From NCBI GenBank assembly GCA_023920165.1, contig CP089274.1, positions 806,001-870,000 of the forward strand: a DNA stretch of 64,000 bases. Reading direction: 5' to 3'. This stretch comes from Curvularia clavata. Taxonomy: Eukaryota. The notes under the pieces are model-generated. The model was given only the letters and a program-made list of their open reading frames with translations. It was not told the DNA's origin and ran no database searches. Within the stretch, counting starts at the first letter, position 1. Each line of letters starts with the position of its first letter. Of this stretch, positions 1 through 64,000 are shown piece after piece. The translations under genes and the position numbers were made by a program.

Positions 1-3000
1 ACTGATACGTGTGACTTCGTTATCTTGATCCATGCCGGAGTTTTGAGTCGTCTGTGGCTGGGGCGTAAACCGCATACGCTTGGCAGGATCCAACTCCTCT
101 TCATCCTAGACACATGTTATTGGTGATGGTCCTGGTAACTTGTGACGATGATACTTACTGCCAAAGGCCGCTTAATACGTTCAGGCATACGAGAATTCGC
201 CAAGGGCTGTGACATTTGCGTCTGATACTCGATGACATCCTTGATACTGCCAATGGATGGTATCGGCCAGCTCAACTCAGCGCCCTCTGTCGTGTCCATG
301 ATCCATTCAGCCACCAAAGACGCACAAACAGTGTCTCGTGGTGTATTTTCATCGATGGCTTTACCAATATCTGGGCGAACATGTGCCAGACTTGCTAGGA
401 TGGTGTGGATCCGCTCTACCGCATTCAGGCTGGGAGATATGTAACGCTCAATGTGCCCAACAGTCCTGGGAATCACAAGATGAATCACGGGTATGACCTG
501 GCGTTCGGGAGACACTGCCCAGTTTTGTTTGCGGATCTGTGTCGCTTCTTGAAAGCCATCAAGGCAAATGATAAGGTCGGCAGGACGTATGATATCGGGC
601 GCATTGTTCGGAATAATGGTAACTAGCAAGTTTCCTTCGGCTTTTGCAGGATCGGGTTGAATGCCTCTTGTCGGCATGTTGTAGTTGATGTTCTTGGCTT
701 TGCAGAAAGTGTCAAGAATCTGGAAGAGTGCGTCATCATCCTTCTCGGTAACCACCACGACATGCTTCGGAGCGCCAGAATCTCGTATATCGCCGAACAG
801 CTTATGTAGAAATCTGAACTTGGTTGAATTATCCATACCGAACTGGGCGGCATGTGCAGATTGCGTCATGGACATTTCATCATTTAAGAAGCATGACTCG
901 GCCTCAGCAAAGACCAGGTCGATGTGTGTCTCTATTGCGCGGAGGTATGATAAAATCTCTTCCATTTGCGAGATCGGCTTTACGCTGTGTGGATCTTTGA
1001 GAAATTGCTCCAAAATGTCCTTCTTAAGTGCAATGTGCTGAGTGTACATGTCACTTTGTCGACCTTGAATGAAGAGAGGTACGATGAACTCTTGCTCTGC
1101 TAGTTGCAAATCATCGTTGAGGAGACTTTCGCTGTCTTCATCGTCTGCATCACTAACGTCCATGTCATCAGAGCCAGCATGTGGGTGTGCCTCAGGCGCT
1201 GTGGAACCAGCATCTTCGGCTTCAGCGGGTTCGGGATGAACACCGGATAGCGATACCATAGTCTCGTCTTGCGGAGATGCTGCTCGAGGAGCATATACAA
1301 CGGTCCTCAGTGAAGTGGGCACTTGTACAGCCGGAGAACGATCTGGCACAGTCGAGGGCGATCGTGTACCTTCTTGTTCAGCTGCCCTTGACAGTCTGCT
1401 CGCCGCAGCGGGAGCAGTGGGTCCCTCTGCTGCTGGTACAGATGGCGTGACAGATGACCTGGGAGTCCGCTTTCTTGGAGTGAAAGGGTTCTCGGCCCTA
1501 TGCTTAGCTAAAGCCTCTTCCATCTGTCGCTTGATAATGTCTGCGGTGCTTTCACTGGCCATATTGGATGCAGACGATATTGAGGCAGGTGTGCAGGGTC
1601 TTGAGGGAAGTCCTGACTCTTGCGTTTTGAGTGAGTAGCTTGGCGGATGCGGGACTGGTGACGAACTGTGAGATATGATCCTTGATAACTGCTCTGGTGT
1701 CTCCTGTGAGGAGTCGTGACGCGATTCTGGACTCGCCCTATCTTCGGTACAATCCTTTTCAACAGTGGACCGTATGCTGTCAACTGTTTCTTCCTGGGTA
1801 CTCAGGACAGCCTCCAAAGCTACGACCTGCGCGTGCTGCTCAGGCTCGTCCAAGGAATCAAAGGATTGGCGGCGTTCTCCTGATGCCGGCGGCGAGTTGC
1901 GAACAGACTTTGATATCGACAATACCTCGGGACAATTATTGTTTCGGGGTTGACTGTGCGCTGGTAATGTGACTGATTGGTGTGGTGAATCGTAAGACAA
2001 GTCTGAGGGAGCCCTGTTTGGAGCAACTAGTCCAGTGAGCGCTTGCCCGTTTTGAGCCGCTAGTGTCGCACTAGCACCTGCAGGAGGCTGCGAACTTGGT
2101 CTTAATGATTGCGGCTCTGGTTGGGAATCGCGAATTGGGAATTGAGAGTGGAATTGGAATTGGTCGTTGTCCGCTACTGAGTTATCGGCTTGACTTGGCT
2201 GGCTGACACGAATGTCGAGATGCTGGGATGCTAGTACAGGCTGCGCAGACTCGCCAAGGTCAACAGCAGCAATTTGTGGAGCACTGCGGTCTACGTCACA
2301 TATATCAGTCCTGGAGATTGGGCTGTTACCAAGAACCGTAGACGGGTGTCTTGGTGAAAGAGGGATTTCGTCTATATTGACAAATTCCAGTGAGCCGCTC
2401 TCGTCAGCCTCCGCTAATGCTTGTATCTGAGAGACTCGTTCTTGAGGCTGTTGTAGTACACTAGCGCTCGAGACGCTCTGTTCTACGGAATGTGAGCCGC
2501 CTGTTAGAGTCTCAGACTCAATCACCAGTTGCACGGCAGCTTCTTCGGAATCCTCTATCGTTGGAAGAGCTTGCTCTTGATCTCTGTCCTGGGATGTAGC
2601 AGCTTGTGAGAGACTTCGCACAAGTTCAAGCACACCCGAAACTCGAGCTCTTCGTTGTTGGCTCTGCGAATCTGTGGCAGTTGTGTCTGGTATAGTCTCT
2701 GGAATTGATCTCGTGGGTGAAGTAGCTAAAGCCGCTCCTTGAACGATTTCAAGAAGACCCTGTACACATCCATTAGCAAAACAATTCTCCTTCCACCTGT
2801 GATTGTCTAAATGTACCGAGTCGTTTGCAAGATCTTCCTCTTCCTCTTCCTCTGGTAGACTGCTAGAACCAATGCTTTGCTGGCTGGTATTTCCTGTGTG
2901 TTGTGTAGGGGGTATGAAGCTCTGCGAATCAGGAACGATACCGGATGAGTAGGGTCGCGTTGTAGCAAAGAGCTGTGAGCTGTCGAGATCAGTGTCTTGA

Positions 3001-3608
3001 CTAAGCGTCTGCGTAGAAATTGGTTGTGATGAGGATATCTGAGAGACAACCTCAAACTCGTTTCGTTCAAGACTGCGACCACGTTGGGGTATGTGTATAT
3101 GAGGCGAGGCCCGTCGAGAGGTCGTTTGGATGCCAGCACACGAAGCTGCAGTACTAGATATATTTGCTGAGACAGATCTACTGTGTATGGGTGTAGATGA
3201 TGCCGAAGTAGACGAAGAGCGGTCAGCCGACTCTGGACTGCTCTCAATTACCCGCGAATTACGAATGCGCCTTGATGCCTGACCCTCTGTCTTTTGTTCT
3301 GAGCGCCTTCTGATACTATGTTCTGATCTCTGCGCTTTTTCTTGCTGCCAATGCGCCACCAATTCGTCGTTTGCGTTTTCCTCAGGCTCCCAGGTAGTCG
3401 GCCACTCTTTTCCAGTGCTTGGGTCTGTGCCTTTCCATTTAATGTGGTATTTTTTAACCCCCCGTACAAAGCGCTCCTCTAGGATACATTCGGCTTCCCA
3501 AAGCTTAGACTCGTCGTCGCTCGGCTCGATTGCGATGGACTCAACGTAGCTGGGTCGCTTGTTCGGCTTCGTTCTTGTCGGATTCCGTTTTCTTTTGGAT
3601 TGCGCCAT
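1..3608 (-). CDS. Chromodomain protein with C-terminal Hda2/Hda3 (class II HDAC complex subunit)-like region; 3' end runs off window
   Basis: ATG 3608 (MAQSKRKR). N-terminal chromodomain LWEAECILEER..YHIKWKG..TWEPEEN, long S/Q/P-rich linker, then a globular region (IVPLFIQGRQ...STKFRFL...ADLIICLD...PVIHLVIPRTVGHIE) resembling Hda2/3. In-frame intron 2760-2816 (GTACAT..GCTAAT..ACAG) and intron 106-158; frame continues DEEELDPAKRMRFTPQ to position 1. Confidence 0.75.
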
Positions 3609-4348
3609 CACACGCAACGGCGGCCTATGATTGATGCCATGTAGTCTGTGTCCATTGCGAATGAGAGCGTGTCTAGTGACGGTAGAGGTGTTGACCGAGT
3701 AGTGAGGGTGGTGTGAGCAAGACTCTCTGGGCCCTGTCGCGATCCGCGCGAACGCGTTGGCGCGTGACTACGCGCCCGACTAATGATGTCCACCTTTACT
3801 GGTGGGATGGACCCCGACAAAAGGCCCAACACCGTGAAAGAATGAGCTTGTCTTTACCAACACATGTTCCAAAACCTCGGATATTTTCCAAGCAAAGACA
3901 CAAGTTCTACAGTATGCGTCTGCAAACCGTGGTCTTCAAATCAGGTAGTTTTTCACAAATTGCAGACTGGATGAAGTTAACCCGATTGATTCAATGGAGA
4001 CTCGGGTCTTCAGCTTGTTCAAAACATTAACTATCATACATCGTGAATGCACCCGAAGATGCCCGCATACTCGAACAAAGCCCATGCTATATGAATCCAA
4101 AAATGCCCGCATACTCAAACAGATCCCAGCATAACTTCAATCGTCATCGGAACAGTACCGGAACTTGGCTCTTCAGACATATTGACTTAGTGCTGACTTG
4201 CCTAATACATCGGCTGCCCATTCCTAGACTTACTAGACCAACTGCGCTGTGGAGAACGTTGTGCGGTTGGGTCATACAAGCTCCATATACTGAGCCGCCG
4301 AGTGACGACTCCAACAGCTTCAACATGAACAATCCGTACTATCATAGC

Positions 4349-6108
4349 TTAACCTTGATAACGCCCGCCACGACCGTTGCCCCTCCAGCCGCCTCTGTTG
4401 GTATGGTAACCGCCACGTTGGGGGCTGCCATAACCATAACCACGTCCCATTTGAAAACCACCCCGGTTCTGATTATGAGGTACATTGCTATTGTAACCAT
4501 TGCCGTACTGGCTACCGTATTGCGGGCCATTTGGTGGTGTATTCATGTTCAAGGCTTGAGGAGACCATGGGCCGGTGTGGTTGTGAGGGTGAGGTGGTAT
4601 GAATGCACCAGCACCTTGGTATCTTGGCGGGGAATGTGAAGCATCAAAAGGCGTTACGGGCAAGGGCGGCCGTCCTTGAAATTGACCCGGCTGGGACGGT
4701 CTACCCCGCTGCGGCCCGCGCTGAGACTCATCTCGATGATGGGGCCTCGGCGGGCTTCGACTTCCATGTTGTCGACCGTAGTCATTCGAACCTCTACGCA
4801 TTGGGTTGGGTGAGTCGTGATAGCGGTCCCGCGTGCCAGAACGAGATGGTGAACGAGAGCGACGGCTGTCATAGGTCGACGCTGATCTGTGACGACTGCG
4901 GCTGCGACTGCGACTGCGACTGCGGCTGGGGCTGCTGCTAGTATACCTTCTCTCATTGCGTCTGTGATCAGTATCTGTTGGGGACGACCAACGATGGCGT
5001 GATCTCTCGTTCTCCATGCGCTTCAAGCCCTCACGCGCGATCTTGATGTTTTCTGGAACACCGTACTTTCGCAGATCTTGACAGAACTTCATCGACCATC
5101 CGTATCCGTTCGCTACTGTCTTTGCCTGACCGGTTTCTTTGTCCCGCTTGACTAGTTGACCCACCGGATCCAGAGATAGTGTGTACCTCGTTGTCTCGCC
5201 GGTCGGGTTGTCTGCAGTCGGTCGGTATCTGAGGTCGATGTTGTCGAAGAAATCGTCGAGGAGCTGCTGAACATGTGGAGAGACTGGCTTCTTGCCTAAC
5301 TTCTGAATCCTGATATCCTGAGGGTCGATCGAGTCGTTTTTAGGGTCTCTGAGCTTGATCATGGGTTCGAGCATATATGAGGCGGGGAGATCGTACCACG
5401 GGGCCGTCTTGTCGCCGTGATACTCTGGTAAAAGGTAGTTGCGTTTGCTGCCTTGCGCTACCAGAAGTGCGTCTCCTGCTGTTTGTCTAAATAGTTTCAG
5501 GCAATCTGGACTGGCAAGGCGGTTGAGCGCCCAGTAGTTGATTAGGGCTACCAAGTCCTTCTCCAGCTGTGTGTCTTTCTCGGTCATGAACTCGGCGACT
5601 TGTTGGATGAGCTGCGCGACAAACTTGCCACACGCGTTGCCAAACATGCCTTGCTGCATGTTGTTATGACGATGGAATTTGTCGGCATGAAGGACGTCGC
5701 TGACGATGCGCAAAAGGTCCATGCGATTTCTGGAAGCCTTTGCGACGGGTGTGCTTTGGTCTACAACAGTGTTCTTTGAGAGAGCTGTGAGATAGTCTCC
5801 GAGAGCATCAATGCGGGCTTTCGAGGGAGCAATGTGCTCCATGATACAATCGGTGCATGTCTACGGCATGTGAATAAGTCTTCACTTAGAGAGAGAGATA
5901 GAGAGAGAAAGACATAGAGAGGGGTGGAGGGGGATCAAGTTAAAGGTACCTGTATATTTGCTGGTGTGTTCTGCTGAAGAACAGCCTCGATGCTGGTAAA
6001 GAGTTGCGCGCTGACGTCCGCTGGGAGACGGGCTTCGGTATTGGTCTCGGAGGTCTTGATTGCCTGCTGGAACTTTAGCTTAGCGATCGTTGCAGCAAAG
6101 GCCTCCAT
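4349..6108 (-). CDS. CID (Pol II CTD-interacting)-domain protein with RS-rich tail, CHERP-like
   Basis: Exon 1 5950-6108 (MEAFAATIAKLKF...), intron 5861-5949, exon 2 joins the 497-aa ORF. Helical CID-like N-terminus (LLRIVSDVLH, LINYW), PWYDLPASYM...IDPQDIRI...LLDDFF...GYGWS, SRSRSRSR tract, RGG-rich end. Confidence 0.7.
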
Positions 6109-6289
6109 TTTGAGGCGAGCAATGCGGCAAGAGGATCGCCGGGGTGGAAAAGATGAAGGGAGCCCAACGCGACGCCGACATACCGCGACGGTTTGCCTGC
6201 AAATGGCGCTAAACTAGCGCGCCGACAGCCGCACCCCCACCCCCACCACGCGGCTCTCACCTTGCAGCACACACCTGCACGTGCCAGCC

Positions 6290-7150
6290 ATGGCCGCAAA
6301 CGACGCCATCGAAGATGAGGTCACCTCCCTGAATGCCATCTTTGGTGAGGACACTCTTTCGCCCATTGATGAGCATGCAAGTCTTTACGGTTTACGCTTG
6401 CCTTCACTCCCCTCCATCACCCTCCGCATAGAGTTCCCCGCAGACTATCCAGATGCTCCTCCATCAGTATTGGGCACTCAAACAGTCGGCCAGGACGTGC
6501 CCAAGGGTATGGGCAGTCGGGCGGTCGAGATAGTGCGGGACGTCCTCGCAAGAGTGTATCGGCCCGGGGAAGCGTGTATCTACGATCTGCTTGAGGAGGC
6601 ACGAGAAGCCTTGGAGCAAGCAGAAGAGCATGGACATATACAATTGCATGACCATCACGAAAATGCGCATGCAGAAGCGGGTGAAGTCTCACGTGATCTG
6701 CCTGACCCAGCCATCGACCTTGGACCAGAGCCACCATGGATCATTGCGCCTGCTCTTACCGAGAAGAAGTCGGTCTTCTTAGCCCGCGTGGCACCAGTGT
6801 CATCTCCAGCCCAAGCTAGGCAATATGTTGCACATCTGCTTGCAACAGACAAAAAGGCTGCTCGCGCGACTCATAACATGACTGCATGGCGCATCAAGGG
6901 CTCCAACGACACAAGCTATCAAGACTGTGATGACGATGGCGAGACCGCCGCTGGCTCACGCATGTTACATCTGATGCAGCTCATGGATGTGTGGAACGTA
7001 ATGGTTGTTGTCACAAGATGGTATGGCGGAATTCTACTTGGCCCGGATCGGTTCCGCATTATCAACACTGCTGCGAGGGAAGCCTTGATTCTGGGAGGCT
7101 TTGCAAAGGATGGAAAAGAGGGAGATGTGAAGAAGAAAGGCAAAAAATAG
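6290..7150 (+). CDS. YIH1: IMPACT/Yih1 family protein (RWD + ancient UPF0029 domain)
   Basis: RWD hallmark FPADYPDAPP; KKSVFLA, ATHNMTAWRI, DDDGETAAG, VVVTRWYGGILLGPDRF. Confidence 0.95.
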   Translation: MAANDAIEDEVTSLNAIFGEDTLSPIDEHASLYGLRLPSLPSITLRIEFPADYPDAPPSVLGTQTVGQDVPKGMGSRAVEIVRDVLARVYRPGEACIYDLLEEAREALEQAEEHGHIQLHDHHENAHAEAGEVSRDLPDPAIDLGPEPPWIIAPALTEKKSVFLARVAPVSSPAQARQYVAHLLATDKKAARATHNMTAWRIKGSNDTSYQDCDDDGETAAGSRMLHLMQLMDVWNVMVVVTRWYGGILLGPDRFRIINTAAREALILGGFAKDGKEGDVKKKGKK

Positions 7151-7609
7151 GCCTGTGGCATGTACATACATAGAGACGTGTCTTTAGAAACACATAGCGT
7201 TACGCATGCTATCTCACCGAGATTAAATTATATGCTCTGTTCTCGTGCCTTGCAAGTGACTCAGTTCTAACCCAAGCATTGTCTTTCTGTCTTGCTGTTA
7301 CCATCGTGTCACGCTGCGGTCACTAACAAATGATCATCCAGATTTTCATCACGATACTGTGCTTCAAGAAACATGCTCAGCCAAATTAGGGAAGGGGGGC
7401 GTCCCCAGAATCTCTAATATTATTCAAATGAGTGACTACGAAACTAGGACAGTAACACCCATAATGGCCTAGCCGGAGTGTTGGACCCGGCTTTGCCATC
7501 GCCACCACCATTCACCTTCCACATTCCCCTCATCACAATTTCACCGCACATTCATCCAAACATATTTACTTTTCTCGGTTGCAGAGCGTCTGAAGATATT
7601 GCTAGCTCT

Positions 7610-8065
7610 TTACACAGTAATCCAAGAGCGGATAGCCAGGTTCTGGCATCCAGGAGCCTGGCCAGGCTTGATCTCGATCCAGTTTCCGCTAGTGGTAGAG
7701 GTGAGCTGCGAGCAGGGCAGGTTGAAGAAACGGACTATATATCAGTCAGAACATCAATCGCCTACCAACGCGTTCAATATCAATTTCTGGTACTCACCGG
7801 TCCTGCTAAAGTTGTTGGTGTCAAAGAATGTGCTGACGAATGGCCCAACATCCAGGTTCTGGCATCCGGCCAGTCCGACAGTCTCAGACTGGATGAAAAC
7901 AGTGTCTTCGGCGTATGGCGAAGGGCCACAGCCGCCGTCATTGTAGAAGCGGGCGTAGACGCGGGGGACGCCGCCGTCCTGGCGTTTGTTGGCATCCTGC
8001 TCAATGGGGGTGGCGCTGACGGCCAGGACAGTGGCAATAAGACCAGTGAGAGTAGTGAACTGCAT
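7610..8065 (-). CDS. Small secreted Cys-containing protein (130 aa), effector candidate
   Basis: Signal peptide MQFTTLTGLIATVLAVSA, Kex2-like KR. Intron 7735-7797 (GTGAGT..CTGAC..ATAG); exon 2 VRFFNLPCSQLTSTTSGNWIEIKPGQAPGCQNLAIRSWITV*; 4 Cys. Confidence 0.85.
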
Positions 8066-10249
8066 GTTGACGTTGTGGATTGGGGATTGATGAATCAATT
8101 GGTAGAAAAGTTATGTATATGTAGTGAGGTAGTGAGATGAGGAAGTTCTGAAGATATGCGCGAGACGTGCTTTCTTTATGTAGTCCTCTTGTATGCATCA
8201 CTCTTACCTCTTTAGTATACCTCAATGTTTACAAAGATTCCACCAACTCGAGTGGAGTCTCCAGAGTTTGGTTGTGAATAGTTGGTGGCGCAGTCATTCT
8301 CCACTCGAGGTTGGCTTAAGCTAGAGCGGATGATCTCGAAGTTTTCATCGAAGCTGAGCTGATATCAGCATCTGAAGAACTATATGCAGTCAAGTGATCT
8401 CGGACATGATCATAAATCAGAGCCATAGAAAGGCATCGTCCTGGTAATATATCAACGTAACCAGTCTTAAGATTATGGAACTGTGATGCCAATGTCTTTG
8501 GAATAGAGGCCTACCACAGACTTGATCGCTACATCGTTCAACGCTCACTAATGCTAGCAAATGTGCGATCCCAAACCCACTTGCTAGATGAGGAAATGCA
8601 TCTGGTGTCCCATCTTGTCTGCACTCCACTAAGACTCGCAGCATCGACCCGAATACCGGGTCAAGCCCCGGCAGTGATCGCACGGACAGAAAATCGTACG
8701 AAGGAATGCATGCCCGCACTCGAAGTAAGTTCTAAACTACGCAATTAGAGTCCGCTGACTACGTTTGTCCGCACGGGACCTCACACCCGTTACGCGTAAA
8801 AGTGGATCCAAGCCACGACTAAGTGTTGGTTGTAAGACGCCACCTGTTGCCTTCTTCGAGTTCCCTTCACGTCTAGATGTATCAGTAAGGGTGAGGTTGC
8901 ACATTTTATACGCAATGCATCCTGTCGCATCTTTTGTCGTTTCGAGAAAAGTTAGATGTAGGCTCTTTTCTGAATTTGGGCACGTTCTCCATACACATCC
9001 TACTAGAATCTAAGCGGACGCTCAAACAAAAACTCTTACCTCGATCGTGACAAAGAGTACCACAACATTCACCGCCACTCTCTTATTTCTCACTTCGCTA
9101 GGAAAGAGGCGGAAGCTAAGAGAAGTTAGCAAGTTCTCTTCCCTAACAAACAACTAGATGTTGTTACGTGAACTACATTTTATTAGAAAGCCAGAGCGTT
9201 CTTATTTGTCGTAGTGGGCGTTTCGAACGCCTTCATGTGGAGCTGCGCATGTGTACTCTTCTGTTCATAGCATCAAAGTCAAATTTCAGACCTGGAGTGA
9301 AAAGCATCCTCACTTTTGCCCCAGGCATATAATAATAGACTCATACATAAACCTGTTTATTTACCATGAATATGCCAACTAGCCAGGTGGCATATCCGAT
9401 GGTCCGCCCTTGCAGCAGCCTATCGAATTCACAAGCGAGTGTGGGGGTGGCTGTCAGATACATGTAAGAGCCTAGAAACGCGGTCTGTGTAATGAATTAC
9501 CTATCAGAAGGCAAAACGTTCAACTCGTTAATTGGCATTACCAGTATGAATGAATCCTTCTAAAGAAATAGCTGTCGCCAGCGACCTTGTCTATATCGTA
9601 TCTCAACACAACAAAACTTCTAGGAGAACAAGTCGAGCTTTCATCATCCATCCTTAAAATAAGCATTAGTCCTTCAACGCCATCATCTCTTCTGTACTAT
9701 ATCCTTCTCATACCAAACCCCAAAATCTTCTCCACAAGCCTAAACATATACAAGAAAGTCTTCATTCCTCATTCCGTAATACTCGCTTACTGTACGCCCC
9801 ACTCCAAACTTCCACTCTTGTCTCTCTTCTTTTACTCGAAGAAGAAGTAAGGATCAAGCCGCCCACCGCCACTGTGTCAGCTTACAGCAACACATCGAGT
9901 GAAACAAATGACGTAAATATTGCAGCCAGCCAAACCATGATTCGGCACCTGCAGCAGGGATCGGATGCATGGGCGGGCCGCTATTTTTCCTGCGCCTCAC
10001 TTCCCAAATCCTTCCCTTGTTTGTGTCGACTGCAGAATGAGCCTAGATTATGTAGTTTTTGAACCCCTTTTCAACATTGCAAGAGAAGACCCCATGCATT
10101 ATGCCATATGTGCATCCTTTGTTGAAGGATGTAAAGACACATACACATCACCCAAGCGTTCCTGTTGCCATCGTACTGTGTTCTCAAAGCAGTCTCGAAG
10201 ATCAAATGTAATCCGCAAGTAATCAAGCAAATCGATCACCGCCCGCGGA

Positions 10250-12189
10250 CTACAGAAACGCGATTCTAGGCAGTGGCTTATTCTTCACTTGTTCGTACAC
10301 CCACGACTTCCTTGACGCTTGCGCCCTCTTGGCGCTCGGCAGTCGTTTCGGCGGCCGAGTATGATGTTCTGGTATGGGGAGGTCGTCGGGCATGTTGATG
10401 AGCATGGCTGCTGCCGCTTCGGCTGCCATGAGCTTACTCGGAGAAGGTCCGCGGGGAGGTGGCACTGGTTTGCGCGGGACACGATTCACGGAGGTTTCTT
10501 TGGGGGGTGAGTAGTGTTTGTCTTCGGTGGGACTGCTGTCGGGGCTGAAGAGACTGAGGAAGCCTGGTGAGGTGCTGCGTACGTAGTTTCTGTGGGAGTT
10601 GGGAGGTGTTTCGTGGGATTCGTATCTCCTTGTCGAAATTTCGTACTTGTCGTCGGGCCCATCGTGATCCGGCTGTGCTGTGGAGGCAGTCATGTGAGGT
10701 ATGTGGTATGACTTTCGCGCCCTGGACATGTTGTCGAATGAAGTTACTAGTTGGATATTTCCTCGTCGATTACTAGGATGTGTTGCCATAGGCATGGGTA
10801 TAGCCTTTGAAATGGCACGCGCGATTTCACTCGAATTTGCCCTCGAAGAAGATTCATCTTGGCTGTCTGAGTCTGTGTGTTCAGTTCGTGAGCTGACACT
10901 TGGGGCGGCCGAGGTGTAACTGAGACGTTTTGGACGAGTAAGGGAGATCGAGGAGCGGGAATAAGGGTTCTGATAGGAGATTCGGGCATTTGCTACGTCG
11001 GAACGAGAATGTGACACAAGAGCCAGTGACTCTGGGTTGGGATGAACAGCCTGCCACGTAGATGGTGAGAAGGGCGCTGGCAATGATTGCCGTTTATTAA
11101 CATCAGCTTCAGGTGATCTCGAAGTGTTGTCAACTGTGTTGTGGCCATTGAGTGGTTGAGATGCCGATGGAAAGTTGCCTGGCAGGGAGTTGCGACGTGG
11201 GGTAATGTATGCAGCCGGTATAGGTGGCGGTGCATGCTTGGAGGTGAACACTCCCGTTTCAGGGGATTGCACTGTAAAAGGACCAGGCGGCGATGAAAGT
11301 GATGAACGGTTATCTGGGATGATCCTGTTGACACCAACATTGGATAGATTGGAGACGTTGACTTCATATGAAGATCTCGATCGCCGTTGGGACTCGAGAT
11401 GCGCTCGGAAATCATGCGAGGCAATTTCCGAATGAGACATCTCGGGAGCATATGGTTGCGAATACACCTCGATTGACGACTGATAACCATGATTGAACAA
11501 ATGCGCTTCGAACGGACGACTGACATTGGCGAGAATGCCTAAGAGGACAATTGACGCACCACTGGATTGTTTGTCAGTCCGAATAAACCAAGTCCAAGCC
11601 AGATACTAACAGTGCAAACGCTGCAAAGGTCATTCCTGTACGGCTGATCAAGCAAGTAGAGCCATACTCCCAGCTATGAAGCCCTGTCGCCATTTGCAAG
11701 CAGACAGGTCTCCTCGCGACGAGTATCATGTTCCACCCAAAAGTCACTAGCCAGAGTACGCACAAATATCCTACTAGGTGGGTGGGAACAGAAGAGGTTC
11801 GTTTAGCTGTGAGTGTGTATCGCTGCTGCTGCTCTTGAAGCTTTTGCTTGATTGAAAGTATTGTATGAAAGAAAGTGTAGCCGATTGTCACTAGAGCCTG
11901 TACGTCTCAGTCTAGACAGCCTTGCATCACAAGATTGAGTTCTACTTACCGATGTCACTGTCAAAGCCACTTGTGCATAACTGGAGGCATCCATTGGATC
12001 AGAGATAATCTGATAGATGGACGCGGCGATGCAGATGAGCGAACTCCATAGCAGCACATTGAGAATGATTGTGATGACGATTAGTGACGCTTTTCGACGA
12101 TTGCCCTTTCCCCGAGTTCTTGTCGGCCTCTGTGGAGTCTTCGTGGGTGGCTTGAGAGCTTTGTTGCCGCTACGACCCCATCCAGCCAT
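10250..12189 (-). CDS. Hypothetical membrane protein: ~4 N-terminal TM helices plus long disordered S/P-rich C-terminus
   Basis: Three exons joined by GT-AG introns (11898-11949 and ~11563-11610) link ORFs 11803-12189, 11574-11891 and 10250-11500. Hydrophobic segments LIVITIILNVLLWSSLICIAA and LVGYLCVLWLVTFGW. Confidence 0.75.
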
Positions 12190-13064
12190 TAGAGAAACGG
12201 GAGCGTAGGAAGGCGGAAGAGAGACGACAGGGCTTAAGCCAACACATCAATCCACATGTAAAGAAATTGTGGCTGTGAGCTAAGGGAGGAGTGACAAGGG
12301 AGGTCGCAAGTATGTAATGAACGAAGTGGGTCTCTTGAACTGTTGCATTAAGCTGTCAAAGTCTCACACCGGGAGCGTCTCAGAAGTAACGCTATTGATA
12401 CGATATTACTGGCCCAACCCTACAAGATGCAATTTAACATTCTATATCTCCATTGGTCATGAGCAGCAGTAAGTTGAAGTGTTGTGCTATAATAAGGCAC
12501 AAGAAACGTCGTTTGGTGTGAACCCGGCAAGTGAGCGTATTCTCGCTCAAGCTCATCAATCACCAAGGGTCATGCGACCTTCCAGCATTACCAGAAGCCG
12601 TTGGCACGATCCCTGCTTTTGATACAAGATTTCTTGACGTAATCGATACCTGTTCATCTGGCGAGGGGCTTCGTGGAACGCATTGGCGCACTTTCGCATA
12701 TAGGGAAAGCGATCATGCGAAGGCAAGAAGGATACCCTTGAACACAATGCTGGCCAAACCATGCAAAAGGGCTGCTATCACAGGCCGAATGAAATTTGCG
12801 ACGTCTCCTCGAAGTCGTCAGGAAGTCGTCTTAGTGACGATTGGAGGACGAAGTGCATGAAGATTATCTTCAGCCAAAGTTCCCCAACTATGCAATGCAT
12901 GAGCTCGACTCATTGAAGAGGGGATAGAGTTATGATATCGTCATCCGTAAAAAGCTGGCCAGTAGGCTCTCCAGCGCGCTGGAAGCTGGATGCTAGGAAG
13001 ACGCGTATGCGGGAAGATATGCGTCGGGCCGTGCCGAGGCGGAGGCAATAGTTCTGTTGCGCAT

Positions 13065-13902
13065 TCAGAGGAAAAGCAAGAGGACGAGTAGGAGTATCAG
13101 GACAAATATCAGGACACCGATGCAGCAACTGGACCACGAGTCTTGTGGGGAGAAACAGTCAGCATTGCATGTACATATATGGCACACAACATACCTTCGT
13201 TCTTCCTGATGACATAGCCAACCTTCTTGAGGCCTGTCTGGAGTTTACCGCCGACACGGTCTGCCACATTGTCGACGTCGGTAAGCAGCTCGCCCTGCTC
13301 CTCCAGCTCGCGACCCATATCGTCCGCTTGCTGGCGCAGGTTGCCGACGGTACGGAAGACGCCGTCGAGGGCCTCGTCTTGTTCGTGCATCATCTCCATT
13401 TGCCTCTCGTGCTCAAGTGCCGCATAAGTGTCCTCTTCCTCGAAGCTATCAGGATCAGGCAGCATGTCGCCGTTCGCAGTGCTCTTGCCCTTGTTCTTGG
13501 CATGTTGGACTGTCTGCTGAAGCTCGTCGCGCATGTTCTCGATCTCATACCCGACATCCTTGACCAGCTTTCTTCGACGCTCGACTTCGTCGATCTCTAG
13601 TCCAAAACGGTAGGGATCGTTTTCTACGACCTTGACGCTCTCCACCATGTCCTCGAGATCCTGACTGAGATCCTGCAGCGTCTGTTCGAGCTCGCCGCGG
13701 GCTTCCCGGAGCTCGGGGCTGGTGGCCGAGGACGCAGAGGACCGGATGCGTAGATACGATTTGAATAATGGGCGCGCATTTTCGAGCGCAGACAGCACGT
13801 CTCTATGGCAAGTTAGCGACGCTGCCTAGATGGTATCGGAATCAGGGAGCCATCTCACGCTTGAACCTGGAGGAATGGATCCTCGCTATTATGGGACGAC
13901 AT
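13065..13902 (-). CDS. TLG1: Qc t-SNARE, syntaxin-6/Tlg1
   Basis: MSSHNSEDPFLQVQA exon 1; Syntaxin-6 N domain (DLEDMVESVKVVENDPYRFGLE..EVERRR); SNARE motif EQDEALDGV..MGRELEEQ; terminal TM exon WSSCCIGVLIFVLILLLVLLLFL*. Confidence 0.93.
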
Positions 13903-14205
13903 TGTGCTCGTACACGCGGTAACTAGCTGCCACTGGAAGCAGTGATACTAAGGATGCGCAAGATGGGAAACGTCAAGAACAATTGTTGGAGCGTATCGAC
14001 AGTCTGGCCGCTACTAGCCATTGACATGACGCGCGCCAGTACGTACCTACGCACGCCTCGGCACGGACCCACCTTCCCGAAAAAAATACCCCCACATTCA
14101 GCCCAGAACATGACCACCACTATGTCTTCTTGATGGATCGAATACCACCAAAAGCTCGGATACAGAGAGAGTCAACTTCTCGTCCAAGAGAACTTGGCTG
14201 AGACA

Positions 14206-16317
14206 ATGGGACCGGACACCCCTCTCCCGCTTTCGGCCGAATTCACCAACACCGAGGAATACATCGAGTCACTGCTCAACTTTTCAACTTCCTCATGGCT
14301 GCTTCAGACACTGTGCGGAGGTGTCCACATTCTCGACTTTTACACCAGGTCACCTGATCTTTACTCGCACATCTTACCCCAGTCATGGCGGGACTGGTTC
14401 AAGACAAGAGATATCATGGACATCTTGGATTTGCTTATGAGAGAAGACCTGAGTCAATTTGATATGAAAGAAGAAAATGGCTCCAAAGAATGGCGAGGCG
14501 GGTCACCACCGCCAGACGAGCTATTAGAGTACATCAGAACAGTCCGGAAGCATTTGTTGGCGCGGGACTTCCCTCCGCCCAACTCAAATATCGCTACATC
14601 TGAGAAGCCTGCTTTACCACGTCACATTGCCATGGGCATGAAGGTTAAAAAGGTGCACGAAGTTGACAACTTTGCTCGCTACATTGATAGACTGACCTCC
14701 GAGATTGCGGAATCTGGTAAAAAGCCTATCACTCACCTTGTGGACTTCGGTTCGGGCCAGAACTACCTTGGACGCGCTCTTGCTGCAGCGCCCTATTCTA
14801 AGCACATTGTTGCAGTTGAGAGCAAGCAACACAACATTGAGGGTGCCAAGAATATCGATATGTTGGCAAAGTTGGTACCCAAGCCTCTTGTCATGAGGAA
14901 TAAGAAGGAGTACCGAGCAAAATTAGGCATCGTCAAAAAAGGCAAGGCGAATGGGATCAACGGCCCCACCATGTCTTCTGAACCCGATGTTCCGTCAAGC
15001 CCAGAGGCAGCAAATGGCCAGGCAGAGGCTCAACCAAATGAGATGACGTCAAATTCACCCGCCGGGCCAGTGCAAATTAGTTCAACACAAGGCATTGGAA
15101 CACAGTGTGACGAGTGTGTGCTTCCTGAGGTGTCAGAGGCGTCTGCCGAGCGTGCAAGTCCAAGTCAAGCGACCAAGACTTCTACACTACAGATATACAA
15201 CGAAGGTCATGGCAGCGTCCAATACGTTGAACACATCATCAAGGGCGGTGACCTGACACCGGTCATTGACCAAGTTCTAGACACCACTCGTGTACCAGAG
15301 GATGTTGTTACATCGGAAAGTGCGGTAGTTGCTGAGGCTACGAATTTGGACGTGGTGCCCAAACCTAGAGACGTGAATGCTATGGTCATCTCTCTTCATT
15401 CATGTGGTAACCTGGTCCACTACGGGCTCCGATCAATGATGCTCAATTCCCACATATCTGCTGTAGCCATGGTCGGCTGTTGCTATAACCTGCTTACCGA
15501 ACGTCTTGGCCCGCCAACGTACAAGTTGCCCACCATGCGTGCCAACCATCCACGTCTAGAATCCACGTCCAGCGCCTTTGACCCGAACGGCTTCCCAATG
15601 TCGGAGAAGCTCGTCAATTATCCGCTTCCCCATGCCCCCCTTGATTCACGGGATGGCGAGAAAGCTGAGCAACCCAGAGGTGTTCGACTTAACATCACTG
15701 CTCGTATGATGGCCGTACAAGCGCCCTTCAATTGGGGACCGGTCGACTCAGACCTCTTTTTCACACGGCATTTCTTCCGAGCACTACTTCAGCGCATCTT
15801 CCTTGATCGTGGTGTGGTTTCCGCGCCGCTACATGAACAAGGCCTCGTTGGCAGTGCTGTGTCAGCAAACGGCCATACGTCCCAAGTGAACTGGACACCG
15901 CCTAATGGTCGGGGTCCTGGTCTCTCTTCAGACGGTACTACGACACCTCTTACCATTGGTACGCTGCGTAAATTCGCCTACAGCGATTTCGTCTCATACG
16001 TTCGCGCTGCGATAGCAAAGCTTACGGCCGAGAACTCTTTCTGTGAAGTCGACCCAAATTTCATCAAAGAAAAGATGGACGGGTTGACCGATGATGACAT
16101 TAGGGACTATGAGGTTAAGTATGCGGAGAGGAAGAAGGAGCTGAGTGTTATGTGGAGCTTGATGGCCTTCAGCGCTGGTGTAGTCGAAGCTGTCGTAGTC
16201 ACGGATCGATACTTGTGGCTAAAAGAGCAGGAAGAGGTAGAACATGCATGGGTCGAGCCTGTCTTTGAGTATAAACACAGTCCGCGCAATCTGGTCGTAG
16301 TGGGCATCAAAAAGTAG
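14206..16317 (+). CDS. SAM-dependent methyltransferase, METTL25/RRNAD1 (Methyltransf_32)-like
   Basis: Long single ORF with KKVHEV, VDFGSGQNYLG, SLHSCGNL, VGCCYNL and terminal SPRNLVVVG. Confidence 0.85.
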   Translation: MGPDTPLPLSAEFTNTEEYIESLLNFSTSSWLLQTLCGGVHILDFYTRSPDLYSHILPQSWRDWFKTRDIMDILDLLMREDLSQFDMKEENGSKEWRGGSPPPDELLEYIRTVRKHLLARDFPPPNSNIATSEKPALPRHIAMGMKVKKVHEVDNFARYIDRLTSEIAESGKKPITHLVDFGSGQNYLGRALAAAPYSKHIVAVESKQHNIEGAKNIDMLAKLVPKPLVMRNKKEYRAKLGIVKKGKANGINGPTMSSEPDVPSSPEAANGQAEAQPNEMTSNSPAGPVQISSTQGIGTQCDECVLPEVSEASAERASPSQATKTSTLQIYNEGHGSVQYVEHIIKGGDLTPVIDQVLDTTRVPEDVVTSESAVVAEATNLDVVPKPRDVNAMVISLHSCGNLVHYGLRSMMLNSHISAVAMVGCCYNLLTERLGPPTYKLPTMRANHPRLESTSSAFDPNGFPMSEKLVNYPLPHAPLDSRDGEKAEQPRGVRLNITARMMAVQAPFNWGPVDSDLFFTRHFFRALLQRIFLDRGVVSAPLHEQGLVGSAVSANGHTSQVNWTPPNGRGPGLSSDGTTTPLTIGTLRKFAYSDFVSYVRAAIAKLTAENSFCEVDPNFIKEKMDGLTDDDIRDYEVKYAERKKELSVMWSLMAFSAGVVEAVVVTDRYLWLKEQEEVEHAWVEPVFEYKHSPRNLVVVGIKK

Positions 16318-17507
16318 ACTATCGTGTATTTGCCCTGCTGAGGCTGGAGGCGCCAGGTGTCACCAAGAAGTCGAGCATGTACTGCGCTTTTTTCAATTCA
16401 TGCGTATCCATATAATATGATGCAAGATCTCAACTAGCAGTCAAATACCCTTGTACATGTCAACCAGTACGTCATTGCAAGGCGTCCAAGCCAGCCGGAC
16501 CAAACGGCCCATAAGACCCCGCAGTGGAGTTTGGGCATGCCATCACTACTCCTGCATCTAGGCCTAGGTGTACGATGACCAGCAGGTCCATCAACTGCGG
16601 CTGTGTGGCACCGAGGCAACCGAGGCGTCCAGCCGTCTTGGCTGGCCACAAGTCAATGCACAGGTCGGCTCGTGACGGATTCTTGGCACATGAGGCGCTT
16701 CAGCTGAAGTGTGTCGCTCGAGAACGCGCTCAATCTGAACAACGACGCCTTAGTATCTCAATACAGAAGATCTCAGAGATGATCAGCAACGAACAGATCT
16801 TCAGATAAATAAAAGATAACAAGCACCGAATAACAGATCGAAAGATGTAGTAAGGAACAGGACCCTGCAACAAAAGGCATGATGGCCACGCGATTCAGCC
16901 GTGACCGGAAAATACACTGCTTCGCTTGTACCTACCGCTGAATGTGGCCCGCCCCCACTTCTACCCTAACATGGCCCAACCACATTGTACCGATATGGCA
17001 CAATGTCGTTACTGTGCCTCTCTAGCCACAGGCGCCATTCCTATCACAGGCGTGCAACCTGAGCGGATCCTGCACAGTTGCCTAGCTGCCAAGGTCGGCT
17101 TGCAGCGTGGCAGACGTACAGATATGTGAAGGCTGTCGGGTAGCGGCAGTATGATTCACTCCGGCTGAGCAAGGCTATGCGGTGTTAAAACACCCAGGGC
17201 TCCCTGCATATCTGCGCGGTGCTTTAACTAGTCTACTGACCTCTTCCCTTTTTTGTGGGAAGTAGAGTTACACTCACACGGTGCCGAAGACTTGAGGACC
17301 TGAGCAGACTCTAAGTCTTGTAGGGTGGAGTTGGAGAAGATCGCTAAAAAGATACAACAAACGATCGCGTTCAGGCTGGGTTCGTCGAAGACAAGTGCCT
17401 TTGAAGCTACAAGACAAAGGCTGGCTTTGTTGGCTATCGGCAGCTGATTTATATTTCTGTTCAAACCCCGACAACACCGTTCCACATTGGGAATTCATTT
17501 GGCCATC

Positions 17508-19847
17508 ATGAAATCACTCGCAGCGTTCGCTGTGCTCACGGCAGTCGTCACCGCTCAGACAAGCACCTTTGATTTTGGCAACACAGAATCGTTCGTACTC
17601 GAACCAACAGAAGAACCAACACCCACGTCAATCCAAAACATCGAAGTAGAACCCAGCCCAGTCGAACCCATCTCAGGACCGATTGAGACCGACAGAGCTT
17701 GTGGACAAATAGCAGAGGCTATTTCGGATAGCCGCTCAGATCTTCCAGCGGTAGACGCTGACCTTGCATTTGCATGCTTAAAGTCTCTGCCTTTTTACAG
17801 AGCAGATGCGTCCGCTACGGTTGATGAAATCAAGAAAATCTCACAGTTCCAGTCCACACTGGCGTATCTAAAAGACCCACCCGAAGGATACCCAAACCCC
17901 GCTGTCGACATCATAGCCGAGCTGGACAACCTCAAGAGCAATGTTGATGCGGGACAATATGACAATGAGTTCGACTTCGAATCCGACATCGCAGCCTTAA
18001 TGACCAAAGCGCGCGATGGGCACTTAGGGTGGAACGGCATGGCGTATGCAGGAGTTTTTGCGTGGAGAAGAAGCAGTAACATTGGGCTCATCTCTGCCTC
18101 TACAGATGGCAGCCAAGCACCCCAAATCTGGGCACAAAAAGACTTCCGCGACTCGAACGGTAACTACGAGCCTTCTCCCGTTACACAGGTTAATGGAAAG
18201 GATGTATTTGAGTTTTTGAACGAAGAGGCGGACCAGCTGTCGTATCATGATCCGGATACAAGATACAATGCCATGCTGCTCATGCCAGCAGCAGAGAGCT
18301 ACGGAACTTTCATCAGCCCGCCTTTCTTCCCAGGTGCGACTACCAATATCACCTACCAGAACGGAACAACGGATCAATACAGAAACATGGCTATTGTTGT
18401 AGATCCCGATGCCTGGAGAAACGTCGAAGATGCGGATTCGTTCTATAGGGTTTTCTGTATCCCTAACGAAAACTCTATTTCCGGAATGAAAAGACGGGAC
18501 ATGAATGATCCCCCTTTTCAGCTCAAGAACCCGCGCGACCGAGACTTCAAATCTGCAGACACCCAGCAACAAGGCTCTGTGCCTCTATTCTACCCAAAAC
18601 CCAGCATTGCTCACTCATCAGACATAGTGCCTCTGGCTGGTTACTTCATCGACACCGATGTGGGCCAGGTCGGCGTCTTGGTTGTGCAAACATTCAACAC
18701 CAGGGACGTTGAAGGCGCCCAAGAGTTCCAAAGCATCATTGAACAGTATATTTCGCAAGCCAAGTCCCGCGGCGTGGAGAAGCACATTATCGATGTGCGC
18801 AGCAATCCAGGTGGCAAGGTGCTTTCGGGGTACGACATGTTTCTCCAATTCTTCCCATCGAAGGTCCCTCAGACGCAATCGCGATATCGCGGGCACCAAG
18901 CCAGCGAACTGCTCGGAGAAAGCATTTCCAGCTACGAGCAAATCACTCTCCGCAACGGACAACTGTTCACCAGCCCCTTCAGCAACGACGCATACCTCAA
19001 CGCTGACCTGCAAGAATTCCCAGACTGGAATGCCATGTACCCACCCGAGCGCTTCAAAGGTGACAACTTTACCGCCCTCCTCAAATACAATCTCTCAGAT
19101 CCCCTGACAACAAGCAACCCCCGGCTTGCCGTCGGCATCACAGTAACGGGATACGGCGATCGCAGCGACTTCAATGAGGACCCTTTTCGCGCAGAGGACA
19201 TTGTCATCCTCTCCGACGGCATCTGCGCCTCCACCTGCTCCATCTTCCTCGAACTCATGGTCCAGCAAGCAGGCGTGCGCACCATCGCTGTAGGTGGCCG
19301 CCCCCAGCTCGGCCCCATGGTACCCGTCGGTGGCACAAAAGGCACTTTAGTCCTGCCTTCCGTCTACATGGAAGCCTTCTCCGTCTACGTCGCTGCTCGC
19401 TTCGCTGACTCGCGATCTGAAATCGCGCAATGGGCGACGTTTTTACCCGTGCCAGCGCCCATCGCCGTGCTAGATGCCGGCGTCAATTTCCAGGATAATA
19501 TTCGTACGGGACTGGAGGATGCGGGTGTCCCGACGCAGTTTCTCAATGATACGGCGAGCTGTAGGGTGTGGTATGAGGCGCAGGATTATCTGAATGTGAC
19601 GAGTTTGTGGGACAAGACAGCGAGGGTTGCGTTTGGGAATGGGGGTGCGCTGGATGAGAGTAGGTGTGTGGCGGGTAGTGTGACGAGTAGGGAGCAGCAG
19701 ACAGGGAGGGGAGATGCGAATCCGTCTGCAAGTGGAGATGGTAGCAGGAAAAGCGATGATAAGGATGCGGCGAGTGGGTTGAGGGTCGCTTGGACGACTA
19801 TGGTTGTTTGTGCGAGCGCTGTGACGTTGAGTTTGATGTTGACATAG
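17508..19847 (+). CDS. Secreted peptidase S41-family protein, probably GPI-anchored
   Basis: Signal peptide MKSLAAFAVLTAVVTA; QFQSTLAYLKDPP, DGHL, IIDVRSNPGG, ILSDGICASTCSIF, VGGRP..GGTKG; S/G/D linker and hydrophobic C-terminus. Confidence 0.88.
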   Translation: MKSLAAFAVLTAVVTAQTSTFDFGNTESFVLEPTEEPTPTSIQNIEVEPSPVEPISGPIETDRACGQIAEAISDSRSDLPAVDADLAFACLKSLPFYRADASATVDEIKKISQFQSTLAYLKDPPEGYPNPAVDIIAELDNLKSNVDAGQYDNEFDFESDIAALMTKARDGHLGWNGMAYAGVFAWRRSSNIGLISASTDGSQAPQIWAQKDFRDSNGNYEPSPVTQVNGKDVFEFLNEEADQLSYHDPDTRYNAMLLMPAAESYGTFISPPFFPGATTNITYQNGTTDQYRNMAIVVDPDAWRNVEDADSFYRVFCIPNENSISGMKRRDMNDPPFQLKNPRDRDFKSADTQQQGSVPLFYPKPSIAHSSDIVPLAGYFIDTDVGQVGVLVVQTFNTRDVEGAQEFQSIIEQYISQAKSRGVEKHIIDVRSNPGGKVLSGYDMFLQFFPSKVPQTQSRYRGHQASELLGESISSYEQITLRNGQLFTSPFSNDAYLNADLQEFPDWNAMYPPERFKGDNFTALLKYNLSDPLTTSNPRLAVGITVTGYGDRSDFNEDPFRAEDIVILSDGICASTCSIFLELMVQQAGVRTIAVGGRPQLGPMVPVGGTKGTLVLPSVYMEAFSVYVAARFADSRSEIAQWATFLPVPAPIAVLDAGVNFQDNIRTGLEDAGVPTQFLNDTASCRVWYEAQDYLNVTSLWDKTARVAFGNGGALDESRCVAGSVTSREQQTGRGDANPSASGDGSRKSDDKDAASGLRVAWTTMVVCASAVTLSLMLT

Positions 19848-20022
19848 ATGATGCATGATGGTTACGATCTTCTTCGAGTAAATACGATATTATTTTCTAT
19901 TCTGGCCCTGGTTTGTCAATTTCGAAATCGACTCAGTTTTGTCTCAAAAATCGCAAGCTAGCATTGAACCCATTAACTAAATATACACATAGAAAGCCCC
20001 CTTGCAAAGCGTCTAGTTTTTC

Positions 20023-20920
20023 TCATCCCTTCAATTCACCAAACCCCATCCTTCCGCCCTCCCAATCAAACACCACATCCCTCCCTCGCACCGCCGCCCA
20101 TCCCAGCTCAACATCATGCTCGCTACCCTCCTTCGCCTCCCTAACCAAAAGAAGACACTCGTCTCCCCTCTGTAGCACATACTGCTCCGGCGTAACCACA
20201 AACTCCTCTTTCGCCTCTTCATCTTCTTCGTCGACAAGCACTCCCAACACCAAATCAGGAAACCTGCCCATTGCACCACAATCAACCCTCAACACGCCCT
20301 CGTCTTCCGCCACCGTTGCCTTGACCGGCGCCGTAGCCAAAACAACCACATCCCATAGCCCCTTTGGCACCGCAATAAACGGCGTGCCTAGATCTAACAC
20401 CGCAGCCTCAGCGTCCATGCTCAGCATGCCGCCTTTGCGGATCCCGGCGTCGAGCAAGGGCATGTGGCGCATGGCTGCGTCCCAGGGGTCCTGCGGCACC
20501 CATGTGAGGCGCGTGGCTGGCGGATTGGAGCTGGCGGGCGAGAAAGAGACGGTAGCGGGCTGAGAGACGGAAAGAGGGATAGACACAGTAATGGTGGAGT
20601 GCGAGTGGTGGGTGGCGTGGATGGCGGAGGTGGATTGGAGGCGGTGCAGGGGGGTGGCGTGGTGGTGGTGACGGTGGGGGTTCGGGGAGGGGAAGGTGTA
20701 GGATAGGTCTTCGTTTAGCTATTTTTAAAAGTGTTAGATGCGTAGACTGGGGAGTCTATGGGGGATGGGGGCGTACGCTGAGGGGGAGGACGGTGGTGTC
20801 AGATGGGATAATTGGTAGAGAGCCTGGTGCGAGGGGCCTCTGTTGCTGGAGTGAGGGGTCGAGATAGGTCGCATGACATGACAGGATTGGGAGCGATAGA
20901 AGAAGCAGATTGTTGAACAT
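20023..20920 (-). CDS. Secreted truncated (single-lobe) pepsin-like aspartic peptidase-fold protein, 279 aa
   Basis: Exon 1 20777-20920 (signal peptide MFNNLLLLSLPILSCHA), intron 20719-20776. Exon 2 has AVLDLGTPFIAVP, VDCG..FPDL, FVVTPEQYV, C, LGWAAVRGRDVVFDWEGGRMGF, matching the C-lobe of A1 peptidases. Confidence 0.75.
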
Positions 20921-23263
20921 CTTGAGCCGAGTGGAGTTTGGATGGTAGTTGAAAAATTGTGTCAAGTCTCGATACACAAGCTGGTGAGTCTCCTCCTCTT
21001 TATCTTCTATATCCCTGCGCAGTTTCCTTCTCTTTATCGACTGATTTGCCTCACTTGCAACTACGCCGCAATTCGCATCATTTCGCAATGTAAAGGGCCG
21101 AAGGATGGCTTGTTGATCAATTGCTATGTATTTTGGGGAACGCCGCAGAAGTGCGGCTGTTAGTGGTGGTGATGTGATCAGCTTGGGTGGTGGCGCCTGT
21201 AGTTCATCTGTGGTTCGTCGGCTGCGATTATGCGACTAGGGTGTGCGCATGTGGCGCGGTTGTTGCAGTGGAGGCATACAGGCATTTGAGACACTAGCCC
21301 TGCGCCTCGAAGATACAAAGGACTGTGGTCTATTCCTTTGCGCGGCTGTTAGTAATTATGGATAGCAGCGGGTGGCATGGAGCCGCGGAGAGTATTGTTC
21401 AGGTATAGGCAGACACGGTTAGTGTGGGACTCTCGATTTAGATCAGCCAGGCGGGTGGCTGCCGGCGTCACGCGCAAATAGCGACCTTGCATACTACTAT
21501 TTTTCATGCTTGAAATGTGTAAGAGTATCAGAGTGTTTAGGCTACGGGTCCGCTTGCTGTGTCGATTAAAAGATCCTGCCCATCATCAGCCCCTTCTTGT
21601 CAGCGTCACGTGCATAACCCGACGATCTACACAAGGGCTTCCCGGCACTAGAAGTGACAAGTCGTCCTGTGCACATTAGATCCTCGTACTCTAATAAACT
21701 TTGCGGTCTCTTTCGAGTAAGCAGAGTACGTTTGCCCATTGACCCAACGGCAGCTCGTTGAATCTAGCTTGTCAGAGGAACCCTGTTTTTGCTGCTGCAA
21801 TACAAATGGCGCACGAACACGTCTGTGAGCGGGATCGTTGTGCAGTAGCGACAGCGGCTGGTCGAGTGCGCGATCGAGTGAATTGACTGGGCTGAATCCA
21901 GAGCGCATAAGTCACGATCTCGGCGCGTTAAGGTTGGCATGTCAATGGTAACGACAAGTGCTGACAAGACAAAGCAAAGCAAAGCGGGAAGAGCCTGTCG
22001 AAGAAACTCGACGAGATATGTAGGCGATGTTGGGAAACTTGGTCGCTGCACACTCAACAGCGTACGACTGTTTAGCTGCGTCCGTGTTCTGCATATGAAA
22101 AAAAAAACGAAGAGACGGGGAGGAGAAGAAGCTTTGTAAAAGAAAGTATGTCATAACAGGACTGTGCTCATGTACCACCTAGGTTCAGGGATGCAGTTTC
22201 GCATCTAGTGTCAGGCGGCGGTCAGTCTCAGAACGCTAGGTCATGCTTGATGCGATTTGCTCAGAAGAGTAGGTTGCAACGGTGAGATTGTTCCATGGAA
22301 GATAGACCATCAACAAGGCGTGAGGTTGGTAGCGTTCACGTGGACGACATACCTAGCGGGAGATGCTAGTCGGGCGGAACATCTCCACTGCCGCCGTTGC
22401 TAGCCAGCCCCAGCCTCAACCCCAGACCCAACACCTGCCACCCAGGCTTGTGTACATACCGTCTACCGCCAACCTCGAATCCATATGTCGTCATCCCGTG
22501 GACCGTGTCTGTTGATGCACCGGTTGCTTTCCTTTTGTCGGCCGGGCTGAGATTCGGATCTCCCACAAGCCGCAGCCAACAGCAACGACCGAGCGGTACG
22601 ATGGCCCAGTTGTTGCTTTGCTGCACCCCGCGAGGGTAAAAGCACACAGAGGGCATGCCGCAGTAATTATGCCGTCAGCACCCCTATTCCATGGTCGAGC
22701 CTGCCCATGGCACCAAATTCCCCGATGGGCAGTGTTGGCAGTCGATGCCGTGCCTGTCTGTAGTCGCCAACACGGTCATTGCTTCCAACACCAGCAAACT
22801 TGCCCACGGCTTGGAGTTTCTCAACGAGGCTGTGTCTGGCGGAACGGCAGCGGACGCGCAATTGAATTGTGATTAGAGGCTCGTCGAGGGCCTGCTCCTG
22901 CCACTCATCGGTGCCGTTGCCCCTGACCAAGGCTCGGCATCTTTTTGCTAATTCGAGGCTATGGACTTGGCTGCTTGGTATCCGCCATTCCTGCCGGTGC
23001 GCCAACACTTCTCGACTTGGCGCGCATCAGCACCAGACAAACTACGGGATTGGCAGGTTCCACATGTAGCACTCGGGGGATACCAAGAAATTGGGGGTGT
23101 TGCTCCTGCTTCAAATACTTTTGCCATCCCGGCTCCTCCTTCTGCGCCTCAATGCTCTTTGTGTGAGGATCTCTTTTCCTACTTACCAGTCACTCGTTAG
23201 ACTTCCAACTGCCCTCTTATACTACTTTTTGTTTTAATCCAATCTCCTTCTCAGTCGCTCGTC

Positions 23264-24651
23264 ATGAAGTCCGCTCTTCTCATCTCCCTTATGGGAGCCG
23301 CCGTTGCTCCTGCACTCGCAGCAAAAGGAAACCTGGCTCCCGTCACCGTCAAGGGCAACGCCTTTTTCGCCGGCGGCAAGCGCTTCTACGTCCGTGGTGT
23401 CGCTTACCAGCCAGGTATGTGGTTGTAGTACAGAATGACAATTCCAACCATACTCATATGTATACAGGTGGTGCCTCTGATGCTGCCGATCCTCTACTTG
23501 ACATCACGAGCCTCAAGCGTGATGTCGAGAACTTCAAGAAGCTCGGCATCAACACGATTCGTATCTACACGATCGACAACTCCCAGAACCACGACGAGGG
23601 CATGAAACTGCTCGACGACGCTGGTATCTACCTGGCCCTTGATGCCAACACTCCCAAGTACTCGCTGAACCGCGAGAACGCCGACACTCTGCACACCTCG
23701 TACAACGATGTGTACCTGCAGTCTGTGTTTGCCACCATTGACGCCTTTGCTGAGTACAACAACCTGATGGTCTTCTTTTCCGGAAACGAGGTCATCAACG
23801 CAAAGAACAACTCGAATGCTGCGCCCTATATCAAGGCCGTCACCCGTGACATGAAGCAGTACATCTCCAACCGCCACGAGCGCGTCATCCCTGTCGGATA
23901 CTCGGCCGCCGATGTCTCGGAGAACATTGAACAGCAGGCTCTGTACTTCAATTGCGGTACCGACGACGAGCGCTCCGACTTTTTCGCCTTCAACGACTAC
24001 TCGTGGTGCGACCCTTCTTCGTTCACCAAGTCCGGCTGGGACAAGAAGGTCCAGACCTACAAGGACTACAGCAAGCCCATCTTCCTGTCCGAGTTTGGTT
24101 GCATTACCAACACCCGCAACTGGGGCGAGATTGCCGCTCTGTACTCGAAGAACATGACTGGTGTCTACTCTGGTGGTCTCGCCTACGAGTACACTGTCGA
24201 ACCCAACGGCTACGGTCTTGTCGAGGTCGGCTCTAACGGCGACATCACGCCCAACGCTGACTTTGACCGTCTTGCCAAGGCCCTCAAGAACACCCCCAAC
24301 CCATCCGACGACGGCGGCTTCAAGGAGAACGGCAAGGCTTCGGAGTGCCCTGCTGAGTCTGACAACTGGCAAGTCGAGGGTACCGCTCTTCCAGCGATCC
24401 CCAAGAAGGCCGCTGCCTTCATGGACAAGGGTGCCGGCAGTGGACCTGGTCTCAAGGGTGATGGCTCCCACTTTGCTGGTGAGCCCAGCGAGTCCGAGGC
24501 CACGCCTGGATCTGGAGCTCCTACTCGCTCTCCTACCCCCGGCGCCACTGGTGCTGCTGGCCAGGGTGCTGCCGCTGGTCTCGATGTGCCTCTCCGCTTC
24601 GTGGGCATGGTTGCTGCGAGCACTCTCTTTGGTGCTCTGCTTCTGTTTTAG
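23264..24651 (+). CDS. GH72 1,3-beta-glucanosyltransferase (Gel/Gas family, no X8 domain), GPI-anchored
   Basis: Signal peptide; RFYVRGVAYQPGG across intron 23415-23467; NTIRIY, FSGNEV (acid/base), PVGYSAAD, YSWC, FLSEFGC (nucleophile), SGGLAYEY; hydrophobic GPI tail. Confidence 0.96.
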
Positions 24652-24972
24652 ATGGAATGATTCGGAGTGTATGCAGCTTGGGATTGGTGAGCTGTAAGCG
24701 TGTCCATCATCAAGCTGTACAGATTTGGTAGTTTTCCCATTTGTCACCGGAGTTTCTTTGGCAGCCCATAGCTCGGCATAGCATTTATCTGCAGGCGTAT
24801 GGCCTTTTTTTTTTGTTGTGTAGTAATTCATCACACATGACTTGCTTTGCTGTTCAGTGCACTGAGATGTGTGAAGCTTCCCCTCTGCATGATGTCATTT
24901 TGAGTGCCAGGGTATGCGTAAGTTTGCTGTTAAACCCAGTGTCGATGATATTAGCGTATGTGTTCTTGTGTA

Positions 24973-25171
24973 CAGTGCTTAGCGGATGTGGCTTCCCCTC
25001 GCATGCAATTGCAACAACATCTGCGCCATACAGATTGAGTCTAGCGTTAGCCTATCAGTGCACCTGCAGCTGACAGGGAATACAGAGTATTAGTATGTCA
25101 TGTCATAAAGCAAAGCGTTTACCTATAAACATATCGAGGCCTGGCTGGCGAGACTTTGTCCCCAGCCAAAG
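24973..25171 (+). repeat. Left arm of degenerate long inverted repeat
   Basis: 24971-25030 vs 32685-32744: 47/60 identical as reverse complement. 25038-25107 vs 32579-32648: 49/70 identical, ungapped. Weaker gapped match to ~25171. Confidence 0.85.
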
Positions 25172-25677
25172 TACTGAAAATGGTAACTTTTGCACTTCCT
25201 AACGCATTTTTACTACAACAATTATTCTTTCTTTTTAAGAGCTGACGTAAATAAACTTATTCTACTCTAAAATACCCATCACTTATGTTTTATAGGCTTT
25301 AACGACGTTGCGGATGAGGTGGATGAGTTCAAGTTAGCGATTTCTTCGGTAGAATTAACATGTACTCAGACCATAACATAGGCTGAGTTTTCGTTCCAAA
25401 TGCTTTTGAATCTTTGGAACAGCTTAGACTATTTGTTGGTGCTCCAAAAATTATTTACAACCTTTATGGCGTTGAGTTGTATAAAGACAAAGCGATTCAT
25501 TCAGTTCTTCAGCGGGATCAAAACCGGAAAGATGAATCACGCCAGCCATGAGGCCTTGACAGTTATATGAGAACTGCTAATATCAAAAGTTAAGCACTTC
25601 CCACAGCGAGCATGCTTTTATTGTTTTGCGTAGTGCATAACAACTTGTATAGGTGTAATCAATGGTTATTATATGTA

Positions 25678-28600
25678 ACGTCCATCCCTAAGTCACGAGA
25701 CGCACCCCGTCGCGAGACGAACACCAGGTACTTTGAGATCAAGAAATCATAATCTTCCAAGCGCGTCTGAATAATCTACAATCTTCTATCAATAGCTTCT
25801 TAGCCTTCTTTAGCCTACTTCTATACTTTAAAATACAAAAATTACGTTGTCGTTGACGCATACACGCCGTGCGCAGTCAAGCCTTTAATTATGTCCAAAT
25901 CCAAGCCCATGCTATACAGCATGACGCTTGACGCCTAGGAGTCTGTTAAGGTGATGAACTAACTTATCTGGGCTTCTGCATGTCCATATAGGTATATGAA
26001 GTCACCACCAGCCTTGTGGTGGTTGTCGCACGCTTGTTCATGCCCGATTGCCACCCTGGTCGGTACTTGAGATCGAAGTAGCTTCCTGATGCGGCTAGCA
26101 CAGGTTGTGCCTTGCACGTATAATACAGATAGCGTGTAATTTACTTTCAGCCACTAATATGACTACTGTGGCTGTACTGACTGCTGACGCTGTTGCAAGT
26201 AAGCATATCCCTAAATAACATAACTAAATACTCCGTATTGTCATCACTAACTATCCTAACCTAATACATTCGTGCAACTGGCGCTATTCCCTGGACATTG
26301 CTCACTCTTGCCGCCTTGCTCTTTGGCACCGGTGGGCCAGCATCTCCTTCTACCTCAGTACTCTTTCGCTTTCTGCCACGCCTCACTGTACTTGTGGACG
26401 CCGTGGCTTCTGCTGTCTCCTGCGCAGCATTCTTGCTCTTCCGACCGCGCTTCCCTTTGGCTTTAGCCTTAGCTTCTTTGGCTGCCGCCTCTTCCGCTCG
26501 CTTCAGCCGTTTATCTTGAAGGTGCTCATAGCTAAACACCTGCCCGGACCCCTTCTCGAGTATGTCGGCTCTGGTTGATCGTCGAGACTTGGCTTCGTTG
26601 TTGACCGCCATCAAGAGTTGGATATGGTTTTGCTGTAGAGCGCTCTTAGTCAAAGATAACTGAGTAGCTTTGGCGAGTTTTAGTAAGTGTCGCTGCAAGT
26701 TCTGCTGGCTATTTTCGTCAAGAGCATGGGCGTCTTTTTTCAAGATGAGATTTTGCAGCAACAAAAGACCGTCTGCTGATACTGGTGTTATAGGCGTTTG
26801 CAGCACTCCATCTTCTTGATAAGATGCTTCGTTAGTCACCGCAGGAGCTACTTCGACTGGAGGTTTCGGCACAGTCCTGAGTACTCTGTCTGGGTTGAGC
26901 GGGAACAAACCACTTGCAGCAAAGCCAGCCTTGATGTTCTTAGCTGTGAATGCTCGCTCCCTGGCCGGCTTATATAGATAGGTAAAATGCTCCTTGCCGA
27001 TAGCGTTGACGCCGCCTCGCTCCAATCGTTCGACCTGTTCACGGTAGGCTGTCTTCAGTGGGCCAAATACAGCAACGTCGCAAGGCTGAAGCTTGTGAGA
27101 CGTATGAGAGGGCAGACGACACAAGATGATGTTGTTTGCAAAACAGTACTCTAAGATCTCGAGCGTCTCATGCGTCCCGAAGCCGTCAAGGATCAGTACA
27201 CGCGGTCTCCCGTTAGCACGTCCCTTGGTCTCAGGATCAAACACGCGCTTGAGCCACTGCAAGCTGATGTTGGAGTCGGTGTATCCAGACTCATTGCACG
27301 TATAATGCCATCTAGGAGTCGGAAAGGTAGTCCAGTTACTACGGTGGGTGGTGGCTGGCCAAATGATCATCGGGTTTAGGTACCTACCGTCAGCGCTAAT
27401 GCACTCAATAGCAGTCACCATCGTTCGCTTCACGCGCGCGCCTCTATGGGTTCGTTTGTCATCCTTACCTACGAGCACCTTTACCGAGCCAAGCATGGAT
27501 AGCATCACCCCAGTCTCGTCCATGTTGTATACATTCTCGGCTACAATAGCTGGATCGCGCAGTACCTCCCCAATTACCTCGAACCAGTGTGTCATCTTAT
27601 CGGCGATATTATTCTCGTGGCGGTTCCAGTCTAGCGCCGTAACGCGTCTCGCTGTCATCTCTGGATGGCGCCTCTCGAAGGCCTTTGCCCAGTTTTTGCC
27701 TGGGGGCTTGGAGGGTCTGTCCCTCACGGGCCGACCACGGGTAGCGACGAAGGCGAGCGAGGGAATGTGCTTGATTCGTACGGGCCGTCCGAGATCTGAC
27801 ATGTGTAAGATAAACTTGACGAGCGCGCTCTCTTCCCATGGTGTCAGGTACTGCTGGCTCTGTGCCTTGTCCTGCATTGAAGGCCGGCCATGAGCGCGAT
27901 GATGGAGGGTACTGCGAGCGACTCCGCCGTGGTCTGCCAAGGTACGGTATGATCTACGCACGCCAGGAGGGACGCCTTGTGCCAATACTTGCCTTGCCTT
28001 ATCCATAGTGGTTAGTAACAGTCTACAGTGCAGATGATGTCTCGTCACTTGGAGGGGTTGTGAGGCATGGGGACAACAAAGGACTCGTTCTCGTTCCAAG
28101 ACCCACAACACGCGCCACACTTATTTTTAGATATGCAGAGCAATAAGGAATAGCGCAAGAATATAATACAGCATTATGTTATCATTTTAACACAATCAAA
28201 CGCATCTCGTCACCTAGGGATGCTTCTGTGCGTCTCCTTCTCCGCACGGAGAAACTGCCGGCATCCACAATCTCGACAACTAAGCAGTACCAAACCCTGG
28301 GATAACTATCTTTCGCGCTTGCGCTGCTTCTATAGATATCCGGATATATAATAGAGATGTAGAGTCGTATTTGGACAGGGGTAAAGCAGTAGAGAGGGGG
28401 CGAACCGTCTTGAGGAAAAGATCAGCGCCATGTTCAATTTCACAAGGATCTTATTCGGAAGATGTCCTGCTAGAGCAGCAATAGTGTAGATTCGTATATA
28501 GTCACTACAACTTTATTGACTTGCGCGTTAGATTTTCCGAAGGCCCGAAGTGCAAACCCGTCTCGCCTCGGGGTGCGTCCCGGGTCTCAGGGATGGACGT
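25678..28600 (-). mobile_element. Fot1/pogo (Tc1/mariner superfamily) DNA transposon, 2923 bp
   Basis: 42-bp TIRs ACGTCCATCCCT(A/G)AG...GACGCACCCCG..GCGAGACG at 25678-25719 and 28559-28600 (6 mismatches); TA target-site duplication at 25676-25677 and 28601-28602; encloses the transposase ORF. Confidence 0.95.
26261..28006 (-). CDS. Fot1/pogo-family DDD transposase (HTH + CENP-B-type HTH + DDE_1), uninterrupted 581 aa
   Basis: MDKARQVL..ARSTLHHR..LTPWEESALV..PGKNWAKAFERRHP; catalytic motifs YNMDETG, LILDGFGTH, LQPCDVAVFGPLK; basic C-terminal tail. Confidence 0.95.
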   Translation of the reverse strand: MDKARQVLAQGVPPGVRRSYRTLADHGGVARSTLHHRAHGRPSMQDKAQSQQYLTPWEESALVKFILHMSDLGRPVRIKHIPSLAFVATRGRPVRDRPSKPPGKNWAKAFERRHPEMTARRVTALDWNRHENNIADKMTHWFEVIGEVLRDPAIVAENVYNMDETGVMLSMLGSVKVLVGKDDKRTHRGARVKRTMVTAIECISADGRYLNPMIIWPATTHRSNWTTFPTPRWHYTCNESGYTDSNISLQWLKRVFDPETKGRANGRPRVLILDGFGTHETLEILEYCFANNIILCRLPSHTSHKLQPCDVAVFGPLKTAYREQVERLERGGVNAIGKEHFTYLYKPARERAFTAKNIKAGFAASGLFPLNPDRVLRTVPKPPVEVAPAVTNEASYQEDGVLQTPITPVSADGLLLLQNLILKKDAHALDENSQQNLQRHLLKLAKATQLSLTKSALQQNHIQLLMAVNNEAKSRRSTRADILEKGSGQVFSYEHLQDKRLKRAEEAAAKEAKAKAKGKRGRKSKNAAQETAEATASTSTVRRGRKRKSTEVEGDAGPPVPKSKAARVSNVQGIAPVARMY

Positions 28601-28642
28601 TAGTTATTCCAAAAGATGAAGCCAAATTCCAAGAGATACGTA

Positions 28643-31600
28643 CTAAGTTCCCACGCGATTTTGGAGCTTGACAAGAGCGTGACGAAGCTTCCGACAACGC
28701 AGATCATCAGGCCCAAAGTGTGCCTCGTATCCTTGCAGCGCCCGCTGGTACATCTCTTCTGCCTTGTCTAGCTTCCCCTGATCAGCGTAGAGATTGCCCA
28801 GGTGACTAACCGTGTCAAGCGTTGATGTATGATCAGGCCCAAGTGCCTCCTCTCTTCCTTGTAGGGCTAGTTGGTATATCTCCTCCGCTTTATCTAGCTT
28901 ACCCTGCTTTCTATAGAGGATGCCTAGGTTGTTAACTGTCCTAAGCGTTGATGTATGATCATGCCCAAGTACCTTCTCGTATCCTTGCAGCGCCCGCTGG
29001 TACATCTCTTCTGCCTTGTTTAGCTTGCCCTGGTTTATGTAGAGGACACCTAGGTTGTTAACCGTATCTAGTGTCGACATGTGACCTGGCCCAAGTGCCG
29101 TCTCCTTGTCTTGTAGCACCCGCTGGTATATCTCTTCCGCTTTGTCTAGCTTGCCCTGATTTCTATAGAGGATGCCTAGATTGCTGATAGTGCTAAGCGT
29201 TGATGGGTGATTAGGCCCAAGCGCCTTCTCACTTCCTTGTAGCGCCCGCTGGTACATCTCTTCTGTCTTATCTAGCTTGCCCTGTCTTCTATAGAGGTTG
29301 CCCAGACGATTGACCGTGCTAAGTGTCGATGTGTCACCAGGTCCAAATGCCTTCTCTCTTCCTTGTAGGGCTATCTGGTACATTTCCTCCGCCTTGTCTA
29401 GCTTGCCATGTTTACTATAGAGGTTTCCTAGTTTGTGAATAGCCTCATACAAGCTTCCTTCAGTGTCCCGCTCCTTAATCACCACACCGATAAACTCTTG
29501 GCATCGATTCGCATGTCGAAGAAGCCGTTGCTGGATCACCCAATACTTGGGACGAATTTTGTATGGCACATGCAGACCTACACACCGTAGTGCAAGCCCA
29601 GCTAGCGCATTGTCCCATCTCTCGTTCACTACATGCTTCGTCCACGCGTGCACACAGCTGTGCATGCTGTATCCCTGCGATTCTACACTATCCTCTCCAG
29701 AAAAGGTATGCGCCTCGGCCAATCCATGATTACAGAGCACTCTTACTGCTTTGTTAAAGCTCAACTGGTCTTGTGTCAGCTCGGAAAACCATTCTGGACA
29801 GTCTCGTTGTCGGGCAGATTGCAGAAGTTCAAACCACACATCCTGATTGTCCAAGTACGCCCACAGTTGGAGGAATTTTACCGCAAGGTCGTTTGAATGA
29901 TCCATAGAGACACGATGTTTGATGCTGTCTAATGAGATTGCCCATGTTGTATATAGTGCCTTGTCTTCATAAGTAAGCAACTGCGGAGTATCTCGCTGAA
30001 GCTGAAGCCATGAAGCTTTGTACATCCGGAGGTATTCAGCAAGACTAGTGGATAGCTGATAGAGGTAGGCGCCGGCAGTAGCAAGAGCAAGTGGCAGGCC
30101 ATCTAGCTCTTCAGCCAGCTTCCGAGCGTCAGGGTCTTGCTACTATGTTAGCATTGTCTATAGGGAGGTAGGAAGGCCTACCAAGCACTAGCCCATCTCG
30201 TCTGGACGTCTGCGACAGTATCTCTAAGCTGTGCTCAATGTCCCGCAGCTTCTTTACTGCGATAGGACGACCTAGCTGCAGCTGAGATGACCGCGTCGTG
30301 ATCAACACTGCTCCTTGATCTGCTTCAGGAAGAAATGGCCGGATATCAAATGTGCCCGGCTCATCATGCCCTGGCAGCTTCGGTGTGTCGTAGTTGTCGT
30401 AAATGACCAGCCACCCGTCGTTCCTAGCGCTGCTCAGCCATCGCTTGACTACCTCCACTGCTTCGTTAAGGTTGTTGCCTTCCGCAGCAGCCTTCAGATA
30501 CGCCAGCGACGGGCGGTCGCGGTAGATGCGCCTCGCTGCGGCTGCATAGCCTTGCTTCAGCGTGTCGACGTCCTTGCTGTTAACCCAGAACACGGCCGAG
30601 TACTCATCTTTATATCGCTGCGCATATGCCAGTGCTAGCTGCGTCTTACCCATCCCACCCAGACCGTGCATGACTGCCGTCTTACGACACCTATCGTGCT
30701 GCAGCTCTCTATGGATGGTGTCCAGCTCCTCGCTCCGGCCGACGAAGTGGTCGACACGCGACACCTCGGGCACGCTGAACTGGACGGCGAACGATGCAGT
30801 AGGCTCTTCAAAATGGACTAAAATAACTTGTTACTATGGACCGCTACTTCGCTGATATGCTTCCTGCTCAAGACTACGTACCCGCGTTTAATTTGGCCTC
30901 TGTGTCCCACCGCCCATCAATGCTGGTACCTGCTTTTGCTGCCATCAATCGTAGATGTCCTGACACCGTCTTGTACCCAGGATCCGTCTTCGACCTGAAT
31001 TTGACCATGTGTATGTGGTCCGCGTGTATCGCGATCGGCTCGCTATCTGCCGCGCCCGGTACTACCGCAGACGCGCGCGGAACGACCTGGCGAACGTTAG
31101 CAAGCAGCCATTACGCATCAGCCGTCGCAAAGTAACTCACCATGATCGACTTGCCCAGCACCGTCGGCGTTGCATACTCCTCAAACGCAAACTTGGTCAC
31201 AAAATCCCCACTGATCGTCCCGTACTGGCCCAGCTGCTGCTGCAGCCACTCCGAGTCTCGCTCGAGATGCTGTAGCAGACGGTCGTCCGCCGCCATAAAC
31301 ACCGATGCCACGTTAACCATAAGCTTCCCCAGCGCGACACCACTGCCGCCTTGGTGAGGAGTGCCCATGAATAGGATGCCATAAGTCGACAGTTTAATCG
31401 CGCGGTGCTCTTCGAGGGCGCCTCGGCGGGCGGCGTCCGAGTGGATAAGCGCCTATGTGTGTCAGTCGGGTGTTGAGGTGCCTTTAACGATCTCACTCAC
31501 GCTCTTCACGATAATGCCGCCTAGGCTATGCGCCACAAAGATGATCGGCCGCTTGCTCGACTGCTCTGGTGTTATTTCTTGCTACTGTATATGATGCCTC

Positions 31601-32131
31601 GCTTGTCGCTTACCTCTGTCAACTGCCTATGAAGGCACAGGTCCGAGACGAGGCCTCTACCGTGGTCGTAGAGGTACTGGGTACTTATGCGCGACCCGCT
31701 GTGTGTATTCGCATCATAGCCCCAGCTCAGTATGCGCGCGTTGGGTAGGTCGTGCGGAAGCAGGTCGCGCAGCCAGTTGATGCTATCAGCACCGCTACCT
31801 GCCGTCCATGTCTTCTCGCAGTGCCCGTTCAGGCCATGTACAGCGACAATGCTAGGCTGGCGTCAGCTGCTGGCCGAAGAAGATCACAGTGGGACAGCGT
31901 ACTCAACAACTGGATTGGTGCCTTCACACACTACTTGTAAGCCTTGTAGGACTTCATCAGTTGCTTGTGGTGGTAGCGAGGGCGTGGCAGCTGGCTCAGC
32001 TGATGCTGAGGATGTCGAGGACAATTCGGCGGGAATCTACCTAGGTGTTAGACCGTGTGCAACAAAACGCGGTCTAGGAGACATACCTTCGCCTTACCCT
32101 TCTTTGAGCGGAAGTCAAGAAGCCGTCGCAT
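28643..32131 (-). CDS. Fungal NLR: SesB-like alpha/beta-hydrolase + NB-ARC + TPR, 8 exons, apparently intact
   Basis: Spliced by eye through 7 GT-AG introns from ATG 32131 (MRRLLDFRSKKGKAK). SesB: IVAVHGLNG, NWLRDLLP, ARILSWGYDA, PIIFVAHSLGG, FMGTPHQG, ADHIHMVKF. NB-ARC: FVGR, GLGGMGKT, WLVIYDNYD, VLITTRS, GLPLAL, YSMHSCVH. Six 42-aa TPRs. Confidence 0.92.
28700..29446 (-). repeat. Six tandem 126-bp (42-aa) TPR-coding repeats
   Basis: Recurring xTVNNLGxLYxxQGKLDKAEEMYQRALQGxExxLGPDHxSTL units in the 28643-30025 ORF. Confidence 0.95.
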
Positions 32132-32379
32132 CGCGTTATCTTAGGCTAGACCAGCAGGTGCATGCTGTAGGATGTAGAACATCCAGAAGCATTGCGCATG
32201 AAGGGCCTCATAAGGCTGTAGCGAGGCTGAGCGGCACGTAATCTGCAGCATCCTGGCGGTCGAAGCGATGGATGGCGACTGGTTGCTGTTGTTGCTGGCT
32301 GTCTGCTGCTCAGCCCCAACTCCACTGAACGGCGCTTAGTGAGCTGCTGTTAAGTATACGCTATAACTCGTTGCTCGTG

Positions 32380-32490
32380 TCGACGTTTGCCACTGTCAAC
32401 AACTTGGGCATTCTCTACAGAAGACAGGGCAAGCTAGACAGGGCAGAAGAAGTGTTTAAGTAGGCGCTGGAGGGTCCGCGTTGTTGCAAC
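32380..32490 (+). pseudogene. Isolated TPR-repeat relic of a paralogous NLR, inverted relative to the NLR
   Basis: Reads STFATVNNLGILYRRQGKLDRAEEVFK*ALEG-PRC; TAG at 32461-32463; no flanking ORF. Confidence 0.85.
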
Positions 32491-32510
32491 ACTTAGAGAT
32501 CGTACGGCAG

Positions 32511-32742
32511 CTTAGTTAGGAACTAGCTCGTTAGTAGATATCAACCTCCTCTTTTGTAGTAAGCCCTACGTTGTGACATATAAAACAATATACTAAAGCG
32601 CTATATTTACTATAAGCTGCATCTGTGCTAACAGATTAACGCTAGACTTGTTCTATATAGTAGGATAATATAATATGCTTACCATATGGCGCAAATGTTA
32701 TTGCAGCAGCGTCCGAGGAGAAGCCGCATTCGCAAAGCATTG
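32511..32742 (-). repeat. Right arm of degenerate long inverted repeat
   Basis: Reverse complement aligns to 24973-25171, with an ~29-bp AT-rich insertion near 32655-32685; mismatches mostly transitions. Confidence 0.85.
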
Positions 32743-33013
32743 TGTGGCTGCTCTGCACTACTTGTAAGCTCCGCGTGTTAGTGTTTGGAGCTTGTAGCCG
32801 CGGGGCATTATGATCCTTGTTGGTCGAGGGGCAGCCATGGAAGCTTCTACGGTCGCGCTTGCGCCTTCCACAACCTCGAAACCATTTCAACACCACACCT
32901 CAATCCCTCTAAACCGCCAAACTCCTGGAACTGATACACTATCTTCAAACGCTGGGAACGGCTGATTTGCACAGTGTCCTGAGAGTTCTGACCGCCCTTG
33001 GTACCCCGCCGCC

Positions 33014-34147
33014 ATGGATGACGCCCGCAAAGGCGACGCTGCCCTTAGCGCAAGCAAACCCGACGAGGCCATTGAGCACTACACCAAGGCCCTCAGTGTC
33101 AATCCCACCGCTGTAAAATACTACATTGGTCGCTCCACAGCCTACCAGCGCACTTCCAAGTTTACCGAAGCCCTACACGATGCCGACGTCGCCGTCCTCC
33201 TTGCCAAAAAGCGCGGCTCACGCGAGCTCATCAAGGACGCCCAGTTCCGCCGCGCCGTCGCACTCTTCCACCTTGGAAAATATGCCGATGCCGACTTTCT
33301 TCTGCGCATTGTGAAGGGACTTGATGAGAAGGACAAGATGCTGCCTATTTGGGAGACTAAAATCGCATCCAAGCTGAAAGACATACCCGAAAACGATGAG
33401 CAGAGGACAGTCACCATCAAGGAGGACCCCGACGTCGAGATACCCAGCGCGAACGCATCCGCAGCGCCGACCAAAGCCGAAGACCCGGCGGCAAAGCCGG
33501 CCCCGAAGCCTCCTGCGCCGACTCCCAAAGAAAAGATCAAGACCGACTGGTACCAGTCCAACGATACCGTCACTCTGAACATTTTGGCAAAGGGGGTGCC
33601 ACAAGACAAGGCCGGGGTAGAGATTGAAGAGAACGCTGTCTCCGTCTCTTTTCCCATTGCTGGTTCGTCGTCCGAGTACAATTACAACGCCGATCCGCTG
33701 TTTGCTTCGGTCGATCCCACGCAGTCCAAATACCGAATTACGGCCACAAAAATTGAAATTACACTGCGGAAGGCAACACCAGGTGTAAAATGGCACAGCC
33801 TAGAGCGCGCTCAGGACGCAGCCCCCGCTTCGACGCCGAACGCACCGTCCACTGTTGCTCCCGTCAAGGAAACAGCGCCATCATATCCAACTTCCTCCAA
33901 GTCAGGCACCAAGAACTGGGACAAGGTAGTGGTCAACGACCTGGATGAAAAGGACGAAATCGAAGGCGACGAGACATCACACTTCTTCAAGACGCTGTAC
34001 AGCGGTGCCACACCCGAGCAGCAGCGAGCTATGATGAAGAGCTACCAGGAAAGCGGCGGCACAGTCCTAAGTACCGACTGGAGTAATGTCGGTAACAGGA
34101 CAGTAGTGCCTGAGCCGCCAGAAGGAATGGAGGCGAAGAAATACTAG
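33014..34147 (+). CDS. SGT1: SGT1 Hsp90 co-chaperone (TPR-CS-SGS)
   Basis: N-terminal TPRs; CS domain KTDWYQSNDTVTL..TKIEITLRK..KWHSLE; SGS domain YPTSSK..KNWDK..FFKTLY..RAMMKSYQESGGTVLSTDW..PPEGMEAKKY. Confidence 0.97.
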   Translation: MDDARKGDAALSASKPDEAIEHYTKALSVNPTAVKYYIGRSTAYQRTSKFTEALHDADVAVLLAKKRGSRELIKDAQFRRAVALFHLGKYADADFLLRIVKGLDEKDKMLPIWETKIASKLKDIPENDEQRTVTIKEDPDVEIPSANASAAPTKAEDPAAKPAPKPPAPTPKEKIKTDWYQSNDTVTLNILAKGVPQDKAGVEIEENAVSVSFPIAGSSSEYNYNADPLFASVDPTQSKYRITATKIEITLRKATPGVKWHSLERAQDAAPASTPNAPSTVAPVKETAPSYPTSSKSGTKNWDKVVVNDLDEKDEIEGDETSHFFKTLYSGATPEQQRAMMKSYQESGGTVLSTDWSNVGNRTVVPEPPEGMEAKKY

Positions 34148-34160
34148 TATGGTCTAGCCC

Positions 34161-34320
34161 AAGTTCGGTTACACAACTTGTTGGAATGCTCACCAATTCG
34201 ATTTTGCGCCAAGCCATGGTGCTCCGCAGTTCGACTTTGGATGCAGCCATGGTGTTTCCAGTTCGACTTTGGAGCAGCCCACGGTAGTCAGCAGTACGAC
34301 TGCACAACTAGTTAGAACAA
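34161..34320 (+). repeat. Degenerate ~33-bp periodic array (5 units) in the SGT1 3' flank
   Basis: Units start at 34161, 34194, 34227, 34259, 34292 with heads AAGTTCGGTT/CAATTCGATT/CAGTTCGACT/CAGTTCGACT/CAGTACGACT. Confidence 0.7.
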
Positions 34321-34790
34321 GGTCTGAGGCCCATGGGTGACTAATAATTTTCATCTTATAACGACGCATAGCGAGGTGTTTGGAGGTATTCGGATTTGTA
34401 TATGAATCTAGATTCGCGCTTGACATGATAGGGCGGCTATCGGCAGCCAGTAGTTCCGCCTGTTACAAATGCGACATGTGACCTACTGTTCGAGAGCCAA
34501 TCTAGTCGTCACTAACTGCCAAGTATGATGGTCCATTACAAATGTGACATGTGCCACTGGTGTTCGAGAGCCAATGCGGACTTGGCATGCCTTACTAACC
34601 TCGCGATGTGCTTGCGCCCGAACGACCGAGTCGAGGTAGGACTAGGTTCCCCACACGCTCGTCATAGTATCTGCCCAGCGTTTTTTCTGCGGGGGTGCCA
34701 GCAACATGGATCTTGGGCATCTGATGTCGCGTTGTGTATTTCTATCTCGCGATCCGACTCACCTCGACGTAGGGTGAGCATCTTCTATAC

Positions 34791-36336
34791 ATGTTGACTC
34801 GAATCATTGCGCGAACAACACCTCGAACTATCACGACCTCTGCATTTCGCTATACTTTTAACCCAAGCATATCCACGAACCAATTTCTGCATACTTTCAG
34901 AGCCATGGCCACGGCCTCGAGAGTCCACCTCACTCCCTCTCTCGCCCCCCAACTCTCCTACTCCGTTGAGACTATCACGCCCGAAAGCGCCGAGAAAACA
35001 AGCCGACTCCTACAACTGAATCACGAACAGCATCATGTCTACTTTAATCATGAGGGCTTTCACGTTCGTCTTCCCCCCTTTCATACCATACAAGTATACT
35101 AACACTTTCTACATAGAACCACATCGTCCACCACCTCCTCACCCTCTTCGCCCTAGGCGCACCCCCTTCCCAACTTCAAAAAGCCTACGACATCAACGCG
35201 CCATACCAGCGTCCCGCAGAACCTATTTCCCCCTCCATCATCACATCCCTGCATGACCCTTCTTCCTTCCGCTCCCACCTCGGAAAAGAAAAGCACTACC
35301 ACTCCTTCCTTGTCTTTTTCCAGCAGGAAATCGACGCTAAAGGATGGGAGCAGGTGTTGCAGGAGTATCTTTTTTCAGGCACAGAAGTCGCAGAGGATTT
35401 ACTAGTGAGAATGTATGCCGGGTTTTTGCATCCGATTATTCATCTAGGGTTCGGTGTCGAGTTTAAGCAGCCGGCGATTGTGGCCGAGGCGCTGGCGCAG
35501 GGCGCGGTGCATGATAGTTGGATTGGAGAGCTGTTTGTTGAGTGTGAGAGGAAGGTGGGGGACAAGAAGGGAAAGACTGGAGAGAAAAAGTCGATTATGC
35601 AGATTCTGGAGGAGTGTAGAAAGGATGAGAAGGTCAGGGAGTCGGCGAGGTTTAGCGATGCCAATAAGATCCGTGATGGGATTATGAAGAGGGCGAAGGA
35701 GGAGATGGTGGCGTATGCGGCACAGTATGTGGTTGAGGAGGAGGATGTGGAGAGGGCGACAGCGGAGATGATAGATGCGGCTGGTTTGTTCACCCTTTTA
35801 CTTACCATTCATTCACTTTGATACATACTAACATGTGAGTAGTCTACTTCGCAGCCGCCGCCCAACGGCCGCCACAACAAGTCAAATTCGACTTCTTCTT
35901 CATCCACTGCGTCAACAGCAGCATCTTCTTCTCTGCCTTTCTCTCCCCTTCATCAGGCCTGTCGCCAGCCAACCAGCGCCGCCTGCTCCAATGGAAAATA
36001 TGGATCGACATCACAATGTACGTGTCCCGCGGCAGCCCGGAGTTGCTGCGCGATGAAATTGAAAACTACGTGCCCAAGCACAATGGCGACATGCAGGGAG
36101 TGATTGAGCGGGTCAGGAAGATTGAAGATGACGGACATGCGTGTAAACTTGTGCGCGCAATTCTCAATGCTGAAAAGGTGAGTAGGGATAGGGGGCAGGT
36201 CACGGGGGACATGTGGAGAAAGGTGGGCCATATGGCGGTGGATAGCGTGGAAGCAGGCGAGCCCATGTGGGTGAGGAGCTGTGGGTTTGAGAAGGCGTGG
36301 GAGAATGTGCCGTTGAGGGACGGAGCAAGGCTGTGA
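34791..36336 (+). CDS. HypA/AflY-like oxidoreductase (questin oxidase family, DUF4243)
   Basis: Introns 35064-35116 and 35784-35842; GFHNHIVHHLLTLFALGA, YAGFLHPIIHLGFGVE, KFDFFFIHCVNS, EDDGHACKLVRA. Arg/Thr-rich N-terminus resembles a mitochondrial presequence; alternative start at MATASR. Confidence 0.9.
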
Positions 36337-39300
36337 GTAACAAACTTGAGAAATGGGCGTTTTTTTGCCCTGTTGTTGACTGTCGTTAAATTGTTGATGA
36401 CGTTGAACGTTGATTCAATTCGACAAATGTTTCTGTTTCCATACCTGCCAAAGCGTCCAATGGTCCCAAGTTCCACCAGCCCCAAAAAAAAATCCACAGC
36501 AGGCATGGACCTGGTACCAGAGCCACCTCGTATCTCGAACCACCGTGTCTGGGTGTGTGCGTATTGTTCTATCGATCACGGGCAAGCCATGCTACGACGC
36601 AGAGGCCTATTGTTGGATAAACCTAAAACTGCCGATACCTACTATTGTCTCTAGGAGGCGCGAGGACCTTCCCCGCCAGCCTTTGTTTTTTATAGCATCT
36701 TGAATGTTGGGCGAGAGGGCAGTGAGTAGGTACATACGTAGTACGTGAACAGTGCCGAGTCGTGGGCATGTATGTATGTATGCATGAATGGATGGATGTA
36801 GAAGCCGAATATTGAATAGGCGTACGCACGTAGTTTGTGCAATGAATGACCCCCACAGGATGACGAATATGGCATGATATGCTTGAGTGGTTACAAAGGG
36901 GACCTAGGTAGCCGGGCGAACGGGGTTTTTGATCCCACATTGTGAATCAGGTGTGCTCAGGGCAAGTTTGACCTTTCTTTTCTCCAAGTGCACACAGAGT
37001 TCTGACATGAGACGAGATGGGAAAAACTTTGTTCTTTGTTCACACCAAAAGGGAAAGAGAGTACGGAGAGTATTTGGAAAAGAAAGATAGGGCCGGGTGG
37101 CTACGTCAGTGGTGCACGGGGAAGAACGTGTGTAGGTTACCTTGCTGCTCCCCCTTTCCGCCTCTTCCACTTCCCGTTCCCGCGCGTCGTGTGCGGCACG
37201 TGTCCAGGGTTAGGAAAATGTCGCACACGGGCGGGCATCGGTCAATCGGAAAATCAGAGGGTTGAATTAGGAGCCTGCTGCTCTTTGGACATTTCAAGAA
37301 GGAGGGCCGTACGAGTGCAAACGTTGGGCGTTGCAGAGTGTTTCTTTTCATAGGAGCGGGAGAGAGACAGATGGGCAAAACCGGCTGGGCAGAATGAGAT
37401 TTGAGGGGGGCAGGCTGTGTGTTTGGTGAGTAGCAGAGAGGGCGGCCGAGTGGGTTAGCTTCCGCTGTGCCTTAATAGCACAGTACGTAAGTATGCAGGT
37501 CCTGTGTTGGTTGTGCGGCGCGGTGTAGTCTTGTATGGGTAAGGGGACCAGAATAGCGCACGGGTGATAGCAGCATGGATGCCGCTTGCAAGGGAAGGGA
37601 AGGAGAGGAAGGAGACAGGTCAGGCGAGGCCTACGTGAGACGAATGGCGGCGGCTGTTGGAAATGAGGTTTTTCGTAGGTAGGCAGGCGTCTTCGGCAGT
37701 GCGTGTTGGAAGAGACGAGTAAGATTGCCGTGGGATGGAGAAACGAGTGAGAGGCGCATGTCCAGCGACAAAGGGGTTACACGGCGAAAATCTTGTTCCG
37801 TTCCTGCTCTTGTTGTCTCGACGGGCGCGTGGGTCGTGGCTGCTGCTTGCATCACTGCCTGACTGCTGCCTACTACCACGGCATTTTCTTGCTCGACGGT
37901 AATAACAACCGGCCGCTACACCGAGAATAGGCACGAAGCGTCTCATTCTAATCTCCTTCTATGGATCCCTCGTGTTGTCGTGGTTGAGAAGGCGGTGGCG
38001 GCTGCTGACAAGAGACGATCAGCTTTGCATAAGCCGCGAGAATAGCACCGGCAAATCACGCAGCCCGTAGGCGTTTAGCCAGCCGAGACTGCGCAACGCT
38101 ACTGCAGGAACAGCACTTGGCCTATTCATAGGGCCCCATGGCTCCGACATGGCATTGGGCGCAGCGAGCAAAAGAGGCGGAGAGCAAGAGGGTGTCGTTG
38201 TATGGATAGGATGCCAATGGCATTTCATCTTGGGCCATGCGACAGGAGATGGGGAGACAGCGCCTGTGGTTCACTTCATTTGCAGACGGCCGCGGTCGTG
38301 TAATATGACGACGACTACACAACTGGCGCGAGGGCGAGCAAGTCAGCACATAACCGTAGTATTGCCGCGTCCACCAGGCGCCTTGGAACCGATTGGCATA
38401 ATCTCCTGCCCCGCTCCGGCGCGCGAATCGAGCAAAGGGAGAGGCGCTCGCCGACAAGGTGGACAGGGCGAAGCAGGGCAAGGCACAAAGCCGACGGCAG
38501 CTGCATCATGACATGGGCCTCTGCGGCTAGCCCAGCGCTTGCGACAAGCAATTTGCCCCAGCGAGGGGGTTCAGCAATCATGGCGGAGGCAGCTGGAGAG
38601 GACCCATGGCAGCGACAGGTGCGCGCAGTGGAGAGCAGCGAGATTGCGATAGCTGCAACCGGCGCGCACGGAGAGCCAGGCCACCAGGCTATACCAGTAG
38701 GTCCCGGCCGCTCAAAGCCAATCCATCGCGATAAACACCTGCGGTCCGGCTGTATTGCGCCACGCCCGCCGTCATGGTCATACAGCACGATGGCATGGTG
38801 CAACAGCCCGCCGGCCCATGGTGAAGCAGACGCCTGAGGCCCCAAGGCGCGCGACCGTGTCGGTGTGAATGCTCCTCCTCACCACCTCACCACCTCAGCA
38901 TCCGTCCATTCATGGCCCCACCCCTCGCCGCCCGCAATGCAGCCATCCTGCCCTGCGCGCTGCTCAACGCCCCCATCCATGCCATAGATCCCCTTGCCGT
39001 CATGTTTCATCTTACTATCCTCGGCCTAGCCGCCGGTGCGCGCGCCCTCCACGGGCCAACCACACGCATCCTGTCTGCTTGTCAGGGACTCCCCTGCCAT
39101 GCCGCTAGCCCGAGTTTCACCCTCACTAACTCAAAATATGCCTTCATCTCCCCTAAAAGCGTCCTCTCGCACGGCCCCTCAGCCTGATAACCGCTTGTTG
39201 TTCCTTAGCACCCATTTCCCTCGCTCTTTTTCTATTGCACTTAGTCGCGTCCATTCCTTCGCTCGTCGCTCCTTTGGCTTCATCCCTCCCTTCGCTCCCC

Positions 39301-39584
39301 AACACTCGCTTTCACTACGCCCTGCTGTCTTCGCGACAGCGCTACACTCATTTTTTTGCGTTTGCAATCTGCTTCAACACCGCGCGGGATAAAAGCCTCA
39401 GGCCCTTGACCAACTTCCTACCCAACATTGCTTTCCGGACCACACTCCGAGTGAATACTTCCAGTGTATCAAGCCACCGTCCGCCTGTACAAAAAAGCAG
39501 TCACTTTTGCTCAAACACGCCGGCTGCGAGACAAAAAGTCAATCCCTCCCTCGCTCCACTCCAATCCGACAGTCTCTCTCCACT

Positions 39585-41066
39585 ATGAAGTCTGTCGCCT
39601 CCATCTCCGCTGCGGCGGCCCTTCTCTCTGGCTCCGCCAACGCCTTCTGGCGCATGCCTTGCCACGACCCCGTCGGCCTCGGCCGTATCGACCCCATTGT
39701 CGACAAGGGCATTGCCTCCAGCCACGCCCATACCATTCACGGTGGAAACAGTAAGTCTCAACAAGTGCAGTCACTTCATCGCAACTATGGCTAAACCAAC
39801 ACAGACTTCGGCCTGTCCACCACCTACGAGGACCTCCGTGCCTCCTCGTGCTCCTCTTGCCAGTTCAAGGACGATAAGTCCGCCTACTGGACCCCAACCC
39901 TGCACTTTGTCCACGAGAACGGCAAGGTTGAGATTGTCCCTCAGATTGGCGGTATGCTTGCATACTACCTTCTCCTCGGCGACAACATCAAGGCCTTCCC
40001 CAAGGGCTTCCAGATGCTGGCTGGTGACCCACGCCAGCGCAACTTCACTGGCTCCGTTCCTGACCTGCCAACCTACTCGTGGACTGAGCATGACAAGACC
40101 CAGTTCTCTCTGATGCAGAAGTCGCTTGGCTTCAACTGCCTTAACTACAACAAGGCTCCCGAGGGCTCGCGCTACCGCCACACCCTCCCCGACAAGTCCT
40201 TCATGGACGAGAACTGCGCCAACGGTATCCGTGCCGAGATCATGTTCGCCTCGTGCTGGAACGGAAAGGACGTCGACACCGCTGACCACAAGAGCCACGT
40301 CGCCTACCCCAGCATGCTTGACGGTGGTGAATGCCCCAAGGGATTCGAGACCCGTCTGCCCACCCTCTTCTACGAGACCATCTGGAACACCTACAAGTTC
40401 AAGGGCCAGGCCGGTCAGTTCGTCTGGTCCAACGGTGACCCAACTGGCTGCGGTTACCACGCTGATTTCATGAACGGCTGGAACATTGATACCCTCCAGT
40501 CGGCCGTTGACACTTGCACCAACCTCTCTGGTCGTGTCGAGGACTGCCCTGTTTTCGCCGGCAGCCTCCAGACCGAGCCCGAGATGGACAAGTGCAAGAT
40601 GGAGGAGATGCCCAGCATTCTCAAGAAGGACGACTGCGAGGGTCCCACCAACAACCTCTGCGGTGATGTCCCCATCCAGTACGGACCTGAGTACGCTGCT
40701 GCCCACAGCCCCAAGCAGGGCGGCAAGGACCAGAACAAGCCTACTCTCTCCTCCGTCTCTCTGCCCGTCCAGTCCTATGCCCCTGCTCGCTCCATGGGCC
40801 CCGGTGGCATCTCCGTCTACAACGTCGAGAAGCCTACTCCTGCTGCTCAGTACAATGCCTACCCCGAGGTCACTCCTGCTGCTAAGGCACCTGCCAAGGA
40901 TGTTTCCAAGGAGGATGAGAAGGATGACGGCATCGTCAGCACCACCACCTACGTCAAGGACGGCGTTGTCTACGTCGTTGCCATCAAGGAGGTCGAGGTC
41001 TACGTCAACGACCCTCTGCGCCGCCGCCATGCGCACGCACACCGTCGCAACATTGCCCACAACTAA
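39585..41066 (+). CDS. Secreted DUF1996-domain protein
   Basis: Signal peptide then FWRMPC..RIDPIV..HAHTIHGG; intron 39751-39804; DKSAYWTP, FPKGFQMLAGDP, SCWNGKD..DHKSHVAYP, SNGDPTGCGYHADFMNGW; His/Arg-rich end. Confidence 0.93.
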
Positions 41067-44000
41067 AGAAAAACGTTTCAGATTCTCTAAACTTCTTTTT
41101 TTCTGATCTACCTTTTTCTACTTTTTCCTAGTTTTCCCTTTGTGTGTCGTCTCTTTTTTTGATCCATCTTTGCAGAAATATATCCTCCCTTTTTTTATCT
41201 AGTTTTTGTTTCTTGTATTTCTCCTAGAGAGAAATCAGAGATACAGATGGGGCGCGAGACAAAGACACATACAAAAGAAAGGGAAGACGTGGAGAGGAAA
41301 AGGGGGGGCAAGACAGAAAAAAAGAAGCTAAAAGAAATGGAAATTCCTCGTTTTGTGTGAAGAATTATATCCCCTTGAGTTGAGTTGGCCACTTTTTTTG
41401 GTTTTTACTTTGTTCTGATTTCGAGACTTTATGACCAATATATACACTTATTACCTCTTATTCTAACGCGCAAGCGTCTTCTTCTCTTTGAATACCTTTT
41501 TTGTATCTTTTTTGTTATTTGGATTTGGTGGCCAGCAGGGGAGAAAGAGAGAGATAACAACCTTTTTTGTTTTTCGACATGACTACAATGACAAGATACA
41601 CCACCCCACAATACAAGTAGGAACAAATAAAAGGATTATTTTAATTGAACACTCGTTATATTCATTGGTTACTTGAGTGTCGCGTGGTGTGGAACGGTCA
41701 GTTTATCTGAGACTGACTAAGTAGATGCCGTCCTTTTCTTGGGACCCAACCCTGCCCCCCCCCCCCCCCCATTGGTATATATCACAGATGCATGCAACCT
41801 TGGCTATCGTGAAAACGCTGTAGATCAGACCGTTCTCTTGTCCCCCTTCTCCCTTACAGACAAACATGAAACAAGGAAACCAGAGACGAAGAACGGAACT
41901 ACCCGACCTGTACACACACAAAAAAGCAAAGCAAATACAGCTTCAGACTGGGTTAGGTGAGCATCAAAAGGAATAGGAAGATTTACAAAACGTAGAAGAT
42001 ATGTAGTGCATATGCAAGGGCGATCGCGGTTCCCCCACTTCCCATCCCTCCACCCCCCTTTCCTTCTTCTTTGCTTTTTCTCTTCTCCCTTCGGGGTGGC
42101 GTCGCTTCATCTCATCCTGCACTAGCTTGTCCTCTGTCCCTTGTTTTTTTTTTCTGTCGGAGAAAAGATGGATGCAAGACGTCTCAGATGTTTTACTTTG
42201 GTTCCCTCTTTCCATTCTTTACCTGCTTGTTGTACACATGTACTGATGGACCTACGAGACTTCTCTCTCCTTCCTTTCACACAGACACTTCCTTTTTTGA
42301 CTATTAAGACGTTTTTCGCCACAGATAGATGTGTGCTTGTTTCATTGGGTCCCCTCTTCCTCTTCCTCTCTACTGTCTCTGAACAAGCCAAGACTGGGTT
42401 AGGTTAGGTATAAAGTGAGAGCGTTACATGTTAATCATCCTTTCTTTCCCTTGGCTTCTTACTTGGACGTCTTCATCGCGGTACCTGCCAAGCTCTCTTT
42501 GCCCCTCCCCTGCGCGTATGGCCAACATGAGGTAAAAGTGTAATTTCCCTGCGTCTACAGTATCTCAAGGGTCTGTCTGATATCTGAAAGCGGGGTCGTC
42601 TGGATTTGATTGATGGCGGGGTGAAAGAGATTACGGGTATGGTGCGGGTGCGGGGGTGGCAGGGATGGTGGGACAGAGGATTGCGAGACACGAGGGGTAT
42701 ATGTAGGATATGGTAAGCTAACTGACTAGTAGCTGATTTGGTTGTTTCATATCACATCTAGTCTTGAATGACGTACTGGTAGACAAGGGTTTCCTTTACG
42801 TGGTTTCTACGGAGTAGTGTTGAGTGACATGGGGGGCGCGGTGCGTTGGGAATTACTCGTGCGTGAGTTTGCTAAGGAAGTAGACGGATGAGGTAAAATG
42901 TGGCTTAGTGTACGGTACACTCTGTAGCCAGTTACAATAGGGACCTATGCGTCCATTGTAGTATGGACTCCATAGATGAAATGTCACATGCATTTCCAAC
43001 ACTATTGCTTTCACTTCTCTACTTAGAAATTAAGTACGCAGATATACCGCCTAGAAAAAAAGATGCTGCAGATAAATATAGGGTATTGAGAGTTTTTCCT
43101 GCGCATAGCTCTTTTTCTGCATTGACGGATACTTCGACATACACATCCCCGTACACGTGCGCGTACAAGACTCACGTCCTTCGTCAGTCGATCATTCCTA
43201 AGTACCTGTGTATTCAAATCCTCCATAAAGCAGCATTTACTACCAATACTGTATTATTTGGCCCCCATGTGCCATTGTTTTGGCCTGCTTTCGTCATCGG
43301 TACCTGTGAAGTCCTGGTTGAGAAGCCAATGTAGAACCCACGTCGTGGGTGATTTAAACGCTACTGCCTTCACAACCTAGTGGCGTCGGTGGTACACATC
43401 TTTTATGAGGCATGTGTTATTAAGTGCGATGAGATGTGAAAAGCCCGAACATCTTGGGTTCATGGGAAGGCAACAATTGATAGAAATAGCGGCTCGGCTT
43501 CCTGCTTTGGGGCTTGTTTGAGGCGGTGCGTATAGGGGTCGAGGTAGGATTGGACGGAGGATAGGTGTGGCAGAGAAGTCTTTGATTGATAGGTTGAGAG
43601 GGCATCGTGTGTAACTTGGATGGGAGAAGTGCTGATATGGTGAGGTCTTGTGTGCTATGTAGTTGTGACGATGATGAGATCTAGAAACAGATATTGTTGT
43701 CTCTAGACTAGTGCAGAGAAAAGTGTGATTGGCGTGGTAGTCAGTGAGATAGGCAGGCTGTTTACGTGACAGGAACAGCAACGAGGATGGCGCATGAATT
43801 CTGGGCTCAGAAAGCTCACTCGTTTCGTATGTTCTAGTCCAAGTATGCTGAGACAGAGTGGATTGGTAGCATCAACTGCGTACGATCAAATCTGCAGTGT
43901 GCAGCTCGGATCTGCATCGTAGGGGCTTTGTTCAAAAGTACAAATTGTCTGTCTCTGCGCAGTTCTGTGCATTATTTTCACATTTATCTCTTTAGACCTT

Positions 44001-46433
44001 CAGCTCAAACGTAAAGATCAAAGCACTATGTGGATGGTCCAGAGAGTATAGGCTCAAACATCACCTTAAGTCTTCACTCAAAAACTCCAAGTACGTCATA
44101 GGAAGCCTTGATAGCGCTACGCAACCACAGACAAGCAAGGGATGGGTGGTTCTCCGTCCCTTGCAAAACGCCTTCCCGTGCTGCAGCAGCGCCATGCAGG
44201 CTGACCATGACTCTCGTCGCGAGCAGACGTAGGATTATGTCATGTCATGTCCCAACAGGCCTATCTGTTGTCCAACCCGAGCAGCGTGTCATGGGCGAGG
44301 AGTGCATGCATTTGTGGAGGCTGCTGCGGGGCGGGTAACTCGCCTAATGACGAGCTGTGGGAGACTGTAACAGGCGTGAGATGTGGTCATATCTGGCGCA
44401 GATCTTTTTTTCGATAGTGATTTATTTTCAGACGGGAATTTTGGTTTAGGAAGTTTGTATGATGCGGTAAGCAGAATGATGTCATATCGAAGGAAGAGCA
44501 AGACGAGTGGTGGTCAGAGTTCTGAAGCAGCAAGTCTCGACTGGTCGATAATCACTATCGGCGAAGAGAGATCATCATGACATTGTCGTCGCAGCAACAA
44601 CAACAACAACAACAGTAGACCTACTCTTAGGCAGAGAGATGATTGCATCAGTCGTGAGCGACGCACGACGTACGTGTACGCAAAGTTGAAACTGTATACG
44701 AATGATCAGGCCATGCCGAGACCGATGCCGATGAACTCGGCGTCCATGCCGGATTCACGCATTTCTCTGTCGAGGAGCTCTAGCACTCATCGGTGATGAC
44801 GCTCAGCTCCACGAAGCGCATCATCGTCGACAACTGCTACAAACAGCCGCACCCCTTGCAGCACATCAAGTGGAGGGGGCGCAGAATGATGAGAGGATTG
44901 ACGGCTCGCTTCCCTGAGACAGAAAGGGAGAGGGTGGGGTTGACAGGCGCGTCAATCCTGTATGGGGATCTGCAGTTTGGTATGACGTCTCTGTGGCCCT
45001 TTCGGAAAAAAAAGTGGCGGTCGCAAGAACTGCACAGGGAGCTGGCGCAACCTACGACTCTGTGAGACTTTGCGATGGATTCGAACATGGGAAAGAGAGG
45101 CTGTCATGGTAAAAACGCAACGGCGATGGGAGCGGTGGGCTCGGTCTAGACGTTGGGTAGCGGCATCGAGGATTTGGCGAAGGGATCGGTGTTTGTTTGT
45201 TTGACAGGTGTCGGTCTGAGGGCCCGTAAGGCAGAGTACACGCTACAACGACATGCCACGTTCTTGAGGCTATATTGAGGCTGATTTCGGGATTCTTGGG
45301 TTCCTTGACTCGGCTAGTGCGTGGAGAGGTTGTGATGGTTGCTCAAGCCAGCTGTCGTTGGTAGGAGTTGTTTGCCAGCCCTGTTGAATGCAGGGTCCTG
45401 CACGTCGATTTTGGCTAGGATACGATGATGGCGCAGACTAGTTACTCTATGAAGGAAGCTCTCGAGATGGTGGTCAGCGCAGCTTTTGTTTTTGGTCTTG
45501 GTCGTCTTGGTTGTCGCTGTGACCTAGGCTGAAGCATCAGAAGCACTGGCGGGCCGTTCGTCATGGCGGTTCCTGTGTCTTGGCGAGGCGGCAAAACGAA
45601 TGGTATTGCAGACAATCAGCATAATGGAAGACCAAACTCTGATGGCAAATGGAAGGGAAAAATGGGACAAACGTCAGAAGTGACGATAGCGCACCCTTGG
45701 ATACAGCGCGGTGCGGCAACAGTGGGGGTGTATGAACGCAACGGCTGTGCGGCCAGCGAGACCCTGCATTTGCAAAGTGGGCGCTAGTTCGGCCTCTACA
45801 TAGCCGTACAGGGCGGGCAGCCAATCCACAGTGGGCAGCGAGGGGGGAATGACGTTAGTGGGCGTATCTGAGGGAGTGCAGCTGTGGACTTTCCGCCTCG
45901 CTGGGTCTTTTGCGGGAGATTGGTTTCGACGCTGCAGAAGAGATGGAGAGAGTCTGACGTCGATGGAGGCCTTTGTGCTCTGCGAGAGGACCATGCAGCC
46001 GAAGGACAGATTTTCCGCCCCAGGCCTGCGTCATTGGCCACACACAACATGCTCACAGGCACGCAGACTTGAACACGGTGCTTTTTAGTGTTGACTGTCG
46101 AGGCTGCAAGAAAGAATACACCGACACCAAAGGGGAGCGGGCGCTGGGCGCGTGGTCTGCTGCCGTCGGCCTAGCACTCGGCGGCTCTGGTTTCCGGACA
46201 AGCAAAGCAGGGAACAAGCGAGAGCAAGACGACTGGGTAGACGCGGGCGGTCGCGTGTAGAATTGGAGTGGCCAGGCCAGTGTCCGTGTAGAGTAGTTTG
46301 CGCGTAGAGCATTCGCATAGAGAATTGAGTTGCCGCTCTCCACACGCCCGTCATTGGCGACATCATCACCAACGTCGCGATTTTGAGGGTGCGGGTGCGC
46401 GGCGAGCAGGGATGCAGGGATCGAGTCGCCTTG

Positions 46434-46446
46434 ATTGGCCACGTCA
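46434..46446. promoter_or_regulatory. Adjacent CCAAT box (reverse) and CCACGTCA (CRE/bZIP-type) motif upstream of the microprotein gene
   Basis: ATTGG-CCACGTCA about 190 bp upstream of TATATA (46635-46640); motif match only. Confidence 0.3.
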
Positions 46447-46782
46447 GCGCCCCAGGTCCAAAGAGGAAGGACCCTGTAGATCGCTTTCCCTGGCCGGCGC
46501 AGTGCTGAGGGTGGATGCTCGGTGGTGAGCCGATAGTCAAGGGCTGATCCATTCCCATGCCTGGCCATAGTGGACTATCCCATCCCGTCCGCCCTACTCT
46601 GCACCCTGTGCGTGCCCCGGGAGACACCAGCTACTATATAGTTTGCACCCCGCCCGCCTACTCGACTCCCATCACCATCGACTTCAGCCATATACAAACA
46701 AACTTTCATCTGGTCTCTTCACCAAGCTCCAAACACTACACCACCACCACTACCACTACTACTACTCCATACTACCATCAAC

Positions 46783-47071
46783 ATGTCCGCCATGACCGAG
46801 ACCCGCCAGTCCGTCTACGTCTCAGAGGGCTTCTCTGAGCCCATGAGCGCCCAGCATAACTTTGCCAACAACTTCGACCTCAACGACCCTGAGCGGGCCA
46901 TGAGCGAGTATCAGAGGTACGTTGCTCGGACCAGACATGACCCGTCACACCGACTAACTCTGTCTCAGGATCATGCACGAGCACACTAAGCGCCAACTCA
47001 ACACCGCAACCGACTCTGCCCGTCGACGAAGTGGAGCCTCCAACGAGTCCGTCAGCTCCACCAGCTCGTAG
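46783..47071 (+). CDS. 78-aa microprotein of unknown function (2 exons)
   Basis: TATATA box, CAC/TAC-rich leader, CAACATG start context; intron 46917-46968 (GTACGT..CTAAC..TCAG); ...DPERAMSEYQR|IMHEHTKRQLNTATDSARRRSGASNESVSSTSS*. Confidence 0.8.
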
Positions 47072-48684
47072 CACTGTTGCCGACTCATCCTCTACAATTT
47101 CCTCTTCCAGCGTCTGGGACGCAGTTTATCATAGCTATGCATGGGACAGGATCATATCATCTCTCCATCTCACAAGGGCGGTTGGCGGTCGGCGTTTTTG
47201 GCTTTATTCCTGGCTTTTGCCAGTGACATGCACGTTTGGTGTTGGATCAAATTAGCGAAATACCTTGTCTATGAATCAATTCAGCGTCTCCTTTGTTCGA
47301 GACATGATCTCTCATCATCTTCTCACTTCTGACAATTCATGTGTGCTTGTGTGTTCAATTTACAACGTGGCAACCCAACTCTTCTCGGCCCACTGCATAC
47401 ATATGGCAAATGCAAATGCAAGCTTACCCCATCAAATCTCCCCTACGTGTCGTCTTCGCACCGCTGTGTGTTGTGTGCTTATTCCTTATTCCCACCAAAA
47501 CACGCCTATCATCATTTTCCGTCCGGTTTCCCTAGCTACTAGTCCAAGCCACTGCATGCAGCCCACCCCCTATGCCTGCATCAAATTTACCCATGTAAAA
47601 AAAATACCATCTACTCCAAATGGCCATGCAGGGGTTTCAAGAGCCACATGACCATGGCAATAGGGCAAGTTGGGCTTGCAGCCACTGGGGACTAGTTTGT
47701 GCCCAAACGGCGCCAAAAATTCCGGCCAGGGTCCACTGGCGAGACCCTGTTTGCAAAATACACTAGTATCTTGCAGCGCGATCTCCAAAACCTGATATTG
47801 CGGGTAGAAACACCGTTGTAGCGCCGTTGCAGCCAGGGTGATGCTGAGGGGGCGAGCACGCGAGAGGCTAAGGGTTAAGAGGGGGAGAGACCAATCTAGA
47901 ATCTTTGCGTGAGAAAGCAATTGGGCATAATGAAATGCTGTTGATCATCAAAAAGGCCATTCACAGACACTGGAGGAGACGTGGGATGCAGACACACTAC
48001 TTGTTAGCTTGGGACTATTGGCTTGGAACTGCGGCAGGGTTCTTTGCGCCTGAACCGGATACGAAGCGTTTCCAGTATTAACGCCTTGTTCTTGTAGTCT
48101 TGCACCTCATGACCGGCTTTGCGATAACCCTCGCGCCGAAAGTACCGCCGATGTCAACCACACCCAAATCTCCTCATCACCGCACGCTATCATTGCCGAC
48201 GCTGCTTTGGCTAACCGGCATATAAAGTACCAGGCCCCAAACTCGCCTGTGATAGGCAATGCAGCAGCACTTGGTCATGCAAGCTTCATGGCGGATTTCC
48301 AAAACCGAGCTTCCGCCCATGTTGACCAGCCCCTCACATTCCCCTCGGACGGCCTCCGCATCAGATTCTCAACAATGCGGTCATTGACCATGCGGGACTA
48401 GAAGAAGTAAGGTACAAACGTCTGTCCGCCGCGTTCCGCAGCAAAAAGAACCTCCAAAAGCACGTTGGCAGTCCACGCGCCAAACAGCAGCCCTCGGATT
48501 GGTCCATCCCGCACGTGTTCCCCACTAGTGACATCGTCGACATGCCTTTCCATCCGAACATTCATCAACCGCCGCCAGGCACCATTCACTTCCTCTCTTG
48601 CAGCCGTCTTGTTTGATTCTTGAGGTTCTGTCTGCAAAGTTGCATTGTTTGCACGTGACCTGTTTCTGTGTTGTGACCAACACC

Positions 48685-49674
48685 ATGCGCTCCTCGCTCG
48701 CTCTTACCGCAAGTCTGGCGGCACTTTGCTCCGCAGCACCTTTCCAAGCACAGACGCCGCTCAAGAACATCTTGGCCAACACAGACAAGAGTGAAAAGTA
48801 CAAGTATCCTACGGACTTTACAAGGAACATTCTGCCCAAGCCATTCCACAGCCACAATGACTACTGGCGCGACGTCCCCTTCTACTCGGGTTTGAGCGTG
48901 GGTGCCATCTCCACCGAGGCAGATGTTTGGCTCATCAATGGCACGCTCTATGTAAGTCTTATCCTACATACTCTGTCCGACCCTCACTGACACACGTCAA
49001 AGGTTGGTCACGAGCCTGCCGCGCTGAGCGACCAGCGCACTCTCGAGTCTCTCTACATCAACCCAATCCTGGATACCTTGCACCGCCAAAACCCCAGTAC
49101 CCGCTTTGTCCAGCCTGGCGAGCAAAACGGCGTCTTCGACACGTCCAGCGATCAGACGCTCTACTTTTTCATAGACTTCAAGACCGCCGCCGACGTGACC
49201 TGGCCCGCTGTCCTCAAAGCCCTTGAGCCCCTCCGAAGCGGCGACTGGCTCACCACCTACGACGGCAAGGAACTCCGCAAGAACCCCGTCACCGTCATCG
49301 GAACGGGAAACACGCAGCTCTCCGATGTCGTATCCGCATCTCCCCGCGACATCTTTTTCGATGCACCCCTTGCGGACCTCAAGGATGCAAAGTACAAGGA
49401 CCTAACTGCTAATGAATCGCCTATCGCTTCGACTAACTTTGCAGCGTCCTTTGGCGACGTGCGCAAGCGCGAGATGAACGAGACGCAGTTGGCCACGCTG
49501 CGGAGCCAGCTTGATGTCGCCCATGCAAAGGGAATCAAGGCGAGGTACTGGAACCAGCCCAACTACCCGATTGGAACGAGGAATGCCGTCTGGAGGACTC
49601 TCTGGGATGAGGGTGTTGATCTGCTCAATGTAGATGACTTGGAGGGTGCTGCGGCGTTCTGGGAGGGCGATTAG
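48685..49674 (+). CDS. Aim6-like PLC-like phosphodiesterase (TIM-barrel) with signal peptide
   Basis: PFHSHNDYW, STEADVWL, VGHE across intron 48952-49002, LESLYINPI, FIDFKT, AHAKGIKARYW, GVDLLNVDDL. Confidence 0.88.
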
Positions 49675-50314
49675 ATGGGCTCAATAGAGCTATCTGTGTG
49701 TATGTATGACAAAAGTAAATATCTCGCGACCGTTATATACATAGGTAATTGAAACAAAAGACCTAGAATGACTCTGTTGTGCCAATGATAACGCAGTTCT
49801 TTGCTTTGCGCGAACATGTTGTTCTCGCTTAAGAGCGTTGCGGCTCTTCCGGTTCGCGGTTCGCGGTTCCTGCAGCGCGCTTGCTCATATCCCTGGCCAA
49901 AGAAAACCCCAGATTACGTACTTTGGCCCCGAAGATTTTCCCACCCAAAGGCTATCCGTCCATTGCGCTCTAGACTTTCCATCTCCTCTCCCATCATTCC
50001 CGGCCTTTCTTTTTGATCAATCATCTCCGCGCAATCTACACAAGAAGCATATCCGCGTCAAATAGCAATTTAGGTGGCTGGGGTGCACGCTCTGACGCGC
50101 TATCCTTCGCTTTTTCTTTGCTTCAAAGGGCCCTGCGCGCCACAACGCCTGTTGCAACAGCCAAAGAGGTGTGCTCGGGTTTACGCGACGCTTCTTTCCG
50201 GATTGGCCGGACTGGGTTTCTCTGTGCGTTTAACGACTCAAGAGCGCGTGCGACTGGGGTGCTGGAAATTGGGAAAAGAGCCTGGGGACCAGACGGCTTA
50301 CGTCATAATCAAAC

Positions 50315-51535
50315 ATGTTCCCTCCGGCTCAAGGGTTGCGGCTGGATATCGACGCCATTAGCCAGATTTTTGGATCGATCAGCATTGCGTGTTGGATAGG
50401 TACGTTATTTCTTTTCTTATGGCACGGGTCAATTGTGTGAATAGGCTTGCATCCTGTCACCATTGCTTCTGCTCTTTCCTCGGTCTTGGCTAATACCATT
50501 GCAGTCGTCTTCTCACCACAAATCATTGAAAACTGGAAGCGGAGCTCAGCAGAAGGCCTCTCGGTCGTATTCATCATAATATGGCTTCTCGGCGACTTTT
50601 TCAACATCATCGGCGCCGTGCTGCAGGGCGTACTGCCTACCATGATCATCTTGGCTGTGTACTACACGCTCGCTGATATCGTGCTGCTGCTCCAGTGTTT
50701 CTGGTACAAGGGCTTCACGCTGCGAGATGACTTCAAGAAGCCCATGACTGAGTCCGATGAAGATAGCGAGGCGAGCGAGCAGTCGCCGCTACTTGCTGAG
50801 CGTAGACCACACTCCAACGGGTCTCCGTATACGAATCGGAACGGCAATGGAATCGAGGTGCAAAGATCCACCATACCCGATTTTGAAAGACGCGGATCAG
50901 GTCACTCGCAAAGTTCGTTTCGAGAACGCTATCTGTCGATTGACGGCACGCATCTTTCGCCTGTCACGCCGCTCCTGGATGACCCCACGACCAGACGCAG
51001 AAGCAGTGTTGTAGCAGTCAGCCCAGCCCCAGCACAGTCGAATCTCCAAACTATCATTTTCAATGCCGGCACCGTCCTGCTCGTCTGCGCCGCCGGCGTC
51101 TTTGGCTGGTACCTCAGTGCGCGAAACGCGCCTCCTTCCGATGGCCATGACCCTTCATCCGAAGCCACACTGCATTTCAATCTCTGGGGCCAAATCTCCG
51201 GCTACGTTTGTGCCATTCTGTACCTTGGATCCCGTGTGCCACAGCTCTTGTTGAACTATCGCCGCAAGTCTACAGAGGGTATCAGCATGCTGTTCTTCCT
51301 CTTCGCTTGTTTGGGTAATCTCACTTACGTGCTTAGTATCCTGGTGTACAAGCCCAAGTGCGGTGGCCATGAGTGCCGCGGCAGCGAGGGAAGAGCAGAG
51401 TATGGAAAGTATATTGCGGTGAATATGAGCTGGTTGCTGGGCAGTTTCGGTACACTTTTGCTCGATGCCGGTGTATTTGTGCAGTATTTTATGTATAGGA
51501 CGGATGATGAGGAGAGTAGTGATGAGGAAGAGTAA
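50315..51535 (+). CDS. PQ-loop vacuolar cationic amino-acid transporter (Ypq1/2/3, PQLC2 family)
   Basis: Exon 1 MFPPAQG..GSISIACWI, intron 50400-50504; two PQ loops FSPQIIENW..SAEGLS and SRVPQLLLNY..STEGIS; acidic dileucine-like EQSPLL. Confidence 0.92.
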
Positions 51536-52145
51536 TGGGTTATCCGGTGCGTGGGAGGTGTTTGGCGTCATTTGATTGAGTGGATTTAGTGTCAAGATTG
51601 TATGGTTATATGTGTAAATGACGAAATTGACTGTATATAGGACGGATGTATTTGTTACTTTGGAACGAGTTACGTTCAGCTAGGTATGGTTGGATGGAAA
51701 ATTATAGCATTGTCTCAATTACTAAAGAAAAGTTATTCACGTTTCCACAGCACACTACTATATCCATTAACGTAGGATATTTCTCTGGTTCAGAAGTATG
51801 TGAACTATTCACAGCGCTGCCACTGTATATCAGAACGGGAAAAGATTCGCAAAGACAGGTAAGATGAAAGCTTGATTTACTACAACTGGGTTCTTTCAGC
51901 ACCTTACACTGTCGAAACATACCCGTCATTTCCGTTCGGTGGAAACATCGAAGTAAAGTAAAAAACGACACCTTCCCTCCCTTAGAGTACTGTCGCTAAT
52001 AGCAGGACAAAGAAAAAACATGACATCATAACATAGCTCTCTTACACCCAAACAACACCATATCCCCGCTCAACACAAAAACAAAAAGACACCTCGCACC
52101 GCCCCCATAAAACAGTAGAACACATCTACTCGTCCCGCTTCTCCC

Positions 52146-52885
52146 TCACAGCTCCTTGCCTTTGCCCTTTCCCTTCTTGCTCGCTTTCACCCTCTGCACT
52201 TCCCTCTCAATCCCCTCCTCGACCTCCATCCTCAACTCCTTGTAAAATCCGAGCTTAAACAGCGTCTCGTACCACACAAACAGCGGGGCTAGGAACAGCG
52301 ATTGCACTAAGTTGTCCAGCAGCGCCGGCTTGCGTCCCTCGTACTTGCCGTGGCCGATGAATTGCAGAATCCAGCCGGCGACGTGCACACCGATTGCGAT
52401 GCCGGTGACTTTGGTCTTGGAGAAGCGCGTGGTGAGGTAGTTGGAGATGGAGGCGAGGGAGAGGACCAGGGGAGTAATGGTCACGCCGGCGAGGTTGGGG
52501 GAGAGGAGCAGATAGAGGGTTGAGTAGGTGGCTGCGGCGATGGTTCCGAGGTTTAGGGGAAGGTGCAGGCGTGTGAGGAGAGGGGAAGGGCGAATGGGGA
52601 GGGTGGGTGTGCGGGTACCCTGGGATATTGGTTAGTAACGGTGTTGGTGAGATAGATTTGTGCGCATATGATAGGGTACGTACGAAGAGAAAGCCTGTTC
52701 CAAGGAGAATGGGGACGCAGGCCATGTGGATGGCGACGTTGGTTGGGTCGCGGTGGTAGGCGCCGTACTGTGGTTTTGACACATGTCAGCGTGGTTCTGG
52801 ACCAAGAAGTCGATCAAGTACGTGATGTTAGAAGGGGGGCATGACGTACGAAGACGAGGTTCTTCTTAAGATCGAAAAGCGGCAT
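52146..52885 (-). CDS. MPO1: Mpo1/DUF962 2-hydroxy fatty-acid dioxygenase
   Basis: MPLFDLKKNLVF|YGAYHRDPTNVAIHMACVP..|..GWILQFIGHGKYEGRKPALLDNLVQSLFLAP; two introns. Confidence 0.9.
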
Positions 52886-53868
52886 CTTGAAGGTATTCGC
52901 TACGTTTTCTTTCTTTCTTTGTAGATACGATTTCTCCGCGCTGGACCAAAAGTGCCAGAAAGCGAAACTATTCGAACAGTGCACGCGACAGTCTTCCCCA
53001 CGATTTTATGTATACCCGCTGCTGATCAGAGTTGGGAGAGAATGCGGGGAAGAGCGGATCCGGACGAACACAGAGGGTCAAGCAAGCAGAACAAAAGTAT
53101 CTTTTCTATTGTAAGCAAATTAGAAGACGGTGGAAATCACAGCAGAGAGCTGGGCGAGTGATCATCTAGCTACGTCTATTATACCCCAGACGCCACATGG
53201 TCGCATGGAACTCGCATTGCCCAGATTTCCGATGTCACCTCATCCGCAACGACTACCAAACATGGGGCGTGGTTACGGCGCGAATCAGAAAGCAGGTGCA
53301 GGTGCGTCGCGGGACAGGGCGGATGGGGTGTGGGCTTGCTTCGCTGCAACGATGTGCCGAGGTAAGTATTTTACGCAACCCCAGGTTTGTCCTGTTTATG
53401 CGGCCGCGGTTGTGGCATGTGAGAGACACGGTAATTAGCCAAAAGCGTAAGTCAATCATCCGACCGACGTCTGCTCACAACAAGAGTAGCACCGTGAATT
53501 CCGCCGGTAGGTGATGGGCACATGTTTGTATGGAGAGACTTATTTTACAAGGGAATATTGGTTCCAATTGCATTTCTATCGATTGCAGAGGAATCAAGTT
53601 AATGAGAAAGTAGTTTGTGGTCAAGGAAAGTATGCATGCTAACCGCAGCTAGCAAAGGGTATAGAGCTAAAAGAACGACTTTGTACCTGTATCCCCAATT
53701 CCATCACCGGTGTCCATTAAATCGCCAAGTCACTGCTCGCCTCCAAGTCACAAAAATCCATATGTCGAGTACTCTCCACCACCCACATTACTACTCGTGA
53801 ACTTCAATTCGCAAGAATTGACAAATTGAGTACGATCACTCTTCGGCCCGATCGTTCCCAACTCACCA

Positions 53869-56160
53869 TCATACCTGCTTGTCGTCGCGAGGCGGCGGCT
53901 GAACATATGCCCCAGGCTTAGTCAGTCCCTTCTTACGCAGCACATACGTATTCCACGCATATCCGACCTGCGCCGTAACACTGACCGGCGGTCTCTGGTC
54001 TCCAAACTTGTACAGCTGCGGCTTTGCCAGTCCCTTGCGGCGCAGAATGTAAGTTTTGATCCACCACGACAGATTGGGCCCAGCCTGGTACTTCATGTGT
54101 TTGCGAGTTGGAACGCCGAAAACGTAGTCGAGTTCTTCGAGTGTACGCTGCTTGGTTTCCGGAAGCCAGAGGAAACTGCGGATGTCATGTTAGCAAACCT
54201 CACTTACGCACGAACCACAGCTTTCCAACTTACATCATTATTAACGCCACAACGTTCATACCAGCATAAAAGCCAAAAACACCCTGCGGCTTCAAAGCTT
54301 TCAGCATCCTCGGCAAGGTCAAACTCAAAACAGACGCCCAGAAGTTGTTCGTTGCGACAGCCCAAGACATGCCGACCTCACGGTGCGAGAGAGGGAACAC
54401 CTCGGCGGAGTAAGTAAAGGGAACAGGTCCCATGCCCGGACTGTAAAAGGCGCCGAAGAGATAGACAAAGAAGGCAATGAGACCGAGGTGTGCATCACTT
54501 TCTTTGGGGATATAGTAGCACATTCCAGCTGTGAGCAGCGTCCAAAACATGTTGGGGAAAGTGGCAAGTAATAGTCCACGTCGACCAAAGGTATCGATGG
54601 TCCAGACAGCCGGCCAGGCGAAGACGAAGTTAACAAGACCGAAGCCAAACGACGCGATCAAGGCCTCCTTGTTGGAGGCACCACCCTCGGCAAAGATTGT
54701 CGAGCTGTAGAATGCAATGATGTTTATGCCGCACATCTGCTGTCCGATCATAATGATTCCGGATGCCTGTGTCGCACGACGGACACGTGGGATGGTGACG
54801 AGTTCGACCAGGCGGGTAAAGAAGTTTGACTTGGGGTTGATACCCGACTCGCGGATCAGCACCTCTTCTTGCTCGAGCATGCAATGGGTGTAGTAGAGGT
54901 CGCGAGCAGCCTGGAGCGGCGAGTTGCGTAGACGGAGGAAGGACCGGTATGCTTTGGCGTGCTTGCCCTTCTTCATCAGCCAGCGAGGACTTTCGGGGAC
55001 AAACCAGATGCCGAGCACAAGAGGTACGGCGGGGATGAAGGCAGAGCCGAACTGCAAGCGCCAAGATATCCTTCCTGTGTTCTGGAAAGTGTCAATAACA
55101 GCAAAGGATTGCGGAGATATCTAGCTTACCATGACAACCAGGTTAGCTACGGTACCAAGAAAGATGCCAAAAGCTGTCCAGATCTGCCAGGACATGACGA
55201 GACCACCTCGAACACTGGCTGGAACGTTCTCCGCTGAGAACACAGGGACAGTGACCTCCTTGAGACCCATACCGATACCGAGGAGCACACGGCAAGCTGC
55301 CAGCTGACCCCACGTCTGGCTCAGGCCCATACCAAACGGAGCCAAGAGCGAGAAAATGGCGGCGATGAAAATGGTACCACGGCGGCCGCAGAGATCGTTG
55401 ATAGGGTCTTTGACATGTCAGTACAGGAAGAGTCAGGCTGAAAAGGTAGACTTACCAGAGATCCAAGCGCAAAAGACGGCAATGGCGATATACGGACACG
55501 CATTGACGAAGCCGATAATCCAACCATTCTTCTCGCAGTTGCCGGCCGCCTCGCATTCAGGTCCGGAGTCTGGGATGCCCAGCGCCTGGCCAAACGTTAA
55601 GTTGGCGCCGTTGGACCCAGTCTGGTCCCAGCCCTGGATGGCAGCGGCGATGGAATTGAGAATAATAGTAAAGTACAAGGTGCGCGGCAGCTTGAACCGG
55701 TGCGTCAGCTCTTCGCGGATAATAGTACGTTCGTTTTCGTCGAGCTCCTCCATTTCTTCGAAAAGAGCAGGAGACTGAGCGACGAGCGCGCCCTTGACGA
55801 GGAGCGGCTCCACATCCTCGAGACCATACTCTTTGGCGTAATTGTGGACATTGGCCAAGAGCTGCTCTCGCGGAATGTCGACGAGTGGGTTGCGGATCCT
55901 AAGTGAGGCGTGAGTAACAGTGATACTCTGAATGGATACTCAAATTGAGTATGTTGACTTACTCTCCCTCCAGATTGGCCGTCAGTCGCGCGAGACTCTC
56001 CTTGCGCCTTTGCTCATCGTCGAAGATGGAAGCTTTGCGCTCGGTGTGCTCGGTGTGATCTTCAGCGACTTGCCTGGCAATAGAGCATTAGTACGATCGG
56101 AGCAAGAGGGTGGACATAAAAGACTTACTCGATCTTGGTCTCTTTCTCTGGTTCCGCCAT
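53869..56160 (-). CDS. MFS sugar-porter family transporter (polyol/inositol/pentose-type)
   Basis: Multi-exon: [10 protein letters not shown].., [82 protein letters not shown]. Confidence 0.92.
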
Positions 56161-59007
56161 GTTGAACCACGCGAGGGAAAGAGGAAGGTTGGGGCGCGTG
56201 TTTGTGCAACGGTTGAATTTTGACTACGTCTACTTCCGGGGGCGCGTTGCTTAATATCTGAGGCCGCAGCGGGTGAGAATGATCCGAGCCATGGCTGCCT
56301 TGCAGGCCCGTTTGCAGTCACAAGTCTGGGGTACTTCCCTTTCTCGAGAGCTGCATCTTCCCCGCCCCGCCCGGCTGCCTTGGTTGGCTGTTTGTATCTT
56401 CGTTGTCCTCGATCAAATCGCGTCACGCGGTCGAAGGGCAAACGAGCCAATGGCAGTGTCGAGGCGGCACAGCTTGCATTCATGCCTAGGACACGCAACG
56501 TCGGCGGCGTGAATGTGTAAGGTGGAGAAGACGCCTTGGCATTCACTTTTTTTTTCTTGTCTTGGTCGCGCCTTGGAGTTGCTGAGGACAAGACGAGAAA
56601 AGCTGTTGGCCAAGAGGAAAAGTGCCAGGTGACCCCATGTTGAGATGACTTGGCCCCTGCCTGCGTTTATCTATCGAGATTGGAGACGAACAAGGCTGTG
56701 GAGTTGTTCTGAACTTCCAAGTACACGGTAACTTTAATGACATCGCCACCGACAAGGGGGATTTCACAAAATAGCCTTGCAAGCGGGAAATAGAACATGC
56801 AGACTCAAAGTATAATTCCACTCATACCAGATAAGTACAGTGTAATCGAAAACAACCGCAAAGAGGTGCCGATATTACACGAGCCTTGGCTTTGGCTCAG
56901 CATCGATCTTGGTTTTCTCAGGCAATCGGCGTGACCATCACCATCACCAACAGACGAACAAAACCATCAGCACGGCAAGAAGGAAAGAGGGAGGCGAGGG
57001 GTGGCATAGCAGATGGCGCCAGCGGACGTTACAAACTCCAACAGCTGCATTTTCGCATTTTCCTATTTTGTATTCATTAGATATCATTTTTTCTGGCTGC
57101 TGTAGCAAGGCAGTAAGACACCATCCTCGCCAAGCTTGGTGTCAGCCCATACGAACTACCCCACCTCTGCATCCAAGTATAAGACAGAAAACAAATGGGA
57201 TTTGGAAAAACGTCTCCTACAAGAAACAGAGTCTAGTACCAGAAGGTATGATATTCTCACTCAAATAGTCTCATTCACTTGGAAAATCGTATATGCAAAT
57301 TCACACCCCACCACCACCCCCATTCAGCAAAGCCTCCTCTAGCTCTATCTCCCATCCCCCTCGATCTTCCTGATATTCCCCGCATTTCGCTTGGCTTGCA
57401 CATCCCTCCACCTCTTGGCCCATGCTTCCCCGTATTCTTCTCTCCATTAGGCATTCTTGCTTATCCCCTCCAAAATCGCGCGCCTCAGCACACCATAGCC
57501 TCACTATCACTCAAACTCCATGTCCTCTGCTGACCCATTACCTACCATCCCCATGTGCCTCTTTGATGCCTAAAAAGAAACCTTCCCTACCCAGGGAACC
57601 TCTCTTTAAGTTTTTTTTTTTCAAAACCAAAAGGGATGAGGCAGAAAAGCCAAAAAGTGCACGTTTATCCACACCATTCTCTCCCTACACTCAGCGGTAA
57701 ACGTAGAAACGCAACGCAACGCGCTCACCTCCAAAGACCGAATACCACCAGCACATCAAATACTCAACAAATTCCCCCTTAAGAAACTGTAGAGTACTTT
57801 CCAAAAGTACCTTATCTTCTCAACTACTCAGTATACCCACAACATTCAGCCACACTCAAAGCCATCGATCCTACCATAACCCTACGTAAGTTTCACAAGC
57901 CACTATTTTTTCCTGTAGCTTTCCCCCCCAAGGGTTTAGAGAGAGAGATTGCTTTGGCGTACACGTAAAACCGGTATTTCAGAGTCGAGGCCCGGCTTTG
58001 TTGAGTCCTGGAGCTAGTAGAGCAGAGAGACTAGTGTACTCCGCTCCGCTACCCACTAGAAACAGATTGGGTAGCGGGAGGGAGGGAGATTGTGGCGGTG
58101 GCGGCGGGGTCGCCGTTTAGATGAAGCACAAAGGGAGGGAGGAAGGGTGGGTACGTACGTACGTAGGTAAGCAGGGTGTGCCTAAGACTTCAACGCGCTA
58201 AGATGCGGCGTGCGCGGATCTGCGAGATGGCACCTTTTTTTTTGTAGGTTTGTAAAGAGATGGTGTTTTATTTGGCACTTGGGAGGTAAGAGTTTCTTGT
58301 GCAAAATAGATACCCTCGTACTTCCTCCATCCTTCAAGACTTTTGAAAATAAAAAACACCGAGCTGGGCCATAAGCTCTATACTTTGGATCATTCATGAA
58401 ACGAAGAGGAGCGCCATGTGAGGGGTACAAATGTAACTTTCTTTCTTAGGTACCTAGCCCGGCCGAGAAAGAAGGCGCGTGCTCTATCTACATGCAGTAT
58501 CCCGCCATGTATGCGTGCCTAGCACACTCGGTCACTCCGAGCTGGCTGTCAGCCTGATGCGCTACAGCATTCTCCGATTCGAGGCCCTTGTGCTTCTTGT
58601 TTGACAATAGCTCCCTCTAATCTTTGTACTGAGTGAGAGTGGAACGATTTTGAGAAAGTATGTTTGGCGCTCTTGAAAAAAGGGTTTCGCTAAGAAGACA
58701 TCAAGCTCCAGCTAGCGTCTCTCAACGCTTTGTATGCTTTTCAGCTTCAAGCTCTGGGCAGCTCTGAACTGTCGGCTAAGCAGTAGAAGAAATGCTTGCC
58801 CTATAGTCTTTCCACCCTCTCACTTTCCCAACGGGTGCAGTCTTGCAGGAACTTCTTGGCTTTGGCCACTTGTTCTGCCTTGCTCCTATCCTCATTCCAC
58901 TTGCTTCTGCGAGACTGTGTCAGTTCTTGTCCCTGTCACTGTCCCGATATTGATTTATCCATGAGTTCATTAGCCCTGGTTGAACTGCCACAACAGTCCT
59001 CTGTCCC

Positions 59008-60168
59008 CTAGTTTCCAGAGCCATGCATCGTCGTATCTCGTGTCTTTCTCTCTGAAACGTCGCCCATTGTATCTGCGGACCCAGCAAATGCCTGCTGAAT
59101 CGGTGGGCGAGGCTTGGCTGCGATATCCAGCTCAGCGAACTTTGGTCGTACTTGAAATATGTTGACACGTGCGGCATTGAAGACCTGTTCGGAGGGCGGG
59201 ATGGCGACGGCGAGGTTAGTGTTTTCTGTTAGGCGGGTGATGAAGAACATGAAGCGGCCGGTTTTGATTTGCATTTCGGCAAAGTTTGCGCTGCCAGCGG
59301 GGATGTTTGTGTGTTTTCTACAGATAGATGTCAGTGGGTTTCAAAGCTGATTTGTGTGATGGGTAGCACATACGCCATGCTCTGTTTATGTGTCTTGAGG
59401 ATACTCGAGATACGTTCGAATCGGTCGGTGAAAGGATTGGCTTCCTCAGTCTGCCTGGTAACATGCGCTACCGTAAGACATGTGGTTCGCTCGTACAATA
59501 TCAGTTCCCTTGCATCGATGACCTCAGCAAGCTGTTCCAATAGAGCCTCGATTGTGCCAGCGTTTGGTATCAGATAGTAAATTATCTTGGTCCATGCTTT
59601 GTACAAGCTCTGGTCCCAAATGCTCGTCGCAAAGAACTCGACCGTATCCTTGAATCCCTCGCTAGCCTCACGGATATACTCTGCACGCTCGTCGAACATG
59701 GCCTGTCGAAGGCGTGCTTGCACGAGATCCATCTTGTGTATCAGGCAGAAGACCTTTGCACTGGGACTGCATTCGTGGAGGGCGCGGATAATGTTTGAAT
59801 AGGAGACGACGTCGGCTGCAAACTCGCGCGATTCAATGTCAAAGACAAAGATGAGTACAGCAACTGAACCAAAGACGTGATTCCTAGACTGGTTGAGGTA
59901 GTTCTCGACGAAGCCGTCTTGACTGCGATGGGTCAGCCTTTTTCGACGACGGATACTATGTCACTCACCCTCCGCAATCCCAGAGGTTGAGCATGAGGTT
60001 GCCCATGAACTTGATGTTGCTGTGCTCGACATCGATGGTTGCGCCCAGCCTGCGCACGTCTTTGGCGACATAGTTGCTGAAGACGATGCTTCTCATCGAC
60101 GACTTGCCAGCGCCACTCTTGCCCATCAGCAGCACCTTGCGCTGCTTCTGACGCTTGACGGAATTCAT
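59008..60168 (-). CDS. GTR1: Rag GTPase RagA/B (TORC1 activator)
   Basis: [80 protein letters not shown]; two introns. Confidence 0.97.
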
Positions 60169-60939
60169 GCTGAGTGTGTGAGGGGCTGTCGGGGTTGCAG
60201 GGTGGTGTAGGACGTAGGATGACGTATCGTAAACACAGGATGCAGACGAGAGGGCGTGGAGCTTGGACGCGCGACGTGAGCATGTGCAAGCAGCTGCTTG
60301 GCGGTGGGGCCAGCCTTCCGCTCTCCACACTGTTCAGCACACGTGGAGCCTTATGAAGGCCAATCCTTGTATTAGCAGCATTGAAACAGCAGTGGCCGGA
60401 GCGGCAACACAGCATTCGCATTACAAGCACGGCCTGCACGTCACACGTCCCTCGTGTTCATGAGCCAATTTCGACATGGTTTACAGATTAAAAAGCAATC
60501 TTATCAATCGTACAATGGCAAGCTATTGGCTGTAATTCAATCGGCTCGACTGCTTGGCTAATTGCCCAATTTTTTTTGTTTCCCAAAAAGCTCCTCAGTA
60601 AATGGCGGAATATTACAACAGAAGAGAACAGGCAGCCCGAAAGCGCTGTGTCTTTGTGTGTATAAATGAACAACATAGAAAAAATGAACAAGAGTGCTCA
60701 CGTGGGTCAATGTGACGAAGCAGAACGTATGAACAGATAAAAAAAGCCTGGCCACCACATGCGACCGTCAAGATCGTGTATCATGAAATCCCATGCACTG
60801 GGCCAAGATTAGAAGGTCCTTATTGCGGCGTGGGTGAGGGACACCCTCAAGATCGGGAGCGTGCTTCCGCTGCACACAGTCGGTATGGTATGTAAAATGA
60901 AGCGAAAGAAAGGCGGAACAATGGAAGAAAGGGGGTATC

Positions 60940-62596
60940 TTAGAAAACAGTGCCATCCGAGAGGATCATGATCGGCGGTTCTTTAGTGTTGGGCCGCGAC
61001 ACTTCGGCAATTTCTCGACCTCCCTGTTGATGCGAGTCAGCGTTGCTCCAATTAGTCTGGCGTCGCATTCAAACTTACCTTCCAACTTCCCGCTTCCAGC
61101 ATCTGTGCCAGGGTCAGTTTGTCTGGCCCGCTCAAGCGCAGCAACTTGTTGACTTCGACAAGGAGCTCGTCGAGCAGTCCAACCGTGGCTGCGCGCCATT
61201 CGACAATCACGTCGTCATCGGCAGTGAACATGGGAACCACCTCCATGCTTGGTTGTCCCTTTTGCTGCGCGTTGGCCTGGTATTGCTCCAGGCCGCGCTG
61301 TGCATCTTCAGACTTTAGTGTCAGGACGCCGACATCGATGAAGAGACCGCCGTTTCGATATTCTGGCAGACCGGTCAGGAGTTCGGCTCCGGCAAAGTGC
61401 ACGTGGAGTAGCTTGGTCATGGGCACCATGAGCGAGTAAGCCAGCCACTGGGTGAGTTTGTGGAATGGGACAATATTTTCCCAGGGGTGGGTTGGATGTG
61501 AGGGCATGACAGAACAAGGCCATGCGTCACCCATGGGGACGCCGTCGATTTGGGTTCTCGACGCCGGCCAAATGGGAGTGAGACTGTCCATGAGGGTATT
61601 CCAGAGGGTGGGAAGAGGAATAATGGGGACAGAGGATGCTTGTGTAGTGGGGTGTGAGAGGAGGTAGTCTGGTAGTGTTAGCGCGCAAGTCTAGTTATGA
61701 TATATCGCGTCGCACGTGTGCGTACCGAGCATGTTTCCTGGGCGTGCTTCGAGGCCAAAGACCTCTTGGTTCTGGAGGGCTTCTCCGAGACGAAGCAGTA
61801 GACTGGTCCGGCCCTCGAGGCCATCAATTGGATTCGAGGCGCTCACTTGAAGACCGCGAGCTACTGCATTGACGTCGAGCTTCTTGAGGCCGGCGCTGTC
61901 GACTTGGTACGGCTCCTTGGGGTCGCTGCTGAAGACACCAGCCTTGAACATTTCCAGACTGGCAACGGCGAGGCCCTCGCTGCGACGGTAGACCTTGCCC
62001 GACTCCTTGCTCTTGTACTGCCATTTTGTTCCGGCGCCGGCGTCGAGCAGGACGGAAACAAGAAACAGATCAAGCAAACGGCGGGTGCGCTCCTGGTTGT
62101 CGACGGTGGAGGGCCACGAGGCCATGAGCTGGTCGATTCGCGGTCGACCGCCGACGTCAAAGTGCTGCCACCTGCCATGTGGGGGGATAGAAGCGTAGTC
62201 GGGAGCATAGTCGCGCTGGAGAGGGTCTTTGTGTTAGAGGGTAGTCTAGGCAGGGCATTGTTGGGGTATGGCTAGTCTCACCTTGATTATGGAGACTACG
62301 AAGCTGGCGGCATCTCCAAACTTGCTCATGTCGACGGTAAAGTGCTTGAGCTGGTTCTTTTTTGCCTTTTCGAAGACGAGCCTGGAGCGCTCGCGCACGG
62401 CGTGGATGCTGCGCAGGTAGCCGGCCGGGTCGAGGGATGGATCTGGGGCCTTTGGCAGCGGAATGTCTGGAAAGCTGGTGGGACGAGAGCCGTTGGGCGT
62501 GGGACCAGGGGAGCGCAGGGAGCCATTGGAGCTGTTTGGCTGGCTGGTGCCAGGAGAAACCTGGGGCTTTGAGCCCTTGCGATTGAAGAGACGCAT
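60940..62596 (-). CDS. URC4: Uracil catabolism protein Urc4/Urg3 (DUF1688)
   Basis: YLRSIHAVRER; IPPHGRWQHF; DLFLVSVLLDAGAG; RSEGLAVASL; PFHKLTQWLAYSL; LTGLPEYRNGGL; VEWRA; LEAGSWK|GGREIA..SDGTVF*; three introns. Confidence 0.94.
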
Positions 62597-64000
62597 GCTG
62601 GCGCGCGGCGACGAGAGGACTTTGGGAGCGGACAGGCAGAGGCTGGTTGCGAGGTTTGCTGGGGAGACAGGAAAGGTATGCTCGAGTCGGTCGAGGTTGC
62701 TCGAAAGACGGCGATCGCCGCGCTTGTTGGCTGGGCGGGACCGTTTACCGGGAGATCCTGGGCGAAGAAACCGGAAGCGATTGCGGCGGTGGAGCTTGAA
62801 TGCAAGGGGATCCTCAGGTGGGCGGCGGCGGCAGTAGTGCAAGACTCTGTAGCAGCAGCAAAGTCGGACTCGGAGGCAGGCAGGCAGGCAGACAGCAAAA
62901 GCTTCGCGGGGACGCGTCGCCTCCTGGAGCAAAAGGTAATGTATTTGGTGCCGCGAGCATAGGCGCTGGCGGCGGGCTGGTGGTGCCCCTGGCTCACCCG
63001 CGTTGAATGGACGGCACACTGTCGAAGCGCTAGCAGGGCAGCAATAAACCCTCGAGCATGGCTCGACCGGACCGGTCGACTACTGCGAGCAGCTTGCAAC
63101 TCTACCGAACCCTCGTCGCCCTCTAGTTGCCCCCGACTATTCTTACTTTGCTTTACTTTGCCTCGCTCCACGCAGCGCCGCCAGCCTCGGCCGCCGAATC
63201 TTCCATACATACAGCCAATGGTGAAACCACGCCTGGCGGGCGGGCTGCAGGGTCTCGGCTGCGTCACTGCATCGGAACATGGGCGCACGCGATGTGTTCC
63301 CTTCGCAGCATAGTCACTCGTTCGTGCCTGGGCCATGTATCGTTCGTTGCAGGGTGCGACCCCAGTACCGCCGAATTGCGCGCGCTGCTGCTTGCAGTCA
63401 AGCCCTCTGCCCTCGGCCGCGTGCCCCTTTGGGCTCGCCGCCCCTGACTCATGATCCCTCCCCTACATCGGGGAGACGCGGGCGGCACGACTCTGATACC
63501 GTGGCCGCGGGTTGCGGCTCGGCAAATCCGCAAACCTATCTGAGCGCTCTCCTGCCTGTGCCTGTGCCTGTGCCCTCCAACGCACCCACGGCATCATCAG
63601 CCTGGTCCTGGCATATTGCACATGTGCCTGTGCAATATCACCACGGCTGCCCAGGCAGCCCATCAACACGCTGCCTGCCCAAGGCTCCCATTGTGCTCCT
63701 CGCCTGTTTTCACGCTTGCGAGCACTAGCCCTAGCTGCACGCGGGGCCGGTTCCTGTGCCGTCACTGACTAATGGCCTCTCGCTTTCTTTCGGCCCGAGT
63801 CAGGCTCATCCCAACCTCCGAGCCGAATCAATCAATGGCCATGCTGCCTCGACATGCCCATGAGCATGCCTGGCCACCAATCTCGCTCCCTCAGGGGCCT
63901 TGCAGTCGGGTCTTCCACCCGCGCCTGGCCCTACTACTACCGTCTCCATCTCCGCGGTCGCGGTGCACCCAGTCCAACACTGACCAAATCTTAACCTGAC

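Follow-up and report, generated by a model that had tools for sequence, protein, structure and literature searches.

A candidate non-autonomous inverted-repeat element enclosing an apparently intact NLR gene in Curvularia clavata

Described carriers of host genes

Fungal NLR repertoires differ greatly between close relatives, and the mode by which these genes move is largely unknown. Pack elements (Pack-MULE, Pack-CACTA) consist of terminal inverted repeats (TIRs) around host-derived sequence, lack a transposase and are mobilised in trans. They usually contain gene fragments, form multi-copy families and are flanked by duplications of 9-10 bp (MULE) or 3 bp (CACTA). Long-TIR Tc1-like elements have arms of more than 100 nt. 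A TA flank joined to CAGT is a Tc1/mariner signature, and a CAG tip is also compatible with hAT-type ends. Tc1/mariner-type elements seldom capture genes.

Mobile carriers of NLR genes described in the cited papers are the giant Starships (PMC11162782) and the composite element ToxhAT (PMC6737239). Starships are described as giant Pezizomycotina cargo elements of tens to hundreds of kb with a tyrosine-recombinase captain gene, and fungal mobile cargo elements show a strong association with four ‘auxiliary’ gene families, of which NLRs are one (PMC11162782). ToxhAT, as the cited account presents it, is a TIR-bounded class II cargo element of Pleosporales that occurs at differing genomic positions in three species (Bipolaris sorokiniana, Pyrenophora tritici-repentis and Parastagonospora nodorum). 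It is 14.3 kb long and encodes eight ORFs, among them ToxA and a hAT-like transposase gene. The 74-bp TIRs are ~92% identical, and target-site duplications were not found in that account. ToxhAT contains a nested Tc1-type transposon, and its cargo includes a Patatin-TPR NLR-type gene (PMC6737239).

Layout of the island and likeness to described elements

We analysed a 64-kb stretch of Curvularia clavata DNA (the window) in which an island bounded by inverted repeats lies between a GH72 gene and SGT1. The features of this region are listed below.

23167..24651, plus strand: 3' exon(s) of GH72 (Gel/Gas-type beta-1,3-glucanosyltransferase), left neighbour outside the island; Pfam Glyco_hydro_72 E 2.4e-106
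24652..24971, unstranded: putative left remainder of the ancestral GH72-SGT1 spacer (GH72 3' flank); aligns to relatives' spacers to ~24847 (blastn, MAFFT)
24972..25108, plus strand: left inverted-repeat arm, with tip 5'-(TA)CAGTGCTTAGCG and weak gapped similarity on to ~25137
25109..25670, unstranded: inner-left AT-rich region (GC 0.36) without a right-side counterpart or protein-family signal
25671..28607, minus strand: nested Fot1/pogo-type DNA transposon, 49-nt TIRs (84%); DDE_1 E 3e-34
28643..32131, minus strand: NLR gene, 8 exons, 1040 aa; DUF676 (SesB-like esterase), NB-ARC and 6 x TPR_10
NLR exons: 32131-32087, 32036-~31905, ~31850-31614, 31560-31501, 31452-31138, 31083-30883, 30818-30183 and 30136-28646, followed by the stop codon
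32378..32474, plus strand: isolated relic of a single TPR_10 unit, in opposite orientation to the NLR and with an in-frame stop; TPR_10 E 8e-5
32571..32743, minus strand: right inverted-repeat arm, with tip 5'-(CA)CAATGCTTTGCG on the reverse complement and weak gapped similarity on to ~32535
32744..33013, unstranded: putative right remainder of the ancestral spacer, comprising the promoter and 5' region of SGT1; alignable to relatives in a conserved block (32804-32864) and around the start codon
33014..34147, plus strand: SGT1 co-chaperone (TPR, CS and SGS domains; 377 aa, P0121), right neighbour outside the island; Pfam SGS E 2.6e-29, CS E 5.7e-14

The island resembles ToxhAT in its inverted-repeat bounds decaying by RIP-like transitions and in its non-transposase cargo that includes an NLR-family gene (PMC6737239). 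Both also have a nested transposon (Tc1-type in ToxhAT) and lack a target-site duplication, and ToxhAT has a host in Bipolaris, the sister genus of Curvularia (PMC6737239). The island differs in being 4.8 kb without its Fot1-like insert, in carrying one gene, in having arms of ~140-170 nt at 70-80% identity and in occupying one locus (PMC6737239). Whereas the ToxhAT gene is of the Patatin-TPR type (PMC6737239), the island NLR combines a DUF676 N-terminus with an NB-ARC domain. The idea of a repeat-bounded NLR carrier is nevertheless less novel than the initial annotation assumed, as ToxhAT already holds an NLR-type gene between repeats (PMC6737239).

Like Pack-type elements, the island has TIRs that enclose host-derived sequence without a transposase. 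Unlike them, it contains a whole, apparently functional gene (by the annotation model), with no family in the searched data and no duplication. The left TA flank, the left 5'-CAGTG tip and the arms of more than 100 nt are compatible with Tc1/mariner elements (including long-TIR forms and the fungal impala and mimp); CAG would fit hAT-type ends as well. The right tip is one transition off, and we found no right TA, no DDE transposase of the island's own, no inner direct repeats and no other copies in the searched data. No Starship-type tyrosine-recombinase captain was identified in the island or the 64-kb window.

Insertion into a short GH72-SGT1 spacer

We compared the locus with 34 related Pleosporales metagenome loci retrieved with SGT1, 8 of which contain both genes. 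GH72 lies directly upstream of SGT1 on the same strand in 7 of these 8 two-gene loci, with a spacer of 439-515 nt. The GH72 orthologues directly upstream of SGT1 in the seven loci are 77-85% identical, and these contigs contain neither an NLR nor a transposon. The gene order S41 peptidase-GH72-SGT1-questin oxidase-DUF1996 is maintained in the same contigs, and the loci are thus orthologous. Matches to the NLR were found in 0 of the 34 loci.

The spacer in the window measures ~8363 nt, and ~592 nt once 24973-32742 is taken out, such that the repeat-bounded block explains the surplus DNA to within ~90 nt. The window flanks can be aligned to relatives up to ~24847 and from ~32790-32804 (blastn, MAFFT). 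On the left 125 nt and on the right 61 nt of the window's spacer stay unalignable, versus a middle of 100-143 nt in relatives; 24848-24971 is unalignable in the same way as the mid-spacer is among the relatives themselves. The short, island-free spacers of relatives therefore indicate that the block is a lineage-specific insertion, whose borders lie no more than 125 nt from the left tip and 61 nt from the right tip. Arm sequence is absent from the relatives' spacers and from all 34 loci, which implies that the arms arrived with the insert. These observations support a discrete, derived insertion in an ancestrally short GH72-SGT1 spacer, which the inverted repeats delimit to within ~100 nt.

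The initial annotation proposed a search of relatives for an empty site with a single TA. The short spacer without the island is present in 7 of the 8 two-gene loci, but a clean single-TA site was not found, and the closest relative examined (X3, ~1.3-1.8% different) itself has the island, with both arms and the NLR. Even on a cautious reading, the locus cleanly illustrates the insertion of an NLR, as one discrete block, into otherwise conserved synteny and is thus well suited to comparative tests within Curvularia and Bipolaris.

Inverted-repeat arms and tips

The ends of 24972-32743 are mutually reverse-complementary. An inverted-repeat search identified terminal arms at 24972-25030 and 32685-32743 (59 nt, 80%, 47/59). 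When the left end was compared with the whole window by blastn, this terminal block had an E value of 4.5e-9 and a second block (25038-25096 / 32590-32648) was 73% identical (E 1e-3). Ungapped recounts returned exactly the values initially given, 47/60 for 24971-25030 versus 32685-32744 and 49/70 for 25038-25107 versus 32579-32648, the latter with 14 transitions and 7 transversions. The tip local alignment scored 35 (shuffle maximum 16, n=300), the gapped arm alignment 124.8 (shuffle maximum 63.5, n=100) and the arm-versus-arm comparison 95, exceeding all 500 shuffles (maximum 29).

Arm identity is 80% in the outermost 59 nt, drops to 70-73% in the next block and then fades inward. Identity beyond the tips is 9/30, which is chance level, and the outer boundary is thus as abrupt as first described. 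A weaker match reported to ~25171/32511 survived in part: ungapped identity there is at chance (23/64 and 21/64), while gapped alignment recovers weak similarity that extends only to ~25137/32535. The solid arms are therefore ~137 nt (left) and 173 nt (right) long. The right arm has a higher AT content than the left and an additional stretch of ~29 nt. Both arms have the same terminal tip facing outward, and neither has an inner terminus or sub-TIRs of its own. Inner direct repeats of the IR/DR type were not found in the island. The length between the repeats is 7770 nt, or 4833 nt after subtraction of the Fot1-like element, in line with the ~4.85 kb estimated previously.

The tips read TA-CAGTG on the left and CAATG-TG on the right, so that motif and flank each differ by a single transition. 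The flanking dinucleotides are those given in the initial annotation (TA left, TG right). A TA target-site duplication is therefore not intact, though a single transition would restore it. No duplication of 3-10 nt was found, and perfect flanking repeats are trivial dinucleotides only.

Copy number and potential autonomous partner

Additional copies of the arms, for which a BLASTN search had been proposed, did not emerge: there is one pair in the 64-kb window and none in the 34 related loci. In a genome-sized run from the same organism (X2), arm-bin depths of 51.5 and 46.6 are exactly the depth of the single covering contig. This depth implies that X2 contains no further arm copy at at least 85% likeness, in a test with short arms that older copies (below 85% likeness) would escape. 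By comparison, Fot1 bins in X2 have depths of 80-160 and several contigs. In X3, the left-arm bin has a depth of 127.1 versus 119.3 for the covering contig, pointing to a small extra contig somewhere in the bin.

An autonomous element with the same termini, another of the proposed searches, is likewise absent from the window. The sole transposase belongs to the Fot1-like element, whose TIRs are unrelated to the island arms; this element is thus not the island's autonomous partner.

Contents of the island

All 1040 annotated NLR residues map onto the eight exons with an uninterrupted reading (annotation model), and the translation is 100% identical to an NCBI hypothetical protein of Curvularia clavata (P0001). 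Introns are 46-64 nt long, start at or beside GT and finish at or beside AG. Judged by this gene model, the NLR coding sequence is intact. The protein has a marginal N-terminal alpha/beta-hydrolase match (DUF676, PF05057, 20.6 bits versus a cut-off of 20.3), an NB-ARC domain (PF00931, 26.7 bits versus a cut-off of 23.5, residues 362-581) and six TPR_10 stretches (E 1.9e-66), encoded by 126-nt DNA units at 28710-29513. A GHSLGG-type motif is legible in the translation.

Apart from the Curvularia clavata record, no NLR relative above 69% identity is among the protein matches listed (protein lengths 273-872 and 873-2490 aa), and proteins from Bipolaris or other Curvularia are absent from those matches. 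SGT1, in contrast, has 86% matches in Bipolaris. This combination fits cut-and-paste or arrival from outside rather than local duplication.

The Fot1-like element contains an open frame of 619 codons (26261-28120) that carries DDE_1, and it inserted 36 nt past the stop codon of the NLR. At this site it is missing from X3, in which a contig connects 25674 directly with 28623, and from a low-depth X7 contig. Other Fot1-like copies in the X2 genome are evident from extra contigs and loose ends. Because a relative that is ~98-99% identical keeps the island without the Fot1-like element, the insertion is recent. The nested Fot1 claimed at the outset is thus a later arrival at a site that is unoccupied in X3. 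Likeness to Fot1/pogo elements applies to this nested element only: it has DDE_1, 49-nt TIRs and a length of ~2.9 kb, recurs elsewhere in the genome and is present in some close relatives but not in others.

The remaining DNA includes the inner-left region 25109-25670, which is found in X3 with small indels, and the TPR relic. The relic matches every TPR unit of the NLR at 72-77% identity, and the last unit (72%) ranks no higher than the rest; homology beyond the relic was found neither upstream nor downstream. In 33 small reading frames drawn from the arms and inner regions, we identified no protein family other than the relic and no transposase. The family search and the exon map together bear out the initial description of the contents (an NLR, a TPR relic and no transposase of its own). 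The island between the repeats therefore comprises host gene(s), with the Fot1-like element as a later insert absent in X3. The inverted position of the relic beside the right arm demands an extra event if the island is a cargo-carrying element.

Origin of the island

We tentatively read 24972-32743 as an old cargo-carrying, non-autonomous TIR DNA element with Tc1/mariner-like termini, a reading that is plausible but falls somewhat short of an even chance. On this reading, the stretch would be a decayed non-autonomous class II element with termini TA-CAGTG that, using a transposase supplied in trans, was cut and pasted into the ~0.45-0.5-kb GH72-SGT1 spacer in an ancestor of the present Curvularia lineage. 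Its sole cargo would have been an entire NLR gene of the SesB-like/NB-ARC/TPR type, promoter included. The repeats would afterwards have diverged to 70-80% identity, with the right arm drifting towards AT, an internal rearrangement may have stranded one TPR unit in inverted orientation, and a Fot1/pogo element would recently have landed in the NLR 3'UTR. We infer that the repeats are former transposase substrates and that the NLR already lay between them when they moved. The original proposal that an element captured and moved the NLR thus holds as far as a discrete, repeat-delimited insertion with an intact NLR is concerned, but a second arm copy and an intact target-site duplication did not turn up.

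That a ~4.8-kb long-TIR Tc1/mariner-like element with a whole NLR and promoter as its sole cargo represents a Starship-independent route of NLR dispersal is possible, though less likely than not. If true, a compact TIR-bounded unit holding one entire NLR would offer a simple and testable means of NLR gain, and a ‘Pack-TIR’ route could contribute to the spread and presence/absence variation of innate-immunity or incompatibility receptors in fungi. This would also be a reason to scan fungal genomes for NLRs between decayed inverted repeats.

The boundary evidence would be the same if a small TIR element (the arms and the AT-rich inner-left region, ~0.7-0.9 kb) had inserted first and the NLR segment (3'UTR, gene, promoter and TPR relic) had entered later, for example by ectopic repair or duplication, without ever having moved together with the repeats. 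The recent arrival of the Fot1-like element demonstrates that the island can serve as a landing pad, and 25109-25670, which is without a partner on the right, could be the original interior of the small element. The rarity of gene capture by Tc1/mariner-type elements also favours this sequence of events. It nevertheless needs two independent rare events in a target of less than 1 kb, and the ~3.9 kb of non-transposon DNA has no recognisable junction features and no further repeats around the NLR segment. No donor paralogue above 69% identity is among the protein matches listed. We regard this explanation as unlikely.

A transposase-free explanation is that the relic and the right arm are a degenerate inverted copy of the last NLR TPR unit and its 3' flank. 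The apparent TIRs would then represent a 3' flank common to a head-to-head pair of NLR copies, of which one was almost wholly deleted. The order is colinear, running from the NLR TPR array to the left arm on the minus strand and from the relic TPR to the right arm on the plus strand. The identity between the relic and the TPR units (72-77%) also resembles that between the arms (70-80%), and the arms are single-copy in the searched data (window and X2). However, the 96 nt between relic and right arm, compared with the NLR tail and 3'UTR, gave a score of 18 that 34% of shuffles also reached, and their comparison with the ~530-nt inner-left region gave a shuffle fraction of 0.86. For the 178 nt upstream of the relic versus the TPR array the fraction was 0.94. 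The arms and the TPR core, by contrast, each lie beyond all 500 shuffles. The stretch from relic to arm thus resembles neither the NLR tail and 3'UTR nor the inner-left region, which weakens the idea of a copied 3' flank that the initial annotation had raised as an alternative based on paralogous NLR genes. The relic, moreover, is no nearer to the last TPR unit than to the rest, arm identity is non-uniform and peaks at the outer tips, and TA-CAGTG at the tips would be a coincidence. We consider an inverted segmental duplication improbable.

More improbable still is another rearrangement or coincidence, such as two truncated repeats of the same family bracketing a separately acquired NLR, or a staggered-break inversion of the island duplicating one end in inverted orientation: a single locus is compatible with such histories and the unalignable mid-spacer of relatives (100-143 nt) could conceal remnants between separate insertions, but at least three events would be needed within ~150 nt, and the arms, which have no inner terminus or sub-TIRs, present an identical terminal tip outward on both sides.

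Gene content of the island

The stretch between a GH72 gene and SGT1 holds a block bounded by decayed inverted repeats (24972-32743, here the island, with the repeats as its arms). This island is a true insertion, specific to its lineage and delimited by the repeats, and it carries an intact NLR gene model.

Features of the island and its neighbors
GH72 gene, + strand, stop codon at 24651 (Pfam E 2.4e-106)
Left arm, begins at 24972, directly right of the GH72 flank
25109-25670, AT-rich region (GC 0.36), here inner-left
25671-28607, Fot1/pogo-type element with 49-nt TIRs and an open 619-codon frame with DDE_1 (E 3e-34)
32131 to 28646, - strand, NLR gene in 8 exons
32378-32474, + strand, isolated TPR unit (the relic; repeat search and Pfam)
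Right arm, ends at 32743, between the relic and SGT1
SGT1, + strand, ATG at 33014

All 1040 residues of the NLR protein can be placed on the eight exons (32131 to 28646), which are separated by introns of 46-64 nt, and the product matches at 100% identity a 1040-aa Curvularia clavata protein that NCBI lists as hypothetical. Pfam domains include a marginal DUF676, NB-ARC, and six TPR_10 units. This exon map and domain content bear out, as a gene model, the initial annotation of an intact SesB-like/NB-ARC/TPR NLR. The TPR array (28710-29513) consists of six 126-nt units with a mutual identity of just 66-79%, unlike the near-identical repeats typical of actively recombining NLR arrays. A search of 48 frames in the rest of the window found no transposase besides that of the Fot1-like element.

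The GH72-SGT1 spacer in relatives

We identified 34 loci that encode SGT1 in a scan of metagenome contigs, eight of which encode both GH72 and SGT1 (tblastn); the 34 do not include a 16-kb JGI contig whose SGT1 is 87% identical. In seven of the eight loci the two genes are direct neighbors on one strand, with GH72 on the upstream side, and have protein identities to the window of 77-85% for GH72 and 65-77% for SGT1. The seven spacers measure 494 nt (L001), 485 nt (L002 and L003), 439 nt (L004 and L006), 496 nt (L007), and 515 nt (L011). Five loci (L002, L003, L004, L006, and L007) conserve the gene order S41 peptidase-GH72-SGT1-questin oxidase-DUF1996 (window 17448-41063), and this wider conservation indicates that the loci are orthologous. 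At L013, GH72 has 60% identity and stands in inverted orientation ~2.5 kb from SGT1, with the questin oxidase likewise inverted, and at L010 GH72 is absent from the 9.3 kb upstream of SGT1.

The window spacer is ~8363 nt long, or ~592 nt once 24973-32742 is removed. Its flanks can be aligned to relatives as far as ~24847 and again from ~32790-32804, leaving 125 + 61 nt of the window spacer unaligned, versus a mutually unalignable middle of 100-143 nt among the relatives themselves. Spacer lengths and flank alignment thus imply that the repeat-bounded block accounts for the extra DNA within ~90 nt. None of the 34 loci contains an NLR match, and arm matches are absent from the relatives' spacers and from all 34 loci. 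These sequence comparisons strongly support a single separate insertion with the repeats as its borders, at a resolution short of a nucleotide-level empty site. The spacers of all close relatives share a conserved block (32804-32864, with GCAGCCATGGAAGCTTCTACGG) that in the window lies between the right arm and SGT1, close to the arm. The insertion left this block, a presumed promoter element, untouched.

The inverted-repeat arms

A repeat search recovered 24972-25030 and 32685-32743 as reverse complements (59 nt, 80%). When the whole window was searched with the left end (blastn), the terminal block scored E 4.5e-9 and a second pair, 25038-25096 and 32590-32648, matched at 73% (E 1e-3). The inverted repeat reported in the initial annotation is confirmed by these searches, by shuffling, and by a recount that returned exactly its ungapped values of 47/60 and 49/70 (14 transitions, 7 transversions). 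The tip alignment scored 35 (maximum of 300 shuffles, 16), and a gapped arm alignment, in which 174 positions match and 66 differ (40 of them by transitions), scored 124.8 (maximum of 100 shuffles, 63.5). Identity peaks at the tips and declines inward, and in the 30 bases beyond the tips it is at chance level (9/30). Without gaps, the match past 25108 likewise does not exceed chance (23/64 and 21/64), which gives solid arms of ~137 nt (left) and 173 nt (right).

Between its two conserved blocks, the right arm has ~29-36 additional AT-rich bases (32649-32684) that are missing from the left arm. This segment starts with GTAAGC and ends with TATAG and is thus intron-like, yet it falls below fungal intron length; it is probably a simple indel. 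The right arm has a GC content of 0.38 and a TpA/ApT ratio of 1.38, the left arm is not AT-shifted, and relative to the left arm the right arm has 15 GC-to-AT versus 8 AT-to-GC transitions. This base composition is suggestive at most of a RIP signature in the right arm.

Open frames span both arms in the same register of the repeat (24732-25073, + strand, 113 codons; 32642-32899, - strand, 85 codons). We rejected coding exons as an explanation of the arms, since the 12 differences of the 59-nt block are spread over codon positions 1/2/3 as 5/4/3, without bias, and Pfam returned nothing; we take the shared open register to be chance. Rfam and tRNA scans of 24500-33100 gave no matches.

Search for transposon hallmarks

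The left tip reads TA/CAGTG and the right tip CAATG/TG (slash, island border); they differ by two transitions, of which one falls in the motif and the other in the flank. TA with CAGT is a signature of Tc1/mariner elements, and CAG ends would also suit hAT elements. An intact TA duplication is not present, with TA on the left and TG on the right, and a search for target-site duplications of 2-10 nt (offsets +/-7) returned trivial dinucleotides and one 5-mer within the repeat itself. Inner direct repeats of the IR/DR type are absent (best score 7), as are sub-TIRs in self-inverted alignments of each end. The left arm as a MITE of its own, with an inner terminus near 25590, was rejected; the self-inverted alignments of the two ends score just 16-17, away from the arm borders. 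A Pfam search of the arms and inner regions detected no transposase remnant. The window contains no partner element for the arms, and blastn with the left end found no further arm copy in the 64 kb. Terminus searches of the window (16-mer with <=3 mismatches; degenerate 14-mer with <=2) returned the two known tips alone, at about chance frequency. Three of five tests of Tc1/mariner membership came out negative for the island.

Distribution and age

Two of the 23 sequencing runs listed contain most of the stretch and represent organism A, the source of the window's sequence; run X3, from a ~98-99% identical relative (organism B), contains 0.41 of its words. We compared four runs with the window over 21001-37000. 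Long X3 contigs span two pieces of the window: 21001-25674, which runs straight on to 28623-28857, and 29375-37000. The first piece differs from the window by 83 letters and 24 gaps, the second by 100 letters and 5 gaps. This layout indicates that the two arms, the NLR, and the relic are all present in organism B, and that the Fot1-like element is missing. The X3 joint omits 2948 nt, with 15 diverged letters between, and a low-depth contig of run X7 likewise lacks the Fot1-like element.

In run X2, Fot1 bins reach a summed depth of 80-160, and additional contigs, together with loose ends at 25676 and 28504, lead into other flanks, indicating a multi-copy, recently active Fot1-like family. With its uninterrupted frame, its absence from organism B, and copies elsewhere, the element at 25671-28607 itself looks recently active. 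The X2 arm bins, at depths of 51.5 and 46.6, match the single covering contig alone and contain no additional arm copy at >=85% likeness. The left-arm bin of X3 shows a slight, unplaced excess (127.1 versus 119.3 for its contig). In X4 and X7 the arms are covered less deeply than the flanking genes, a difference to which we gave no weight. The joint of 24972 to 32743, the empty site, is not among the 15 of 54 joints listed, which is not evidence of absence.

In searches of proteins 273-872 aa and 873-2490 aa long, no protein more than 69% identical to the NLR ARC/linker region was found besides the C. clavata record. The best NLR matches among those listed are from Alternaria, the nearest four at 69%, with no Bipolaris or other Curvularia, whereas SGT1 has 86% matches in Bipolaris. 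By these protein comparisons the NLR is lineage-restricted, with no donor paralogue visible.

Origin of the island

The initial annotation proposed an NLR-carrying 'Pack-type' transposon. That mechanism is the best single explanation, but it is drawn from one decayed locus, for which three of the five Tc1/mariner tests came out negative. An old non-autonomous TIR element with the NLR would have been put into the GH72-SGT1 spacer by a trans-acting transposase, after the split from Alternaria-like relatives and probably also after that from Bipolaris. The arms would later have diverged by 20-30%, with the right arm drifting to AT, and an internal rearrangement would have left behind one inverted TPR unit. 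Once organisms A and B had separated, the Fot1-like element would have inserted 36 nt past the stop codon of the NLR. That the NLR was the cargo of the TIR element is a tentative reading, which we put somewhat short of even chances.

Alternatively, the NLR may have entered a resident small element later, which we consider unlikely. An inverted duplication is improbable. One alternative named in the initial annotation, that the arms are a 3' flank common to two paralogous NLRs, predicts colinear homology from TPR to arm on both sides, and this did not appear in tests with 500 shuffles. The 96 nt after the relic scored 18 against the NLR tail and 3'UTR, equalled by 34% of shuffles, and did not match inner-left (86% of shuffles reach the score); the 178 nt before the relic did not match the TPR array (94%). 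The arms scored 95 where shuffles peaked at 29, and the TPR core scored 86 where they peaked at 28; each exceeds all 500 shuffles. The relic is 72% identical to the last TPR unit of the NLR and 72-77% to the others, so the last unit is no closer. A colinear match of the relic with the last unit and tail, faint in gapped alignment, was rejected as not above shuffles. Other rearrangements are slightly less probable still than an inverted duplication.

If the cargo reading of the NLR is true, the island would be a variation on known cargo elements, not categorically new. ToxhAT is described as a 14.3-kb element of Pleosporales, Bipolaris included, whose 74-bp TIRs are ~92% identical; TSDs could not be detected, and a Tc1-type transposon is nested in it. 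Its eight ORFs include a 936-aa Patatin-TPR gene, which that study places in the NLR family (PMC6737239). Starships are described as carrying NLRs, which belong to the four auxiliary gene families associated with them (PMC11162782). Among the titles and abstract openings returned by full-text searches, none describes a small TIR-bounded element with a whole NLR as sole cargo.

Other features of the window

The remaining window contains ordinary housekeeping genes. A DUF1688 gene (61055-63079, - strand) is split across three frames (61055-61690, 61694-62233, and 62249-63079), and the frame breaks are presumably introns.
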